Under the pieces are notes generated by a model that was given only the letters and a program-made list of their open reading frames with translations, ran no database searches and was not told the DNA's origin. A stretch of 64,000 nt of DNA from Amphiscolops sp. MND2022 (taxonomy: Eukaryota), in assembly GCA_964187785.1 (NCBI GenBank), contig OZ076416.1, forward strand, positions 3,348,001-3,412,000, given 5' to 3'. Position 1 is the first letter of the stretch. The number at the start of each line of letters is the position of its first letter. Shown one piece after another: positions 1 through 64,000 of the stretch. The position numbers and the translations under genes were made by a program.

Positions 1-1725
1 GAAAGAGACACAACTTGTCTAACTTTACTACAGAAGACACGGGATTTCAATTTAATGAACTCATATCTTGCACTTTTTCTCAAAAATGCCTATTTCATCG
101 GAGAAAACTTTTCGCCACTAGTGAGCGCTATTGTGGAATAGTTGCGTGGGCTCGGTGTAGTTGTGAAATCTTAAGCACTGGGTCGAACTTTGGTTCAAAT
201 GGTTTTTTCGAAAATTTCAGTCATTGTTACTGTGTCTCTTAGAGGAGGTCCCACCTTTCATGTCCCGCCAAGGCTGTGTAAAAAAGGGTCTATGTTCCAC
301 CAAGTCTGGTTTGCTCAAATTGAGAAATATTGAGATAACATTACAACTGAACTTCTGCCTAACTTCTGTGATATACCCAATGAGATTAAACCAATTGATA
401 TTAAGTAGCCATAGCATATTACAGTTTACGTTCGATTCCCGGTAAATAAAGAAATACGTCCGAAACAAATTTGCCCATCCACCAAAATGGCAATGCTGTT
501 TTTTGTAGTACTTTTCAAAACGTCCTTGTTATCTGGAAATTGTTTAAAATAAAAAATCTAATTTTTCGCTTTTGCCAGTTGAGTTGATTGATACATTACT
601 CGATTCTAGTAATTTCGTTTACTGTTCTTATGAGAAACGACGATCTGGTATCATTAAAATGTAAAATATAATATCCCTAAATGTACTATTGGTACAGTTT
701 CGTACCAGTTAGTTTCTGCAAGCTTCTAAACGCACCAGCTGACCGTATGGTTAAGAAAACACTTGGATACAATTTTCAGGCAATAATACGTATCAAAATA
801 CCTATCACGGATTATTAACATCTTTTTTCTGATATCAAGATAACGGGAACAAACTGTGAAAATTTGTGAGCGCAAAACTTCCGTTTTCCAGTTTTTGTTT
901 GTGGCCACACTTCTTTCTACCTTTAGCTTCCTTTGAAAATATGAAATGGAGAATCAGATGAAAAAGATCAATTGACTTTGAAAAATGTAAACAACAAACG
1001 ATAAATAATAACTTGAAATTATATCTTGTTGTTCGGCAGTTCAGTATATACCACGGCTCGTCGTCCAGGCCCGAGGTTTTCAGTATTCATTGGGTTCATT
1101 GAATGAAATCACGGACTCCGATACTTGTCCATTTGGTGGTATGAAAGCATGAAAGAGAACTTTACTTTCCCTACTTTTTTGTTCCTTTTTGAATTTTCAC
1201 TCCGTAGAGAAGAGATTAGAGTGAGTGGAGTTGTTGGAGTTGTCTCAGGAATGGGTTTGCTTCTTTTAATCCTCCAAGCTCTCGGATGTGTCGGAGATGT
1301 TTGTTTGGTGGTTGAGTCGGCAAAACGCACATTTTTTTTGTGTGGTGATCCACAATTTGAGAGCAGTTCATCTATTGGAAAAATACACGACCTGATTGGC
1401 ATTGCTGCGGGATCGAACATGATGGGGTTGTCGAAACTGGACTTGCTATGTGCTCTTTGACCAGCTAATGAACTCCGTGAATGTAGATTTCCTTCGAATC
1501 CTTACAGCTCTATGCAGTGTAATCTGCAACGCTAGTATCGTTTGAACTAGCTATATCAATACTTTTGTGTTGCTATGATCGTATGATTATGATTGTGTTT
1601 TGTAAGCCTGAAAAATCTTCTTCATCCTTCTTAGGCGACAAAACAACGCAATACAGTACTAACTTATAAAATGAGAAATGGCTTTGAATAAAAATTGGAA
1701 AAATGTTTGAATTTGATTGCTTGTT

Positions 1726-2123
1726 GCACTTGGTGGGACCTGACACTGATTTACTAAGCATCGATGGGACATTTTGACGCAGTCGTGTTTGCTTTCATTC
1801 ACCATGTAAATTAGTGATTGCTCTTTCTTGATTGCCAGCTTGTATGCCAAACTCTCAACTTGGTTCATTCACCACCCAACACCTCATGGAGCTGGCAGGG
1901 TTTCTTGACGCTTCTGTTATTAATGTTTGAAAGATAAATAGGATGTTTTCGAATATGCACTTGGTGGGACCTAAAACTGTAATTGACTAAGCCTTGATGG
2001 GACTTTTTAACGCAGTTGTGTTTTTTTTCATTCACCAAGTAAATTAGTGATTGTTCTCTCCTGATTGAATCCAAACCAACAGCTTGTATGCCAAGCTCTC
2101 AACTTGGTTCATTCACCACCCAA
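1726..2123. repeat. Diverged tandem duplication, period about 230 bp (1726-1879 and 1957-2123)
   Basis: Both copies start GCACTTGGTGGGACC and end CTTGTATGCCAA.CTCTCAACTTGGTTCATTCACCACCCAA. Confidence 0.85.
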
Positions 2124-2850
2124 ATCCTGGATGACTGACATGGGTGGATGACCCAGGTGGATGACTCTCCTGCTGTCATTGGTAAATTTAAGGGATTGTC
2201 CCACTGCGTCAAAATTTTATACAATTAATCTTTTATTGAATTTTTTGGAGCATATTTTTGAGGATACTAGTATTAATACATAATCACAGGGTTCTTTCTA
2301 GAAAAACGTAGTTTTTATTGTTTTTTTCATAAAAACCGCTAATTACATCGATTTTTCTCCAAAGTCGTTTCTCGACAATTTCTTTCAAAACGCGGGGTGT
2401 GAAATACTTGTCAAATATTTCAACAAAACGCATTAAGAATTTCAATTTTTCAGCAAATTTTGGCAATAGCTCACGTTTCTGAACTTTCTCGTGAGACAAT
2501 TTGTACAATTCAACACGCCGCCCTAGACAAAAAATATCAATAAAAAACCGGCGAATTAATTGCCGAATTAAATCGCGATTAAATTGGTGCGAATTTTTTT
2601 GACAACCCTGCATTATCAATCCACATCATTTGCTCTTGTTATTTTATAATCCACCAGATAAAACTATAGTATATGGCAAGAGAATAAAAAATATTGTAAA
2701 GAAACGATGTGACTGAGTGTTTGTCCGTTGACGAATCCGCACTCGGCGGGACATAGACCCCTTTTGTACTATACGTTGGTGGGACGCACACCTAGTGAGA
2801 ATTGAAAAATTACTCCAGCTGGGCCATGGTGGCAACGAATGGAAATTCTC

Positions 2851-3025
2851 ACAATCACATTGCGTTGCTTTTTATCTTATTTCCATTATGGAAACAAGAT
2901 AGAAAAGCAACGCAATGTGATTGTGCGTTGACGCTTCGTCAACGCGCAATCACATTTTGTTGCTTTTTTATCTTTTCTATTTCTATTTCCATAATGGAAG
3001 TAAGATAAAAAAAAGCAACGCAATG
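2851..3025. repeat. Compound foldback (three adjoining hairpins)
   Basis: ACAATCACATTGCGTTGCTTT...AAAGCAACGCAATGTGATTGT (2851-2924); TGATTGTGCGTTGACG/CGTCAACGCGCAATCA centred near 2935; second copy of the first hairpin at 2947-3025. Confidence 0.85.
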
Positions 3026-3873
3026 ACGAAGTGGTGGTTCATCAAGGACGAAGTGGTGGAAACAGGGGTGTTCAAAAATTAATGGAAATTATTTATTTAG
3101 TTTTTCAAAACAGAAAATCCAAAATTTTACAAATGTTTTCATCACTTATGGCCATAATGGCCATCAATGGCTCAAATTTTCTCATGGCGCAAACAGCTGG
3201 AGTTTACAGGAGTACTGGTATTTGATTCGTAAAATTAACGTTGATTAACCCGATTGAAAATTATCCTCTACAATAATTAATCTTGTACTGTATTCAAATG
3301 AAATTGATTGATTTTATTGATATCACTATTTGTTGCGTAGCAAATAAATGAAACTTAAATTGTACAAGACGCTATAGCTTTATCCGTACAGTGCTTGATT
3401 TATAAACGCAAGGTCAAGGGCTTGAAACTCGGTATTAGTCAATCTTTGCAAAAACGCAAAGTTTTTATACATGTACTTTTTCTTACATTATTCAAACGAA
3501 TATTTCTCAAACCTTTGTATACAAATATTTATTATTATTTATTAAAGTTGATCTTTTTTTCAGCCGATGTTGCTGTTATTTTGAATATGCTATAATCATT
3601 TATTGGGACTAAAAAATACAAACAACAAAACATTCATGGCCTATCTCCCTTAACCGATCCTCGCGACTGTGTCAATTCATTTATAATTTGTGTTTTCAAA
3701 ATTGAAACCCAGTTCATTTATCAAAACAGCTCAGCAATCGAACTCGTCTTATATTCATTAGAAATTTGAATATATCATTGAAAAAATACTCCTAATAAAT
3801 TATCTTTGAAATCATCAAGTAAAGAACAGAAATTATGAGTGTGACAAATCAACATTCTAAGGAATTAAAATAT

Positions 3874-4200
3874 GGTACTCCTGACTAAGTGTGGTCCCTA
3901 CAAAACTTAAGCAGCCGGCCTGAAAACTCCTGGCTGAGTGTGGTCCCTTAAGAGGTTAGCATATTTGTTGTATGGCTCGGTCGCTTCGCTCACTTCGCCA
4001 AGTAGCAATATTGAGGCAGGGCCATATTGCACGTCGCTCCGCTTCGCTTCGCTCCTGCAATTAGGGAACTACGGGTATGTGAACATAGCTGACGACGTAA
4101 AATGAAAATTCCGACAAACTATGCAGAAACCACACTTATGAAATAGGGACCACACTTAGTAAGGAGAAATCGCTTGGGATCACACTTAGTCAGGAGTACC
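3874..4200. mobile_element. MITE-like non-autonomous DNA transposon, about 327 bp
   Basis: 25-bp TIRs GGTACTCCTGACTAAGTGTGGTCCC / GGGATCACACTTAGTCAGGAGTACC (1 mismatch); subterminal copies of TAAGTGTGGTCCC; internal CGCTTCGCTC motifs. No clear TSD. Confidence 0.7.
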
Positions 4201-4264
4201 AAATGTTTTGATGGTATTTATTGGAATTATTTAGGTAAAAATGATTTTTAAATTATTATTATTT

Positions 4265-4407
4265 TGACAATCAATGTAATGAATATGATTATGTCGACAT
4301 CAATTATTTTCTTGATCAAAATTTCAACTCAAACGATGTCGACATAATGGTATTTGAACCTTGTGTCTTATCCCCCCCGCAACTGCTTGGGGGGATACGA
4401 CACATGG
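4265..4407 (+). repeat. Dispersed repeat ending in a GC-rich hairpin (possibly a non-autonomous Helitron-like end)
   Basis: Homologous in reverse orientation to 32575-32727; hairpin GTGTCTTATCCCCCC...GGGGGGATACGACAC. Confidence 0.65.
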
Positions 4408-6000
4408 TCCGACAAATTATTTTCACAAAGTCAATATGAAGTCTTTTTTTACAAACCGTTAAATCAATTTTTGTAATTTTACGTCAATATTTGTTAGCCC
4501 TACTCATCATACATCAGCATACATCATCTTTTTCCAATCTGCCAAATTTCGGCTATTGTGATTGGTGGATCAACCAAATTGCGGCTTACGTGATTGGTTG
4601 ATCTTGAGCTGCTGAGACGAATTCAAGTTACAGTTTCAGGTTCAGTTTGTGTTGAACATCTATCCCGTGCAGTAGTAGACATCCAGTGAACTTTCTACCA
4701 CCTTCAATAAAAGACCTAGATCGCTGATTCCAGAATGACCTTCACTTGTATACACCGCTTCAAAGAATTTGATTCCAACAAGCAATGGTTCTACACGCGT
4801 CATCAGTCTACATGCCTTGGTGAGTTCAGATATTATGTTTGATTTGAAAAAGGATTTTTTAAAAATGAAAAAGTTTGAAATTTGTTTGAAACCAAGTTTT
4901 GGGAAAACGTTTTAATTTAAATCCCGATGAAACAAACAAAAAGAAAACGATTATTTGTTGACTATTGTTTTCCTTTTTCAAGCTATCATAGGTGAGGCCC
5001 AAAGTAAGAGTTTTCTATGTAACTCATGCTTTGCCATTTAAAATTTGAACTAATTCCGTTTTTATGCTTTTTGATCTTATGTTATTTGAAACTTTACACT
5101 TAACTTTTTTGCGTGGTTGTTTTACTGATCAGACCCTACAGATATGAACTTCCATCTGTTTTAGCTCACCAACAACGGAAAACTTTGTGTATTCATCGCT
5201 GTAGTTGTCCTGAATACGGTTTGATTTGCACCAGCACTGGAAAACTCAAGCAACACTTGTCAAAAATTACTTGTTTGAGACGTCAGCAAGAAATCGGAGA
5301 GCGAGGAATTGAGCCATCCGACTTCTACTTACCAGAACCCAGCAGTTCTTTACTTGTGAATTCTTGACAATGTAAATTTTACTAGTGTAGTTTTGTTAAC
5401 TAGTGAGTTTACCTTATGCCCGTTCCACCAACGCCTAATAAAAAGTGGGGTCCATGTCCCACCAACTCTGTCTATGTCCCACCAACTCTGGTTTCGTAAA
5501 CGTTTTGTAAATCAAAATCAGAAACGTTTTGAGTAAGAAAAAAATATGATATTTGAATAAGAAAATAGAAAATAACAGTATAAACACTTTCTTCTGGCTT
5601 CCTCCATTTTCTTTCTAATGAATGAAACCTGGTATTGTCTCAGTCAGAATAGGCCTCGATGCTTTCCTCCTTTCAAGTGAAATATTTCAAGTCAAGTGAT
5701 TTTTTAACTTGGACGGTAATGTTGCTCGGCGCATTACTGGTACTATATGAAAACGATATGAACACTACAGTATAGCCCAGTTTTGCACCGCGACCAATTT
5801 CGTCGTCTTACAATTGACAAAATTCTGATAAATCAATGCAATACAGTATAATGCAATCAATACTTAATAAAACTTAACTTTATAATACAACTTAAGCATT
5901 TTTCCTTTGATTCTGAAATTAGAAAAGTTCGAAAAGAGAGCAAATGTTATTTTTCAAATTCCTTATGAGCAAAACAAGTAACATTTCGAGAGGGGTCGTC

Positions 6001-6130
6001 TAGCTGCTCCTATTTTATTTGCTTCTAATCGAAAATTCTAGTTACTTCTAATTAAAATTCTAGTTGCTAGATTCTAATTACGGGCAACTCGTTATTTCAA
6101 AATTAGAAGCAAATAATATAGGAGCAACTG
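6001..6130. repeat. Short inverted-repeat element
   Basis: GCTCCTATTTTATTTGCTTCTAAT (6006-6029) is the near-perfect reverse complement of ATTAGAAGCAAATAATATAGGAGC (6102-6125). Confidence 0.75.
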
Positions 6131-6480
6131 GGCAGACCTACTTCGAGATAGCAACGCTTTTCGATTATTTGAAGTTTAACTACATGACTGCCATTAAAAT
6201 CTTTATGTTAACACATTTCGAAACCGCGACCTGCCACTTACGGATCTAGCGCATTAACCACTTGACTATAGCGCATTGTTATTTGATTAATTTATTTCAA
6301 TCTTATTGCAAACGCAACAATAGTTTTTATATTCATTCCCATCAGGATGCTTCCCAGTTTCTTCGTAAAAATCCGTTTCCAGTCATTTGAGCTCGTCTTT
6401 TTTCCAAGAATTGCCAATCGCACCGGAAAATTCAAGAAACAAATTCAATCAAACATAAAACAGAACATTAGACAAAACTC

Positions 6481-6697
6481 GAAATTACATCGCGTTGCTA
6501 TTTCACTGGAATTGACTGGAAATCACACCGCGTTGCTATTTCACTGAAATTCACTGGGGAAACCACACCGCGTTGCTATTTCAGATGAAATTACTCAAAA
6601 TCACACCGCGTTGCTATTTCAGATGAAATTACTCAAAATCTCGCCGCGTTGCTATTTCATAAAAAATTACTTAAAATCACACCGTGTTGCTATTTCA
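6481..6697. repeat. Minisatellite, about 39-bp unit x6
   Basis: Core CACACCGCGTTGCTATTTCA repeated six times at 37-40 bp spacing. Confidence 0.9.
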
Positions 6698-7113
6698 ATG
6701 AAAGGACATGTACGTTCTAAAATACAACGCGTTCTAAAATACAACTGTATTGCAACCTCATTGCTTAAAATAGCAATCTTCAAAACCAAATATCAGAAAA
6801 AAATGCACTCAATTTTGGTCTATGAACACTTCAACACATGTATTAAGATAGGCTATAAGAATTATATTTAGAGAATTGATGATTTTTATTTTAAAGGGAA
6901 AAAATTTTTTAATGAAACCATATCAGCATCTGCAGGCGATTTGGAGACAAATGATTGAAAGAACATTTTTCAAAAATATTTTCTACCATTGTGAAAATCA
7001 CGTTTCTTTTCAAAACTCTCGAAAACATAAAAATGGAACTTTGTATAACATAGCCAAAACAAAATCGTTTAGGTAAAAACAGATTTACTTCATTTGGGTA
7101 ATCGGAATTCGTT

Positions 7114-7620
7114 TTGTTAAGGATAACGAAACCGCAGTACAAGACGATACAGATCATACAGAGATCCGGTGACGGCGCAAACAGTTCACTCAGAAGGTCC
7201 AAGGCCTCAACCTCGGGACGCAAAAACAGTCTCTCACGCGGAACAGTCGATGTTGACACGGGTGACATTTCGGATGAATTTGATACAGCCGTCGAAAGGA
7301 ATCGGAAGAAAACTACTAGTAAAACTAGTAAAATTACTAGTATTAAAACTACCAGTGGTAAGAAGAAGCCTAAGCCTGGTGGTACTACACGACGAACATG
7401 GCCGCTGGATCAGGAAAAAAGGTTGAGGAAACAATTCCGAGAAGAGATGAAGCAAGGGCGACAGCCTGGCCGAGCAGTTTGTTTGGAGGCAACGAAAAAG
7501 TACCCCCATGCTTCAAAGTGGCAGAATATCAAAGATAAAATACGGAACATGACAATCAGTGACGCAAGAAAACGATCAGCTATCAGTGGCAGGATAACAA
7601 AGAAACAGTATGAATTATGA
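7114..7620 (+). CDS. Possible terminal exon encoding a basic linker plus a Myb/SANT-like HTH domain
   Basis: RRTWPLDQEKRLRKQFREEMKQGRQPGRAVCLEATKKYPHASKWQNIKDKIRN shows the W...E...F...PG..C...W..IK..RN pattern of a helical domain seen in uncharacterised animal proteins; no upstream exons found. Confidence 0.4.
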   Translation: MLRITKPQYKTIQIIQRSGDGANSSLRRSKASTSGRKNSLSRGTVDVDTGDISDEFDTAVERNRKKTTSKTSKITSIKTTSGKKKPKPGGTTRRTWPLDQEKRLRKQFREEMKQGRQPGRAVCLEATKKYPHASKWQNIKDKIRNMTISDARKRSAISGRITKKQYEL

Positions 7621-7621
7621 G

Positions 7622-7760
7622 AACTTTTCAAACGAATCCAGTTTATTTGAAACTTCACTTGAGTATGAAACTTAACTTTTCAAAGAAATCCGGATTATAT
7701 GAAACTTCACTTGAGTATGAAACTTAACTTTTCAAATAAATCCAGATTATACGAAACTTG
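7622..7760. repeat. 52-bp tandem repeat, about 2.7 copies
   Basis: AACTTTTCAAA at 7622, 7674 and 7726; GAAACTTCACTTGAGTATGAAACTT repeated. Confidence 0.85.
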
Positions 7761-7985
7761 ACCTGAGTTGTAATAACGTTGATTGGGCTGAAGACAAGAT
7801 TTGCAATGACTGTTATTTTTATTTTACCAGTCAACTTGTTACTAGATAACTGTGTACTGTAAAGAGTAGGGTATATGAAAATTATTCAGTAGGTGTACAA
7901 AAAATATGGAGTTACGGAGAAAATTTTAACCGTCGCCTTTTCTAAAACTAATGACTATCAGTACCTTGAGTTTCATTAGTAAAGA

Positions 7986-8985
7986 ATAACATTCGAAAAA
8001 CATAATATTGTGTTGAGATCCCACCAATGAATGTCAAAAAGTATTCTTGATAGCTGAAAATCGCCGAGAAGATTTTGTGTTAAGGCCCCACCAATGCATG
8101 TCAATACGAATTGTTGATAACTGAAAATCGCAGAAAAGAATTTGTGTTCAGGTGAATTTTGTGAATTGATTTTTGTCAGATCACAATTATTGCAAATATT
8201 TGTTTTTAACCAACATTTATGGAAACAATTCATTTCATTATTTAGATAGTTGAGCAAGAGCAGTTGTTACATGTCCTTACTCTAGATTGTTTGTGGATTG
8301 TATTCTGTGCAAATAAAATTTGTAAGTGCGCGGTTAATAGATTGATTGTCGGTTAGATGTACCTAGAATTTTTGAGACCCTTCAGAGGCCACGTTCGCGG
8401 CGTGGGTCTTGTTATGGGCGACACTATGTAATCCTCTAACTGAGAGCCTCTTTAAAAATACATGATAATGGGTGTCAGTGTTTCAAGGTTGTGATTTTTT
8501 ATCACAACTTTCACTTTTGCCCGACATTTTTTTCACTACCAGATTTCCCAGTATGTGGCATTTCAAAATGTGCCTCAGAACTATTACTCGATTCTCCAGG
8601 CGCACGATTTTCACGTTTCGATTTTGAAATGCGTAGCCAGCAAAAAGTTTGCTTTCATGATACCACCACAGTGTCCATTTATTTCAGTATAAACTGTTTA
8701 GAAAGCAAAAACATATGCGCTTTAGGAAGTTCTTGCGCATTTGTTTAATGACAGATTTTCATCTCCAATGACAGAGTTTAATTGGTAGCGAATAACATTC
8801 GAAAAACATAATATTGTGTTGAGGTCCCACCAATGCATGTCAATAAGTGTTCTTGATAGCTGAAAATCGCCGAAACGATTTTGTGTTAAGGTCCCACCCA
8901 TGCATGTCAATAAGCATTCTTGATAGCTGAAAATCGCCGAAAAGATTTTGTGTTAAGGCCCCACCAATGCATGTCAATAAGTATT
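7986..8985. repeat. Two blocks (7986-8152, 8792-8985) of a 68-bp minisatellite
   Basis: Unit TGTGTTAAGG(T/C)CCCACCAATGCATGTCAATAAG..TTCTTGATAGCTGAAAATCGCCGAAAAGATTT; both blocks start ATAACATTCGAAAAACATAATATTGTGTTGAG. Confidence 0.9.
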
Positions 8986-9094
8986 AGAAATAGCCAAGTT
9001 AAAGTTTTTGTGTATGTCCCACCAATGGAAAAGTGTGTACGTCCCACCTTATGCCCGTTTCGTGTACGGACCCACCAAGTGCTACTTCGTACAC

Positions 9095-9664
9095 ATGTGT
9101 GTGTTTCCCCCCTGATAACGGACCGGGTCGGGAAATAGTGTATCCCGGCAGTTTACGCCCGAACATGGTGGAATATATTTCCTATGACACCACCGACTTT
9201 TTGCAAGTCGAAGGGCATTTAGCCCTGGCGTGCCCGGTCGATTTAGAGACTAGCTCGGCAGCACTGCGCTACGTGTTGCGGGAATGCGGCAAGGAACAGG
9301 TATTTTCACTACGCCCTCGGGTAGGAGAAATTCTAACCCTGACCCCTGCAATCACCAACAAACCCACCCAGGCAATACACCTGCTAATAACCCGTGCGAA
9401 TCAGCGCGCCCCGCTAATGGCCGATGATTTCCTATTATGCATGCACCAATTAACGGCATGGCTAGAGGTTAGGGGTGTTGTCCGAGTCCATTTTCCGATA
9501 CTGGACCCTGAAAGGCCAGTATTCTCCTGATCAATCTGTACAAGATACTAATGGATTTGTTCGTGGACACGAACATTCACGTAGTACTACACAGCCGTGT
9601 GTACGTGTCTATACTCGGCATAGAGATAGGTGATATACCACCTGAGTGCCACCTCCCAAGTTGA
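9095..9664 (+). pseudogene. A1 Pol C-terminal TARG1/Poa1p-like macrodomain (one frameshift near 9527)
   Basis: YISYDTTDFL...LALACPVDL...IHLLITRA...VHFPILDPER, then after restoring one base LYKILMDLFVDTNIHVVLHSRVYVSI; aligns with the A2 ORF at 43139-43903. Confidence 0.7.
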
Positions 9665-9903
9665 TCTCGCTTGAGCGAAAGCCCATGTAAATTCAATTTT
9701 ATCTTTATTAGAGTACATCTATTCCGTCCTTAAGTTTCATTGAGATCCATGTTGAATAAGGACGCCTTCTGCGCCCCTTTTAATTAATCTGTGATGTTTA
9801 CAGTAATGTTTTCCACCAACTAGTTCCCTTATGGAACCAGTTTCAATAATGCACCAAGCGACATCAGTACCAAGGATTTAACAGTCCCTTATTTTAGACC
9901 AGG

Positions 9904-12900
9904 ATGGCTTATCACTATGCCACCCCTGCAGCTTTGCCTGCCACGACCCAACCCAATCAGGACGTTGCCCAAACGCAACGTGTAAGGCAAGTGCAATACA
10001 TTGAAGGAAAGGCTGCGCAATGGCATTTCGCCAGCCGCCATTGCAGGGATTACTGCCCTATTGGCACAGTTAGAAACGCAGCCCACGCTGCCCAGTTTGG
10101 CAGTTTCAATAGTCGCCGACGTGGCCGGCTACAAGCGCACCATGACCTGCAAAAATGGCACTCACGGCAATTGAACAGGAAGCAACGCTGCGAATCCCCA
10201 TAGCCAACGTGCCGATGCCACAACCCCTTCCACCAGCACATATGGTGATTCAGCCACATACGCCAACAATGCAGCAGACGAGCCAAGCAACATTTCTGCC
10301 TAGTGTGCATGCCGTGATGCCTTCGGTCCTTCGGTTGCTCAAATAGCACCTTATTCCAGCGCTCCAGCGACCAATGCGTATCATATGGTATTAAGTACAG
10401 TGTCCCAGCAGGAGCCTGAGGGCTCCTCTCCAATGTCCAGCGCCAGAGTGCAGTCAGTACAGTCTTCTGCACCTTCCTCTGCCCGCAACAATATCACTGC
10501 ACCAGACATGTCGCCCAGAACGCCAAGTGAGCAGGCAGTCATCCAAGCCCTCCAAGCAGTGGCGAACTACCCGGAGTCAAGAGAGTTCGTCAAAACCATG
10601 TCAAAGCAGCTTCCAGGTCTCCAAAACCTACTAGAAGCACCTGGTCAAGGCACCAGTTCGAATGCACCTGGCCCTAGCACTATTAGGACTAGAGCCCCCT
10701 CACCAATTTCGGGACTGTCCCCCGTCTCGGACGAAGAGCTGGGTCGGAAACGAGCCTCGCCGCATGGACAGTCACCAACGGTCAGTACCACTGATAGTCC
10801 AACAAGTCGCCCTCCCCAGACAAACGCCAGCATGCGCTGCGTTTAGTCGTCATACAGGAACCAATGAAAGTGGGCTACCAGGGTATACCCAAGCCTCAAA
10901 TGGCAATGAGCGAGGTTATGGAACGGTATGCTCCAAGCCCTAGTTCCTCAACCAGTGCTGAACGCTCGAACACGTCGGCGACCTCCTCAGCTTCTAGATC
11001 CACCAAACCAACACCACCGCCTTATTTTCCCCAGTCCGAGAACGTTGCAGGAACTGTGGTGACACGCGATGCTAATCGCATATGGCATGTTGCCCCGAGG
11101 CTGGATGAGCGACAATTTCGCGATCGACAGCGGGTTCCACCTTTGAACGCTGACCAAGTTCAGCTAAAGAAGCTATCCATCGTAGCCCATGTGACAAGGA
11201 CTTTGCGAGCTTTTGACGTTGACCAAGGTGAGCCAGCATGGGAGCAACGAGTGGTTCAGAGGTTAACGACTGCCCATGACAATTATCTGCGACCCATGAT
11301 GAACCCATTTACATGCGCAATGTAGCGCCAGGTATTCATTGCAACAAGGTGAAACCTGGGAGACCCACGGGCAATATCCTCGAAGTCTCAGAGCCATTCA
11401 ACCCCCCTCAAAAATGCTCTGCAGCGCGCACGTTATTGCGTGATGATGGATTCCACGGTCCCATGCGACCTTCCGTTTGACAACCTGATTCCGGATGTCC
11501 TGGTAGTGACCATGCCCTTGTCGCGACTGCCAGAGATGGCCGAAGTGGCCATCGCCATGTTCGCTCCGGAGCTAGAAGGACCGCAAAAGAAGCCACCACC
11601 GCGGAGGATAATTTTCTCCATTTTAATGAACCACATGGCTTGCGAAGGTCAATTGCAAGACCTACCGCGTCTATTGCGCGAAATGACCACCCGTGACGCC
11701 GCCAGACTCGAGATATCGAGATTGCTGCACCTGATCGCCACCGCAATGGAGCGTACGGCAGAGAAGCTCCGTACTCAGTTGGGAGTGCCATCCATGTTCG
11801 TTTCTCCTCCAGGCATGCTGTATTGGGGAGGAATGTTCCAGCAGTTTGTGTACATGCTGAGTGAGGTATGCAAAGCCCGTGGTATTGAATTCTACTTGTG
11901 CGCGCCCAACTTGCGCGTCGACAAGATGGACTTGCGCCCTGCCGCACTGTCAGCACACGCGTACCTGGCAGCAATCTCACGTTTACTGCAGCCAGTAGAA
12001 AAGGGAGGCAACTCCCAGCTCACTTGGGACGATGCAATCTATTACGATCATGGAATGCGTCTAGGCACGCTAATCTTTGACGAGAATGGCAACCGGACTC
12101 ATCCAGAAGCCACGCTCAAAGAGCGCGAGAACATGCGCAGATACAACTGGTTGGTGCGTGAAGCCCACCCAAACACAATCAAAGCGGACCTAGCCTCCGT
12201 TTGGGATCAAATAAGCAGATGGCCACTCAACCGCGAGGTCGAGCGAACGATTCCTCAAGTCCAATTTGCCAACAACACGGAAATAATCAAAATGCCACTG
12301 GGTGTGAGGCACCTGGTATTGCAAGAAGCAGTTACTCTTGACGAATTGGTCCAGGCGCGTGAAGTCACTTATAGTGACTGGTATCAGGACCGTTTGGCCA
12401 CCGTCACCTTGGAAATGGCCGCAAGAGGATTGTCTGCGTCCTTTCCGGCTCTGCTGACAAGTTTTGGCTTGGGCTGGCATTTGGATGTGATTGCCGCCGA
12501 ATTTAGCCTGTCGGACGACCAATTGAAGAAACTCACTGATTTGCTGCAGCACACCACGGTCAATGAAGTACTGGCACTAGCATTGGCTTTGGGCCCCACA
12601 AAGTTCGTGGCTGGTCCTCTAGCCATTCTCGTGGATTTGGCCACTACAGGGGGAATCTCAGAGTTTTACACGTACCTGGTGCTGGCACAGGGAAAGTTAA
12701 CCAGTTTGCTTGGTCTCGGAGAGGTGCTATTCTTACAGCATGGACACAACTATACCGACCATTTGTTTCGCATGAGAGCTTCGGTACAACACTGGTTGTA
12801 GTCTACTCTGATCTATGCATCAGGATTATTTGTAGGAGTTGACCAAACTCAACCACTTCATCACCCAGACGCGCAACTGCCGCGCGAGAACGCGCAACTC

Positions 12901-14121
12901 CCACAGCAATTGGCTGACTTGACACTGGCAGAGGTGGAAGAACTGATCCCTGTCATTGCCCCAGTGTTGATCCCCATCTTTGGAGCTTTGGGTGTACTGC
13001 GTTACCCAACCAAACCCGTCTCCATGGCAATCCAGGTAGCAACTGTCTCGATATCTACAAAGAAGTCCACCCATGTCGTACGAATGCATGACCCAAGAAA
13101 CGCTGAGCGGTGAGATGCTTCAGGTGTACACAACCAAAAAAACTGAGCTTCAAGCCGAGGAAAAAATGATGGGCGTTATTCGTGCCCGCACGCGCAAGGC
13201 CGCAGTGCTTCCTCGTGAGTACGGACCAGTCAACTGGTACAACGCATCAGTGGACCTTCACGGACGCCCTTTCCGGTTCCCTTGGACTGTGGACTTCGTT
13301 AAGAAGACTATCAATGCCAGTCTGGGTGCGAGTCCCACGGTTCGCTCAGATTACAAATTCAAATTTATCAAGGTACCCAACCGCTACTGGAATGAGCCTG
13401 TAGGGTATCCCCGTGCTCGTTCTATTGGGAGCGGCCAGGAGCTTCTGAACCACCAGCTTTCGCCACACTGAATATGCGAATGTGCCACAGTGGATCAGTG
13501 TCGCTGCGCAGGTGCGTGACCGCAATCTTTCCCGCCGGATGGTCCCGATACAGTATGAGCCAGTCTGGCGCCCTCAAGGCTGCATGACGATGTCGGGAGA
13601 CATGCCACTGACACTGCTGGATATCGTGAACCAAGTGCTAGGTGGAGAAATGCGCGCTCAGTGGGACGACGAATGTCTCCACTTAGAGGTGACGAATTTT
13701 GAAACCTGGAAGAAAGCATGTGCGCTTTGGAAGCAGAGCGGATGGATCTCCAAGCGAGTAGCTCTAGCAGCTCACCATCGCGCTGAAGAGGAGCGTGTTC
13801 TGCGCTATGCTCCCACACTGTCTCAAAGCACCACCGCCCCCGTTATGGCCGTCCTTAGAGCAAACTCTCACTGTGGAAGCTGCATCCTTGGAAAGTGAGG
13901 TTACCGACGAAACAGCAATGCCTGTAGCCCCAAGTCCTTCCGGAGAGCACACTGCAGAACTTACGCCCAATGCGGCACTAGCTGACCCCATTGGCAAGTT
14001 GACGATTGACACAGAGGCGGAAGCAAGGGTACCTTCGCCTGCTCGACGTGTGTCTACGAGCGATGTCCCACCCCACAAGGAAAATTCTCCTCGTAGCCGA
14101 AACAGATCTGCTGCCCAGTGA
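9904..14121 (+). pseudogene. A1 ORF3, broken by several frameshifts and stops; homolog of A2 ORF3
   Basis: Shared blocks with A2 ORF3: AGITALLAQLE/TGMTMLIAQMQ, MMDST/FMDST, EMAEV, FVSPPG, APNLR, DDA..(Y/F)D.GM....FDENG, LIP.IAP...PIFG....LRYPT.P, IRAR.R. Confidence 0.85.
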
Positions 14122-14909
14122 ATAATGCACCTCTGCCAATACATAAGTGAGCCCGAGGGCTCACCCAAAGCCATCAGAAGCTAAGTTCTCTTTGCCGTTT
14201 GCCTACTACAAACTCCGATTGAACTCTTTAGCCTTATCTTGGTGCTTCATTAATTATGGTGCAATTTTAGTTGATAGTTAGTACCTGTTAGTAAATCAAA
14301 TGATTTCACTGCTTGCCTTGGGTGTACGGTCATTGAGTGCGCCTGCCCCTCGTGCTGAGATTGCGTTAACAAAGTTCAACAAAAAGAGACAAACAATCAT
14401 TGTTTTTCCTTCACGAAAGCCTCCAATGACGCTCGGAAAAAGAGATCCAGGTGCATTAGCACAGCAGACGAGCGAAAAGATCTTTTAAAATGGTCTGACA
14501 CTCTTACGTTGAGTCGTGTATGTTCTATCGATTGAAAATTTTTGAGTTGAGCAGATGCGCTCTTACAAAAGATATCTTTAGCAAAAAACTGAAACAAAGA
14601 CGAATCCTGACCAAAGTGATAAAAAATTTTTTTAGCAGGCACTAGTTGCAAAAAAGCGTTTTAACCAGCCAAGGGTGCTTCAGATGGCTTTAGCCATCGA
14701 GAATTTCTAGCTCTCGCACTGGTGCTATAAACGACTCAGTTTTTTTGTAAAAATACTAGGTTTTGCAGTAAAATTGTCATAGAATCTACAAGGCAATGCC
14801 CTAGGTAGCTGTTCTATGCAACGGCGGTCTGGCTTCAAGATGATGTATCCACAGCCTGTGTGAAATCCTATCTTCAACGTAGGCCCCTACGATGTTTGCC
14901 AGGGACGAC

Positions 14910-14937
14910 AAGCCAAGCCAGGAGCCCGGGGATTGGA
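14910..14937 (+). promoter_or_regulatory. A1 polypurine tract region
   Basis: AAGCCAAGCCAGGAGCCCGGGGATTGGA lies immediately before TGTAACG; A2 has CCCGGGGAGGA at the same position. Confidence 0.65.
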
Positions 14938-15670
14938 TGTAACGGCATCCTGTGGTCAACGAGGATTTTTGAAATTTTCGAAGTTTGCTGAAAAATTCGT
15001 TCAAGGATGACGTGGCACTCAAACATGGTTTTTCTCGAAGTACCTGCCACAAAAAGCATAGAAGGCTGAAAGAGCAGACCCCGCGAAGCGGAGAGAACCG
15101 AATGTACGCAAAATGAACCTACGAAGTGGCCCGAGTGCCTAGCCTATGCGCTAACTTTCGAAAAAACCCACGGTGACAAGATGAAAATTGAGTTTGTATC
15201 GTGCCGGACCATCCTCATGCTGAAATAATTGCCATTCCCGGACCCAGGATTGTGATCAGCCCAAGAACCGCCGGTGCTATGCCACCTAGATTCAACCGCT
15301 TGCCAGGAACTGGATTTGACTCTTTTATGAGGCTGTTTTAGTGATTTGTTTGATTAATTTATTATTCGAGAGCTTTTGATGTTATTTACGATTCTGGACA
15401 ATTCAATTGAGCTCTATGCAACTAGCCCCATTTTTATAGGCTGTCTAGACGGTGGTTATGAGAGGAAAAAGCATAATGCCCGTTATTCTCAGCAATAAAA
15501 GACTGGAACAGGTCAGAGAGCATCCCTAGAGACGGTTCCCCCTCCTCGGGACCGGCTTCCTTAGGAGGACAAAATGGACTGGAGTTATGGTGATTAGTCC
15601 CGAATCTTAATCCATGGCATCAATTCCTCCACCCTGTGTAGCGAACAAACGCTAAGCGCTTTTCATTACA
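14938..15670 (+). repeat. A1 3' LTR (733 bp)
   Basis: Starts TGTAAC and ends TTACA (inverted termini); preceded by the PPT; joins directly to element B gag sequence at 15671. Confidence 0.8.
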
Positions 15671-16229
15671 TGTGATGATCGGCCTTCTCTTGTCTGTTTT
15701 CATTTATAATGATGGATTCGTCCAGTGTGTTTTCAGTAATCCCAAGGGGAGTGTATGGTTGTCTTAATTCACTCATTTCAGATGGATAGAACCGATCATC
15801 CTGATTCTTATTTTTGTCTAGAGCTGTGTTTGATGCGTGTTTGTTTCTGAGACCCTTATTTTTATAGTTAGAAGGACCAGGTTGGTTATTCTCGGCATCC
15901 TCTTCATCAGTTATTACTATGTAGTTTTTGTTTGTTCTAATCTCCTTAAGTATCTCTTCAAATTTGTTATTTAGATGCTCTTCAATCTGCGACATCTTGT
16001 CGTTGTTCTGTTCTGTTAGTCTTTGCGAAATAACTTCTATCTCATTGCTTATTTGAGACGGTTCTGTTAGTTCACTGCCTAAGTTCCTGTCAAAAATATT
16101 GTTAACATTTTCAGAAACATTATTTAAAGTCGCATTACCTTGTGCGAAACTAGTTTCTGGTGTATTTTCGTCTCTGTCTGAAGACTGAGATGTAGTTCTT
16201 CTTGTCCTTCTATTCCTTCTGTTCCCCAT
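15671..16229 (-). pseudogene. gag: Second copy of the 5' part of element B gag (first 187 codons), cut by the A1 LTR
   Basis: Near-identical to 30568-31126 (two substitutions seen by eye); ends at the A1 LTR junction TTACA|TGTGATG. Confidence 0.9.
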
Positions 16230-16384
16230 GTTGAAAACAGTTTTGATTGAAGAAAATCTTTGAATTTCAAAGATATAGGGTGAAATGAAAGTTGGGAATT
16301 ATTTTACAGAAAAGAGAACTGTAAATTCAGAAACTGCAAAGTTGTTTGGGTTTGAATTTGAACAACTGTTCTGTTCGAGTGTTA

Positions 16385-17493
16385 TGTTGCGAAGGATCGT
16401 GGAAAAATGATTTTTAAGGGGGGCCTTCTCAAGTGATTTTATTGGGCGGTATTTTTAGTTGCATGACCATCAAATTTACTCAAATCATCATAACGTCATA
16501 TATCTAGGGTCAAATGTTAAAAACATGATATTACGTCAGACTCCTGGAAGGTCTAAATATAGCACTGGGACTCACAACAGCTTAACACTAAGAATTCTGC
16601 AAATTATGCTGTTTTACATCATAATGCAGTATATGCAGTCTTATGAAATCCTCATAATGCAGTATAATTTTACCAACTGAAATAAGAATCATTATGCTGT
16701 TTTTCAGTTAAAACTTCATACTGTTTTTGTCAAGTTTCCGCATATGCTGCTCCCATATTGAAACGTCATGCTGTTTCCACGGGATTTCCGCATATGCTGT
16801 TTCCAATCTGAACCGTCATGCTGTTTCTGCTAGATTTCCGCATATGCTGTTTTTAACTCAAGTCGTCATGCTGTTTTTGTTGAATTTCCGCATAATGCAA
16901 TACAAAGCATGAACTACACTGCGCATATAATCATTATGCTGTTTCTTTAATAAAATCGCATATGCTGTTTCTTTAATAAAACCGCATATGCTGCTTCATG
17001 AAAACCGCATAATGCCGCATAATCAGTACCAAATAGATGTACTAGATCATTATGCTGGTTTCTAAATGAATCATCATACTGTTTTTGATCATTTTCTTCA
17101 TGATTGAACTACAAACGCTCTGATGTGGTACAGATATATAAGACCATTGGATTTAATTCCTTTCTATGTTTTAGGATGGTAAAACAAAGGTTTAGCACTG
17201 TATTGGTAACTTAGGTGTTACCTTTCCAGTTATTTTTCAATTAATCAAAGCACCTTATGGGTGAAACAATAACGACAGTAACGACGTTCAACAATCATCA
17301 TTTTAGATGAAATGTACAAACGAAAGCAACATTTTATTAAACGAACAATAACCAACATTGTTTAAGTTTAAATTTGAAATGTTCATTAAGTTCCTGTCCA
17401 TATTCGGGTAGACAGTTACAATGATGGGTGAACAGCGTTGACTGCTTCACTGATGTTGCACCCCGGACATCTCGCACGGGTAGGTCGGCGACA
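16385..17493 (-). repeat. Element B 3' LTR (1109 bp), shared with a downstream second unit
   Basis: On the minus strand it starts TGTCGC and ends GCAACA; AATAAA about 50 nt before the end; four substitutions versus 31282-32390 seen by eye. The outer end is fixed by the end of homology; the inner end is inferred. Confidence 0.65.
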
Positions 17494-18394
17494 GTCCAGC
17501 ATTTTTGAAGCAGATCAGCGCTGCTCCAAACCCATCAACAAATGCTCTTGACCTCACATTGCGATCGCGAATTGTTTCGTCGGGGTATTCGGACCACGCA
17601 ACATAATGAGTGAGCGTCTCGACGGCGATTTGGTCATAAGTTTTGGAACAGCCTGCACAAAAGCCTGCCACTTCAGGCATCACTGGAGGGTTCATTTGCA
17701 ATATGGGTCCGTTAGGTGGTCCCTGAGACTGAAACTGAGCTTGACCATTGAAGTGTTGTTGAGGATGTGTAATATTGTTCCAATTATTTGGGTAAAATGG
17801 AACGGGCATAGGCAAGTAATTTGCTTGCATAGATGAGTGTGCTTGTACTTCTGGAGCCCTTCGTTGTTCGGGTATTACTACTGAGAAGGCGCTCCTGCTG
17901 CTTGGTACAAGAGGGGGATTTACTGTCTCTCTTGTCACTTGAGGGGTTCTGACCATGGGTTGTACCCTTTGAACTGGGCGGCCATAGCTGTTCCTTCCAT
18001 TCTGCTCCACATTAGCGAAATCGGCACCAAAGAACGGATCATCTTCTTCTGATGATGAACCGATAAAAGTCAGGGAGGATATATTAGATATATCATCCAT
18101 GAGGTCCATTAGCTCGTTCTCAATCTGGGAGCCCCTGGTATCGATTTGTTGGCCAACACTTCCTTGTGGACTGACACTGTTAGGGAACAATACTGCATTT
18201 GCTGTCCCTATGAAAGCTGTGGGCATGTCCGTCAGAGGGTATGGAACAGATCTAAATCTTTCATCAAGATCGTTCACTGAGAGGGGTTCCACCATAAATT
18301 CCTCTCCCGAACTACTCGAGATATTGATCAGTTCCATTGTAGGGCTCGTTGAAAGAATTCTCGTAGGGATCGAGATCCGTGGTGTACTTTCCAT
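17447..18394 (-). CDS. Element B ORF-X, 315-aa orphan protein overlapping the start of the 3' LTR
   Basis: Intact ORF; S/P/Q/N-rich N-terminal two-thirds; C-terminal FCAGC (CxxC) region; stop codon lies 45 nt inside the LTR. Confidence 0.7.
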   Translation of the reverse strand: MESTPRISIPTRILSTSPTMELINISSSSGEEFMVEPLSVNDLDERFRSVPYPLTDMPTAFIGTANAVLFPNSVSPQGSVGQQIDTRGSQIENELMDLMDDISNISSLTFIGSSSEEDDPFFGADFANVEQNGRNSYGRPVQRVQPMVRTPQVTRETVNPPLVPSSRSAFSVVIPEQRRAPEVQAHSSMQANYLPMPVPFYPNNWNNITHPQQHFNGQAQFQSQGPPNGPILQMNPPVMPEVAGFCAGCSKTYDQIAVETLTHYVAWSEYPDETIRDRNVRSRAFVDGFGAALICFKNAGLSPTYPCEMSGVQHQ

Positions 18395-19154
18395 TGTCTG
18401 ACTTTGAATTTGTTTGATTCCAGTTAGGTTTCAAGAGTTAAACACGATATGATCGTTAGATTCTCAAGGAATTTATCAAAGAGAGTAGAAAATAAGCGAC
18501 TAATTTTTGGAGATTTTTGATCAGAATGATAAGGTTTTATAGTTTTTTGCTGGGTTATGGGGGTTTTCTTACAAATAGCACCAAAACATATCTCGAATTA
18601 CCCATTTCCCGGGTTTTCAGGTAATTTATCATGAGATACGAAGGGAGTAGCACCGGTAAAATTGTTAATGTCACATAAACAATCATCAGATCTTGAAATT
18701 TTCGTTTCAATTTCTTTTATGTTTCAATTGCCGTCTTCTTATTCCAACTGGTTTATTTTAATTACTCATAATCAAATATACGATAGGTTCATTCAGGTTT
18801 ATCGAAGTAAAAGTTTTCACACCTTCATATCATCATTCACTCCTTCTGACGCAATAACTTGATTCATATTTTCACCATTGTATGACAGATGATATAAAAA
18901 TAAATAGTTATTCGCATCATATGCTGTGCACTGAAATCATCATAATGCATCATAATTCTATCTACCAGTTCCATTATCACATTATGCTGTTCATCATCCC
19001 TTTCCGCATAATCACATTATGTTGTTTTGTAAACTTTCCGCATAACTGCGCCCTGTTATTGTGTAGATTTCCGCATAATCTAGCTTCTACGTGTTAACAG
19101 TGCATGCACATTAACTTGGTCATACTGGCAGATACTTTCAAGCCGCATACACTC

Positions 19155-19210
19155 TCTCAGCCAATCAGATTTAAGATGAATTGCGTACATTGTGAAACTG
19201 ACGTCACTCA
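19155..19210. promoter_or_regulatory. Candidate bidirectional promoter core (CCAAT box plus CRE palindrome)
   Basis: GCCAATCAG at 19160-19168 and TGACGTCA at 19199-19206, between two divergently oriented genes (ORF-X and the antisense gene). Confidence 0.4.
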
Positions 19211-19558
19211 TTTGCTTTATTGCCTTCATTTTGATAGCCACGCCTTTCTTCTTGCTGTAATACTTGTGTATTATTGTCTCTTTATCTCAAAGTTTTGATC
19301 GAAAATAAATTCCGTTTAACGGTATTTGTCGTATAGTAATTCCCAGACAGCTCATTGTTAATTGTCATCTCCTTCCATTATCTTCATTTAGAATTCTATT
19401 TTAATCGTTTCTCCCAGATTTTCTTCATCAGAGTCATTCATCTACTTCTGTTTGTTATAGTTACTGTCTTGTCTACTCGATTTTTGTTTTGATTGTTTCC
19501 TGCCACCAGTTTTATACTTTGGATCCCATATCTATCTTTATTGTGGACGTTTTCCCTC

Positions 19559-22500
19559 ATGGAACGCAGCGAGATTGGAGAACAGACTGACGAGGTGCCG
19601 ACACAAGGTTTGTATTTTTCGGATTACTTTCGCCCAATTTAATTAAAATGGAGCGCGGGGTTCAAAGATTTAGTTTCAAACAATCATCACAGGCACCTTT
19701 GTGAATCCTGCTCCGATTGTTGAACAAATTTCTGTTTTCACCAACCGTCCACAGGTTTTAATTCCGGATTTCCTGTTTCAAGTCGTGAACAATTTTTCGA
19801 ACTAGTTCTGTTTGTTTAAAGTGAGAGTTGATCAGGCTCCCACTATTTTAAACAGTCGACTATCGTCATTGACTATTTCTTATTTTCCAAATTTCTTGAT
19901 TTCTCTTGTGTTTCAGCTGTCCCTAGTTCTGATTCTCATCTTCAGATTCCAACTTCATCCAATAATCTGGCTCTACTGCTCTCATTCGGTGATCCTCCTC
20001 ACCATTCGACCCCCGATCATCAGCTCAGCTACCAGGAAATACCAGACGCATCTATTGATGCCGACGGAATAAGACACTCCATTGACAAGAGCATGGATCC
20101 TGAGGAGTATAGCAATCCCGCCGCTGAAACTGCAATCAGTTTCCTTGCACCACCAAGCGCACCCATTTCTCCAAACAGGAACGAGTCTGACAGTTTACTT
20201 GGGGCAAATCTTGCTCAAGTCAGGGACTCTGATGCAAACAATACGTCAGGGGACATCAACGTCACTGGGTCTTCTTCCGAGAAAACATGCAGGTCACCCT
20301 TTTCTAGTTTTCTGAATAGGGGAACATTGCCTATTGCTGAGAAAAGTGCGACTCATGATACCGCAGGATCTGCCATACCAGCCACTTCTCAGCCGGCTGC
20401 AGCCCCTACTTTCGCTACTAGTTCTGATTTGCAAGCGCTGGAACAGCGTATGCAGGTGTTAGTATCTGAAGTCACGACCGCCATCAGTTCCAGACTATTG
20501 GAACAGTTCGCCATTTCTCCTATGGGGACAACTACAACTGCGTTACAAACTGAAACTAGTGGTACACACGTTGATTCGTCACTTGTTGCTTCTCCTGTGA
20601 GCACCATTGAAGAGATTCCTTCGCTCACCTCCCGGAAAACTCGTCGAGGGCGAAGACAAACTCAGCTTAGAGAGGATAGTCAATTTCAAGATTCTCAAGG
20701 AGAACATCCTTCGGCCTCTAAGAGGCCTAGACCGCGACTGCAGTTAACAGGAAGTATGTATAGGAAACATCCAATTTTCAAATTTTTTGTTACTGCACCT
20801 ATTGATGCTGAAAACAATCCACACAAGTGGCGTTGTCGAGTTTGCCAGATTGAGTTATTTCGCAAAACTAAAGGGTCGCTCGAGATACTGTCCCATTACA
20901 AGACAGATGCACACTTACTTCGGGAACATCGTATCCGAATGGAGACACCGGGGTTACCACTCTACGGTCGCGATGAAGTGGAGCTTACTGGACAAGAGTT
21001 GGACAGCGCACGTGAAAGAGCTGAACTCGCCATTCCTATTACACCTGTCCTCGGAGAGTGCTATTTACTGCCTGGGCAGAGGAAACTTCCAGTCGCCACA
21101 GACAGTCTGGAACCTTGTGCAGTTATTTGTTCCCAAATTCGGATTCTACTCATTGGTCTTCAAAATGAAGGGAACGCAGACATTTTGTCATCACTTTGGA
21201 CAAACCTCAGCATGGAGGTCCGTGGGCCGACTAAGGTCCCGCAGTATGATTGGAGAAACAGGCGCATTTTCGTAAGTATTGCTTTTTAATATCCAACATT
21301 TCGGTGTACCTCATCTTAGAAGTTTTCTTATTTTCGAGGGTATCCTCGTCTACATGTTCCGGACTTTGTTGTCCTACTCTACTACTTCCATTGGACAATC
21401 GGGCCAATTTTCTCTCAAGGTCAATTCAACTTTTGACAATGTGCAAGTGTTTCTGATCTTCTGGTCCGGGAACGTTCTCAACCAACTCCTTCTAGCTGAG
21501 ATTCCCCACGTTCTTTTGACTGCTAAATGGATCCTCCAAGTTGTTTGTTCTTTCCTTGCAGTCTTCCCTACGATACCCCCACTTCATTCCCTTTCGGGCT
21601 TCGATAGTCGTACTTCAAAGTCTCTTGCCTTGGAATTGATTCAGGCTCCGGTTGTGTGTGTCGTCCCCACTTTCTCTTTTGAGGATCTGGATATAGTTCT
21701 CGCAGGTCCCACAGGCAAAATTCTGGATCGCTATGACTACCACAGCGTGTTACAATTTCTCCTCAAGAAGTTGCGAACTGCCTCCGGATCTGCATGGCTC
21801 AATGATCTTCCTGAACTACGTAAAGTAAGCATTCCTATTATTCTTTAATGCCTCATTTTTAAATCTTTATACAAGTACTAAGTGGTTCACGGCGCCATCT
21901 ATCTGGTGCGTCGTTACAGGGAGTGTTCCCTAATATAGCATATTATGCTTTTATGCTGCTTTATGAAATCCGCATAAGGTAGCATAAAGAGTGGCTGAAT
22001 TTTGTTGTATTTTGTGTGTCTTCATTATGCAGTGAAACAGGGTGCCCGGTATATCACTATGGTGTTTCATTTAATATGCGGCTTGTTGTTTTTCGTAACC
22101 CGCATAACACGTTCTTTCACGTCATTTTCTCCTAAAAACGCGTAATTATTTTTTCTTGTGCTGTTTTTATTTGTGAGTTGCATACTGATTTTCTTCTTAT
22201 GCTGTTTTCTTCTGAAAACTGTATACTGATTTCTTCTTATGCTGTTTCCTTCTGAAAACTGTATACTGATTTCTTCTTATGCTGTTTTCTTCTGAAAACC
22301 GCATAATGGTTTCTTCTATGCTGTTTTCTTCTGAAAACCGCATACTGGTTTCTTCTTATGCTGTTTTCTCCTGAAAACCGCATAATGGTTTCTTCTTATG
22401 CTGTTTTCTCCTGAAAACCGCATAATGGATTCTTCTATGCTGTTTTCTCCTGAAAACCGCATAATGGTTTCTTCTATGCTGTTTTCTCCTGAAAACCGCA

Positions 22501-24253
22501 TACTGGTTTCTTCTTATGCTGTTTTCTCCTGAAAACCGCATAATGGTTTCTTCTATGCTGTTTTCTTCTGAAAACCGCATAATCCGCATTATCTATGCTC
22601 TATACTGTTTCACATCCTATGCGGAGTTCGGAAAACCGCATAATGCGTCAGGATTGTGGATTTTTTCCGCATTTTAGTGCATTGTCATAATTGTCATTGT
22701 AGTATTGTTGTTTTAGGCCATCTCCAGCCTTAAATACACGCACGAAGAGTCCATTGCTGTCCTTGAACAACTTTGCAAGAACTGGAATAAAGTCATGTCT
22801 CACCTTCGGTTGGCTGACCGCCTCAAAGCGTTCAAGTACCACATGAAAGAGGTATATTTCGGCCTTACACTTCATTGATTATTATTTTCTTCTCTCTTAT
22901 TCCTTGATTTTCTTTTCAGCCAAAGAGCCTTGACGAAATATTTCATAAGGACAAGTCGTACTCTGCCAAATTGTATCTGATTCGGAATGTTCTCCTACAT
23001 TGTTAGTCTCTTCCTTTTGTTGGGTTATCCATCGATTGTGCCCAGCTTATTATTTTTTATGTTTAGATCAATCAGCCTTCAAGGGAGTAGTTGGAACTTC
23101 GTCACCTAACAATTTCCGCATCTATAGTTCTTTTGCTACATTCGTTTATAGCCAACTTCAGACTTTTCTCCCTGATTCTTTCCTCGGCGACGTTTCCAAT
23201 TGGGATCGTTTTCTATCTATCGACCTTTCATCTTCTGATCTTCCTCTAAAGACTGCGGCCGAGATTTTGCAAGATAAAGATTTCGCTGGCTTGGTCACAG
23301 GGAGCAACTTACCAACTCCCACACATTTTGCTGAACAAGTCCTTTGCTTCCACAAGAGCTTTTGTGAACTTTTATTAAAACATGAGCTGTGCCAATCCCA
23401 ACTTGTGAGAGGGTTCTCTATCTTTGACGAAGCGGTAGTGCGATACGGAGAAGAAGTTGATTATACCCATGGGTCAGAAATTCTTTGCGATTACTTCATT
23501 CGGCAGAAGTGGGTTTCATCTGCAACCAAACCCTTGGTTCTTAGTGAATACCGCTCTTTCGTGGAAAAGTTCAGGTCCCATGAAATCAGTTACGAAGGTG
23601 ATTGGGTTACTTTCCTTGCCAACTATTACGAGCTTCATTGCCGAGAGAATCTGTTTACCATTTTCAAATTGTGTTGCCTCAGTTCATCTGGTGTTATTGT
23701 TTTGCCACCTAATTTCATCCTGAGTGTTCCGGAACTTGCTTCAGATGTCAACGATTTTAACTCTTCGGTCCGGTGTGTTCAGTCATCTCTTGTCGGTATC
23801 CCAAATGCTTCTGAATTATTTACGAACCCCAGACTGTGTCTTCAGTCTTCTCCTTGCTTGGGAGGGAACATGTTTTATTTGAAGATGAACATCTATCAGT
23901 TTGGGATGTAACCTCCTCGTGCTCATCACGGAGGCGGAGGCTTGTTAATCAGTTGGATTCCCGCTATACTTGTACCGTTACGGACGAGGAAAGATTATGG
24001 GTATCTTTACAAGCCAGTCCTAAGTCATCTAGTTCGAATGTTGTCCGAAGTCCTCCTAAATTTGCGACTCCTTCTCCTATTCGGACAGGGCCAGGACCAT
24101 CAGGGACAGCAGGAAGGAGTTCCAATAAGTCCCCTAATCTTGCCTGTTGTCTCTATGACCCGAGTTGTTACTGATGTGTCGTTTCTGTCTGATGTACGGC
24201 CAACTTCACCAAAGAAATTGACTGTCAAGAAGAAGAATTCTGGATGCAAATAG
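19559..24253 (+). CDS. Spliced gene antisense to element B, about 1050 aa, resembling a catalytically dead hAT transposase; two apparent frameshifts in the last exon (near 23833 and 24130)
   Basis: Exons 19559-19607, 19917-21271, 21339-21824, 22920-23001 and 23067-24253 have GT/AG ends and consistent phases (1,0,0,1). CX2CX16HX5H finger (WRCRVC...SHYKTDAH); RNase-H-like FSLKVNST...VFLIFW...TAKWI...SGFDS; C-terminal LVRGFSIFD...EYRSF...DW..F...LFTIFKLCCLS. Confidence 0.7.
22199..22580. repeat. 39-40-bp palindromic minisatellite x10 inside intron 3 of the antisense gene
   Basis: Unit ATGCTGTTTTC-T(T/C)CT-GAAAACCGCAT-A(A/C)TGGTTTCTTC(T)T; ATGCTG starts at 22199, 22239, 22279, 22318, 22358, 22398, 22437, 22476, 22516 and 22555. 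Confidence 0.95.
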
Positions 24254-24473
24254 ATCCTTTTCTCAAATTGTTTCAACATTCCATGATGCAAATTTTGTCA
24301 TTTATGTATTTATTGTTTGTTCTCCTTCCAGGATATTTATACCTGGGATGGTTTCCTCATTTTGTAAAGCCTTTCGGCTTTGGTTTTGATTAAAGAAAAG
24401 AAAGAAAATTGAGAATTAAGAGGCTGAAAGGGCAGTCGTATATAGTTGAAGTCTTTGAGTCTCTATTTTGTCT

Positions 24474-27400
24474 TTAATATCTATATGAGTCTGAGTAGTT
24501 TGGGTTAGGGTTTGGGCGTAGGTTATATTTTTCGCCTCTTGTGTTAACAGTTTCTTCAGCTTCTTTTGCGTCATTTTCTGGGTTGTTTTCAGGAGTTTTT
24601 GGGGAATTTTGGGTAGGGATTTCTTGAATATCTTCTGGATTTCTGGAAGTTTCTGGTATGGGCTCATGATTTTCATTTTCGGGAGAAGTTTTTTCGGTTA
24701 TTTGGGGTTCTTTGTCGTTCACAGCAGGTTGTCCTGCTGGGATCCCCCCACTATTTTTTAAATTATCGAGGGAGGGAGGGTGGTATATTTTTGGTTGAGA
24801 AGTAGGTTCATATTCCACCAATTCTTCTTGTTGATCACAGCTTTCGTGGTCAGGATCGAATGGACTACTGCCAAAATTACTGTCCCAAGCATGGGCATAT
24901 AAATCATCTTGAGAGACAAGTGTATCTTCTTTTTGCCAGTCAGTTTCTCTGACAAAATTGTCTGCGAGAGGAGCCTGTGGAGTGTATTTTCGTAATCGAA
25001 TGCGGTGGAGTAGTTAGGTTTTATTTGTGCCCAATCTGCGAACAATATAATTATTGTTCGGTAGGACTTTTTCAATTTTATAAGGACCTACCCTACGAAA
25101 TTCACGAAAGGGTATCTTCGTTGCTTGTGTGTCAGCTTTTGGATTCAGGATAAAGCAATAATCCTCTGTCGTTAGAGGTGAGGCCTTTGCTTTCCTGTCG
25201 TAATAAGCTTTATATTTGAGGTAGGATTGCATGATATTTTTCTTTGTTTGCTCGTGGAGTAATGCAATCCTTCTTTGTACTTCTTCTGCTACCTCAGTTT
25301 GAGGTTGGAAGCGGGGATTTGGGTTATATCCGAGTTTAAAATCTAAGATATTGTGTGGAATTCTTCCATGGAAGACCCGTGTAGGTTCACATCCGAGTGT
25401 TGCATGATAGGTTGTATTATGGTTTAGGACTGCTAATGGTAGAAACTTGTGCCAATTGTTCCTGAATTCTCCAGTGGCTGCCTTGAGGTGCGCTTTGACT
25501 GATGCATGAGTACGTTCTAACAGTCCAATTGTTTGGGCATGTTTCGTCGTCGCATGTTTCAGTTCTATGTTTAAGACTGCAGCTACTTCTTTTGTAACCT
25601 GAGAATTAAATTGAGTGCCCATGTCGGTGATGATTGTTGTGGGTAGATATGTGTGTTTACACAAAATGTCCATGATGATTTTTGCCACTGCTGGAGCAGT
25701 GATTCTCGTGACTGGATAGGCAAACAAATAGCGTGAGAACACGTCTATTGCAGTGATAATATTGTCATAACCTCCGCTTGGTGGGAGATTGGGAAGGATG
25801 TCCATTTGTAGAATGTCTTCTGGGCCCAAATCCCATTCAGGGCAGTTTAGTAGTTCCGTTTTAAGTAAGTCATTGTTGATCCGTTTGTTTTGGATGCACA
25901 TTTGACATTTTGTTACCCAGTTTCGGATATATTTGGCGATGCAGGGGTAGTAGTATTTTTGTCGTGCTTCTTGAATCATTTTAGTTATTCCTGGATGATT
26001 TGCATTATGACCATGAAGGGCATGGAGGACTTCATCTAGGAGTTGTTTGGGTAGAAGAATTTGGTAATGGGATATCAACCCAGTGTCATTGTAGTATCTT
26101 CTTGTTAGGACATCTTGCTTGATTTCAATCCTCGTGATGTTTTGTAGATAATGTTTGTATCGGTAGTCTTGTGTGAATTGGGTTTCGTCGAAGGGTTCGC
26201 CTTCAATTTTGGCTCTCAAATTGCGTAGAACTTCATCATTGTTTTGTTCTAAACGTATTTTTGCATTGTCTTTGAAGTGTCCCTCCCTATAGTTGATGGT
26301 TCCCGCAGTGGGCTTGTGGAAGGTTTGGAGTTCAGACACTTCATTTTCTGGTTCATTGTGGGTTTCGGTTTTTGCTGATTGACGAATTGCTTCTTTTTCT
26401 TCCCATAATTGTTGTTCTGTGGGGCATTCACCAGGGAGTATATATAGGAGTTCCTCTTCGACGACCCCAGAGGACTGTATGTTAACTTCTATTGCTTTTG
26501 TATTGACATCATTGCGGATGTTCATTTCAAGTTTTTCTGTAGGGTTCCATTCAGCTCGCGATAGGAAGTCTGCAGCCGTATTCATGGCTCCGGCGACATG
26601 TGCAATGACGAAGTTGTATTGGAGGACGTAATCGCATGCGTTCCAAAGAGCCGGAGGAATGATTTTTGTTTGGAAAAAGCGTGTTACGGATCTGTTATCT
26701 GTGAAGACGATAACAGGGAAGACGCTTCCCCACATTAAGTGTCCAAATTCAGAAAACGCAAAATAGATTGCTAGGAACTCTTTTGCGTATATTGACATTT
26801 TCAATTGGGTTGTGTTAAAAGTTTTTGAACCGAAGGCTATTGGAGCATAGGTTTTTCTTCTAGATTGTAGCTTTTGGTCGGGGTCATCTTCAATCATGAT
26901 TGCATATCCTGCAGCTGTGAAGCTGGCATCGGTCATCAATATGAGTTGTTTATTTTTAATCGGTTGTTTGAGAGCAAGTTTGCATGATTGTTCCAGTTGT
27001 TGGTTGAGATTTTTGAATGCTTCTAGAATTGTATCCGGAATGGAAAATTGTGATGTTTGTTTGTGCAATTTGAAAAAAAGGAGTTAGTTTTTCTGGTAGG
27101 CGAGGGATGTAATTTCTGTAGTTGTTGAGAACCCAATATATCTTTGGAGTGCTTTTTTGGATTTCGGAAATTTAAGTTTTTGAAGGAATTGTTTGACTTT
27201 TTCGGTTTGGGGTGAGACTCCTTGTGGGGTAATTGTTCGACCCAAGAAGTCAACTTGTTTGACTCCGAAATGGCATTTGGCCATCGTAAGCTTGAGTCCT
27301 GCTTTGCGTATGCATTCAAAGACTGTTTTAATGTTGATGCAAAGTTGGGTAGAATCATTTGCAGCGATGCCGATGTCATCAACATATTGAGCGCACTGAT

Positions 27401-29468
27401 CAGCTTTGATTGCCTTGTCCAAATATTCTCTCATAAAGGATGAGAAAGCAGACAGGGATCGGCTGAGTCCTTGTGCGAGGCGACGATATGCGAATGTTCG
27501 GCTCGCGAAGTTAAAGGCTAGCATCTGTATGGACTGATAGTCTGCCATTTGCAAACAATGGTATGCTTGAGAGCAATCGAGTTTGCAAAAAAGTTTTTTA
27601 CCAGCCATATGTTGTGCTGCATCTGACAACGTGCTAACTGGGTGATTGTTGTTCACGTAGTCTTGAGTGATGAGGTTGTTGATTTTACGGAGGTCCACCA
27701 AAAGTCGAAGACGTCCATTTGGTTTCCTCTGAGCAAAAATAGGGCTTGCGTATTTAGAGAACGGTAGGGTCGTGATGATTCCATAACGATGAAGAAGGGC
27801 CAGTTCAACAGTTATGTCGTCCTTGAGGTTGATGGGAGTAGGAAGACTTTGACTGTAGGCTGGTCGGTCATCATTCGGAGTCAGTTTGACCTTGAATTCT
27901 CTATTGGTACCTATATCAAAACGATGTCTAGCGAAGATGTCGTGATTTTGTACCAGAATGTCTTCTATGTGCTGTTTTTCGAATGGGCTCAGGGTGGTGT
28001 CTGTCCAGTCGAAGTGACTGAGAAATTTCCTTCTTGATTCTTCGTTGTCGTTTGGGTTTAATTGTTCTAGTTGTTTGAGTTCTAGTAGTTCATCATATAT
28101 GCGTTGTTGTATTGGAGTATATGTGTCTGGATCCCCAGGTTCTTCAGGCGTTGGGAACCAGTAAGTTTCTTGTTCGTCTGATGATTGATTTGTTTTCATC
28201 AATTGGTTGAGGTATAGATCTGTGTTTTCTATGTGTTGGTGCATCATGAATGTGAGGGTTGATGGATCAACAGGTTTGATGTGTTTAATCTGTTCGGGCG
28301 TGAGGACTCGGAAATCTGCCATGTGTGTATCCGTTGGGATGGTGTAAGGCATATCCGAAAAGTTGATCACTTGGTAGCCCACTGCATTGTTATTAACCGT
28401 ACTCAGTGAAGATGCAATAAAAATATTTTCGTGCTCTTCCATGTGTGAAGACGGAGTTACAATGCCTGTGGCATTGTGGTCTATCAGGTGTGGCATTTTG
28501 CTGGAGATTGCAAGGGTTTCTCCAGGTTGTAGAGAATATGAAGTTTCTGTTAGAAGAGGTGTTGTTGTTCGGGTATTTATTGTGTGATCTGGCCGTAGTT
28601 GCATGGACAAGTACGGGAAGGTAATAATCCCCTGTCGGATATCAAACATAGCGTTGTGTCTTTGTAGGAAACACAGGCCGATTAATGGGTTGGGTAGCAC
28701 CTTCATGACGATGAAGTTTTCTTGAAATTGGAAGTCTGCTACTTCAAATTGGAGTAAGACGGTGCTGATAGGTCGCTCAAGTTGACCATTGGCTACCATG
28801 ATTTGAAAGTTGGGTGCTGGACCAGTATCTTTTATGGCTTCGTTTGAAAGGAGCTGTATTTTGTTAAGGTCTTCTTCAGAGATGGCGCTCGTGAGTCCGC
28901 CGGTATCAATGAGTCCATCCAGAGTTAATTTCTCGAAATCCATTGGGAAATAGTACATATGACGCTTCTTTTTGAGGGTAAGATTTGTAGAAAGGTTTAG
29001 GTTTGCGACGTTATTACCTTCATCTGTTATGAGGTGGTTAAAAACGTCAGCATCAAGGAGGGGTTGTTTTCCATGAGACGCACTGAAGAGGGTTTTGGTT
29101 AATTCTGATGTGATGTCATCGTCAGTTTGGGTTGTCGATGTAGATTGTACGTTTGATTGGTCAGTTTGTGTGTCTTGGGGTTGTGAGATTGTGGGTTGTT
29201 GATTTTGTATTTCGGTTTCAATTTCGGGTTCGAATATATGTCGTAGTAGATAATTATCTGGGGCATCTTTGAGTAAGTCATAGAGATCTTCCGTTGGGGT
29301 GTTTGGAATGGTATTTCGGGTGTCTGTAGTGTGAGAGTCGTTTTTATTAGTGTGGTGATCAAAGACTGTGGTTTTTATTGGTTTTGGGCTCTGCTGATGC
29401 TGCCAGTCATCAGTTGAGAGTTGTTTTTGTGGTGTTTCGGTTTGAAGGCGTGGCTTTATTAGTTTAAA
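24474..29468 (-). pseudogene. pol: Element B pol (PR-RT-RNase H-IN) with a 1-nt deletion near 27130 and a stop at 25014-25016
   Basis: LIDTG protease; YASPIF...LVDLRKIN, KLDCSQAY, YVDD (RT); TDAS, KEFLAI, TDN (RH); H..H...C..C, QMD, TDMG, LERT (IN). Flanking frames restore YIGFLN.YRNYIP and T(Q)LLHRIRLRKY. Confidence 0.93.
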
Positions 29469-31126
29469 TCCTTCGATGTTGAAGGTTTAGGGTTGCGGGG
29501 GTTGATTGGTTTGTTTGATTTTTTATATTCTTCGATTAGTTTTTTCTGGGTTTCAGTGAGTGTCCATTTAGGAGGACGATTGTCAATGTTTGCTCCGAAG
29601 TAACAGTTTGTTTCTTCGTGACCAGGGGTGTTACAATGGGCACATCTTGGTGCATCTGGGTCTTGATCCATTTTCTGTCGTTTTGCAAGTTTTGGGCACT
29701 CTTTTGCTATGTGGCCTTCATCCTTGCAATATCGGCATTGGTTATCTTGGAGTGTGTTGTTGGGTACTGTGTTTGGAGCTTTAGTTTTTGTTTTTGTGTT
29801 TTGTGGGGGTGTTTTAGTGTTTTGTGTGTTGTTTTGTTGTTTGACTGCAGTCATTTGGGTTTTCACTAGGGGCTCATCTGCTTCGAGTCCATTGAGCTCC
29901 ATCTCTCTTTCTAGATGTTTCACTATTTGTTCATAGGTACCGTTTTCGAGGTAAGCCTGGTTGATTGATTTTTTGAGATGAGGGGGCATTTTTGCATATA
30001 TCAGGCTCTCAATCATCTGTGGTGCTGCTTCACCAAAAGCTTTTTCAGCGCTTTCTTGGAGGTCTTCAAGAAAGTCGGGTAGTTTTTGGTTTTCTGGTTG
30101 GAACATAAGTCTGTTAAATCTGTGTTTTGCTGAGGCGCTGGATTCGGGCTTAACATATTTCCTCCTGAAGACTACTAGTATGTCTTCAAGTGTTGTTGTC
30201 GGAGTTCTTTGAATGTTTTTGAAAGTTTTCAATGCTAGTCCTCTTAGATGAGCATGGAAATGGTTGATTTTCATGTCCTCCGTGAGGTGTGGTTGCATTT
30301 TGAGTGTTGTGTGGAAAAGGTCTTCGAAATACTCGAACTTTTCATTTTTCTCTAATTTCCCGTTGAAAGTCAGCGTATTCTTCGGGTGGAAAAGAGATGG
30401 TTCAGTGTTTCTTCGTGCAAGATTTTCGATTGCTATGGCAATTTGACTGACGGGATCTGTTTGCTCAGGATGCTCGAGAAGAATTTGTGCGTGTGGTCCT
30501 TGTGTATTTGTGATGTTGGAGTTAGTCGAACTTTGTCTCAGAATGTTCTTGGTAGGTCCTGTCACCATGTGATGATCGGCCTTCTCTTGTCTGTTTTCAT
30601 TTATAATGATGGATTCGTCCAGTGTGTTTTCAGTAATCCCAAGGGGAGTGTATGGTTGTCTTAATTCACTCATTTCAGATGGATAGAACCGATCATCCTG
30701 ATTCTTATTTTTGTCTAGAGCTGTGTTTGATGCGTGTTTGTTTCTGAGACCCTTATTTTTAGAGTTAGAAGGACCAGGTTGGTTATTCTCGGCATCCTCT
30801 TCATCAGTTATTACTATGTAGTTTTTGTTTGTTCTAATCTCCTTAAGTATCTCTTCAAATTTGTTATTTAGATGCTCTTCAATCTGCGACATCTTGTCGT
30901 TGTTCTGTTCTGTTAGTCTTTGCGAAATAACTTCTATCTCATTGCTTATTTGAGACGGTTCTGTTAGTTCACTGCCTAAGTTCCTGTCAAAAATACTGTT
31001 AACATTTTCAGAAACATTATTTAAAGTCGCATTACCTTGTGCGAAACTAGTTTCTGGTGTATTTTCGTCTCTGTCTGAAGACTGAGATGTAGTTCTTCTT
31101 GTCCTTCTATTCCTTCTGTTCCCCAT
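29459..31126 (-). CDS. gag: Element B Gag (555 aa)
   Basis: Capsid-like core (FNG...FEYFEDLF...KINHFHAHLRGLA); two CX2CX4HX4C knuckles CRYCKDEGHIAKEC and CAHCNTPGHEETNC. Confidence 0.92.
   Translation of the reverse strand: MGNRRNRRTRRTTSQSSDRDENTPETSFAQGNATLNNVSENVNSIFDRNLGSELTEPSQISNEIEVISQRLTEQNNDKMSQIEEHLNNKFEEILKEIRTNKNYIVITDEEDAENNQPGPSNSKNKGLRNKHASNTALDKNKNQDDRFYPSEMSELRQPYTPLGITENTLDESIIINENRQEKADHHMVTGPTKNILRQSSTNSNITNTQGPHAQILLEHPEQTDPVSQIAIAIENLARRNTEPSLFHPKNTLTFNGKLEKNEKFEYFEDLFHTTLKMQPHLTEDMKINHFHAHLRGLALKTFKNIQRTPTTTLEDILVVFRRKYVKPESSASAKHRFNRLMFQPENQKLPDFLEDLQESAEKAFGEAAPQMIESLIYAKMPPHLKKSINQAYLENGTYEQIVKHLEREMELNGLEADEPLVKTQMTAVKQQNNTQNTKTPPQNTKTKTKAPNTVPNNTLQDNQCRYCKDEGHIAKECPKLAKRQKMDQDPDAPRCAHCNTPGHEETNCYFGANIDNRPPKWTLTETQKKLIEEYKKSNKPINPRNPKPSTSKDLN
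29462..29468 (-). promoter_or_regulatory. -1 ribosomal frameshift heptamer U_UUA_AAC joining gag and pol of element B
   Basis: gag ends GAT TTA AAC TAA; the -1 frame from this site stays open into the protease ORF at 28958. Confidence 0.8.
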
Positions 31127-31281
31127 GTTGAAAACAGTTTTGATTGAAGAAAATCTTTGAATTTCAAAGATATAGGGTGAAATGAAAGTTGGGAATTATT
31201 TTACAGAAAAGAGAACTGTAAATTCAGAAACTGCAAAGTTGTTTGGGTTTGAATTTGAACAACTGTTCTGTTCGAGTGTTA

Positions 31282-32390
31282 TGTTGCGAAGGATCGTGGA
31301 AAAATGATTTTTAAGGGGGGCCTTCTCAAGTGATTTTATTGGGCGGTATTTTTAGTTGCATGACCATCAAATTTACTCAAATCATCATAACGTCATATAT
31401 CTAGGGTCAAATGTTAAAAACATGATATTACGTCAGACTCCTGGAAGGTCTAAATATAGCACTGGGACTCACAACAGCTTAACACTAAGAATTCTGCAAA
31501 TTATGCTGTTTTACATCATAATGCAGTATATGCAGTCTTATGAAATCCTCATAATGCAGTATAATTTTACCAACTGAAATAAGAATCATTATGCTGTTTT
31601 TCAGTTAAAACTTCATACTGTTTTTGTCAAGTTTCCGCATATGCTGCTCCCATATTGAAACGTCATGCTGTTTCCACGGGATTTCCGCATATGCTGTTTC
31701 CAATCTGAACCGTCATGCTGTTTCTGCTAGATTTCCGCATATGCTGTTTTTAACTCAAGTCGTCATGCTGTTTTTGTTGAATTTCCGCATAATGCAATAC
31801 AAAGCATGAACTACACTGCGCATATAATCATTATGCTGTTTCTTTAATAAAATCGCATATGCTGTTTCTTTAATAAAACCGCATATGCTGCTTCATGAAA
31901 ACCGCATAATGCCGCATAATCAGTACCAAATAGATGTACTAGATCATTATGCTGGTTTCTAAATGAATCATCATACTGTTTTTGATCATTTTCTTCAAGA
32001 TTGAACTACAAACGCTCTGATGTGGTACAGATATATAAGACCATTGGATTTAATTCCTTTCTATGTTTTAGGATGGTAAAACAAAGGTTTAGCACTGTAT
32101 TGGTAACTTAGGTGTTACCTTTCCAGTTATTTTTCAATTAATCAAAGCACCTTATGGGTGAAACAATAACGACAGTAACGACATTCAACAATCATCATTT
32201 TAGATGAAATGTACAAACGAAAGCAACATTTTATTAAACGAACAATAACCAACATTGTTTAAGTTTAAATTTGAAATGTTCATTAAGTTCCTGTCCATAT
32301 TCGGGTAGACAGCTACAATGATGGGTGAACAGCGTTGACTGCTTCACTGATGTTGCATCCCGGACATCTCGCACGGGTAGGTCGGCGACA
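31282..32390 (-). repeat. Element B 5' LTR (1109 bp)
   Basis: Direct repeat of 16385-17493; homology stops exactly at minus-strand TGTCGCC (32390), beyond which the sequence is AT-rich host DNA. Confidence 0.7.
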
Positions 32391-32574
32391 TTACATTAAT
32401 AGCTTGTTCGTATGAATGAAAACTAACGCTTCCTATGCACAGCATTGGGAGGTTTATGATTAGCATTGAGTAACTTAATTAAACTAGTGTCAGTATATTG
32501 TTTGTGAGCTTCACTATGATACACACTAATTGGGGGTGTAAGGCTGTCTATTTTTTTTCTGTGATACAAAATAC

Positions 32575-32727
32575 GGACCCTGTCATCTATTCCCCCTCCA
32601 AACTGCGACGGGGGGGGGAATAAGACAGAAGGTTCAAATACCAATATGTCGACATCGTTTGCGTTGAATGTTTGGTCCAATGAAATAATTGATGTCAACA
32701 TAATCCTATCCATTACATTGACTGTCA
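32575..32727 (-). repeat. Dispersed hairpin-ended repeat, inverted homolog of 4265-4407
   Basis: Shares AAGGTTCAAATACCA.TATGTCGACATCGTTTG and TGTC.TCTATTCCCCC...GGGGGGAATAAGACA; a further hairpin-end fragment lies near 32990-33025. Confidence 0.65.
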
Positions 32728-33331
32728 GTCGCTCATTAGATTTTATAGCGGACAAAATTTGCGCTGAAATAGGAGCCTTTTCATACGATTTCAGCTTAAT
32801 CCAAACGTGAAGTTCTGCTATTTTGGCAATAATATCTTGAAATTATGGTAAGTTTTTTGCCTGAAGTGTCCAAACAGTTGTAGAGACAGTCCTCTAAGTA
32901 TTTACATTCATATAATATTCTCTTATTAGTGAAATATTTTTATTCAAGAACAAAATGTGCGTGCTTTCGTGTTGGGGGATATTCCCAACAAGGTGTACCT
33001 GGGGGGGGATAGATGACATGGTCCCAAAATACTAATCCGGATTTTCACATCATAGAAACCTTGAAAATATTCTCAGATTACTTGAGACTATGGACAGATT
33101 CACATTCTAACTTTCTGATTTGCAACACAATGAGTAATAACTGAGAAAAAAACATTGTTAATTCAAAATATCATCAACAAATCTTCTTGTCATAATTTCC
33201 AATTTTATAATTTTCAATGCGACAAAAAACTAATAGTAAATTTTCGTTTGTAACAGCGCGTTTCTATATTTAAACAATGCCAAATGCTTCAACGCCAAAA
33301 CAGCACAAATTCCCGTTATTTTATAACTTGA

Positions 33332-34216
33332 ATGATTGTCAATAGACGAAAATTCTCCGGACAACTGGTCCTGTTTTCAATCATGTTATTCATCATCTCC
33401 TGTTTTATTATAATGTTATATAAGGCTACTTCACTTCCAGAGGTAAAAGCCCGGAATTTCCAGGGATCGCTGATTCAGGATGCAGTTCTACACTCACCTT
33501 CCGGAGTTTATTCCGGATGTTCCGAACAAATTTCCCACAAAATCACAATTCTTTCTTTCGGCATAAACTCGCAATCTCGAAGTTTCCTGAACAAACATCA
33601 TTTTCCAGATATCATCAACCTTATAAACGCGGATGATTTAAATTCGGTGTGTTCAATTGAAAACAGAAATAATTTAATTATTTGCGCGTCTGAATTTTTC
33701 GCCAACAATTGCCCGAAAAGTTGGTTTTACGGTATCATCAACGGTGAAACTTATTTGAACCCGAAAATGGTCAAAGATTTGCTGGACGAAACATTTAAAT
33801 CACAAGGCGGTGGTTTTTTGATTTTTGACAATGGAAGATTAAACTCTAACAAAGATAACGAACCATGTTTCGCGGTTTTTATGGACTTACGGGCAGTTCA
33901 GAAAATTCCAGTAGCTCGTTATCTTCATCATAACGCGACAGAATCGCTCGGTTTCGGAACCCAATTCGTCCATTACATAATATCACAAAAAGGTTCCGAA
34001 GTGAATGTGTTCGAGTCGTCGGATTTGGTGAAACAGCTGCCGACGAATAATTGTGAGCGAACGCGATTGGTTGCGATTCAAGATGTGCAGAGATGGCAGT
34101 ATGATCAACTTTACCTTATATGGTTGAATTCCGAGTACCAGTGCATCGGAGACAAGGCCCGAGAACGAAGGAAACCTCTGGCGAAGATTGATAAGTTTGA
34201 CTGCGGTTGTAATTAG
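33332..34216 (+). CDS. Intronless host gene, type II membrane protein with GT31 (Fringe/C1GALT1/B3GT)-like fold lacking the DxD motif
   Basis: Basic N-tail (RRK) plus hydrophobic anchor LVLFSIMLFIISCFIIMLY; SWFYGIINGETYLNPKMVKDLL resembles GT31 WF.KADDDTYV...L..LL; C-terminal LVAIQDVQRWQYDQLY resembles the GT31 last helix. Confidence 0.55.
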   Translation: MIVNRRKFSGQLVLFSIMLFIISCFIIMLYKATSLPEVKARNFQGSLIQDAVLHSPSGVYSGCSEQISHKITILSFGINSQSRSFLNKHHFPDIINLINADDLNSVCSIENRNNLIICASEFFANNCPKSWFYGIINGETYLNPKMVKDLLDETFKSQGGGFLIFDNGRLNSNKDNEPCFAVFMDLRAVQKIPVARYLHHNATESLGFGTQFVHYIISQKGSEVNVFESSDLVKQLPTNNCERTRLVAIQDVQRWQYDQLYLIWLNSEYQCIGDKARERRKPLAKIDKFDCGCN

Positions 34217-34685
34217 TTCTACATGGTGATAGTTGCAAAAATATATATTATACACTAGTTTTACTTTAAGTGAAGCAACTTTACACATTAAGTGAATCGG
34301 CAAATGAAAATGAGTCGTATCTTAACCATAGCGCCGCTAATATTCCACAATGAGTGAAATAATATCAATTTAAGTGAACCCTTGCAGCGAACGAAGGAAA
34401 ATGACGCGATACAATTTCGGTACAAATGAATTAAATTCCAATTTGAATGAATCAATCGCCGAGAATATCTTCTTTCAGTAGGCAGCATCGAGAAGGAAAA
34501 CTTGAACAGTGATGAATAAGCCTTTTGCGATCAACAGCAACTAGTTTTGTTCTCATGGTCAAATCTTCATTTAAAATGATTCTCTATTCAGATTAAATTG
34601 CGATGGGTTGACTAGAATTTTGATTGGCTTTCGAACGTTTGTTAACTCTTCTCTAAAATCATTGAAATCTAATTTGGTCCACATG

Positions 34686-35598
34686 CAGTACTGTGATTAA
34701 GAAATTGTCCCCCTATGCCATTCTCACCCTAGTTGGGACTGCTTGAACTTTTTACATGCTGCAGGCCTGCGTGCAGGGTAGATTTCTATAAAAACTAGAA
34801 AATTCAGTAAGGTTACCGTGGTTAATCTTGTAGAATTACACTGCATTGTCCTTTACTGCAATTGAATTCGAAAATATTTCCCTCTTCTTCAGGGACATGA
34901 TCACATCGTATTCACACATTAATTTCTCAAATACTCATCTCATTTAATCACCGCTCCTCAAACAGAACGCTGAAGATGACGCTAATTTATTGTTTACATT
35001 GTGAATGAAGTTAATTTGCATTAAAATATGTTGACCTCCCAGGGGCATTTAAAATATGAAGTGATGCATAATAAACTTACAGAAGTTCACGGTTTGAAAT
35101 TGCCGCCAAACATTTGATGATTCTTCCAAGCAGCTTGACAAAAATAGATGCCAACAGGGAAATATTAAAGCGTTAAAGTTTCCGTAAGGGATTTAGAAAA
35201 TTATTGAAAAGGTTGCTGGAAACTTCAAAGAAGATATAAAAAGTTTAAGCAAGTTCAACGATTGAACCTGATAATTCGGAAACGGTTGATCATTCTTGAA
35301 ATCAAAACAAATCAATGAATTCACGAGATTTGTGGGATTTCATTGAGCATAAAACTTGCCGAAAAAGTGTGAATAAAGCGGTCAAAAATTGGAAAAACGG
35401 CAAAACGTCCCAATTTTGCTCAAAAAACCAGCAACTTGTACATTTCTCAATTTCTGTCTGAGAATTTTTTTAAAATACTAATGTAAACTAGATGAAATTC
35501 TACGATACTTTATTTTGATGTTTTTCGGAATATCCAACCGATTTCCAGAAAATCGAGCCTAAAATCGTCCGGGGGACGTTTTGCTAATCACAGTACTG
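34686..35598. mobile_element. Non-autonomous Tc1/mariner/pogo-like element, about 913 bp
   Basis: 28-bp imperfect TIRs CAGTACTGTGATTA(AG/GC)AAA(TT/AC)GTCCCCC; TA on the right flank and TG on the left; internal sequence homologous to 62150-62700. Confidence 0.7.
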
Positions 35599-35705
35599 TA
35601 GTTTGGAAATTATTTAGGAAATTGGTTTCGTTTAAGTCGTTTTCAATTGACTGTCAACGCCGCTTCGGTATTGAATCAAATTGGAAACATCTTCATTTGT
35701 TTTTA

Positions 35706-37408
35706 TTTCTGGTGTAATAGCTTCTCATATACTAAGAGAATGCTTCTTTCTCTCAAGAAATGAAATATGAACTACTCAAATTTTCAGTCGGCCTGGTCAG
35801 TTAACTAATAGGCCCGACAATTGCACTGACGTTTACTTTTCGTTAAAATCATAATTTTAAAAGCCTTTTATTTTACTTGAAAAGTTGTCGCCATTGAAAC
35901 TGAAAAATAAATGATCGTGAAACTGGCGTCGTAATTCCAAAAGATTTGAGTTCGGAATTTTTAAAAACGTTTTCTAACCGAACTAGCCAAATTTCTCGAA
36001 AGTAGCCCCGAAATCGGCGCCGAAGGAGGTGTCTGAAGCAAGACGTTCGAAGAAACGAAAAAGCTATTGGATAACTTTCCGATATTCCGACACCAGCAAA
36101 AACTTTTAGTTGAAACGTTTTTTTCTGTTTTCAAAATAATTTCAATTCTTGTTTCTTAGAGTTTTTTAAGGTAGATACTAACCAAGGTACAATGTTACCC
36201 AGACGTTTTCGGCTCATCAAAATAATCGACATGGTCACACTCGTACTGTTGCTTATCTTGGTCTAATGAGATATCTGAATTAAGTCGATTAATCTGACAA
36301 ATGTTTAATTTGACAAATGTAACTGTAAATTTATTTCTGAAGCGTACAGCCACTCTTGGAAAGTGGGGAACCAGAGTTTCATTCGAAAAAAAAATAATTT
36401 TACAAAAAATTCAGCAATCTTTCTGAAATCAATTCGTTTCAAGTTTTGTCTTCAATGCTTATTCTTTTGAATCCAGAGACGTTAATATTGGATCGAAATT
36501 TCATGTTACCGTGTTGTTACTGAATCACGTTGTATTTTTAATTCGATGTTTTTAAATTAGTATATATTTTTTTTCAATAAAATCGCGCTAATTTTGTGAC
36601 ACGTTTTCATTGAAAAGTCTTATTTGAGCTGCTTTTTGGTCACCCATAGAAGTGCAGTAGACAACAGAAAATAACAAAGGAATAAAACGACAAGATGCTC
36701 TTTGGAAATGTCAGATGTGTTCATTTACTGCGAAAAAGTTTTGACTGCCGGAAAATGATGAAACTATGCTCTTCAGACGTAAACAAACTCCAATTTAATT
36801 GGAACACGTGTTTTAAAGGCACCATCAGATTTTCCAATCATGCAATTTTCAACATGACCGTTTTTGCTGTGCGACAAGGAATCAATGTCTGAAGCTCGTG
36901 AATGCAATCGATGACGTTAACAATTTGTGGTGATGTTGTTAATGAGCAAAACTTAGGAAATCCGTGAATCGAAGTTTCAAATTGCGGCATTCTTCCTATG
37001 ACCGCAGCAGATTTTTGGGCCTGAATACTTAGTTGTGTTTTTGTTATATATTACAATATTTTCGAACACGACAGAACAGAACAGAACAGAACAGAACAGT
37101 TAATTCGATTGGATATACATGACACATAAAAACAAGATGACTTTCATATGAATGTAACTAGAACGTATCCAATCAGGACACTAAAAGAGCAGACTTCTCG
37201 TCAAGTCCCAGCCCTTAGAAACCGATAAGTTGATGAATAAGGTAGAAGCAACTATTTTTTTCTACAGAAAACAGATCAAAGATTTTGGCATGATCTTTCT
37301 CATATCGAATATTATTTCCATACTCAAAAAAACAATCATAATACCTCTCTATTGTCACGTTTTTACACACGATTTTCAAACTCTGGCAACGGCACTCAAA
37401 GTTTTGAC
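35706..37408. repeat. Left copy of a 1703-bp host-sequence duplication flanking element A2
   Basis: Same length as 56589-58291, about eight substitutions seen by eye; includes an (ACAGA)5 microsatellite at 37071-37095. Confidence 0.95.
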
Positions 37409-37418
37409 TAGACCTAGA

Positions 37419-38134
37419 TGTAACGTCAAGCTAGCAGCTACATTCCAGAACTGGGACAATGCCCAGGTTGCATTAACAAGAGACCAATGTCTTATAACAA
37501 CCTAAACATTAGTTTTTGGTCCCAAATGGTATCTGCAGGGACTTTTCCAAGACGCCGAGGAGACTCCTCATATTAGAGCTCCGTGGCGACGTGCCGGCAC
37601 ACTCAAAGTCCGGACACGTCCCACAAGCACGTAAAAACGTATCCAAAGGGTTCCTGCGGTCCTACATACCTCCGAGGTCTGAAAATAGGGTTTTAGTCAG
37701 AGTACATCTCAATTGAATGAATAACGTCTAAAATCACTAGTACAAGGATCTGGCAGATCCAACATCACCACATATCTGCAAATAGTAATCAACAACAACA
37801 TAACTAATCAAATTAGGCTTTTCCAATGCTTCTGTATTGATTTTGCTGTTTTCCTCATCTTCTTCTGATATGGGACATCTGGATCGAAGGCCGTTTCCAA
37901 TACAACATGCAGTTTTTTGGGGAGATGACACAATTTCCGCGATTTTCTTGTTTCCTCATGTCATGTGGGTGTCCTTTCTTGTCTTCTGGGCCGGGGGTGG
38001 GGTTTTTTTGTTGTGTCCGCTTCTTTTTTTTTGATTTCAACGACCTGCTAGGTCGGCCATTTTGGATTCGCACATTTTCGACTTTTTCAACGAATTTTTG
38101 GTGCTAACTGGTATGTCGATTGGTGGACGTTACA
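37419..38134 (-). repeat. A2 3' LTR (716 bp)
   Basis: TGTAACG...CGTTACA termini; differs from the 5' LTR by 2 substitutions, a 9-bp indel and a 1-bp indel (by eye). Confidence 0.95.
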
Positions 38135-38165
38135 TCCTCCCCGGGCCATTGTTTGTCGTCCTCGG
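38135..38165 (-). promoter_or_regulatory. A2 polypurine tract region
   Basis: Minus strand GAGGACGACAAACAATGGCCCGGGGAGGA directly precedes TGTAACG. Confidence 0.7.
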
Positions 38166-38606
38166 CAAACGGAGAAGGGCGTACCACTACTTACAAATGG
38201 TGTTAGCAACGTCATTTCCAGTTTTTATTTTTTTTGATCTTACTGCTTCAAAATCTCGATTTAGCACATTTTTGTCAATTAATGGACACTAAAATCAGTT
38301 ACTTTAAAACTCTTTTCATTTGTTCGACTAAGTTTAAAACTTCTTTTTCTGGGGTGGTTGCACTTCTACGACAGTTAGCCAGTAAAACAAAGAATAAGTC
38401 TCTTTTACTAAAACTTCAATTGCACTGTGTTTGAGCAAGCAGGCAGGCACCAAGTTGGGACCTACCCACTGGGTAGTTACATTCACAAAACTATGTTAGC
38501 ACTTCGTTGACTAAAATTTAGCACTTATGTTCTATAGTAGTTAAGGCTTCAGGTGTTTTGGTTAGTTTGGTTTGATTCGTGATGACATTGAAGTTCAGTT
38601 TCTATT

Positions 38607-41600
38607 TCACTTGTTGCTAGCGGCATCCATGACAGCATCCTCTTTCTGCAATACTTCATTCAGCGATACTGCTAATGCTTCTGACGATAATGGATTTTGC
38701 TGATTCAAGCCTGGCAACTCGCTGAGTTCGAGTTCGATATCAGCTGTCTGTAGCCTTGATAAGGTCACAGATGTGTCCTCCGCTGCGTCTAGTGGCATTG
38801 CTTGGTCGTTTGAGGTGGTAGTTATGATACTAGGAGTGGGCTGATTGGCTTGTCCAGGATGTGAGATGAATACATCAATGTTCGCTGCTGCGTCTGGTGT
38901 GGTGTTTGAGTGGCTTGTAATTGACATCACGGAAGTTGAACTGCCAGCGGCAGAAGTCTCCTCGTGCCCTGCTGCCTGTCCTGTCGAGGTGGAGCCCGCT
39001 GGGCGTGCTTCTGGCAGCTGGTTTGCAAGGTCCTGGCGTCCGTATTTGGTGAACATTTCCCTATAGGTCTCTATCGCATCTAGGTAACTGGTGTAGACAG
39101 AATTGCCCTCTCCTTTCTGTTTGGAAATTAGGGTCATGAAGATCTCCATGGCCATCCTTGGGTTGTTAGGCATTTCTTCACTTAGGGGCAAAGGTTTTCG
39201 ATTGGGTTCCCTGGCGATCTTTGGGACTGTTGCCTTCAATGCTTGATATTCTTGGTAGATTAATCTGTCTATTATTGGTGGATCAGCCCAATGCGTGGTT
39301 TTCGATAGAATATTGGCTGTGTCGGCTCGTGGTTCCGCTCGTGGGTTATACATCCGGGATGTGTCGATCACTACTCGGTGTTGGAGCGTCTCTGGCGTGG
39401 AGCCTTTTCTTCTTCCACCCAAACGTTGCACTGCATTGGATAGTGCTCTAAGGATTCCAGGTTCATCCCAGCCAGTGAAGTGTTGCAGGGCCCCAGTATT
39501 AGGTTCAACGGGAGCGTGCAGCCATTCCACAGGGTGAAGTTCCAAGGGCATGGGAATAGCGCACCGCGCTCTGGCTCGGATCAAGGCACCAAAGTTGTAC
39601 TCTACTTGCTTCTTGTCCTTGATTATAGTGAACGCCATTGGTGGTCGGAAGTTGGCAAAATTACGTACCAGCGCATGAAAGTCTGGCGGCCTGGCGTCGT
39701 CTTCTGGGTCTACGAAATGCAGAATTGACAGTGTGGGCGCGCTAGCGGCGACCCTAAGTGGCTGTGTGGGGTACCTCAAGGCCATTACAGAGCCGAATAT
39801 TGGCCAGATGATAGGAGCGATTAAGGGGATTAAGTCTTCAGTTTCCACCAACATTAGACTGGCAACTTGTGATGGGAATAGAAAACCTGGCAGGTTATTA
39901 TCATCGCGTCTCTGATTCAACGGGTCGTCCAAGGTGTTCATCACACCCGAGACATTGATCCAGGCCGAATAAATCCAAACTAGCATTGTCTCTACGTTTT
40001 CGGCTAACTGGGCGCGCAACTTCAAAGCGCCTGCGGGGTCCAGTGAATTCAAAATGGCGTTGATCCAATTTCTCTGGTTCCTTGCAAAGATAAGGAAGCT
40101 CAGCAGACTGGAATTAGCCTTGTCTAGGACTAGCCTTTGCACCAAGTGCACAGGGCCTTTGTAGACGGCACCTAGGCCAACGGCCATCAGGTAAGCCAAG
40201 ACTTCTGCGATTGTGGCTTGCTGCATTGCTTCTATGTATAGTTTTGTCTGCTGTTCGTCTAAACTACTCTCGCTTGATACCATGGTCGGCACCCAAAATG
40301 GTGAGATGTTGTAAAGAAATATGGGGAAGAGAATTCCATGGGTTTCCGCCACTTCCACTAGGGTCCTTTGCAATGTCTCATGCCACGACCGGTAGGAGTG
40401 CTCTGGGTTCGCACGGTTTTCTTTTGGCGTCCTTTGCGCTAACACCGCCAGCAGCACTAGGGTGGGCGAGACCATGTCGGGCTTCGAATCAAGTGCTTGG
40501 ATTGCTACTGGGAATACTGTTGCTTCTGTTCTGTTTTGCTTGATCTCTTCGGTCTTCCGGAAGAGAGCTAGCAGCTCTTTGTGGAATTTTGGTTCATGGG
40601 TTTTCTCATCCAGTGTCGATTCATCCCTTCTCTCAAACCATCCGTTGTCGATCATGTTGGTGCGTTCCTTTCCGTTCGGCTCTTTGACTTGGCGTACCCC
40701 GTTTTCGTCAAAGGTACGGTGCGCCATTTGCATTCCAAAGTCGAAGGCAGTAGCATCATCAGCAAGCATTTGAGAGTTGCCCGAGTATCCTGTATAGGCC
40801 TGCAAGGCTTTCGAGATTTCTGCTAAGAATGCAGAGTAGGAATTCTCGCATGGACGCCAGGTTGTGGCGCTTATTCTCAGGTTCGGTGCTACTATATGAA
40901 AGGATAAATTTTGGGCGTAAGCTGCCTCCGATATGAGATACAACAACTGTTGGAGTGGCCTGGGCAGATACACATATCCTGGGGGCGATACAAAGACTAC
41001 TCCCACAGCGGGCTTTTTTTGTTGTGCCCGTCTGATAACGCTCCTCATCGTTTCAATGTATGCTGTCACTTCAGCCGTCATCATTTCCCCCGTTAGGTTA
41101 CGGTTGCTATCTGCGAAGTACCTCAGAGTTCCTTGAAGAGCCAGATGGTGAAATACGTTGCTGTAGATTAATAGCGGGGGAAAAGGGATGGTTTCTGCAT
41201 GGTTGAGAGCAGGGCCAAAGACCTTGCAGGTCACCTCGGCCATTTCTTCTAGTGATGTGCAGGGCAAGTTCATTACTCGAACATCCATTAGGGTATTGTT
41301 CATGTTTGCAGTTGCCTTCATCGTAGAATCCATGAACAAGGCAATCCTCGTCTTCTGTAACATTTCCTTGCCCATGGGGAGCAAAGTCGTCACGTCCCTC
41401 ATGAAATCGCGACTCCTCATCAGCTGCTCGTCATATCTGGCTGGTCGTTGTACGGTCAGTTTCATCTTCGATGGCAATGGTTTCACCAACGACGACCTGT
41501 CTCTATGGAGATCCTCTCTTACCCTTTCAAACCATGGAGGGATGCGATCCAATAGGAGTGTCGGATTCTTTACTGGCCTCAGGTAGTGTACTCCAATGGA

Positions 41601-42956
41601 TGCTCTTTCAAGGTTCCTTACATCCTCTGGGTTTCCTTTGCTGCTGGCCGTTTCAAATTTCTGGACATCCAACCCTGAGTCTGGATTCCCTGACTTTGCT
41701 TCTCTCTGCAGACGCACAGCGTCTCTTGTGGCAATGTCATACTGCCGGGCTTCCGTCTGTGATAGGAGCTCAGAGAATCGCACTCGCCTAGCTTCCGGCT
41801 GTTGCACTGGTGAGGGGTTCGGGCTGGAGTTGGTGGCTTCGGAATTGGCCAATTCTCTTGCTCTTTTCTTTTGAACCAATTGTTCAATTTTATTCTGTTC
41901 TTTACGATTCAAGACATCTCGCAGATCAATAGGAGCCTTTGCTGCTCTTCTCTCCGTTTGCTCCTGTTCTCTTTGTTGTTCCTGTTTGTCTGGATCAACC
42001 TGAAAACCTATTAGGTGCCGTGGATCTGTTGGTGTCGTAGGCAGCAAGGCATCGTACGAGTCTGGTACTCCAATCACGTCTCTCATGATGGGTACGTCAA
42101 GCGGATTTCGCATCACGACTGTTCTTGGTTTTTGGCTGCTAGTTTCATCGGTGCCATGCGCACTAGTGCGCATTTCCTCCACCCCTTCCCCCCTGAAAGA
42201 GGAGGGGCGCATGAGTTCAGGGTCGCCCTCCGCTAGTCGTCGGACGTTGATGGAGGCGGACGGTGGGGGTGGTGTCAACACTGGTGGCGGCACTGGGGGT
42301 AGCAGGCATGTGATCTGCTGGAATGACGGTATATGTTGAGGTTGGTTATTGTGGGAACTCCGAGGAGCGGTGGGTGGTACCGTTGGATGGGTTGGTGTTG
42401 GATTCGTCTGGGGAGGTCGGAGTTGTTCCATGGGAAGCCTAGCAGGCTCATTGTACCTCATGCTGGACCTGTGGTCGTCAAAGTGGTGGGTCAGATCATG
42501 ACCGCGCCATGCACCATCGTGAAGCTCTGCTGTCCTACGGTATGAACCGATTCCAACAGATATGGACAGGGTGAAGTCTGGGTGCATCTCCAGAGACTGC
42601 ATTTGTGCAATCAGCATAGTCATCCCCGTTACCAGTGTCGGAGGGGCGCCTTCTTGAAGAGTTGATTGGACCAGACCAAGCTGGTCTACTGTGGCCTGGG
42701 CCCTATCTACAGGCAGCGAGGGCACGGGAGCTGGAAGTGTGGCTGACTGGTTTTGACTAGATTGGGAGGTGCTCGGCTGCGAGCTTGTTGTTGGAGGAGC
42801 TGGCAGGCGTGTTCTTGCTGAGTGATCCATTGTATGGATAGGTAGCACCTTAGACAAAAGATTATGTTGAGTGTACTGCAAATATGATGATATGCGGCTG
42901 GCTGTGTCAAGTGCGTAGGAATTGACAGGACTGAACTGAAAAACAACAGGCGTCAA
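38607..42956 (-). CDS. A2 ORF3, 1449 aa (first ATG at 42830), non-Env protein with an internal SGNH-like domain
   Basis: Uninterrupted 4.35-kb ORF in the env position; conserved blocks shared with A1 ORF3; IALFMDST...NLPCTSL...LLIYSN...VVFVSPPG...APNLRI..TWRP follows the SGNH block order. Confidence 0.85.
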   Translation of the reverse strand: MTPVVFQFSPVNSYALDTASRISSYLQYTQHNLLSKVLPIHTMDHSARTRLPAPPTTSSQPSTSQSSQNQSATLPAPVPSLPVDRAQATVDQLGLVQSTLQEGAPPTLVTGMTMLIAQMQSLEMHPDFTLSISVGIGSYRRTAELHDGAWRGHDLTHHFDDHRSSMRYNEPARLPMEQLRPPQTNPTPTHPTVPPTAPRSSHNNQPQHIPSFQQITCLLPPVPPPVLTPPPPSASINVRRLAEGDPELMRPSSFRGEGVEEMRTSAHGTDETSSQKPRTVVMRNPLDVPIMRDVIGVPDSYDALLPTTPTDPRHLIGFQVDPDKQEQQREQEQTERRAAKAPIDLRDVLNRKEQNKIEQLVQKKRARELANSEATNSSPNPSPVQQPEARRVRFSELLSQTEARQYDIATRDAVRLQREAKSGNPDSGLDVQKFETASSKGNPEDVRNLERASIGVHYLRPVKNPTLLLDRIPPWFERVREDLHRDRSSLVKPLPSKMKLTVQRPARYDEQLMRSRDFMRDVTTLLPMGKEMLQKTRIALFMDSTMKATANMNNTLMDVRVMNLPCTSLEEMAEVTCKVFGPALNHAETIPFPPLLIYSNVFHHLALQGTLRYFADSNRNLTGEMMTAEVTAYIETMRSVIRRAQQKKPAVGVVFVSPPGYVYLPRPLQQLLYLISEAAYAQNLSFHIVAPNLRISATTWRPCENSYSAFLAEISKALQAYTGYSGNSQMLADDATAFDFGMQMAHRTFDENGVRQVKEPNGKERTNMIDNGWFERRDESTLDEKTHEPKFHKELLALFRKTEEIKQNRTEATVFPVAIQALDSKPDMVSPTLVLLAVLAQRTPKENRANPEHSYRSWHETLQRTLVEVAETHGILFPIFLYNISPFWVPTMVSSESSLDEQQTKLYIEAMQQATIAEVLAYLMAVGLGAVYKGPVHLVQRLVLDKANSSLLSFLIFARNQRNWINAILNSLDPAGALKLRAQLAENVETMLVWIYSAWINVSGVMNTLDDPLNQRRDDNNLPGFLFPSQVASLMLVETEDLIPLIAPIIWPIFGSVMALRYPTQPLRVAASAPTLSILHFVDPEDDARPPDFHALVRNFANFRPPMAFTIIKDKKQVEYNFGALIRARARCAIPMPLELHPVEWLHAPVEPNTGALQHFTGWDEPGILRALSNAVQRLGGRRKGSTPETLQHRVVIDTSRMYNPRAEPRADTANILSKTTHWADPPIIDRLIYQEYQALKATVPKIAREPNRKPLPLSEEMPNNPRMAMEIFMTLISKQKGEGNSVYTSYLDAIETYREMFTKYGRQDLANQLPEARPAGSTSTGQAAGHEETSAAGSSTSVMSITSHSNTTPDAAANIDVFISHPGQANQPTPSIITTTSNDQAMPLDAAEDTSVTLSRLQTADIELELSELPGLNQQNPLSSEALAVSLNEVLQKEDAVMDAASNK

Positions 42957-43138
42957 TTTGGGCTAAAATAATGTTTCTGACGAGTACAATTGAGCTACAG
43001 TCAACATTAAAAAAAAACAAAGGGTTAAAATAGACTCGGTCATAGTTAAAACCCAATTCGGCGATTGACTAAAACAATACTGACACTACAAGTTATGAGT
43101 GGCTTTCATTGTAATTACCCTGAACGTGCCACTGCAAT

Positions 43139-43921
43139 TCAATCAAGCTTAGACTTTCCACAATCAAGGCGTGTCTCAATTGAAGCAATGGACACATACA
43201 CTCTGTCATGTAAGATAACGTCAATGTCGGAATCGATGAAATGGTCCCTCAACATTGAATACCAAGCTGGTAGCATGTTGATGGACCTTTCAGGGTCATA
43301 GATGGGCAAATGGATTTGGGTAGCGTGTGCCCGCACCAGCTTCTGTATTAGGTCTACTAGGCACAGATGTAGCACATCATGGAGGATGGGGTGTTTACTA
43401 GAGGCTCTTGTGATCAACAATATGATCTCGTTGTTCCATGGCGCTGTTGTTGATTTCGGGAGGCGTATGGCCTTCCCCACAGCTGGGCGTAGCCGGAAAA
43501 TTTCCTCCTGACTATATTCTCGGATGACGTAACGTGCCATTGCTGAATATGATAGCAAATCTGCTGGACAGCATATCGCCACGGTACCACGGGCTTGAAG
43601 AATGTCGGTTTCTTCGTAGGAAATCCATGATAAGTAGTTCGGCTTGAATTTGGGGTGGGTCGTCAGTAGTTTTCCCGTGACAGTGCTTTGATTGTCTTGT
43701 CTTGGCGTGAGATGATCTAGAATGGCTTTTCGATCTTGCCATACTGTCCTGCGTAAGGGTCTGTTTCCCAAATTCGTGCAAGACCAATCATGAACTACGG
43801 AAAGTGCTTCAAGCACAGTCACTGGGTTCTCGAACGTATAGGTATATTTGTCCAATAGACGTATTTTGGCTTGTCGACAGAAAGTGATAGCCAATAGCTG
43901 CAACCAGTGTTGGGTAAGGAA
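43139..43921 (-). CDS. A2 Pol C-terminal extension with TARG1/Poa1p-like macrodomain, in frame with pol after a single TAA
   Basis: WISYEETDIL...VAICCPADL...IILLITRASSKHP...IHLPIYDP...DIDVILH resembles TARG1 ITYVKGDLF...LAHCISED...IYYLITK...LSMPRIG...IKITVY; same frame as pol (GGA TAA TTC CTT). Confidence 0.7.
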   Translation of the reverse strand, partial: FLTQHWLQLLAITFCRQAKIRLLDKYTYTFENPVTVLEALSVVHDWSCTNLGNRPLRRTVWQDRKAILDHLTPRQDNQSTVTGKLLTTHPKFKPNYLSWISYEETDILQARGTVAICCPADLLSYSAMARYVIREYSQEEIFRLRPAVGKAIRLPKSTTAPWNNEIILLITRASSKHPILHDVLHLCLVDLIQKLVRAHATQIHLPIYDPERSINMLPAWYSMLRDHFIDSDIDVILHDRVYVSIASIETRLDCGKSKLD

Positions 43922-46900
43922 TTATCCGCGATAGATGTCTGCTAGGTGGAAACAAAGTGTGTCATCGAACTCCACTAATGTGCGCAAGTTCTCTAAGCAA
44001 ATCAATAGTGTTCCTGGAGTCACTGGGGATGTCTCGTCTAGAGAAGTGACTAGTAGCCACCATCCTGTCGTTGGATGATACACATCTCCAGGAGGTGAAG
44101 TCACACCGTATTGTTGCCATAGCTTCTGCGCGGTGATACAGCGTACCATTGCTACTTTCGTGTCTGTTGGTTCTATTTTTCCAAATACCATCGATGGTGG
44201 GAGTGGTGGGATGATAGTGGCTAACGTGAATTCTAGCCCACTCTTTTCGTGCCACGTCCACTCCTTGAACCGATAGATGGGACAGTCTGAGGGTGACGTT
44301 CCTTGCATAGCTTTGAGTGTGGTTTCCATCGGAGGGATCACTCCTGGTCCGACGCTCGAGTAGGTCTTTTCTATTGTTATTACGATATGGTGTACTTGTG
44401 GAATGTCCTGATCCTCAGCTTGTATGGACCGGATAGTGTGTTGTGCATGGTCCTCGAACGTGTCGGTGTCAGCCAAGGCAGGGGCAGAGGCGTCCTCTCC
44501 CCGGGCCAATCGTTGGTCCGGTGGTCTCCCTTTGATTAGGTTGATACAGCTGCAGTTACGGGAACCACAGGTTCCACACCTGTATCTAGGTGCTCTATTG
44601 CGTCGTAGCTGATAAGGTGCGGCTCGTGGGAGGTTTAATTGTTCCGCTTGTCGTTGTTCTGGTGACGTGCTTTCCGCAATGTTGGGTAGTGTCATTGCAC
44701 GTTCCAAGGTTCTAGACTGAGCTTTGGTTCTTACTCGGCCTCTTGATCTGGTATATGGTCTGCTAGTTCTTGTAAGGGCTTGACTTGACGAAGTGACACT
44801 TCCTCTTCTACGACCTGGAGGTCTTCCTCTTGGTCTTCCTGTTCTATTTGCGATTCTTCTTGATGGGGGTAATGTTTCCATACTTTGCTTGGGTTCTTGT
44901 ATTTCCCTGTCAGTTTCTTCTTGGGGTTCAACTTCTTCGGCAAGTTCTAGTCCTACCGAGCTAGCAGCTCGAGAACTGAACAGTGGGAAATTGCTCAATG
45001 TGTCGGTTAAAGCTGGATTCGATAGTAATGGTGCGGACGTTCCTGATGGTGAGGGTATCAGACTTGGTGGTGGTTCTGGCAAGACTTCTTCTTGGTCTGA
45101 GTATAACGGTTCCAAGTCATCAAGTTCGGGATAAACGACTGGTTGTTGTTCTTCTTCAATGGGTTGATTCATGGATTCTCGGTCAGAGTCAGATTCAGAC
45201 GGATATCCGAAGTGACTAAATCGTCTACGTGGGATTCCTTGTTCCAAAGCAGATTGAGTGCGCGTCTGGATCGTGCGCGGTGGGACAGGCGCGGTTGGTT
45301 CCATTTCGAAGGATGCTTCCGGCAGCTGTTCTGGAAGAAATGAGTCACGGGATATGTCTGATGTTATCTCCTCATTGCTCTCTTCCACGTACGGATCTGC
45401 AATGATGGCGACGTTCTGATCCAACCCAAAGGGTTGATGTGCTGCCCAATCCCATGGTGCTGGCACATGCTTCTTCAGACGCTCAAAATGGACTTTTTGA
45501 CCTGTATCTAGCACGTATAATCTTCCATCTTGCAACACATCCGTGACCTTGTGAGGTCCACGCCAGGCACGCAGAAGTTTACGGGTACCACCCTTGGGAA
45601 TTATATGGCAGAAAACCCAAACGGCATCACCCACGGCATGAGCTTTTGCCTTCAAATGTCTGTCGAACTTCTGTTTTTGTCGTACTTGCGCTTGATGAGT
45701 ATTTCGGCGGACAAGCTCGTGGATTTCTTGTTGTCTAGCAAGTAGGTGCTCTACGAATTCTTCTTTGGATTCGAACTCTCGCGCTGCGAATTCTGGGTAT
45801 ATAAATGAGAGCGGAATGGACTTTTCCGCGCCATGTTGGAGCATGTACGGGGAAAATCCTGTTGTTGCATGTCTGGTCGAATTGTAGGCGCCCAAGACTC
45901 CGTCTATGTGCTCATCCCAGTCAAGCATCCTGCGTGACGTATAAACTCTGAGCAAGGTAAGCAACGTTCGGTTCTGGCGTTCCACTAAACCGTTGCCTCT
46001 CGGATGAGCTGGAGTAGACGTTACCTTGGTTACTTGCGAAGCTTTCATCAATTCTTGAGCAATTTCGGCAGTGAAATTGGTGGCGTTGTCAGACTGCATT
46101 CTGGCAGGAGTGCCATGTCTTGCGAACCATTTATTTAAGATGATCTTTGCAGTCGTCTGTGCGTCGTATTCATCATGTGCGCATGGAATTGCCTCTGCAA
46201 ACTTCGTGAAATGGTCGATAATGACTAGCAGTCCATTATTTCCTGACGTTGTCTTGCATAATTTCAAATGGTCAAATTGCACCAGGTCATTAAAGTTGCT
46301 GCTGTTGATACTTTGTAGGGGGTAACAGGGATTCCCAGCGGGATGCTTCGTCTGTTGGCATGTTAAGCAATGCTTAATATGATTGACGACATCACGTTTG
46401 ATGCCTGGCCAAGTGTGGCGCTCTTGTATCCTCGCCAATACTTTGCCAACGCCTTGGTGTCCTGATTCATCATGTGCTCTGTACAAAATCTCATGCTGGT
46501 AGAGTTGGGGCATGACGATCATACACGGTCGTACGTGCATCGCGCGTTGCTGCGGAATGTAATTGACACACAAAATGTCATTTTGGTTCAAGAACAGTAG
46601 GTCTTTCTTCTGATGAAAGTATCGTTTGGCAAAATCTTGCACATCCTCGGGGAACAAAGCGTCATCCAATGGTTCGTTCTTCATGAGCTTTTTCAGCGCT
46701 AGGAGGTGAACATCTCTGTTTTTAGCTAGATGTAAATCCTTCAGACCACGGATCGTTGACTGGTGCTCATGAAGTTCACTTCCGACTAGCCTGAGGATAT
46801 CAGCCTGTTCTTGACAGTGCGTTGGCAATCTTCGCAACGCTGGGTCGCGTTTGGTGGTGTCGAGACGTGCCGCTGGCACTTTGGTTGTTACACTAAGGAT

Positions 46901-49330
46901 ACAATTTGGTCTGTTATCTTCGGTTGATGTCGGGGTGGTTTCCCACTGCACCTGTGGATACCACGGTATGGAGCTCAAGGACTGATCTGAGGTTTGATCC
47001 TCCTTTGGTGACTTCTTCAAAATGTACAGTACGGGGAGTTGTGCTCGAGCTTCAGGCGGAAGCTCCGGATGGTTTCGGATGAATTTTCCGTGTTTGTCAA
47101 TATATGGTACAGTGGGGAGTTCTTCGTAGTCTTTCTGGGACATGAAGCTGAATCCCTTGCTCACTTCTGGTAGAGCTTCCACAATCTTCTCCCGATGCAC
47201 GTAGTCATTGGTCCTCTTGCTAAGACCGTCTGCGTTTCTGTGTTGCGTGCGTGGTCTGTGGATCGTCTTGAAGTGGTACTGGTCGAGGCGCGCAATCCAG
47301 CGTCCAATCATGGCCTGATCCATTGAATACGTCTTCAGCCACGAGAGAGCCTGGTTGTCCACGCGCAGCGTGAATTCCCGACCTGCAAGGTAGGAATGAA
47401 ACTTCTCAATGAAATAGAAAACCGCATACATTTCCAGTTTCGGGGCGCCATAATTCAATTGTGTTCGAGTCAGCGATTTGCTACCATAAACGATGGGACG
47501 AAGAATGGTTTTCCCATTGTGTTCTTGTTCTTGGTGCAGTATGCCGGCTATGGCAACTGCACTGGCATCTGTATCCAAAACAAAACGTCCTTCATCGTTT
47601 GGGGCTGCCAAAGTTGTGGCGTCAGCTAGTGCCTGTTTCACTGAATCAAACGCTTCTTGATGTCTTTCTTTCCAGTGGAAGTGTTGGTTCTTCTTTAACA
47701 ACTCCTGCATAGGCTGTACTTTGGCGGCGTGAAAAGGAATGAAGTCTCGGTAGTAGTTCGCGAATCCAAGGAAGCTTTGTAGCTCTTCTCTATTTCTTGG
47801 GGGCATCCACTCTTGGATTTTGCTTACGGCGGCCGGGTCTGGCTTTATGCCTTCGACAGAGACTACTCTCCCAAGGTATTTGGTTTCAGTGCGCATGAAA
47901 TCACATTTCTCGGCTCGCATCTTGAAACCGGCCTCTCTGAGACATTCGAATACTTCTTTGATTCTTTCCAAGTGATCTTCAATAGTCTCTGTCGCGATTA
48001 CTATGTCGTCAATGTATGCCATGACAACACTTCCATGCCGTTGTTGGATTCTTTGTAGAGCTCGAGTGATGGATCGCTGAAAAGTGGCTGATGCATTGCA
48101 TAGCCCGAAGGGCATGCGTCGCCATTCAAACAGGCCAAGCTCACACGCGAAGGCGGTTTTTCTGCGATCGCGCTTTTTCAGCGGGATCTGCCAAAAGGCC
48201 CACGCTAAGTCAATGCTCGTGAAGATTTTTGCATTCCCAATTCTCGAGAGGCTTTCATCAATTCTGGGCAATGGAAATGCGTCCTTCACAGTTACATCAT
48301 TTAGCGGGCGGAAGTCACAGCAAAAGCGAAGCTCGCCTGTTTTCTTTTTTACCATGACTATGCCACTGGCCCACGGAGAATAGGAGGGTTGTATCAGTCC
48401 AAGGGCCAGCAAATTTTGCACTTCTTGATTGGCTTTCGCTGCCTTATCAGGGGACATTCGCCTTGCTCCTTCTCGGTGTGGTATAGCCTCCGGCTCTAGC
48501 TCTATCCTGTGCTTTGCAATCTTACACCTACCTATGTCAGACTTATTTTTCATGAATAGATCTTCGTACTCATTTAAAATAGTCTCTAACTTGTCTCTCG
48601 CCTCTTCCCCCCATGAAGAAAGGACGGAAGAGAGGTCAGGGCCTGGGATTGCTTTTAGCAATTGAGGATCTGTTCGCTTTCGCTTTTCACTCTCTGACAA
48701 ACCTACCTCAGACGGTTCAGTCGAAGACAAAAAGTTTTGGGCAAAGGAACTAAATTCTGAACTAGTGTCCATGTCAATGTCTTTATGCACTTGATTTACA
48801 AATTCCACTGAAAGCTTCGAATCATCACCTCTATTTTGCAAAGGAACAGAGTTCAATACAAAAGTGGTGAGCGCCGCTTTGCCAATTACAGTCTGTGCTT
48901 TAATCCTTACCCGTTCTTTGTCAGTTTGATTTCGTAGAGCTACGAAAATTATACCCTCTGCTCCCACTGAGGTTAGTGTATCTTCTGAAACAAAGACCGA
49001 CTTGGATTTCATGTTACATGAGTGGACCATTACGTTACGAAAATGAAATTCAGCAGGTTGTTGCGTGATGATTTTCGCGCGCACAATTTTCCTTTCAAAC
49101 GGACCTAGGACTACTTCTTCAGCGGAAATGACAAATGATGGTTCGTGTTCACTTACCTCATGTACGGCTTTGAAGATTCTAGGCGTTTTGGGATCTCGGA
49201 TGGTTACTTTCAATGCCGTTAGATCCACCAATACGTTGTATGTACGCAAGAAATTTCGACCCAAGAGGAAATCCTCTGAACCAATGTGATCTGCTATAAC
49301 TACAAAGTTGGTCTTCAGAGTGTATCCTCA
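43922..49330 (-). CDS. pol: A2 Pol (end of PR, dUTPase-like remnant, RT, RNase H, integrase, long C-terminal tail)
   Basis: WASGIV...DFRPLN, IDLAWAFWQ, YIDD (RT); DTDAS, KLEMYAV, VDNQ, NADGLS (RH); HDESGH...CLTC, QFDH, QSDN, VERQN (IN); WRGPHKV (GPY/F). Confidence 0.95.
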
Positions 49331-52300
49331 AGTTGAAAGCTTACGTCTTCTGCGATACCAACGGTCGTGATGCTCTTGCCATTGGCAGCGAAGAGTTCAA
49401 TGTCATATGGCGACAAGTTCAACTCATGCTGGGATGCGATTTTCTTGTACGCACTCAAAGAAAGAATTGAGACTCCCGAACCGGTGTCTATCATGCCGAA
49501 GAGTGGTATCGGCTTTTGCTGAGGAGTTCCGAATGCAACGACTAGCGAGGCTCGCTCATCTATTTGTGCTTCTCCTTGTGCATCCTGCACTCCAATGTTA
49601 TAGCAACGTAGTTCTTGCCTGCCCAAATATAGGCCTTGCGGAAAGTGTCCTTCCAGGACAACAATCGCATCGAACCTCATGTCTACACCATCAACCGTGA
49701 TCGCTATGGGGACTGGTGCGATTGTCTTGACCTTCTGTATTGGGGCTAGCTTGGTCTCATCACTTCTGGTGAAATGTGGCAAGGGTCTCGAAGCTATGGT
49801 GAGATTGGTGTTGCGACAAAGTTCTTCTTTCAATTGAGCCAATGTAAGGTTGGGTCGTGCTTTCTGCTCTGCGGACAACAACAGATGGATGGATATAAGC
49901 GTCTCCGTACAATCAGGCGCTGGGGCTTCAAGCGTCGTTAGGATCTGTTTCTCGCCGCAAGTCACAACCACTGGACGTGATGGTCCTCCTTCTTCCGAAG
50001 TCGAAATCACTCTTACCTGGTCCTCAGTATTGCGAAAGTCTGTGGAGTTTGTGACCGGGGCGTACCACGCCGCTTTTACTTGTTCTTCTGTTGCAACATT
50101 GTCAGGCATCATGCAATCAGATGCCACGTGACCTGTGTGACCACAATTGACGCAAAATGCTGATGTTCCTTGTTCCGGTAGGGTTGCGGGCATCACATCA
50201 TTATTCATGCCGCGTGGGTTCGATGGGCACACCCACTCTCCGGCTTGGTTCGTGCGACATGAGTTGACTACTTGTTGTACTGGTTTCCGTGCTCGATCCT
50301 TTAAAGGACAATCAGCTACAAAATGCGAGGGGTCTCCGCAGTTGAAACATGTTCGCTGCGGTTGTTGTCTGAAAGCCGCAGGTTGTTGTGGGAGCTGCTG
50401 GGCGATGGGCGCTTGCGGGGCCGGTGCCTGCACCTGGTTTTGTTGATTTGCCAAGACAGGCGACTGTTGTTGTTGTTGCTGGGGTGCAGGATAATTTTCC
50501 GAACGGGCTGAACCACGCATGCGCAGGTATTGTTGTACCGTGAATCGTAGGGCCTCTACCGTTGGGGGTGTGTCCACATACTGTTCTTGCGCATACATGA
50601 GTGCGAGGTTGCGCTTCAAATCGAAGCTGCGCACACCTTCGATAAATCTTTGCATGATTTCGTAGCGTCTTACCGCAACTTCCTCGTTGGGAAAACCTTG
50701 GCTGCGCAAACCTTCCAATGCATCCAGATATTGCATGTGATCCTCATCTGGAGACTGATTGCGTGTGCGGAACTGTTGTTGTATTTGGATCTTGTTAGCT
50801 CCGGTTCCAAATCTTCGTGCTAGCAGCGCGAAGACTTTTTCATCAGTATCGCGTTCCGCTTCAGATTTGTTCGTAATATAGTCCCGTGCCTCGTTTTCTA
50901 AGAATTCCACAATGGTCCATGCCTTGTCCAATGGAGTGTCTTTCGCATGGGCTTTCTGAAGATATCGCTTCATCAACATCAGCCAACCATCTACTATTCC
51001 GTCACGTGTGCCACGATACTTGGTTGGTTTGTTTTTTGTTTCTTTCGCCGCTAGCAATGGTTCCAGGCCTTTGGACATCGCTGTTGTTATCGCTTCTGCT
51101 AGCGTTTGACTATGTATGGCGTTTGGAGCGTTACCTTTGGCGGGTTCTACCACTGTTGCTGTGTTCAAATTTCTTCTTGAAGTTGCCTTCCTCTGCGTGC
51201 TCGAGGCCAACGGCCGTAGTTGATCGTTACTGTAGGAGAGTACTGGGCGTTCTGCGCCAAGCATTGATGAGGCGGCAGTTTGATATTCCGTATTTCTCGA
51301 TGCTGTCTTCATGTCACTAGGCATTTGGCCACTGGTCGCCGAATAGTAATCTCCAGTCGTTGAAGCACCTCTCGCATATGGATCGAATGAAGGAGGGCCG
51401 GAAATTTGGCAATGTTGCACTTCAGTTTGGTTAGCCGTCGAGGCATGGGTCTTCGCCGGCCTTTTTTGGTATGTAGCAGGGGGTTGCAACTTTGGTTGTT
51501 TTGTGTGATCATTTTTCATCACATTTTGGCGTTGGGCAACTTCCCGATATGTAGGCCGCTGAGTCGGGAGCGCACTTGTAGATGGGGCATCTGCAGGGTT
51601 AAGTGCCACCGGCACAGGTGAGGAACGGCTTGGTATCGTCGCTATCACGGTCTTCACCCCTAGGGTTAAGTCTTGGACCGTGGTCATAAGGTCCACCATG
51701 CGTTTATCTACATCCAGGTCTCTGCGATGCATCATCTCAGACATGTTCTTGTGACGCTCCTCTGCTAGTTGGTCTCTTTGCGCCATTATGGCTGTCATTT
51801 CTGATATTCGCTTCTCCGTCAGGTCTTTAATTGATGCCACGGGTGTTTCGATTTTGCCTTGATTGGCGCGCCCTTCCAATTTTATTTCGGTTACGTCTTT
51901 TCTCAGCTCTTCCATTTTCATTTCCAGGACTCCTGCCCGCTGGATATGGTCATTGTTTTCTTGGGCCAGTTTTACCTGGACCCGTTTCAATTGCTCCATG
52001 CTATGTCCAAAGTCTTCCTTTATGGCCTCGGTTTCTCTAATGCCTCGGGTGATTGTTGAATTAGGGGAGGCTGCGCTGCCAGCGTCAGAGTGTTGGGATG
52101 TTGCCGTGCGCTCTAGCCGCAAAACACTGGGGTCCAGCATTGGTGGTGTGGCAAAGGCATAACTTTGGTGAGTCCAATCTTTCCTGGTTTTCCGTTTTCC
52201 CAGTTGGCTTCCTGAGGGGATCATCGCGGTATCACCCAACGTGTCCCTACTGGCTTCGAATACTGGTGCAGCGGAACCCGGTGGGTCTGCACTCGTGCCC

Positions 52301-52743
52301 ACATGTGGAGTAATGTCTCCCAAAGTCATCCCCACCTTTGCATTCCCTACCCACTCGCTGATGTCCGAGCTAGTAGCTATTTCTCTATTCGAGTTTGGCC
52401 AGTCCCCGGTAGCAATCACGGAAGTGTTTAAGGGAGGCCACACGTTGGTGCGGTTCATGGGTGTCCCAATTTCAATCTCGGCGCTATCCGGTGACGCCTG
52501 CGATGAGTTTGATTGGCTTGATTGGGCGATTCGCGAATTTTGCTCAACGTTAGACAGGTTATCTGACATGACGTCGTCTAAAAACATTTCGGCGATCACA
52601 TCTGGCGATGCCATTTCAGCCTGTGTACTAAGCGTACTTAATTCCTCTATGTCTCTCGCAAATGGGTTGGTGGCATGAAAGCCGACTATCTCCCAAGATG
52701 CTTCATTCAAGGGTATCAAATACTCCCATTCGCTCAAACTCAT
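49315..52743 (-). CDS. gag: A2 Gag-protease (1142 aa), separated from pol by a 1-nt deletion inside the protease
   Basis: Capsid-like YRG...DGWL...FL...ARDY; knuckles CFNCGDPSHFVADC and CVNCGHTGHVASDC; MIDTGSG protease. Adding one G restores QLGGYTLKTNFVV...LLGRNFL in frame with pol. Confidence 0.92.
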   Translation of the reverse strand: MSLSEWEYLIPLNEASWEIVGFHATNPFARDIEELSTLSTQAEMASPDVIAEMFLDDVMSDNLSNVEQNSRIAQSSQSNSSQASPDSAEIEIGTPMNRTNVWPPLNTSVIATGDWPNSNREIATSSDISEWVGNAKVGMTLGDITPHVGTSADPPGSAAPVFEASRDTLGDTAMIPSGSQLGKRKTRKDWTHQSYAFATPPMLDPSVLRLERTATSQHSDAGSAASPNSTITRGIRETEAIKEDFGHSMEQLKRVQVKLAQENNDHIQRAGVLEMKMEELRKDVTEIKLEGRANQGKIETPVASIKDLTEKRISEMTAIMAQRDQLAEERHKNMSEMMHRRDLDVDKRMVDLMTTVQDLTLGVKTVIATIPSRSSPVPVALNPADAPSTSALPTQRPTYREVAQRQNVMKNDHTKQPKLQPPATYQKRPAKTHASTANQTEVQHCQISGPPSFDPYARGASTTGDYYSATSGQMPSDMKTASRNTEYQTAASSMLGAERPVLSYSNDQLRPLASSTQRKATSRRNLNTATVVEPAKGNAPNAIHSQTLAEAITTAMSKGLEPLLAAKETKNKPTKYRGTRDGIVDGWLMLMKRYLQKAHAKDTPLDKAWTIVEFLENEARDYITNKSEAERDTDEKVFALLARRFGTGANKIQIQQQFRTRNQSPDEDHMQYLDALEGLRSQGFPNEEVAVRRYEIMQRFIEGVRSFDLKRNLALMYAQEQYVDTPPTVEALRFTVQQYLRMRGSARSENYPAPQQQQQQSPVLANQQNQVQAPAPQAPIAQQLPQQPAAFRQQPQRTCFNCGDPSHFVADCPLKDRARKPVQQVVNSCRTNQAGEWVCPSNPRGMNNDVMPATLPEQGTSAFCVNCGHTGHVASDCMMPDNVATEEQVKAAWYAPVTNSTDFRNTEDQVRVISTSEEGGPSRPVVVTCGEKQILTTLEAPAPDCTETLISIHLLLSAEQKARPNLTLAQLKEELCRNTNLTIASRPLPHFTRSDETKLAPIQKVKTIAPVPIAITVDGVDMRFDAIVVLEGHFPQGLYLGRQELRCYNIGVQDAQGEAQIDERASLVVAFGTPQQKPIPLFGMIDTGSGVSILSLSAYKKIASQHELNLSPYDIELFAANGKSITTVGIAEDVSFQLEDTL

Positions 52744-55700
52744 TTCGCTTGCTTGATTTCTTGCTTTTTATTGAGTAAAACTTTTCTCTGGTCCTTCGCT
52801 CACTCCTTCCCTTCAACAAATGAGACTGAAGTCAACTTAAATTGGAAGTTGTGGTGTCACTCCCTCAAAAGTTCTAATTAAACTATTTTACTATTAAGTT
52901 TCTGAGTTTGTAGCTTGTGCCTGCCCTCTAGGTTCTGAGTCAAGATTAGCTGACTTTTACAAACTTCAGACTCAAGATTACATATACTAACTCGAAATTA
53001 CATGCACTAACTCAAGATTACATGTTCTGGTGCTAATCACCACTAATCAAAACAGAAAGGTTTGCTTCCCCACTAACTGGAGATAGATATTCTACAAAAG
53101 TTAGTAAATAAAGGTTTTTTGTTTTTTTTTTGATGTCCTACTTAAGGATACTAAAGCTAATTCACACTAAGCTACACTTGATCCAGCCGCAGGCTAGGCG
53201 ATTGGAATGAACAGAAAAGGTTTCGGTACGCTAGCAGAGTTTTTCGGAGATTTATTCAAGAAATCACCAGTTGGCACTCTTTGGATGTACTCTTTATTAC
53301 TCGCGCTGCCCGTCGATTGGAGAGCACAAGTGGGATTACTGCAAATAGGGAACTCGGGGATAGACCTTGGGGGTGAGTAGATGCTAGGAGACTAACAAAC
53401 AGGAGAGTTTTACTAATCTGATCATTACAAGATCAATGGAAACACAGTTCTTCACACTTTCTGGTGCTACTGTACTTGATGTACTTTGGCGAGACGCAGC
53501 GCGTCCTAAGTCTAAGTCTCGTGGGAAACTCCTAAATGCGTCCTGGTTCTCACACTATGCTTCGCATTCGAAGTATGCGTGGCTACAACTATCAGTTCGC
53601 ACTTAGGTGACTCTGGTGGCTGTTAACAGAGAAAACACGATTTTGGTGTTTTTCGCTTCTACGTCTCGTTGACAATCTTTCCACGAACCCAAGATGTTAG
53701 GGTTGGGCTAGCTCTATTCCAATTGCTTCAATAGGATGTGCTATGGGCTAGTGGTGTTGCACTAGGGTTGTTTGAGTCCTCACTTGCAACTTTACCTACA
53801 AAAGGTATGCTATTTTGTTGCAAAAATTCTCAAAATCAGCGACTTTTTCGTCAATACGCACGCCTGGAACAGGTGAAAATCACTTCTAGAGCTAGTAGCG
53901 ACCTGAAAATTTAACACGGTATACTACTGTGGCCAAATCGTGGGAAAATCACCACCAATTGCGCTAAGATTGATTGCACGTGACTTGGGGTCGCTCAACA
54001 ATGTTGTTACAAATGTCTACAATGTTGTGAAATTTACACAAGTCTGTCAAACTCGCTTTCTAGGCTTCCTAGCTTCCTGAAATTTTCTATGCGAGCGTGA
54101 ATTATGCCCACGTAACAGAAAAACAAAATAGCGGGGTGGCCAGATCAATATTCTGCAATCCGAGTTGACAAAACTATGATGTACCCTATATGTCACTCTC
54201 TGGGGTCAAAATTCACAAAATTGTCAATTTCCCCAAGTTGGACAGTAGCAAGCTGCTCAAAATGCACAAATCATCGGGATTCAGTGCCGTATGTACGAAA
54301 ATGCAAGAATTTTAGTGCTGGGGTACCTGCAAGGTATTGCACTATGCTCAACTAAAATTCAATTTTTTCGACATTTTCGGATCATTTTTGAGCAAAACTG
54401 CAGTTAAGATTTCTCGATCACTAGTAATGGTAGCGCTACGAAAATTACACCACTAACGTAACTTTTTGCGGTCTACACGATGGTGCTATCCGTTCTGGGC
54501 TACTCTTACCAGGAGAGATTTCGACCCATCTTGGGTACACTACTCCAGTGTTCCGAAAATGTCGCAAAAATAACGCGTTTTTGGCTATTTCTCGGCAACT
54601 ACTGGTTGGAATCACTCGCGGTTTTCTGCGTTTGCAACGTTATACTCTGTACTAACAGAAATAAGGCAAGCAAAACCTGGCAGGTTCCAAATAAGGTCTC
54701 TCAAAATAAACTTCAAGTTGCACCTTTGACACTCTCGGAACAGTACTGAAAATACGTATTTTCACCAAGAAATTTTTATTTCTTTGTTCTCAGACGTTCC
54801 GAATGGTTCTAATAGTAATGTTAGAAGGTGTAACAACTTTATTTAGGGTAGTGGGGTTATTTCAATTATTAGTTTTGCTGTTATAACTCTCAGGTCTATG
54901 GGGTCCTCTACTCAGGTCTATGTATATCAAAGAAATTCGATGGTTAAAGTTTCAATTTTTATTGGGGGATGTTAAAAATTGTCTTGGTAGTAGTGTTTCG
55001 TACTACCAAGCTCGGGAATAACGTTTTTGGGCTGATCTAAAAGCTTGGGAACAAATGCCCAAGGCTTCGCCCTCACCAAATTTGGTATTTTTGGCCAAAT
55101 TTGATGTTTTTTTTTAACAAAAATCGCTAAATTTCTCGATGTTTCAACTATTTAGCCCAGCAAATTTTTCTGTTCCTGACCTGGCAGGTCTGATGGAACG
55201 TTTTTCATGTATTCCCACTGGCCGTACTCTTTTCTACAAAATTTCGACTTTCAAAATCTGTAAAATCACTATTTGAGCCTTATTTTACGTTATTTTTCAG
55301 GTTTTCGCGCTCAAATTTTCAATCGACTGGTTCAAACACCCTCAGGGTATTCTTTCCAGTTAATTTTAGTGGGAATAGGCCGGGGAATATGCTTTTTGGG
55401 CTTCTAAACTAAGGAAATAAGGGATTTCACCCGATTGTCGTGGGTATACTGCAATCACGGAGGTGACGGAGGTGCGATGACGCAGGGGTTCACCTACTGT
55501 CGTCAGCTAGCTGGGGCCTTCAGTGCTCGACCTCCTGGTCCCCATACATTGCAATTAAGCTTAAACAAGGCTAGAAGACCCTTTAAAACACAATCCGGTG
55601 AAGCCGGATGGTTAATTTCGACAATCAGAAACGGTATGGAAACGGTACTCTGTAATCACACGGTTATTTCTCATTCCAGACCCCGGAAACATGCAGGAAA

Positions 55701-55846
55701 CACAGGAAAAACACTAGTACAAGGCCCACAGGGCTAGAATAAGGCAATAAAAACAATCTAGGACCCACCAGAAGAATTTCCTAGATCCGGACCTAGCAGG
55801 GCCGGAAAGCAGGAAAAACTCCAATTATGGCGAAAAGATGGAAAAT

Positions 55847-55864
55847 GTCCCTTGTGGGGCGCCA
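55847..55864 (-). promoter_or_regulatory. A2 primer-binding site, tRNA-Lys(UUU)-like
   Basis: Minus strand TGGCGCCCCACAAGGGAC matches the tRNA-Lys3 PBS TGGCGCCCGAACAGGGAC at 15/18 positions; it lies 16 nt from the LTR end. Confidence 0.75.
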
Positions 55865-55880
55865 TAAAAACTATCCTAGA

Positions 55881-56588
55881 TGTAACGTCAAGCTAGCAGC
55901 TACATTCCAGAACTGGGACAATGCCCAGGTTGCATTAACAAGAGACCAATGTCTTATAACAACCTAAACATTAGTTTTTGGTCCCAAATGGTCTCTGCAG
56001 GGACTTTTCCAAGACGCCGAGGAGACTCCTCATATTAGAGCTCCGTGGCGACGTGCCGGCACACTCAAAGTCCGGACACGTCCCACAAGCACGTAAAAAC
56101 GTATCCAAAGGGTTCCTGCGGTCCTACATACCTCCGAGGTCTGAAAATAGGGTTTTAGTCAGAGTACATCTCAATTGAATGAATAACGTCTAAAATCACT
56201 AGTACAAGGATCTGGCAGATCCAACATCACCACATATCTGCAAATAGTAATCAACAACAACATAACTAATCAAATTAGGCTTTTCCAATGCTTCTGTATT
56301 GATTTTGCTGTTTTCCTCATCTTCTTCTGATATGGGACATCTGGATCGAAGGCCGTTTCCAATACAACATGCAGTTTTTTGGGGAGATGACACAATTTTC
56401 TTGTTTCCTCATGTCATGTGGGTGTCCTTTCTTCTCTTCTGGGCCGGGGGGTGGGGTTTTTTTGTTGTGTCCGCTTCTTTTTTTTTGATTTCAACGACCT
56501 GCTAGGTCGGCCATTTTGGATTCGCACATTTTCGACTTTTTCAACGAATTTTTGGTGCTAACTGGTATGTCGATTGGTGGACGTTACA
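55881..56588 (-). repeat. A2 5' LTR (708 bp)
   Basis: Direct repeat of 37419-38134, followed on the minus strand by the PBS. Confidence 0.95.
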
Positions 56589-58291
56589 TTTCTGGTGTAA
56601 TAGCTTCTCATATACTAAGAGAATGCTTCTTTCTCTCAAGAAATGAAATATGAACTACTCAAATTTTCAGTCGGCCTGGTCAGTTAACTAATAGGCCCGA
56701 CAATTGCACTGACGTTTACTTTTCGTTAAAATCATAATTTTAAAAGCCTTTTATTTTACTTGAAAAGTTGTCGCCATTGAAACTGAAAAATAAATGATCG
56801 TGAAACTGGCGTCGTAATTCCAAAAGATTTGAGTTCGGAATTTTTAAAAACGTTTTCTAACCGAACTAGCCAAATTTCTCGAAAGTAGCCCCGAAATCGG
56901 CGCCGAAGGAGGTGTCTGAAGCAAGACGTTCGAAGAAACGAAAAAGCTATTGGATAACTTTCCGATATTCCGACACCAGCAAAAACTTTTAGTTGAAACG
57001 TTTTTTTCTGTTTTCAAAATAATTTCAATTCTTGTTTCTTAGAGTTTTTTAAGGTAGATACTAACCAAGGTACAATGTTACCCAGACGTTTTCGGCTCAT
57101 CAAAATAATCGACATGGTCACACTCGTACTGTTACTTATCTTGGTCTAATGAGATATCTGAATTAAGTCGATTAATCTGACAAATGTTTAATTTGACAAA
57201 TGTAACTGTAAATGTATTTCTGAAGCGTACAGCCACTCTTGGAAAGTGGGGAACCAGAGTTTCATTCGAAAAAAAAATAATTTTACAAAAAATTCAGCAA
57301 TCTTTCTGAAATCAATTCGTTTCAAGTTTTGTCTTCAATGCTTATTCTTTTGAATCCAGAGACGTTAAAATTGGATCGAAATTTCATGTTACCGTGTTGT
57401 TACTGAATCACGTTGTATTTTTATTTCGATGTTTTTAAATTAGTATATATTTTTTTTCAATAAAATCGCGCTAATTTTGTGACACGTTTTCGATGAAAAG
57501 TCTTATTTGAGCTGCTTTTTGGTCACCCATAGAAGTGCAGTAGACAACAGAAAATAACAAAGGAATAAAACGACAAGATGCTCTTTGGAAATGTCAGATG
57601 TGTTCATTTACTGCGAAAAAGTTCTGACTGCCGGAAAATGATGAAACTATGCTCTTCAGACGTAAACAAACTCCAATTTAATTGGAACACGTGTTTTAAA
57701 GGCACCATCAGATTTTCCAATCATGCAATTTTCAACATGACCGTTTTTGCTGTGCGACAAGGAATCAATGTCTGAAGCTCGTGAATGCAATCGATGACGT
57801 TAACAATTTGTGGTGATGTTGTTTATGAGCAAAACTTAGGAAATCCGTGAATCGAAGTTTCAAATTGCGGCATTCTTCCTATGACCGCAGCAGATTTTTG
57901 GGCCTGAATACTTAGTTGTGTTTTTGTTATATATTACAATATTTTCGAACACGACAGAACAGAACAGAACAGAACAGAACAGTTAATTCGATTGGATATA
58001 CATGACACATAAAAACAAGATGACTTTCATATGAATGTAACTAGAACGTATCCAATCAGGACACTAAAAGAGCAGACTTCTCGTCAAGTCCCAGCCCTTA
58101 GAAACCGATAAGTTGATGAATAAGGTAGAAGCAACTATTTTTTTCTACAGAAAACAGATCAAAGATTTTGGCATGATCTTTCTCATATCGAATATTATTT
58201 CCATACTCAAAAAAACAATCATAATACCTCTCTATTGTCACGTTTTTACACACGATTTTCAAACTCTGGCAACGGCACTCAAAGTTTTGAC
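56589..58291. repeat. Right copy of the 1703-bp host duplication
   Basis: Starts TTTCTGGTGTAATAG immediately after the LTR CA and ends AAAGTTTTGAC, as does 35706-37408. Confidence 0.95.
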
Positions 58292-58399
58292 CATCAGTCC
58301 AATCTATCATGTGTCAAACTTCAACATCGTTTACTCAGAAACTGGAAAGTGTTGGAACAGAAAGTGATTTTTCATCCGTTTTAGGGCACAAAATCCGAT

Positions 58400-61100
58400 T
58401 TTAGATTATCATTTTGAAGATGTTTTAGTGGTACTAGAAACTTTGACACCTAAACTTGATAAAATGGCAATTGCACAAACTTGGATGACAGAAGAAGACC
58501 CATTAGAAGAATTTCAAATCGATTGATACCAGCCCATTGTTTCGAATCCCCGTAAAGAATTAAAACGGCGATCGAAGGGTGTTGCTTTTCATTTCAAAGA
58601 AGGAATGCAATATGAGCCAATAGAAACTTCCATTGATATTGAGAGCCAGCAAATCAGAGTGAAATACGATCACGACGTAGCCAAATTTTTTGTGTAATAT
58701 ATCGGCTTGATTCGTCCAGGCTGACAAAATTCAAACCAAATTTGGAGGAACTCTTCTTTTTCCTAAAACCACTCAGCTTTGAAAATTTTATATTCGGTTA
58801 GTTAGTTATGTTAATCAGTTATGAAGTCAGTTATGAAAATCTTCTCAATTCAATTGATTGCAAAACACAGAATACTCTACCCACTAGTGTTACACCAACA
58901 ACGAAAAGTAGTTTAGACCACTAGATTGCGGATGATGAAGTGTACACGCAAGCGATTGAAACAACTATAAACGATCATTTCTCTGTTGTGGCATCAATTC
59001 CTCTTACTTCTCGTAAATCATACAAAAAAGAACTGGAAAAGAAAAAAGTCAGAAAAATCAAGAACTTGAAAGGCGATAATGCATTGATTTTGCTCTTTCT
59101 ACTCGATCAAAAGCATAAAACAATTCAATGAACATTATGCACTGAAATGCGAGCCCAAATGTTGTGCAAAAAATATTTGAATCTATCGATATGTTTGCAC
59201 CGGAAAAAGAAGTTGTCATTAAAAATGAATTGAACTCGTGGATTACCAACGAAATTGAAAACGCAATGATCAAACGAGATTACCTCTTCGGAAAATTGCT
59301 TGAAAATCCAAACTTTAAAAATCTTGTCGAGTATTAAAACCAACGGTATGTAGTAACCCAAAAAAATACCTCTTGCTAAAAAGGAAGTTTCAAAAAACTA
59401 GGTCTTAATCCAACAGCAAAACATATTTACCGGACATTGAAATCAAAAAGCTTCAATAAATGTAACAGCCTTGTACTGTTTTGCCTGATCTTGACCATTT
59501 GAATAACTACTTTGTGTCTGTTGGTGGAATTCTGTCATCCAATTTACCTGTAATTGAGAACAATGCTAAAATTGCCAGCAATGAGGAAACCATGTTCGTG
59601 TATTCCACTGATCTGATGAGTTCGAAGTTTCGAAACTACTTAAAAACATGAAAAATAAAATAATGACTGGTGAAGATGGGATAAGTAATGAGATGTTGAA
59701 GCGTTGCTCCCCCCATAATAGAACCTCATATTGCAACATTGTTCAACAACAACTGTATTGAAGAAGGGATTTTTCCGATTGCTTCAAAACAGCTAAAAGA
59801 ATACCATATATAAATAGGGTGATCTCAAAGGCCCTGTTGGTTACAGACCAATCAGTCTTTTAAGTTCATTGAGCAAAAATTTCGTAAAATTGTTGCACAA
59901 AAGAATGATGAATTTTCGTGAGTCAAAAACCCTTCTATTTGGAGCTCAGCTTGGGTCTAGATCTAAAATGTTTTGCCTTCATACTATTGCTATTGTTACT
60001 GAATACATAGGAGCAGCTATAGAAAAGAAAACAGTTATGTCAACCTTGTTTTACTGATTTGCACTTCGATACACCCAATCATAGAATACTTTTCTAGAAA
60101 ATGGGAAATTATGGTTCCAGAGGTAAAATCTTGAGCCTTATTGCCAGGGTGGAGGAAGGCGTCATTTTGTGTATGACAATGGGAGAACAACATCAAAGCG
60201 ACTGAATACTACGGGTGCGCCACAGGGATCTGTGTTAGGGCCTTTTTCTTTTTAACATAAATGATCTACCGACTGTCATTGAAGAAAGTAAAGTAACCAT
60301 GTTTGCTGATGATACATTTCTCTTGAAAAGTGGGAAGAAAGGCAAACTTTTATAACCACCAGATGTTGAAAAATTATCAAAATAGGTCAATAATAACAAA
60401 TTAAACATCAAGGTTGAGAAAAGTGATATTATTTCATTTGATGTTGGAGTACCACTAGAACCTCATTTATTGGAGAAACCTTTGACTTATGAAAAGTTAT
60501 GCAAATACTTAGAGCTGCACCAAGATGGATCGTTGAGTTGAGATTTCGTGAGCAGATAGATTATGTTGTCAAAAGACTTAATAGGTTTTGTGGCCTAATA
60601 TATGGAATACGAGAGCAATACACTAGGTCCTCGCTTTTCATGTTCTTTATTTCGTTTGCCAAGTCTGTCATAAGCTAGACTTCAATATTATATGGAACTG
60701 CTGCTAAAACTAACCTAATGAAAGATGAAAATGCTCAACGCAGAACTCTTGGAGCTATTCTTCAGGCAAAAGTTCGATTCGTTAAACCACATCAAGAACG
60801 AACACAAGATCCACACTGTATTTGAAATGTATATATCGGAATTGATCAAAGAGATGTTCAAACAAATTAAATCGAAGTCTCCTGTACAATTTTTCACACC
60901 ACATACATGCAAAGCGTCCCATTTTACAATTCGTGGGAGCTCAAAAAACAATATTATCTCGAAATACCATCAAACGTAAATGTCTGGTAATTTTTTTCGG
61001 AAAATTTATATTTATTTGTTGAACTCGGATTTGATACCGAAAAACCTATTGAAGATGGCTTAACAGAAATGAAGTCATATGTTGACAGTGTTAGTCTATT
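58400..61100 (+). mobile_element. Heavily degraded non-LTR retrotransposon ORF2 (APE-RT, L2/CR1-like)
   Basis: Fragments in mixed frames: MAIAQTW (APE), DHFSV, SWITNEI...KRD, GEDGISNEMLK, YRPISLLSSLSK, PQGSVLGP (60219-60243), MFADDT (60299-60316). Boundaries approximate. Confidence 0.85.
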
Positions 61101-62149
61101 GTATGTACACTGTTGTTCCTCTTGTTTTTCTCAAATCTTTTTCAATTGACAGTATCAGCCCTGTGATTTTCCGTCTATAATGATTTAATGTTTCGCAAAA
61201 CCTTCTCGGCATGTTTATACGTAAAAAATGATTTTTCTACATTGAAGAGTGGGTATCCAGGCTTAGTAAATTCTTTTTTCTGAAAATGTCTGTACAAAGA
61301 ATATTCCACACCAGTTTTCGAATTTTCTACGAAAAAAAAATATGACTAGACTGCATGTTTCAATGCTGCATGGTAGAAGAAAATGTAGTTTTGACTACTA
61401 TACTTGTTCGAGTCACGGCAGTATACTAACTTTTTTCAAACTCAATCGCTGAAAGGGCCAAATTCACTTTATATTTTTTTCGTCCACACAGGGTATGCAA
61501 CGGCAAGCTCTCACCGTTGCTTCTCCGTCGGCAGAGATGGATGGAGGAACCCATGACATGGGTATTTGCCTGGGACAGGCGCAAATAGCCATTAGCCCAT
61601 TTTGCCCCTTTGTGTTCAAAATTGCCCCTTCAGATGAGGATTCCTCTTCGTGTGAAGTACTCGCCGGTCTGATTCAATCTCTAATTGCTATCAGTAACGT
61701 GAAGTACGCTTTGACTTCGAAACTACCGCTTAGATAGCCTTTAAAATGTGACGGTGTTAGAAGTGAACTTTTTCTGTCAAAAGACATGATGAAGAGTAGC
61801 TAATGAGCTAATACAACAACAAAAGGATTGTTACAGCACGATTGACTTTGTACGGCAACAATTTGTGCGAGCACGAGCACTGAATGCTTGTTCAGGCGAA
61901 CTGACTCATTTAGGTAACTATCACCGTTAAACTAAACCGTTAAACCGGTAACTATCAATTTGCTAAAGGGGCGCCAGTTTGAACAAAGTCTGTTTTGGCG
62001 TGATTAGCATGTTTGTTAATTCAGTCTTCTCGAGCACAATCTCTAATCTTTTCTCGATTCGCTCTCCGTCTGAGTATTTGTCTGGGTTTGATGGCGAATT
62101 GATGTTCTGATCCTTTGCATTTCACTTAGCAGGTCTTTTTAAAGACACC

Positions 62150-63230
62150 CCTACTTGAAACTGCAGGAACTTTTTACATGCTGCAGTCCTGCATGCAGGG
62201 TAATTTTTTATAAAACCTAGAAAATTAAGCGAACTTCATATGGTAAGTCATGTACAATTACACTGCATTTTCCACTCCTGCAATTAAATTTGAAAATAAA
62301 TTCTACTACATCACCGATACGGTCAGTTTGTATTTACACTTTGTTTTCTCAACTACTCGTCTGATGTGATCACCGCTTCTCAAACAGCACGCTGAATATG
62401 ACGCTAATTGGCAGTTTATTAGGCGACTGAAGTCATTTTGCAATGAATTAGCTTTAAAATTGATAGCAACTTATTTGCTTTTTAAATTATAGCTGCTGCT
62501 CAATGAAACCTGCAAAACTTCAATGCTTAAAATTGTGCTAAAACTTTGATGAATCTTTCAAGCAGCTTGATAAAAGGGAAATACAACAGGGAAGTATTTT
62601 CGCATGAAAGTTTCTGTAAGAGTTTTAGAAAATTATAATAAAAGTTACTGGCAACATTAAAGTACATGCAAAAAGTTCAAGCAGTTTCATCTAGGGACGG
62701 AAGCGATCAGCGGCTGATTGAAAATCGCAAATTCTAGTTCCTTGAACGAATTTTTCAGTCTCTCATAGGTGAACGTTACAGTAGACCAAGGAAGTATTTG
62801 ATTTCGATTGCTTAAAATTTTTGGCTATTTCTTACCATGCGATGGTTTCATGCCTGGACACATAGGAAAACGCCATGAACTAGGATACGTCTCAACCAAA
62901 TTACCACTAGTCTTCGTAGATAGTTGAATCAAAGTTAACATGATGATGATTCCATGAATTCGATAACCTATTAGGCGGAAATTCAACTGACTCTTCGAGA
63001 AAAAGTTATTCTAGCTCAATTTTTTTGCTAATAACCGCTTCTCAAAATGACGCTAATTTGCAGTTTATTACTTGACTGAAGTTAGTTTGCATTAAAATGG
63101 TGGTAAAATTGACAGCAAAACACAGTGGCATAAGAAATTATAACCATTTCTTTCAGAATACAACAAGAATTTATTTTCGCATGAAAGTTTCTGAAAGAGT
63201 TTTAGAAAATCTTAATAAAAGTTGGTTCCA
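62150..63230 (+). repeat. Two diverged fragments of the repeat found inside 34686-35598
   Basis: GAACTTTTT(T)ACATGCTGCAG.CCTGC.TGCAGGGTA at 34746 and 62166; CCGCT.CTCAAA..GACGCTAATT and TTTCGCATGAAAGTTTCTG.AAGAGTTTTAGAAAAT recur at 62370-62640 and 63035-63210. Confidence 0.7.
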
Positions 63231-64000
63231 GGAAGACAACACAATGAAAAAGTAAAATGTGAACAAAAACCTTTGAATGATAGTTTTTCTGCAAAGAATT
63301 TATATTTCGCACTGCCAAAAAAGCCAAAAGGGAGATAAGTAAGTGTTTTTTACAATTCCCAAGCTCGACCGTTTTTTGCGCTCGGTCTTGACTGAAAATT
63401 GGTTCCTAAATTGAGTTCAGCCAGTAATCCTTAAGACAAACGTTAACTTTTAATGATTGAATTTCACCCTAAAATGGATTTACAACCCTGGTTGAAAGCT
63501 AAGTTTTGTCTGGAAATTATCTGGAAATTATTGTCATCTGGCTCATTTAAGTGTCTAGTAGTAAGTAAGCCAGAATCAACTTCTAAATTTCCATATTTTG
63601 ATTCGATTGCGCATGTTCTAACTTGGTTGCGAAACAGGTATGTGTATAATACATTGGCATGAATGGGATTGTTAGAAATTGCAAGTTTGAGAAAGGGTTT
63701 TGGCTTCTGAAAATATCTCCGGTTTTCGGTATCCAGTCCAAACTCCTGGAAATCGTCGTCTGAACCAGCATTCTGATCACCTGGTGATAATTTATTCAGT
63801 TATAACCAGTTTAGTGATCAATCGTTCTCACTGTTCGGCTGTGGTATGTTTACAAGTAGGGGTTTTACACATACGTTTGGCAATATATTTAAACGGTTTT
63901 ATAGTTTTATAAAACGTTTCTTATATGAAGGCTTTTCTCGGGTGCTTGCTGAATTCGTTAGAACTGGCTATAAATTGTTCCACTCAGTAACTTGTAAATG

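Follow-up and report, generated by a model that had tools for sequence, protein, structure and literature searches.

A damaged Ty3/Gypsy element with an odd integration signature and accessory macrodomain and SGNH-fold segments in Amphiscolops sp.

The window is a 64-kb stretch (64,000 nucleotides) of contig OZ076416.1 from Amphiscolops sp. MND2022. It contains a damaged member of a Ty3/Gypsy lineage that is abundant and has moved recently. The lineage is a variant form of Ty3/Gypsy whose integration signature is odd. It is best explained, at a probability of about 0.7, as a lineage with a 3-bp integration stagger, a 15- to 16-nt spacer before the primer site, and macrodomain and SGNH modules that are likely non-enzymatic.

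The element occupies 19,170 bp on the minus strand at 37419..56588, and both ends are exact. The LTRs, primer site, and polypurine tract of Ty3/Gypsy were present, as was the domain order PR-RT-RH-IN (by Pfam). Its internal region is 17.7 kb. It had been labeled giant from its sequence, a label it loses under the threshold of a 20-kb internal region used for giant Gypsy elements (PMC6431247). Rfam returned no family in the window, and the ESM Atlas gave no usable match. The ends and flanks are as follows.

55881..56588, minus strand: 5' LTR, 708 bp, ends TGTAACGTC / GACGTTACA; 2 mismatches and 2 gaps relative to the 3' LTR
55865..55880, minus strand: spacer, 16 nt between the LTR end and the primer site; its T-run is complementary to 8 nt lying about 100 nt upstream, inside the LTR
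55847..55864, minus strand: primer-binding site, an 18-nt complement of the tRNA-Lys(TTT) 3' end plus CCA
52744..55846, minus strand: 5' leader, 3.1 kb, with no ORF of 150 codons
38135..38147, minus strand: polypurine tract adjoining the 3' LTR
37419..38134, minus strand: 3' LTR, 716 bp
37409..37418, minus strand: aberrant right junction, the first 6 nt of the spacer and 4 extra nt beyond the LTR end
35705..37408, no strand: flank duplication, copy 1, 1.7 kb, 99.5% identical to copy 2; replaces the 3-bp duplication
56588..58291, no strand: flank duplication, copy 2, 1.7 kb; these two are the only full copies in the genome

The geometry of the intasome sets the spacing of the two integrase cuts, which is given as 4 to 6 bp. 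In this lineage a 3-bp target duplication was found in 43 of 49 scored insertions (mismatched flanks, 2.9%). The others had 4 bp (two), 5 bp (one), or none (three). Eight loci with one end missing, mutated, or belonging to an interrupted copy were left out of the scoring. The integrase would thus cut its target with a 3-base stagger. The 4- to 6-bp duplication usual for Ty3/Gypsy, which is not part of the formal definition, was not seen as the rule in these insertions; the target duplication of an unrelated Gypsy element in the window is 5 bp. Excerpts of PMC9410886 and PMC5041404 give 4 to 6 bp for retroviruses, and a Repbase-based working rule excerpted from PMC10886601 calls LTR-element termini by target duplications of the same size.

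Primer sites usually lie a few nucleotides from the LTR. Here the spacer was 15 to 16 nt in all 39 of the 5' LTRs read. The primer sites match genomic tRNAs over 18 nt (Lys-TTT here and Arg-TCG in other families), and self-priming was set aside on this ground. A host tRNA would prime on RNA whose spacer is paired back into U5. This pairing was missing from the predicted fold in 5 of 12 copies (F families). The spacer would then be copied into the right cDNA end, and integrase trimming would normally remove the 15- to 16-nt tail. If trimming failed, host repair might join one end, and the 1.7-kb duplication here would result. Spacer letters were found at two 3' ends, those of the window copy (6 nt) and of locus L073 (all 16 nt plus 2). 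They may instead be left over from tandem copies; shared internal LTRs make up 3 of 60 LTR loci. The sequence-only reading of this DNA had overlooked the 3-bp target duplication, the 15- to 16-nt primer gap, and the 1.7-kb duplication.

The gag-pol region of the window copy is in three pieces. It is broken by a frame change within the protease (about 49327-49330) and by one stop (43922-43924).

49315..52767, minus strand: ORF piece 1, with a long Gag, PR*-like segment, and first half of the protease; the frame changes near 49327-49330
near 50500-51021, minus strand: capsid-like part of Gag, within piece 1
50308-50349 and 50113-50154, minus strand: zinc knuckles, within piece 1
49591-49977, minus strand: PR*-like segment, within piece 1, a weak profile match
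49477-49488, minus strand: protease DTGS, within piece 1
43922..49327, minus strand: ORF piece 2, from the rest of the protease to the probable macro1, with an in-frame stop at its end
within piece 2, minus strand: dUTPase-like segment, recognized by eye; weak Pfam hint in one relative
48005-48016, minus strand: RT YIDD, within piece 2, followed by RNase H
within piece 2, minus strand: integrase with H2C2 and an intact D-D-E
44816-44839, minus strand: AT-hook-like motif, within piece 2
44546-44578, minus strand: CxxC-CxC motif, within piece 2
from about 44150, minus strand: probable first degenerate macrodomain (macro1), a weak match (E 0.025)
43139..43921, minus strand: ORF piece 3, the end of macro1 and the next domain
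about 43190-43624, minus strand: TARG1/OARD1-like macrodomain (macro2) with degenerate binding loops

Among 20 fetched elements, 6 had an open frame of 3,111 to 3,219 codons spanning both lesion positions. By hand count, about 55 of 147 RT matches lay within open frames of at least 2,998 codons. The parent gene was therefore one frame, because natural copies elsewhere in the genome are open across both breaks. For the same reason the protease break was not taken for a programmed frameshift. This bears out the proposal, made from the window alone, of a real 19-kb element with one polyprotein of about 3200 aa split by two lesions. Zinc knuckles, RT, RNase H, and integrase were found by Pfam (E 0.1). 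The same scan matched neither the macro part nor ORF3. Among solved structures, Ty3 Gag-Pol matched the integrase best. The domain order proposed for the polyprotein (gag-PR*-PR-RT-RH-IN-AT-hook-macro) is borne out in part. PR* matches the protease profile weakly (E 0.001, probability 21%, 39 columns only), and weak matches upstream of PR were found in four outside relatives. The AT-hook was missing from both of the outside relatives checked.

The presence of a macrodomain, also proposed earlier, was upheld. Its profile matches TARG1 across the whole domain (E 4e-11). P0089 alone matches a TARG1-like macrodomain at E 9e-7. Early profile comparisons with solved structures, based on small alignments, did not pick up either the macro or the SGNH relationship. 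The C-terminal macrodomains are probably in tandem. The loop glycines of TARG1 and the Asp of GCGLD have roles in binding and catalysis. In this lineage the glycine-rich binding loops are degenerate, and that Asp is lost in families of the Amphiscolops genome, unlike in P0089, which retains the catalytic Asp. The macrodomains sit at the integrase C terminus, the same place as the chromodomain of chromoviruses. They may tether or shield the integration complex, which we propose tentatively and at somewhat less than even odds.

The second very large ORF (ORF3), reported earlier as 1.4 kaa, was confirmed at 1,451 codons from stop to stop.

38607..42962, minus strand: ORF3, ATG at 42830, 1,407 aa
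42936..42948, minus strand: likely splice acceptor (putative), a pyrimidine run and AG just upstream of the ORF3 start
about 40776-41429, minus strand: ORF3 SGNH-fold domain, block V His replaced by Arg
about 39948-40466, minus strand: ORF3 helical domain, no fold assigned
remainder of ORF3, minus strand: disordered N part and acidic C-terminal tail

In natural copies ORF3 is about 1,430 aa. A T-run and AG occupy the acceptor place in all eight aligned copies, from several families, and ORF3 would be made from spliced RNA, like env. Single-sequence prediction gave a pLDDT of 34. The SGNH model reached 74, with a best Z of 11.7 (rmsd 3.5, 175 aligned) and a match list full of SGNH-fold proteins. 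The sequence-only reading did not note this fold. PPR matches in one of the early profile searches were repeat-sum artifacts, since no stretch passes alone. ORF3 retains the Ser in 33 of 36 rows and the Asn in 40 of 45. The catalytic His position is Arg in 37 of 44, and the block II Gly is missing in 44 of 45. A conserved Asp-His pair is present (Asp, 41 of 46; His, 44 of 45). An outside sister lineage encodes an intact GDS/GxND/DGIH esterase in front of a degenerate SGNH domain. The ORF3 domain is homologous to that second domain (E 1e-16 to 1e-18, eight of eight full ORFs). It looks like a relieved duplicate because the sister lineage has a separate intact esterase adjoining. ORF3 is not a canonical envelope protein; by its modeled structure it contains an SGNH-esterase fold.

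ORF3 is missing from all eight loci of family G, whose LTR pairs are 99.9 to 100% identical. ORF3 is therefore not needed in cis. The family has at least 53 copies and is young and mobile despite the loss. The earlier case had leaned on ORF3 not being sporadic among relatives, which this young, successful family partly undercuts. ORF3 could be a particle or RNA trafficking factor, supplied in trans or dispensable, although we would not rate this as an even chance.

The macrodomains and the ORF3 domains are under strong purifying selection. The dN/dS was 0.03 to 0.11 for PR*, both macrodomains, and the SGNH and helical domains, with dS near saturation in several comparisons. The extra domains are likely disabled enzymes kept by selection, and their residues suggest that the job is probably non-enzymatic. 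The macrodomains and the SGNH domain are predicted to act, likely, as non-enzymatic binding modules. A divergent family is present in the same window.

9003..15670, plus strand: A1, a broken 3' fragment of a divergent family
9126-9625, plus strand: A1 macro2, followed by ORF3 remnants and a polypurine tract
14938-15670, plus strand: A1 LTR

A1 keeps the order macro2-ORF3-PPT-LTR with protein identities of 39% and 31% to the element. No DNA alignment between the two was found (best E, 0.38), and A1 has 72% DNA identity to loci L063/L064. The earlier statement that A1 keeps the same order while its LTR and UTRs are unalignable thus holds, but for a broken 3' fragment only. Its conclusion that the architecture is old and selected is supported by the dN/dS values and by relatives outside the Amphiscolops genome. 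That genome contains about 3,000 candidate loci (candidates, not copy numbers), and lineage elements are 15 to 19 kb. The RT group is well separated (support, 100/100), and the nearest named RTs are about 38% identical. This tree had 20 rows, with only relatives and five fish RTs at about 38% identity for comparison and the other Gypsy element of the window left out. An earlier quick tree had 39 rows and carried a long-branch warning.

Several other explanations were weighed. The 1.7-kb duplication may have arisen after insertion, by local tandem duplication or assembly error. It is a single case, and in the flanks compared at L073, which also has spacer letters, no duplication was seen. However, the duplicate begins exactly at the left junction, spacer letters remain at the right end, and the divergence between the copies, 0.5%, is similar to that of the LTRs. 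We consider a later origin the less probable course, and one-ended integration of HIV gives the same kind of large duplication (excerpt of PMC5041404). It is unlikely that a genome supplement, Repbase, or Dfam already lists the lineage with these traits. The modules all have precedents, in the GDSL ORF3 of rotifer LTR elements and the macrodomains of fish endogenous retroviruses (excerpt of PMC4977317), and very large Gypsy elements occur in planarians. Against this, full-text searches of papers (not of Repbase, Dfam, or GyDB) found no such family, and the Repbase-based termini rule (PMC10886601, in excerpt) uses 4- to 6-bp duplications. Repeat libraries in genome-paper supplements may bear on this, and two acoel genome papers give bulk LTR content only.

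Two further explanations concern ORF3. It might still work as a lipase or esterase whose triad has been rewired (Ser and the Asp-His after block III) and that aids membrane crossing by particles. Ser, Asn, Asp, and His are nearly invariant, the position is env-like with a likely splice acceptor, and the GDSL ORF3 of rotifer Vesta elements was proposed to act likewise (excerpt of PMC5408684). The canonical His and oxyanion Gly are gone, however, a separate intact esterase lies beside the domain in the sister lineage, and the window copy has His where Asp is expected. We regard activity as quite unlikely. Highly improbable is an unrecognized envelope-like entry protein, which would make the lineage an infectious invertebrate retrovirus. 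The env position of this third ORF, its 1,400 aa, its strong selection, and a helical domain with no assigned fold would suit one. But ORF3 has no hydrophobic N terminus, no internal furin-type site, and 5 Cys. Its single segment at Kyte-Doolittle about 2.1 lies away from the C terminus, and the viral proteins it matches in fold are not fusion proteins but SGNH and lipase domains of phages. The signal peptide, furin site, and C-terminal anchor of an errantivirus-type envelope (the canonical type only) were not found.

The preferred reading remains the 3-bp-stagger, long-spacer lineage with likely non-enzymatic modules. A bolder form of it is less likely than not. The elements would form an invertebrate Gypsy clade that is not yet described, and its integrase would break two rules of retroviral-type integration, with a 3-bp stagger and removal of a 15- to 16-nt rather than about 2-nt tail. 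Its accessory kit would be enzymes duplicated and disabled thrice (protease, TARG1 macrodomain, and SGNH esterase), and ORF3 would bind RNA as Oskar does and serve ORF3-less families in trans. The limits of intasome geometry would be put to a direct structural test by an integrase that is naturally 3-bp, highly active, and able to cope with a long unprocessed end. A lineage of this size would be under-called by annotation that demands a 4- to 6-bp duplication and a primer site next to the LTR. Macro and esterase domains that are selected yet apparently dead hint at interactions between host and element, and the family without ORF3 offers a natural control for the role of this ORF.

The element shares with Ty3/Gypsy (Metaviridae) TG..CA LTRs, a tRNA primer site, a polypurine tract, the gag-PR-RT-RH-IN order, and a D-D-E integrase. 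It differs in the 3-bp duplication, a primer site 15 to 16 nt from the LTR, and a polyprotein of 3,000 to 3,200 aa that includes PR*-like and macro segments. Vesta of bdelloid rotifers also has an SGNH/GDSL domain in a third ORF at the env position (PMC5408684, in excerpt, in which neither macro nor target site appears as a term). S, G, N, and H are all intact in Vesta; the domain here has lost the His and Gly and forms part of a 1,400-aa protein. In the outside sister lineage, only the first domain keeps the full set. Other very large elements of Gypsy type are Burro (GYPSM1) of planarians and Ogre of plants (PMC6431247), which also have additional domains and ORFs. The internal region here is 17.7 kb, against up to 25 kb in that group. 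The ORF of Burro has 4,873 aa, with MATH, BIR, ankyrin, BCL2-like, and env parts; MATH, BIR, ankyrin, BCL2-like, and in-frame env domains were not found in the element by Pfam (E 0.1). TARG1/OARD1 (C6orf130) shares the whole-domain profile match, but here the domain is fused behind integrase, is probably doubled, and has lost the glycine loops and the GCGLD Asp in families of the Amphiscolops genome. Fish endogenous retroviruses also have macro ORFs (excerpt of PMC4977317). The ORF3 fold resembles the SGNH-like OSK domain of Drosophila Oskar (Z 8.4, rank 47), below true esterases, and this is an analogy only, with no kinship claimed. The OSK domain is not known to be catalytic. RNA binding by this domain has been reported, according to a title cited in an excerpt of PMC7250577.

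The window covers 3348001-3412000 of contig C8 in this genome, and the limits of four of its features are as follows.

56588 to 37419, minus strand, the window element, bounded by two LTRs
15671-32390, minus strand, a second Gypsy element, not related to the first, whose 1.8-kb LTRs share 99.7% identity
19832-23911, plus strand, an insertion nested inside the second Gypsy element, whose own ORFs have 485, 190, and 320 codons
33332-34216, plus strand, a lone 294-aa ORF whose N-terminus is hydrophobic

The LTRs of the window element were 708 and 716 bp, with 2 mismatches and 2 gaps between them. Its coding part contained four stop-to-stop frames of 1,150, 1,801, 260, and 1,451 codons. Pfam matched zinc knuckles, RT, RNase H, and integrase, and no family matched the last two frames. 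Its domain order places it in Ty3/Gypsy. The RT and integrase motifs are intact. Relative to an open natural copy, it carries a frame change within the protease and one stop in the C-terminal region. The sequence-only reading had predicted a polyprotein of about 3,200 aa after repair of two lesions. Natural copies bear this out, with an open frame of 3,111-3,219 codons in 6 of 20 elements fetched around ORF3 matches.

The ORF3 core gave 3,037 first-look candidates in the 1.07-Gb genome, and all 150 scored candidates were strong. The ORF3 of A1, a broken 3' fragment of a divergent family (about 9003-15670, plus strand), gave 3,047 candidates and additional families. A1 DNA did not align to the window element; the sequence-only reading had called its LTR and UTRs unalignable. 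In the 20 ORF3-anchored elements, the macro region was present in all, RT in 19, and an ORF3 frame of 1,427-1,451 codons (stop to stop, near the expected place) in 13. Their LTR pairs were mostly 98-100% identical. The genome contains two main groups, with RT identity of about 72-75% and ORF3 identity of about 30%.

The copy L147/L174 combines the 5' part of the window family with a 3' end of the family G type, has a 4-bp duplication, and is likely a recombinant. L080, L088, and L107 (3 of 60 LTR loci) are tandem dimers with one common internal LTR (PPT-LTR-spacer-primer site). Between L035/L041 and L049, silent-site divergence (pS) was 0.10 in RT and 0.4-0.7 in gag, integrase, and ORF3, which suggests recent recombination across RT between these families.

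Co-occurrence was put to a hard test in 20 RT-anchored loci, 12 selected for lacking an ORF3 partner among the first-look candidates and 8 from family G, with frames of 2,998-3,134 codons. Both macro segments were found in 19 of 20, the exception being an interrupted copy. Eight loci had the SGNH domain in whole or in part, and 12, including 8/8 of family G, lacked it. Sporadic occurrence among relatives, which would count against the sequence-only reading, was seen in part, for ORF3 and not for the macrodomain. Family G has at least 53 copies of 14.8-15.1 kb, with LTR pairs 99.9-100% identical, and falls within the ORF3-bearing group in the tree. The macrodomain is a lineage trait, and ORF3 is ancestral and under selection, yet dispensable in cis. 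Between natural open copies, dN/dS was 0.03-0.04 for PR* (a putative protease copy). The macro segments gave 0.07-0.11, and the SGNH and helical domains 0.05-0.07; dS was partly near saturation. These low values agree with the earlier claim of a selected architecture.

In family G (L152-L159), a different sequence of about 650 bp takes the place of ORF3, at about 3100-3800 in element orientation. The family keeps a likely splice acceptor despite this replacement. In 8/8 copies the replacement region contains a short ORF, about 49 codons long.

The last domain of P0089, a related protein from outside this genome, matched human TARG1/OARD1 (E 9e-7). A profile of 14 rows, the window macrodomain among them, matched it at E 4e-11; integrase matches in the same search stem from the flanks of longer rows. 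No family of this genome retains the glycine loops or the Asp of the GCGLD motif. The segment preceding the last macrodomain resembles it weakly (E 0.025), so a macrodomain tandem is probable.

An ORF3 model built from 146 rows had a mean pLDDT of 74. Its first 230 residues matched SGNH hydrolases (Z 11.7, rmsd 3.5, 175 aligned). SGNH-fold proteins fill the structure match list, and the OSK domain of Oskar is one of them (Z 8.4). Foldseek found no PDB match at E 0.001; its top ranks were the same families, with the ZfL2-1 retrotransposon esterase ranking 50th. Envelope hallmarks were looked for in ORF3 and were absent. A T-run and AG lie upstream of ORF3 in 8/8 aligned copies.

The catalytic Ser is kept in 33/36 and the Asn in 40/45, and an Asp-His pair C-terminal to the Asn is conserved. 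The block II Gly is present in 1/45, and the block V His is Arg in 37/44. ORFs of an outside sister lineage, linked to the sister RT by fused ORFs (P0102, for example), reach 2,951 aa. In these, a homologue of the degenerate SGNH domain (E 1e-16 to 1e-18 in 8/8 full ORFs) and one of the helical domain (E 3e-6 to 2e-3) come after an intact GDS/GxND/DGIH esterase. Because both members occur there, the window ORF3 is likely the retained, disabled member of a pair.

In P0346 and P0414, also from outside this genome, the extra ORF of the sister lineage reaches 2,400-2,950 aa next to a 2,900-aa polyprotein. Pfam found no family in its long C-terminal half. Such elements would exceed the window element in size.

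Target duplications in 49 scored insertions from several families were 3 bp in 43, 4 bp in 2, 5 bp in 1, and absent in 3; 8 loci were not scored, and mismatched flanks gave 2.9%. The second Gypsy element has a 5-bp duplication, so the 3-bp length is not a genome-wide property. Primer sites in the window's group are complementary over 18 nt to tRNA-Lys(TTT), and those in other groups to tRNA-Arg(TCG). They lay 15-16 nt from the LTR in 39/39 correctly read cases; one copy has a longer T-run. An 8-9-nt complement to this spacer lies 99-101 nt upstream in 10/12 copies, with letters that differ between two groups, and was reached by 0-4 of 3,000 shuffles. The window copy has 6 spacer letters at its end, and a unique 1.7-kb duplication flanks it. 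The same pattern of large flanking duplication is described for one-ended HIV integration in the part of PMC5041404 consulted. L073 has the entire spacer at its end.

The primer tRNAs occur in large tandem arrays on contigs C7 (near 5.22-5.26 Mb) and C9 (near 57.54-57.58 Mb). Matches to the tRNA 3' end numbered 644 for Lys(TTT) and 270 for Arg(TCG). In some array units the anticodon reads TCA.

In the proposed mechanism, the tRNA match, the intact RT and integrase motifs, the 3-bp duplications, and selection on the degenerate domains are observed steps. The spacer may be copied into the cDNA end and then taken off by integrase. The macrodomains may tether or shield. ORF3 would be made from a spliced RNA and serve in binding and trafficking, possibly in trans. 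For ORF3, an active esterase with a rewired active site is the main rival reading.

The best matches of P0011 and P0102 in this genome were at 30-34% and 25-34%. None was close, so both come from other organisms. In P0089 (RT identity 55-58%) the polyprotein is the same and carries two macro-like parts at its C-terminus; P0282 and its kin carry one. Searching 1.84 billion representatives with an ORF3 profile yielded 673 matches at E 0.001. Among the 150 listed, most were fragments, and some were only 25-35% identical to any available sequence. In a 20-row RT-RH tree, built without reference clades, the lineage formed one side of a 100/100 branch opposite five fish RTs (identity about 38%). These five proteins had no match to macro, PR*, or SGNH.

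Elsewhere in the window, the 5-bp duplication of the second Gypsy element (TTACA) coincides with the extreme end of A1's LTR. A 327-codon ORF lies at 17447-18430, close to the 3' LTR of the second Gypsy element. The 485-codon ORF of the nested insertion has a CxxC...H..H motif that by eye is BED-finger-like, and had no Pfam match. A 40-bp tandem array in this insertion (22190-22583) has words in common with the host element's LTR. The 294-aa ORF had no Pfam match and is probably a host gene.

Published target duplications are 4-6 bp in the parts consulted of PMC9410886, PMC5041404, and PMC10886601. Titles and abstract openings on 3-bp duplications with Gypsy revealed no such LTR family. A term search of the accessible text of PMC6338049, PMC6238403, PMC13524379, and bioRxiv 10.1101/2021.11.30.470311 found no retrotransposon macrodomain. 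The domain combination with the 3-bp signature was not found in the literature as far as these sources extend, curated repeat libraries lying outside the search. Separate elements of the architecture are already known, judging from the sections consulted: GDSL ORF3s in rotifer Vesta elements (PMC5408684), macro ORFs in fish endogenous retroviruses (PMC4977317), and giant Gypsy elements in planarians (PMC6431247).
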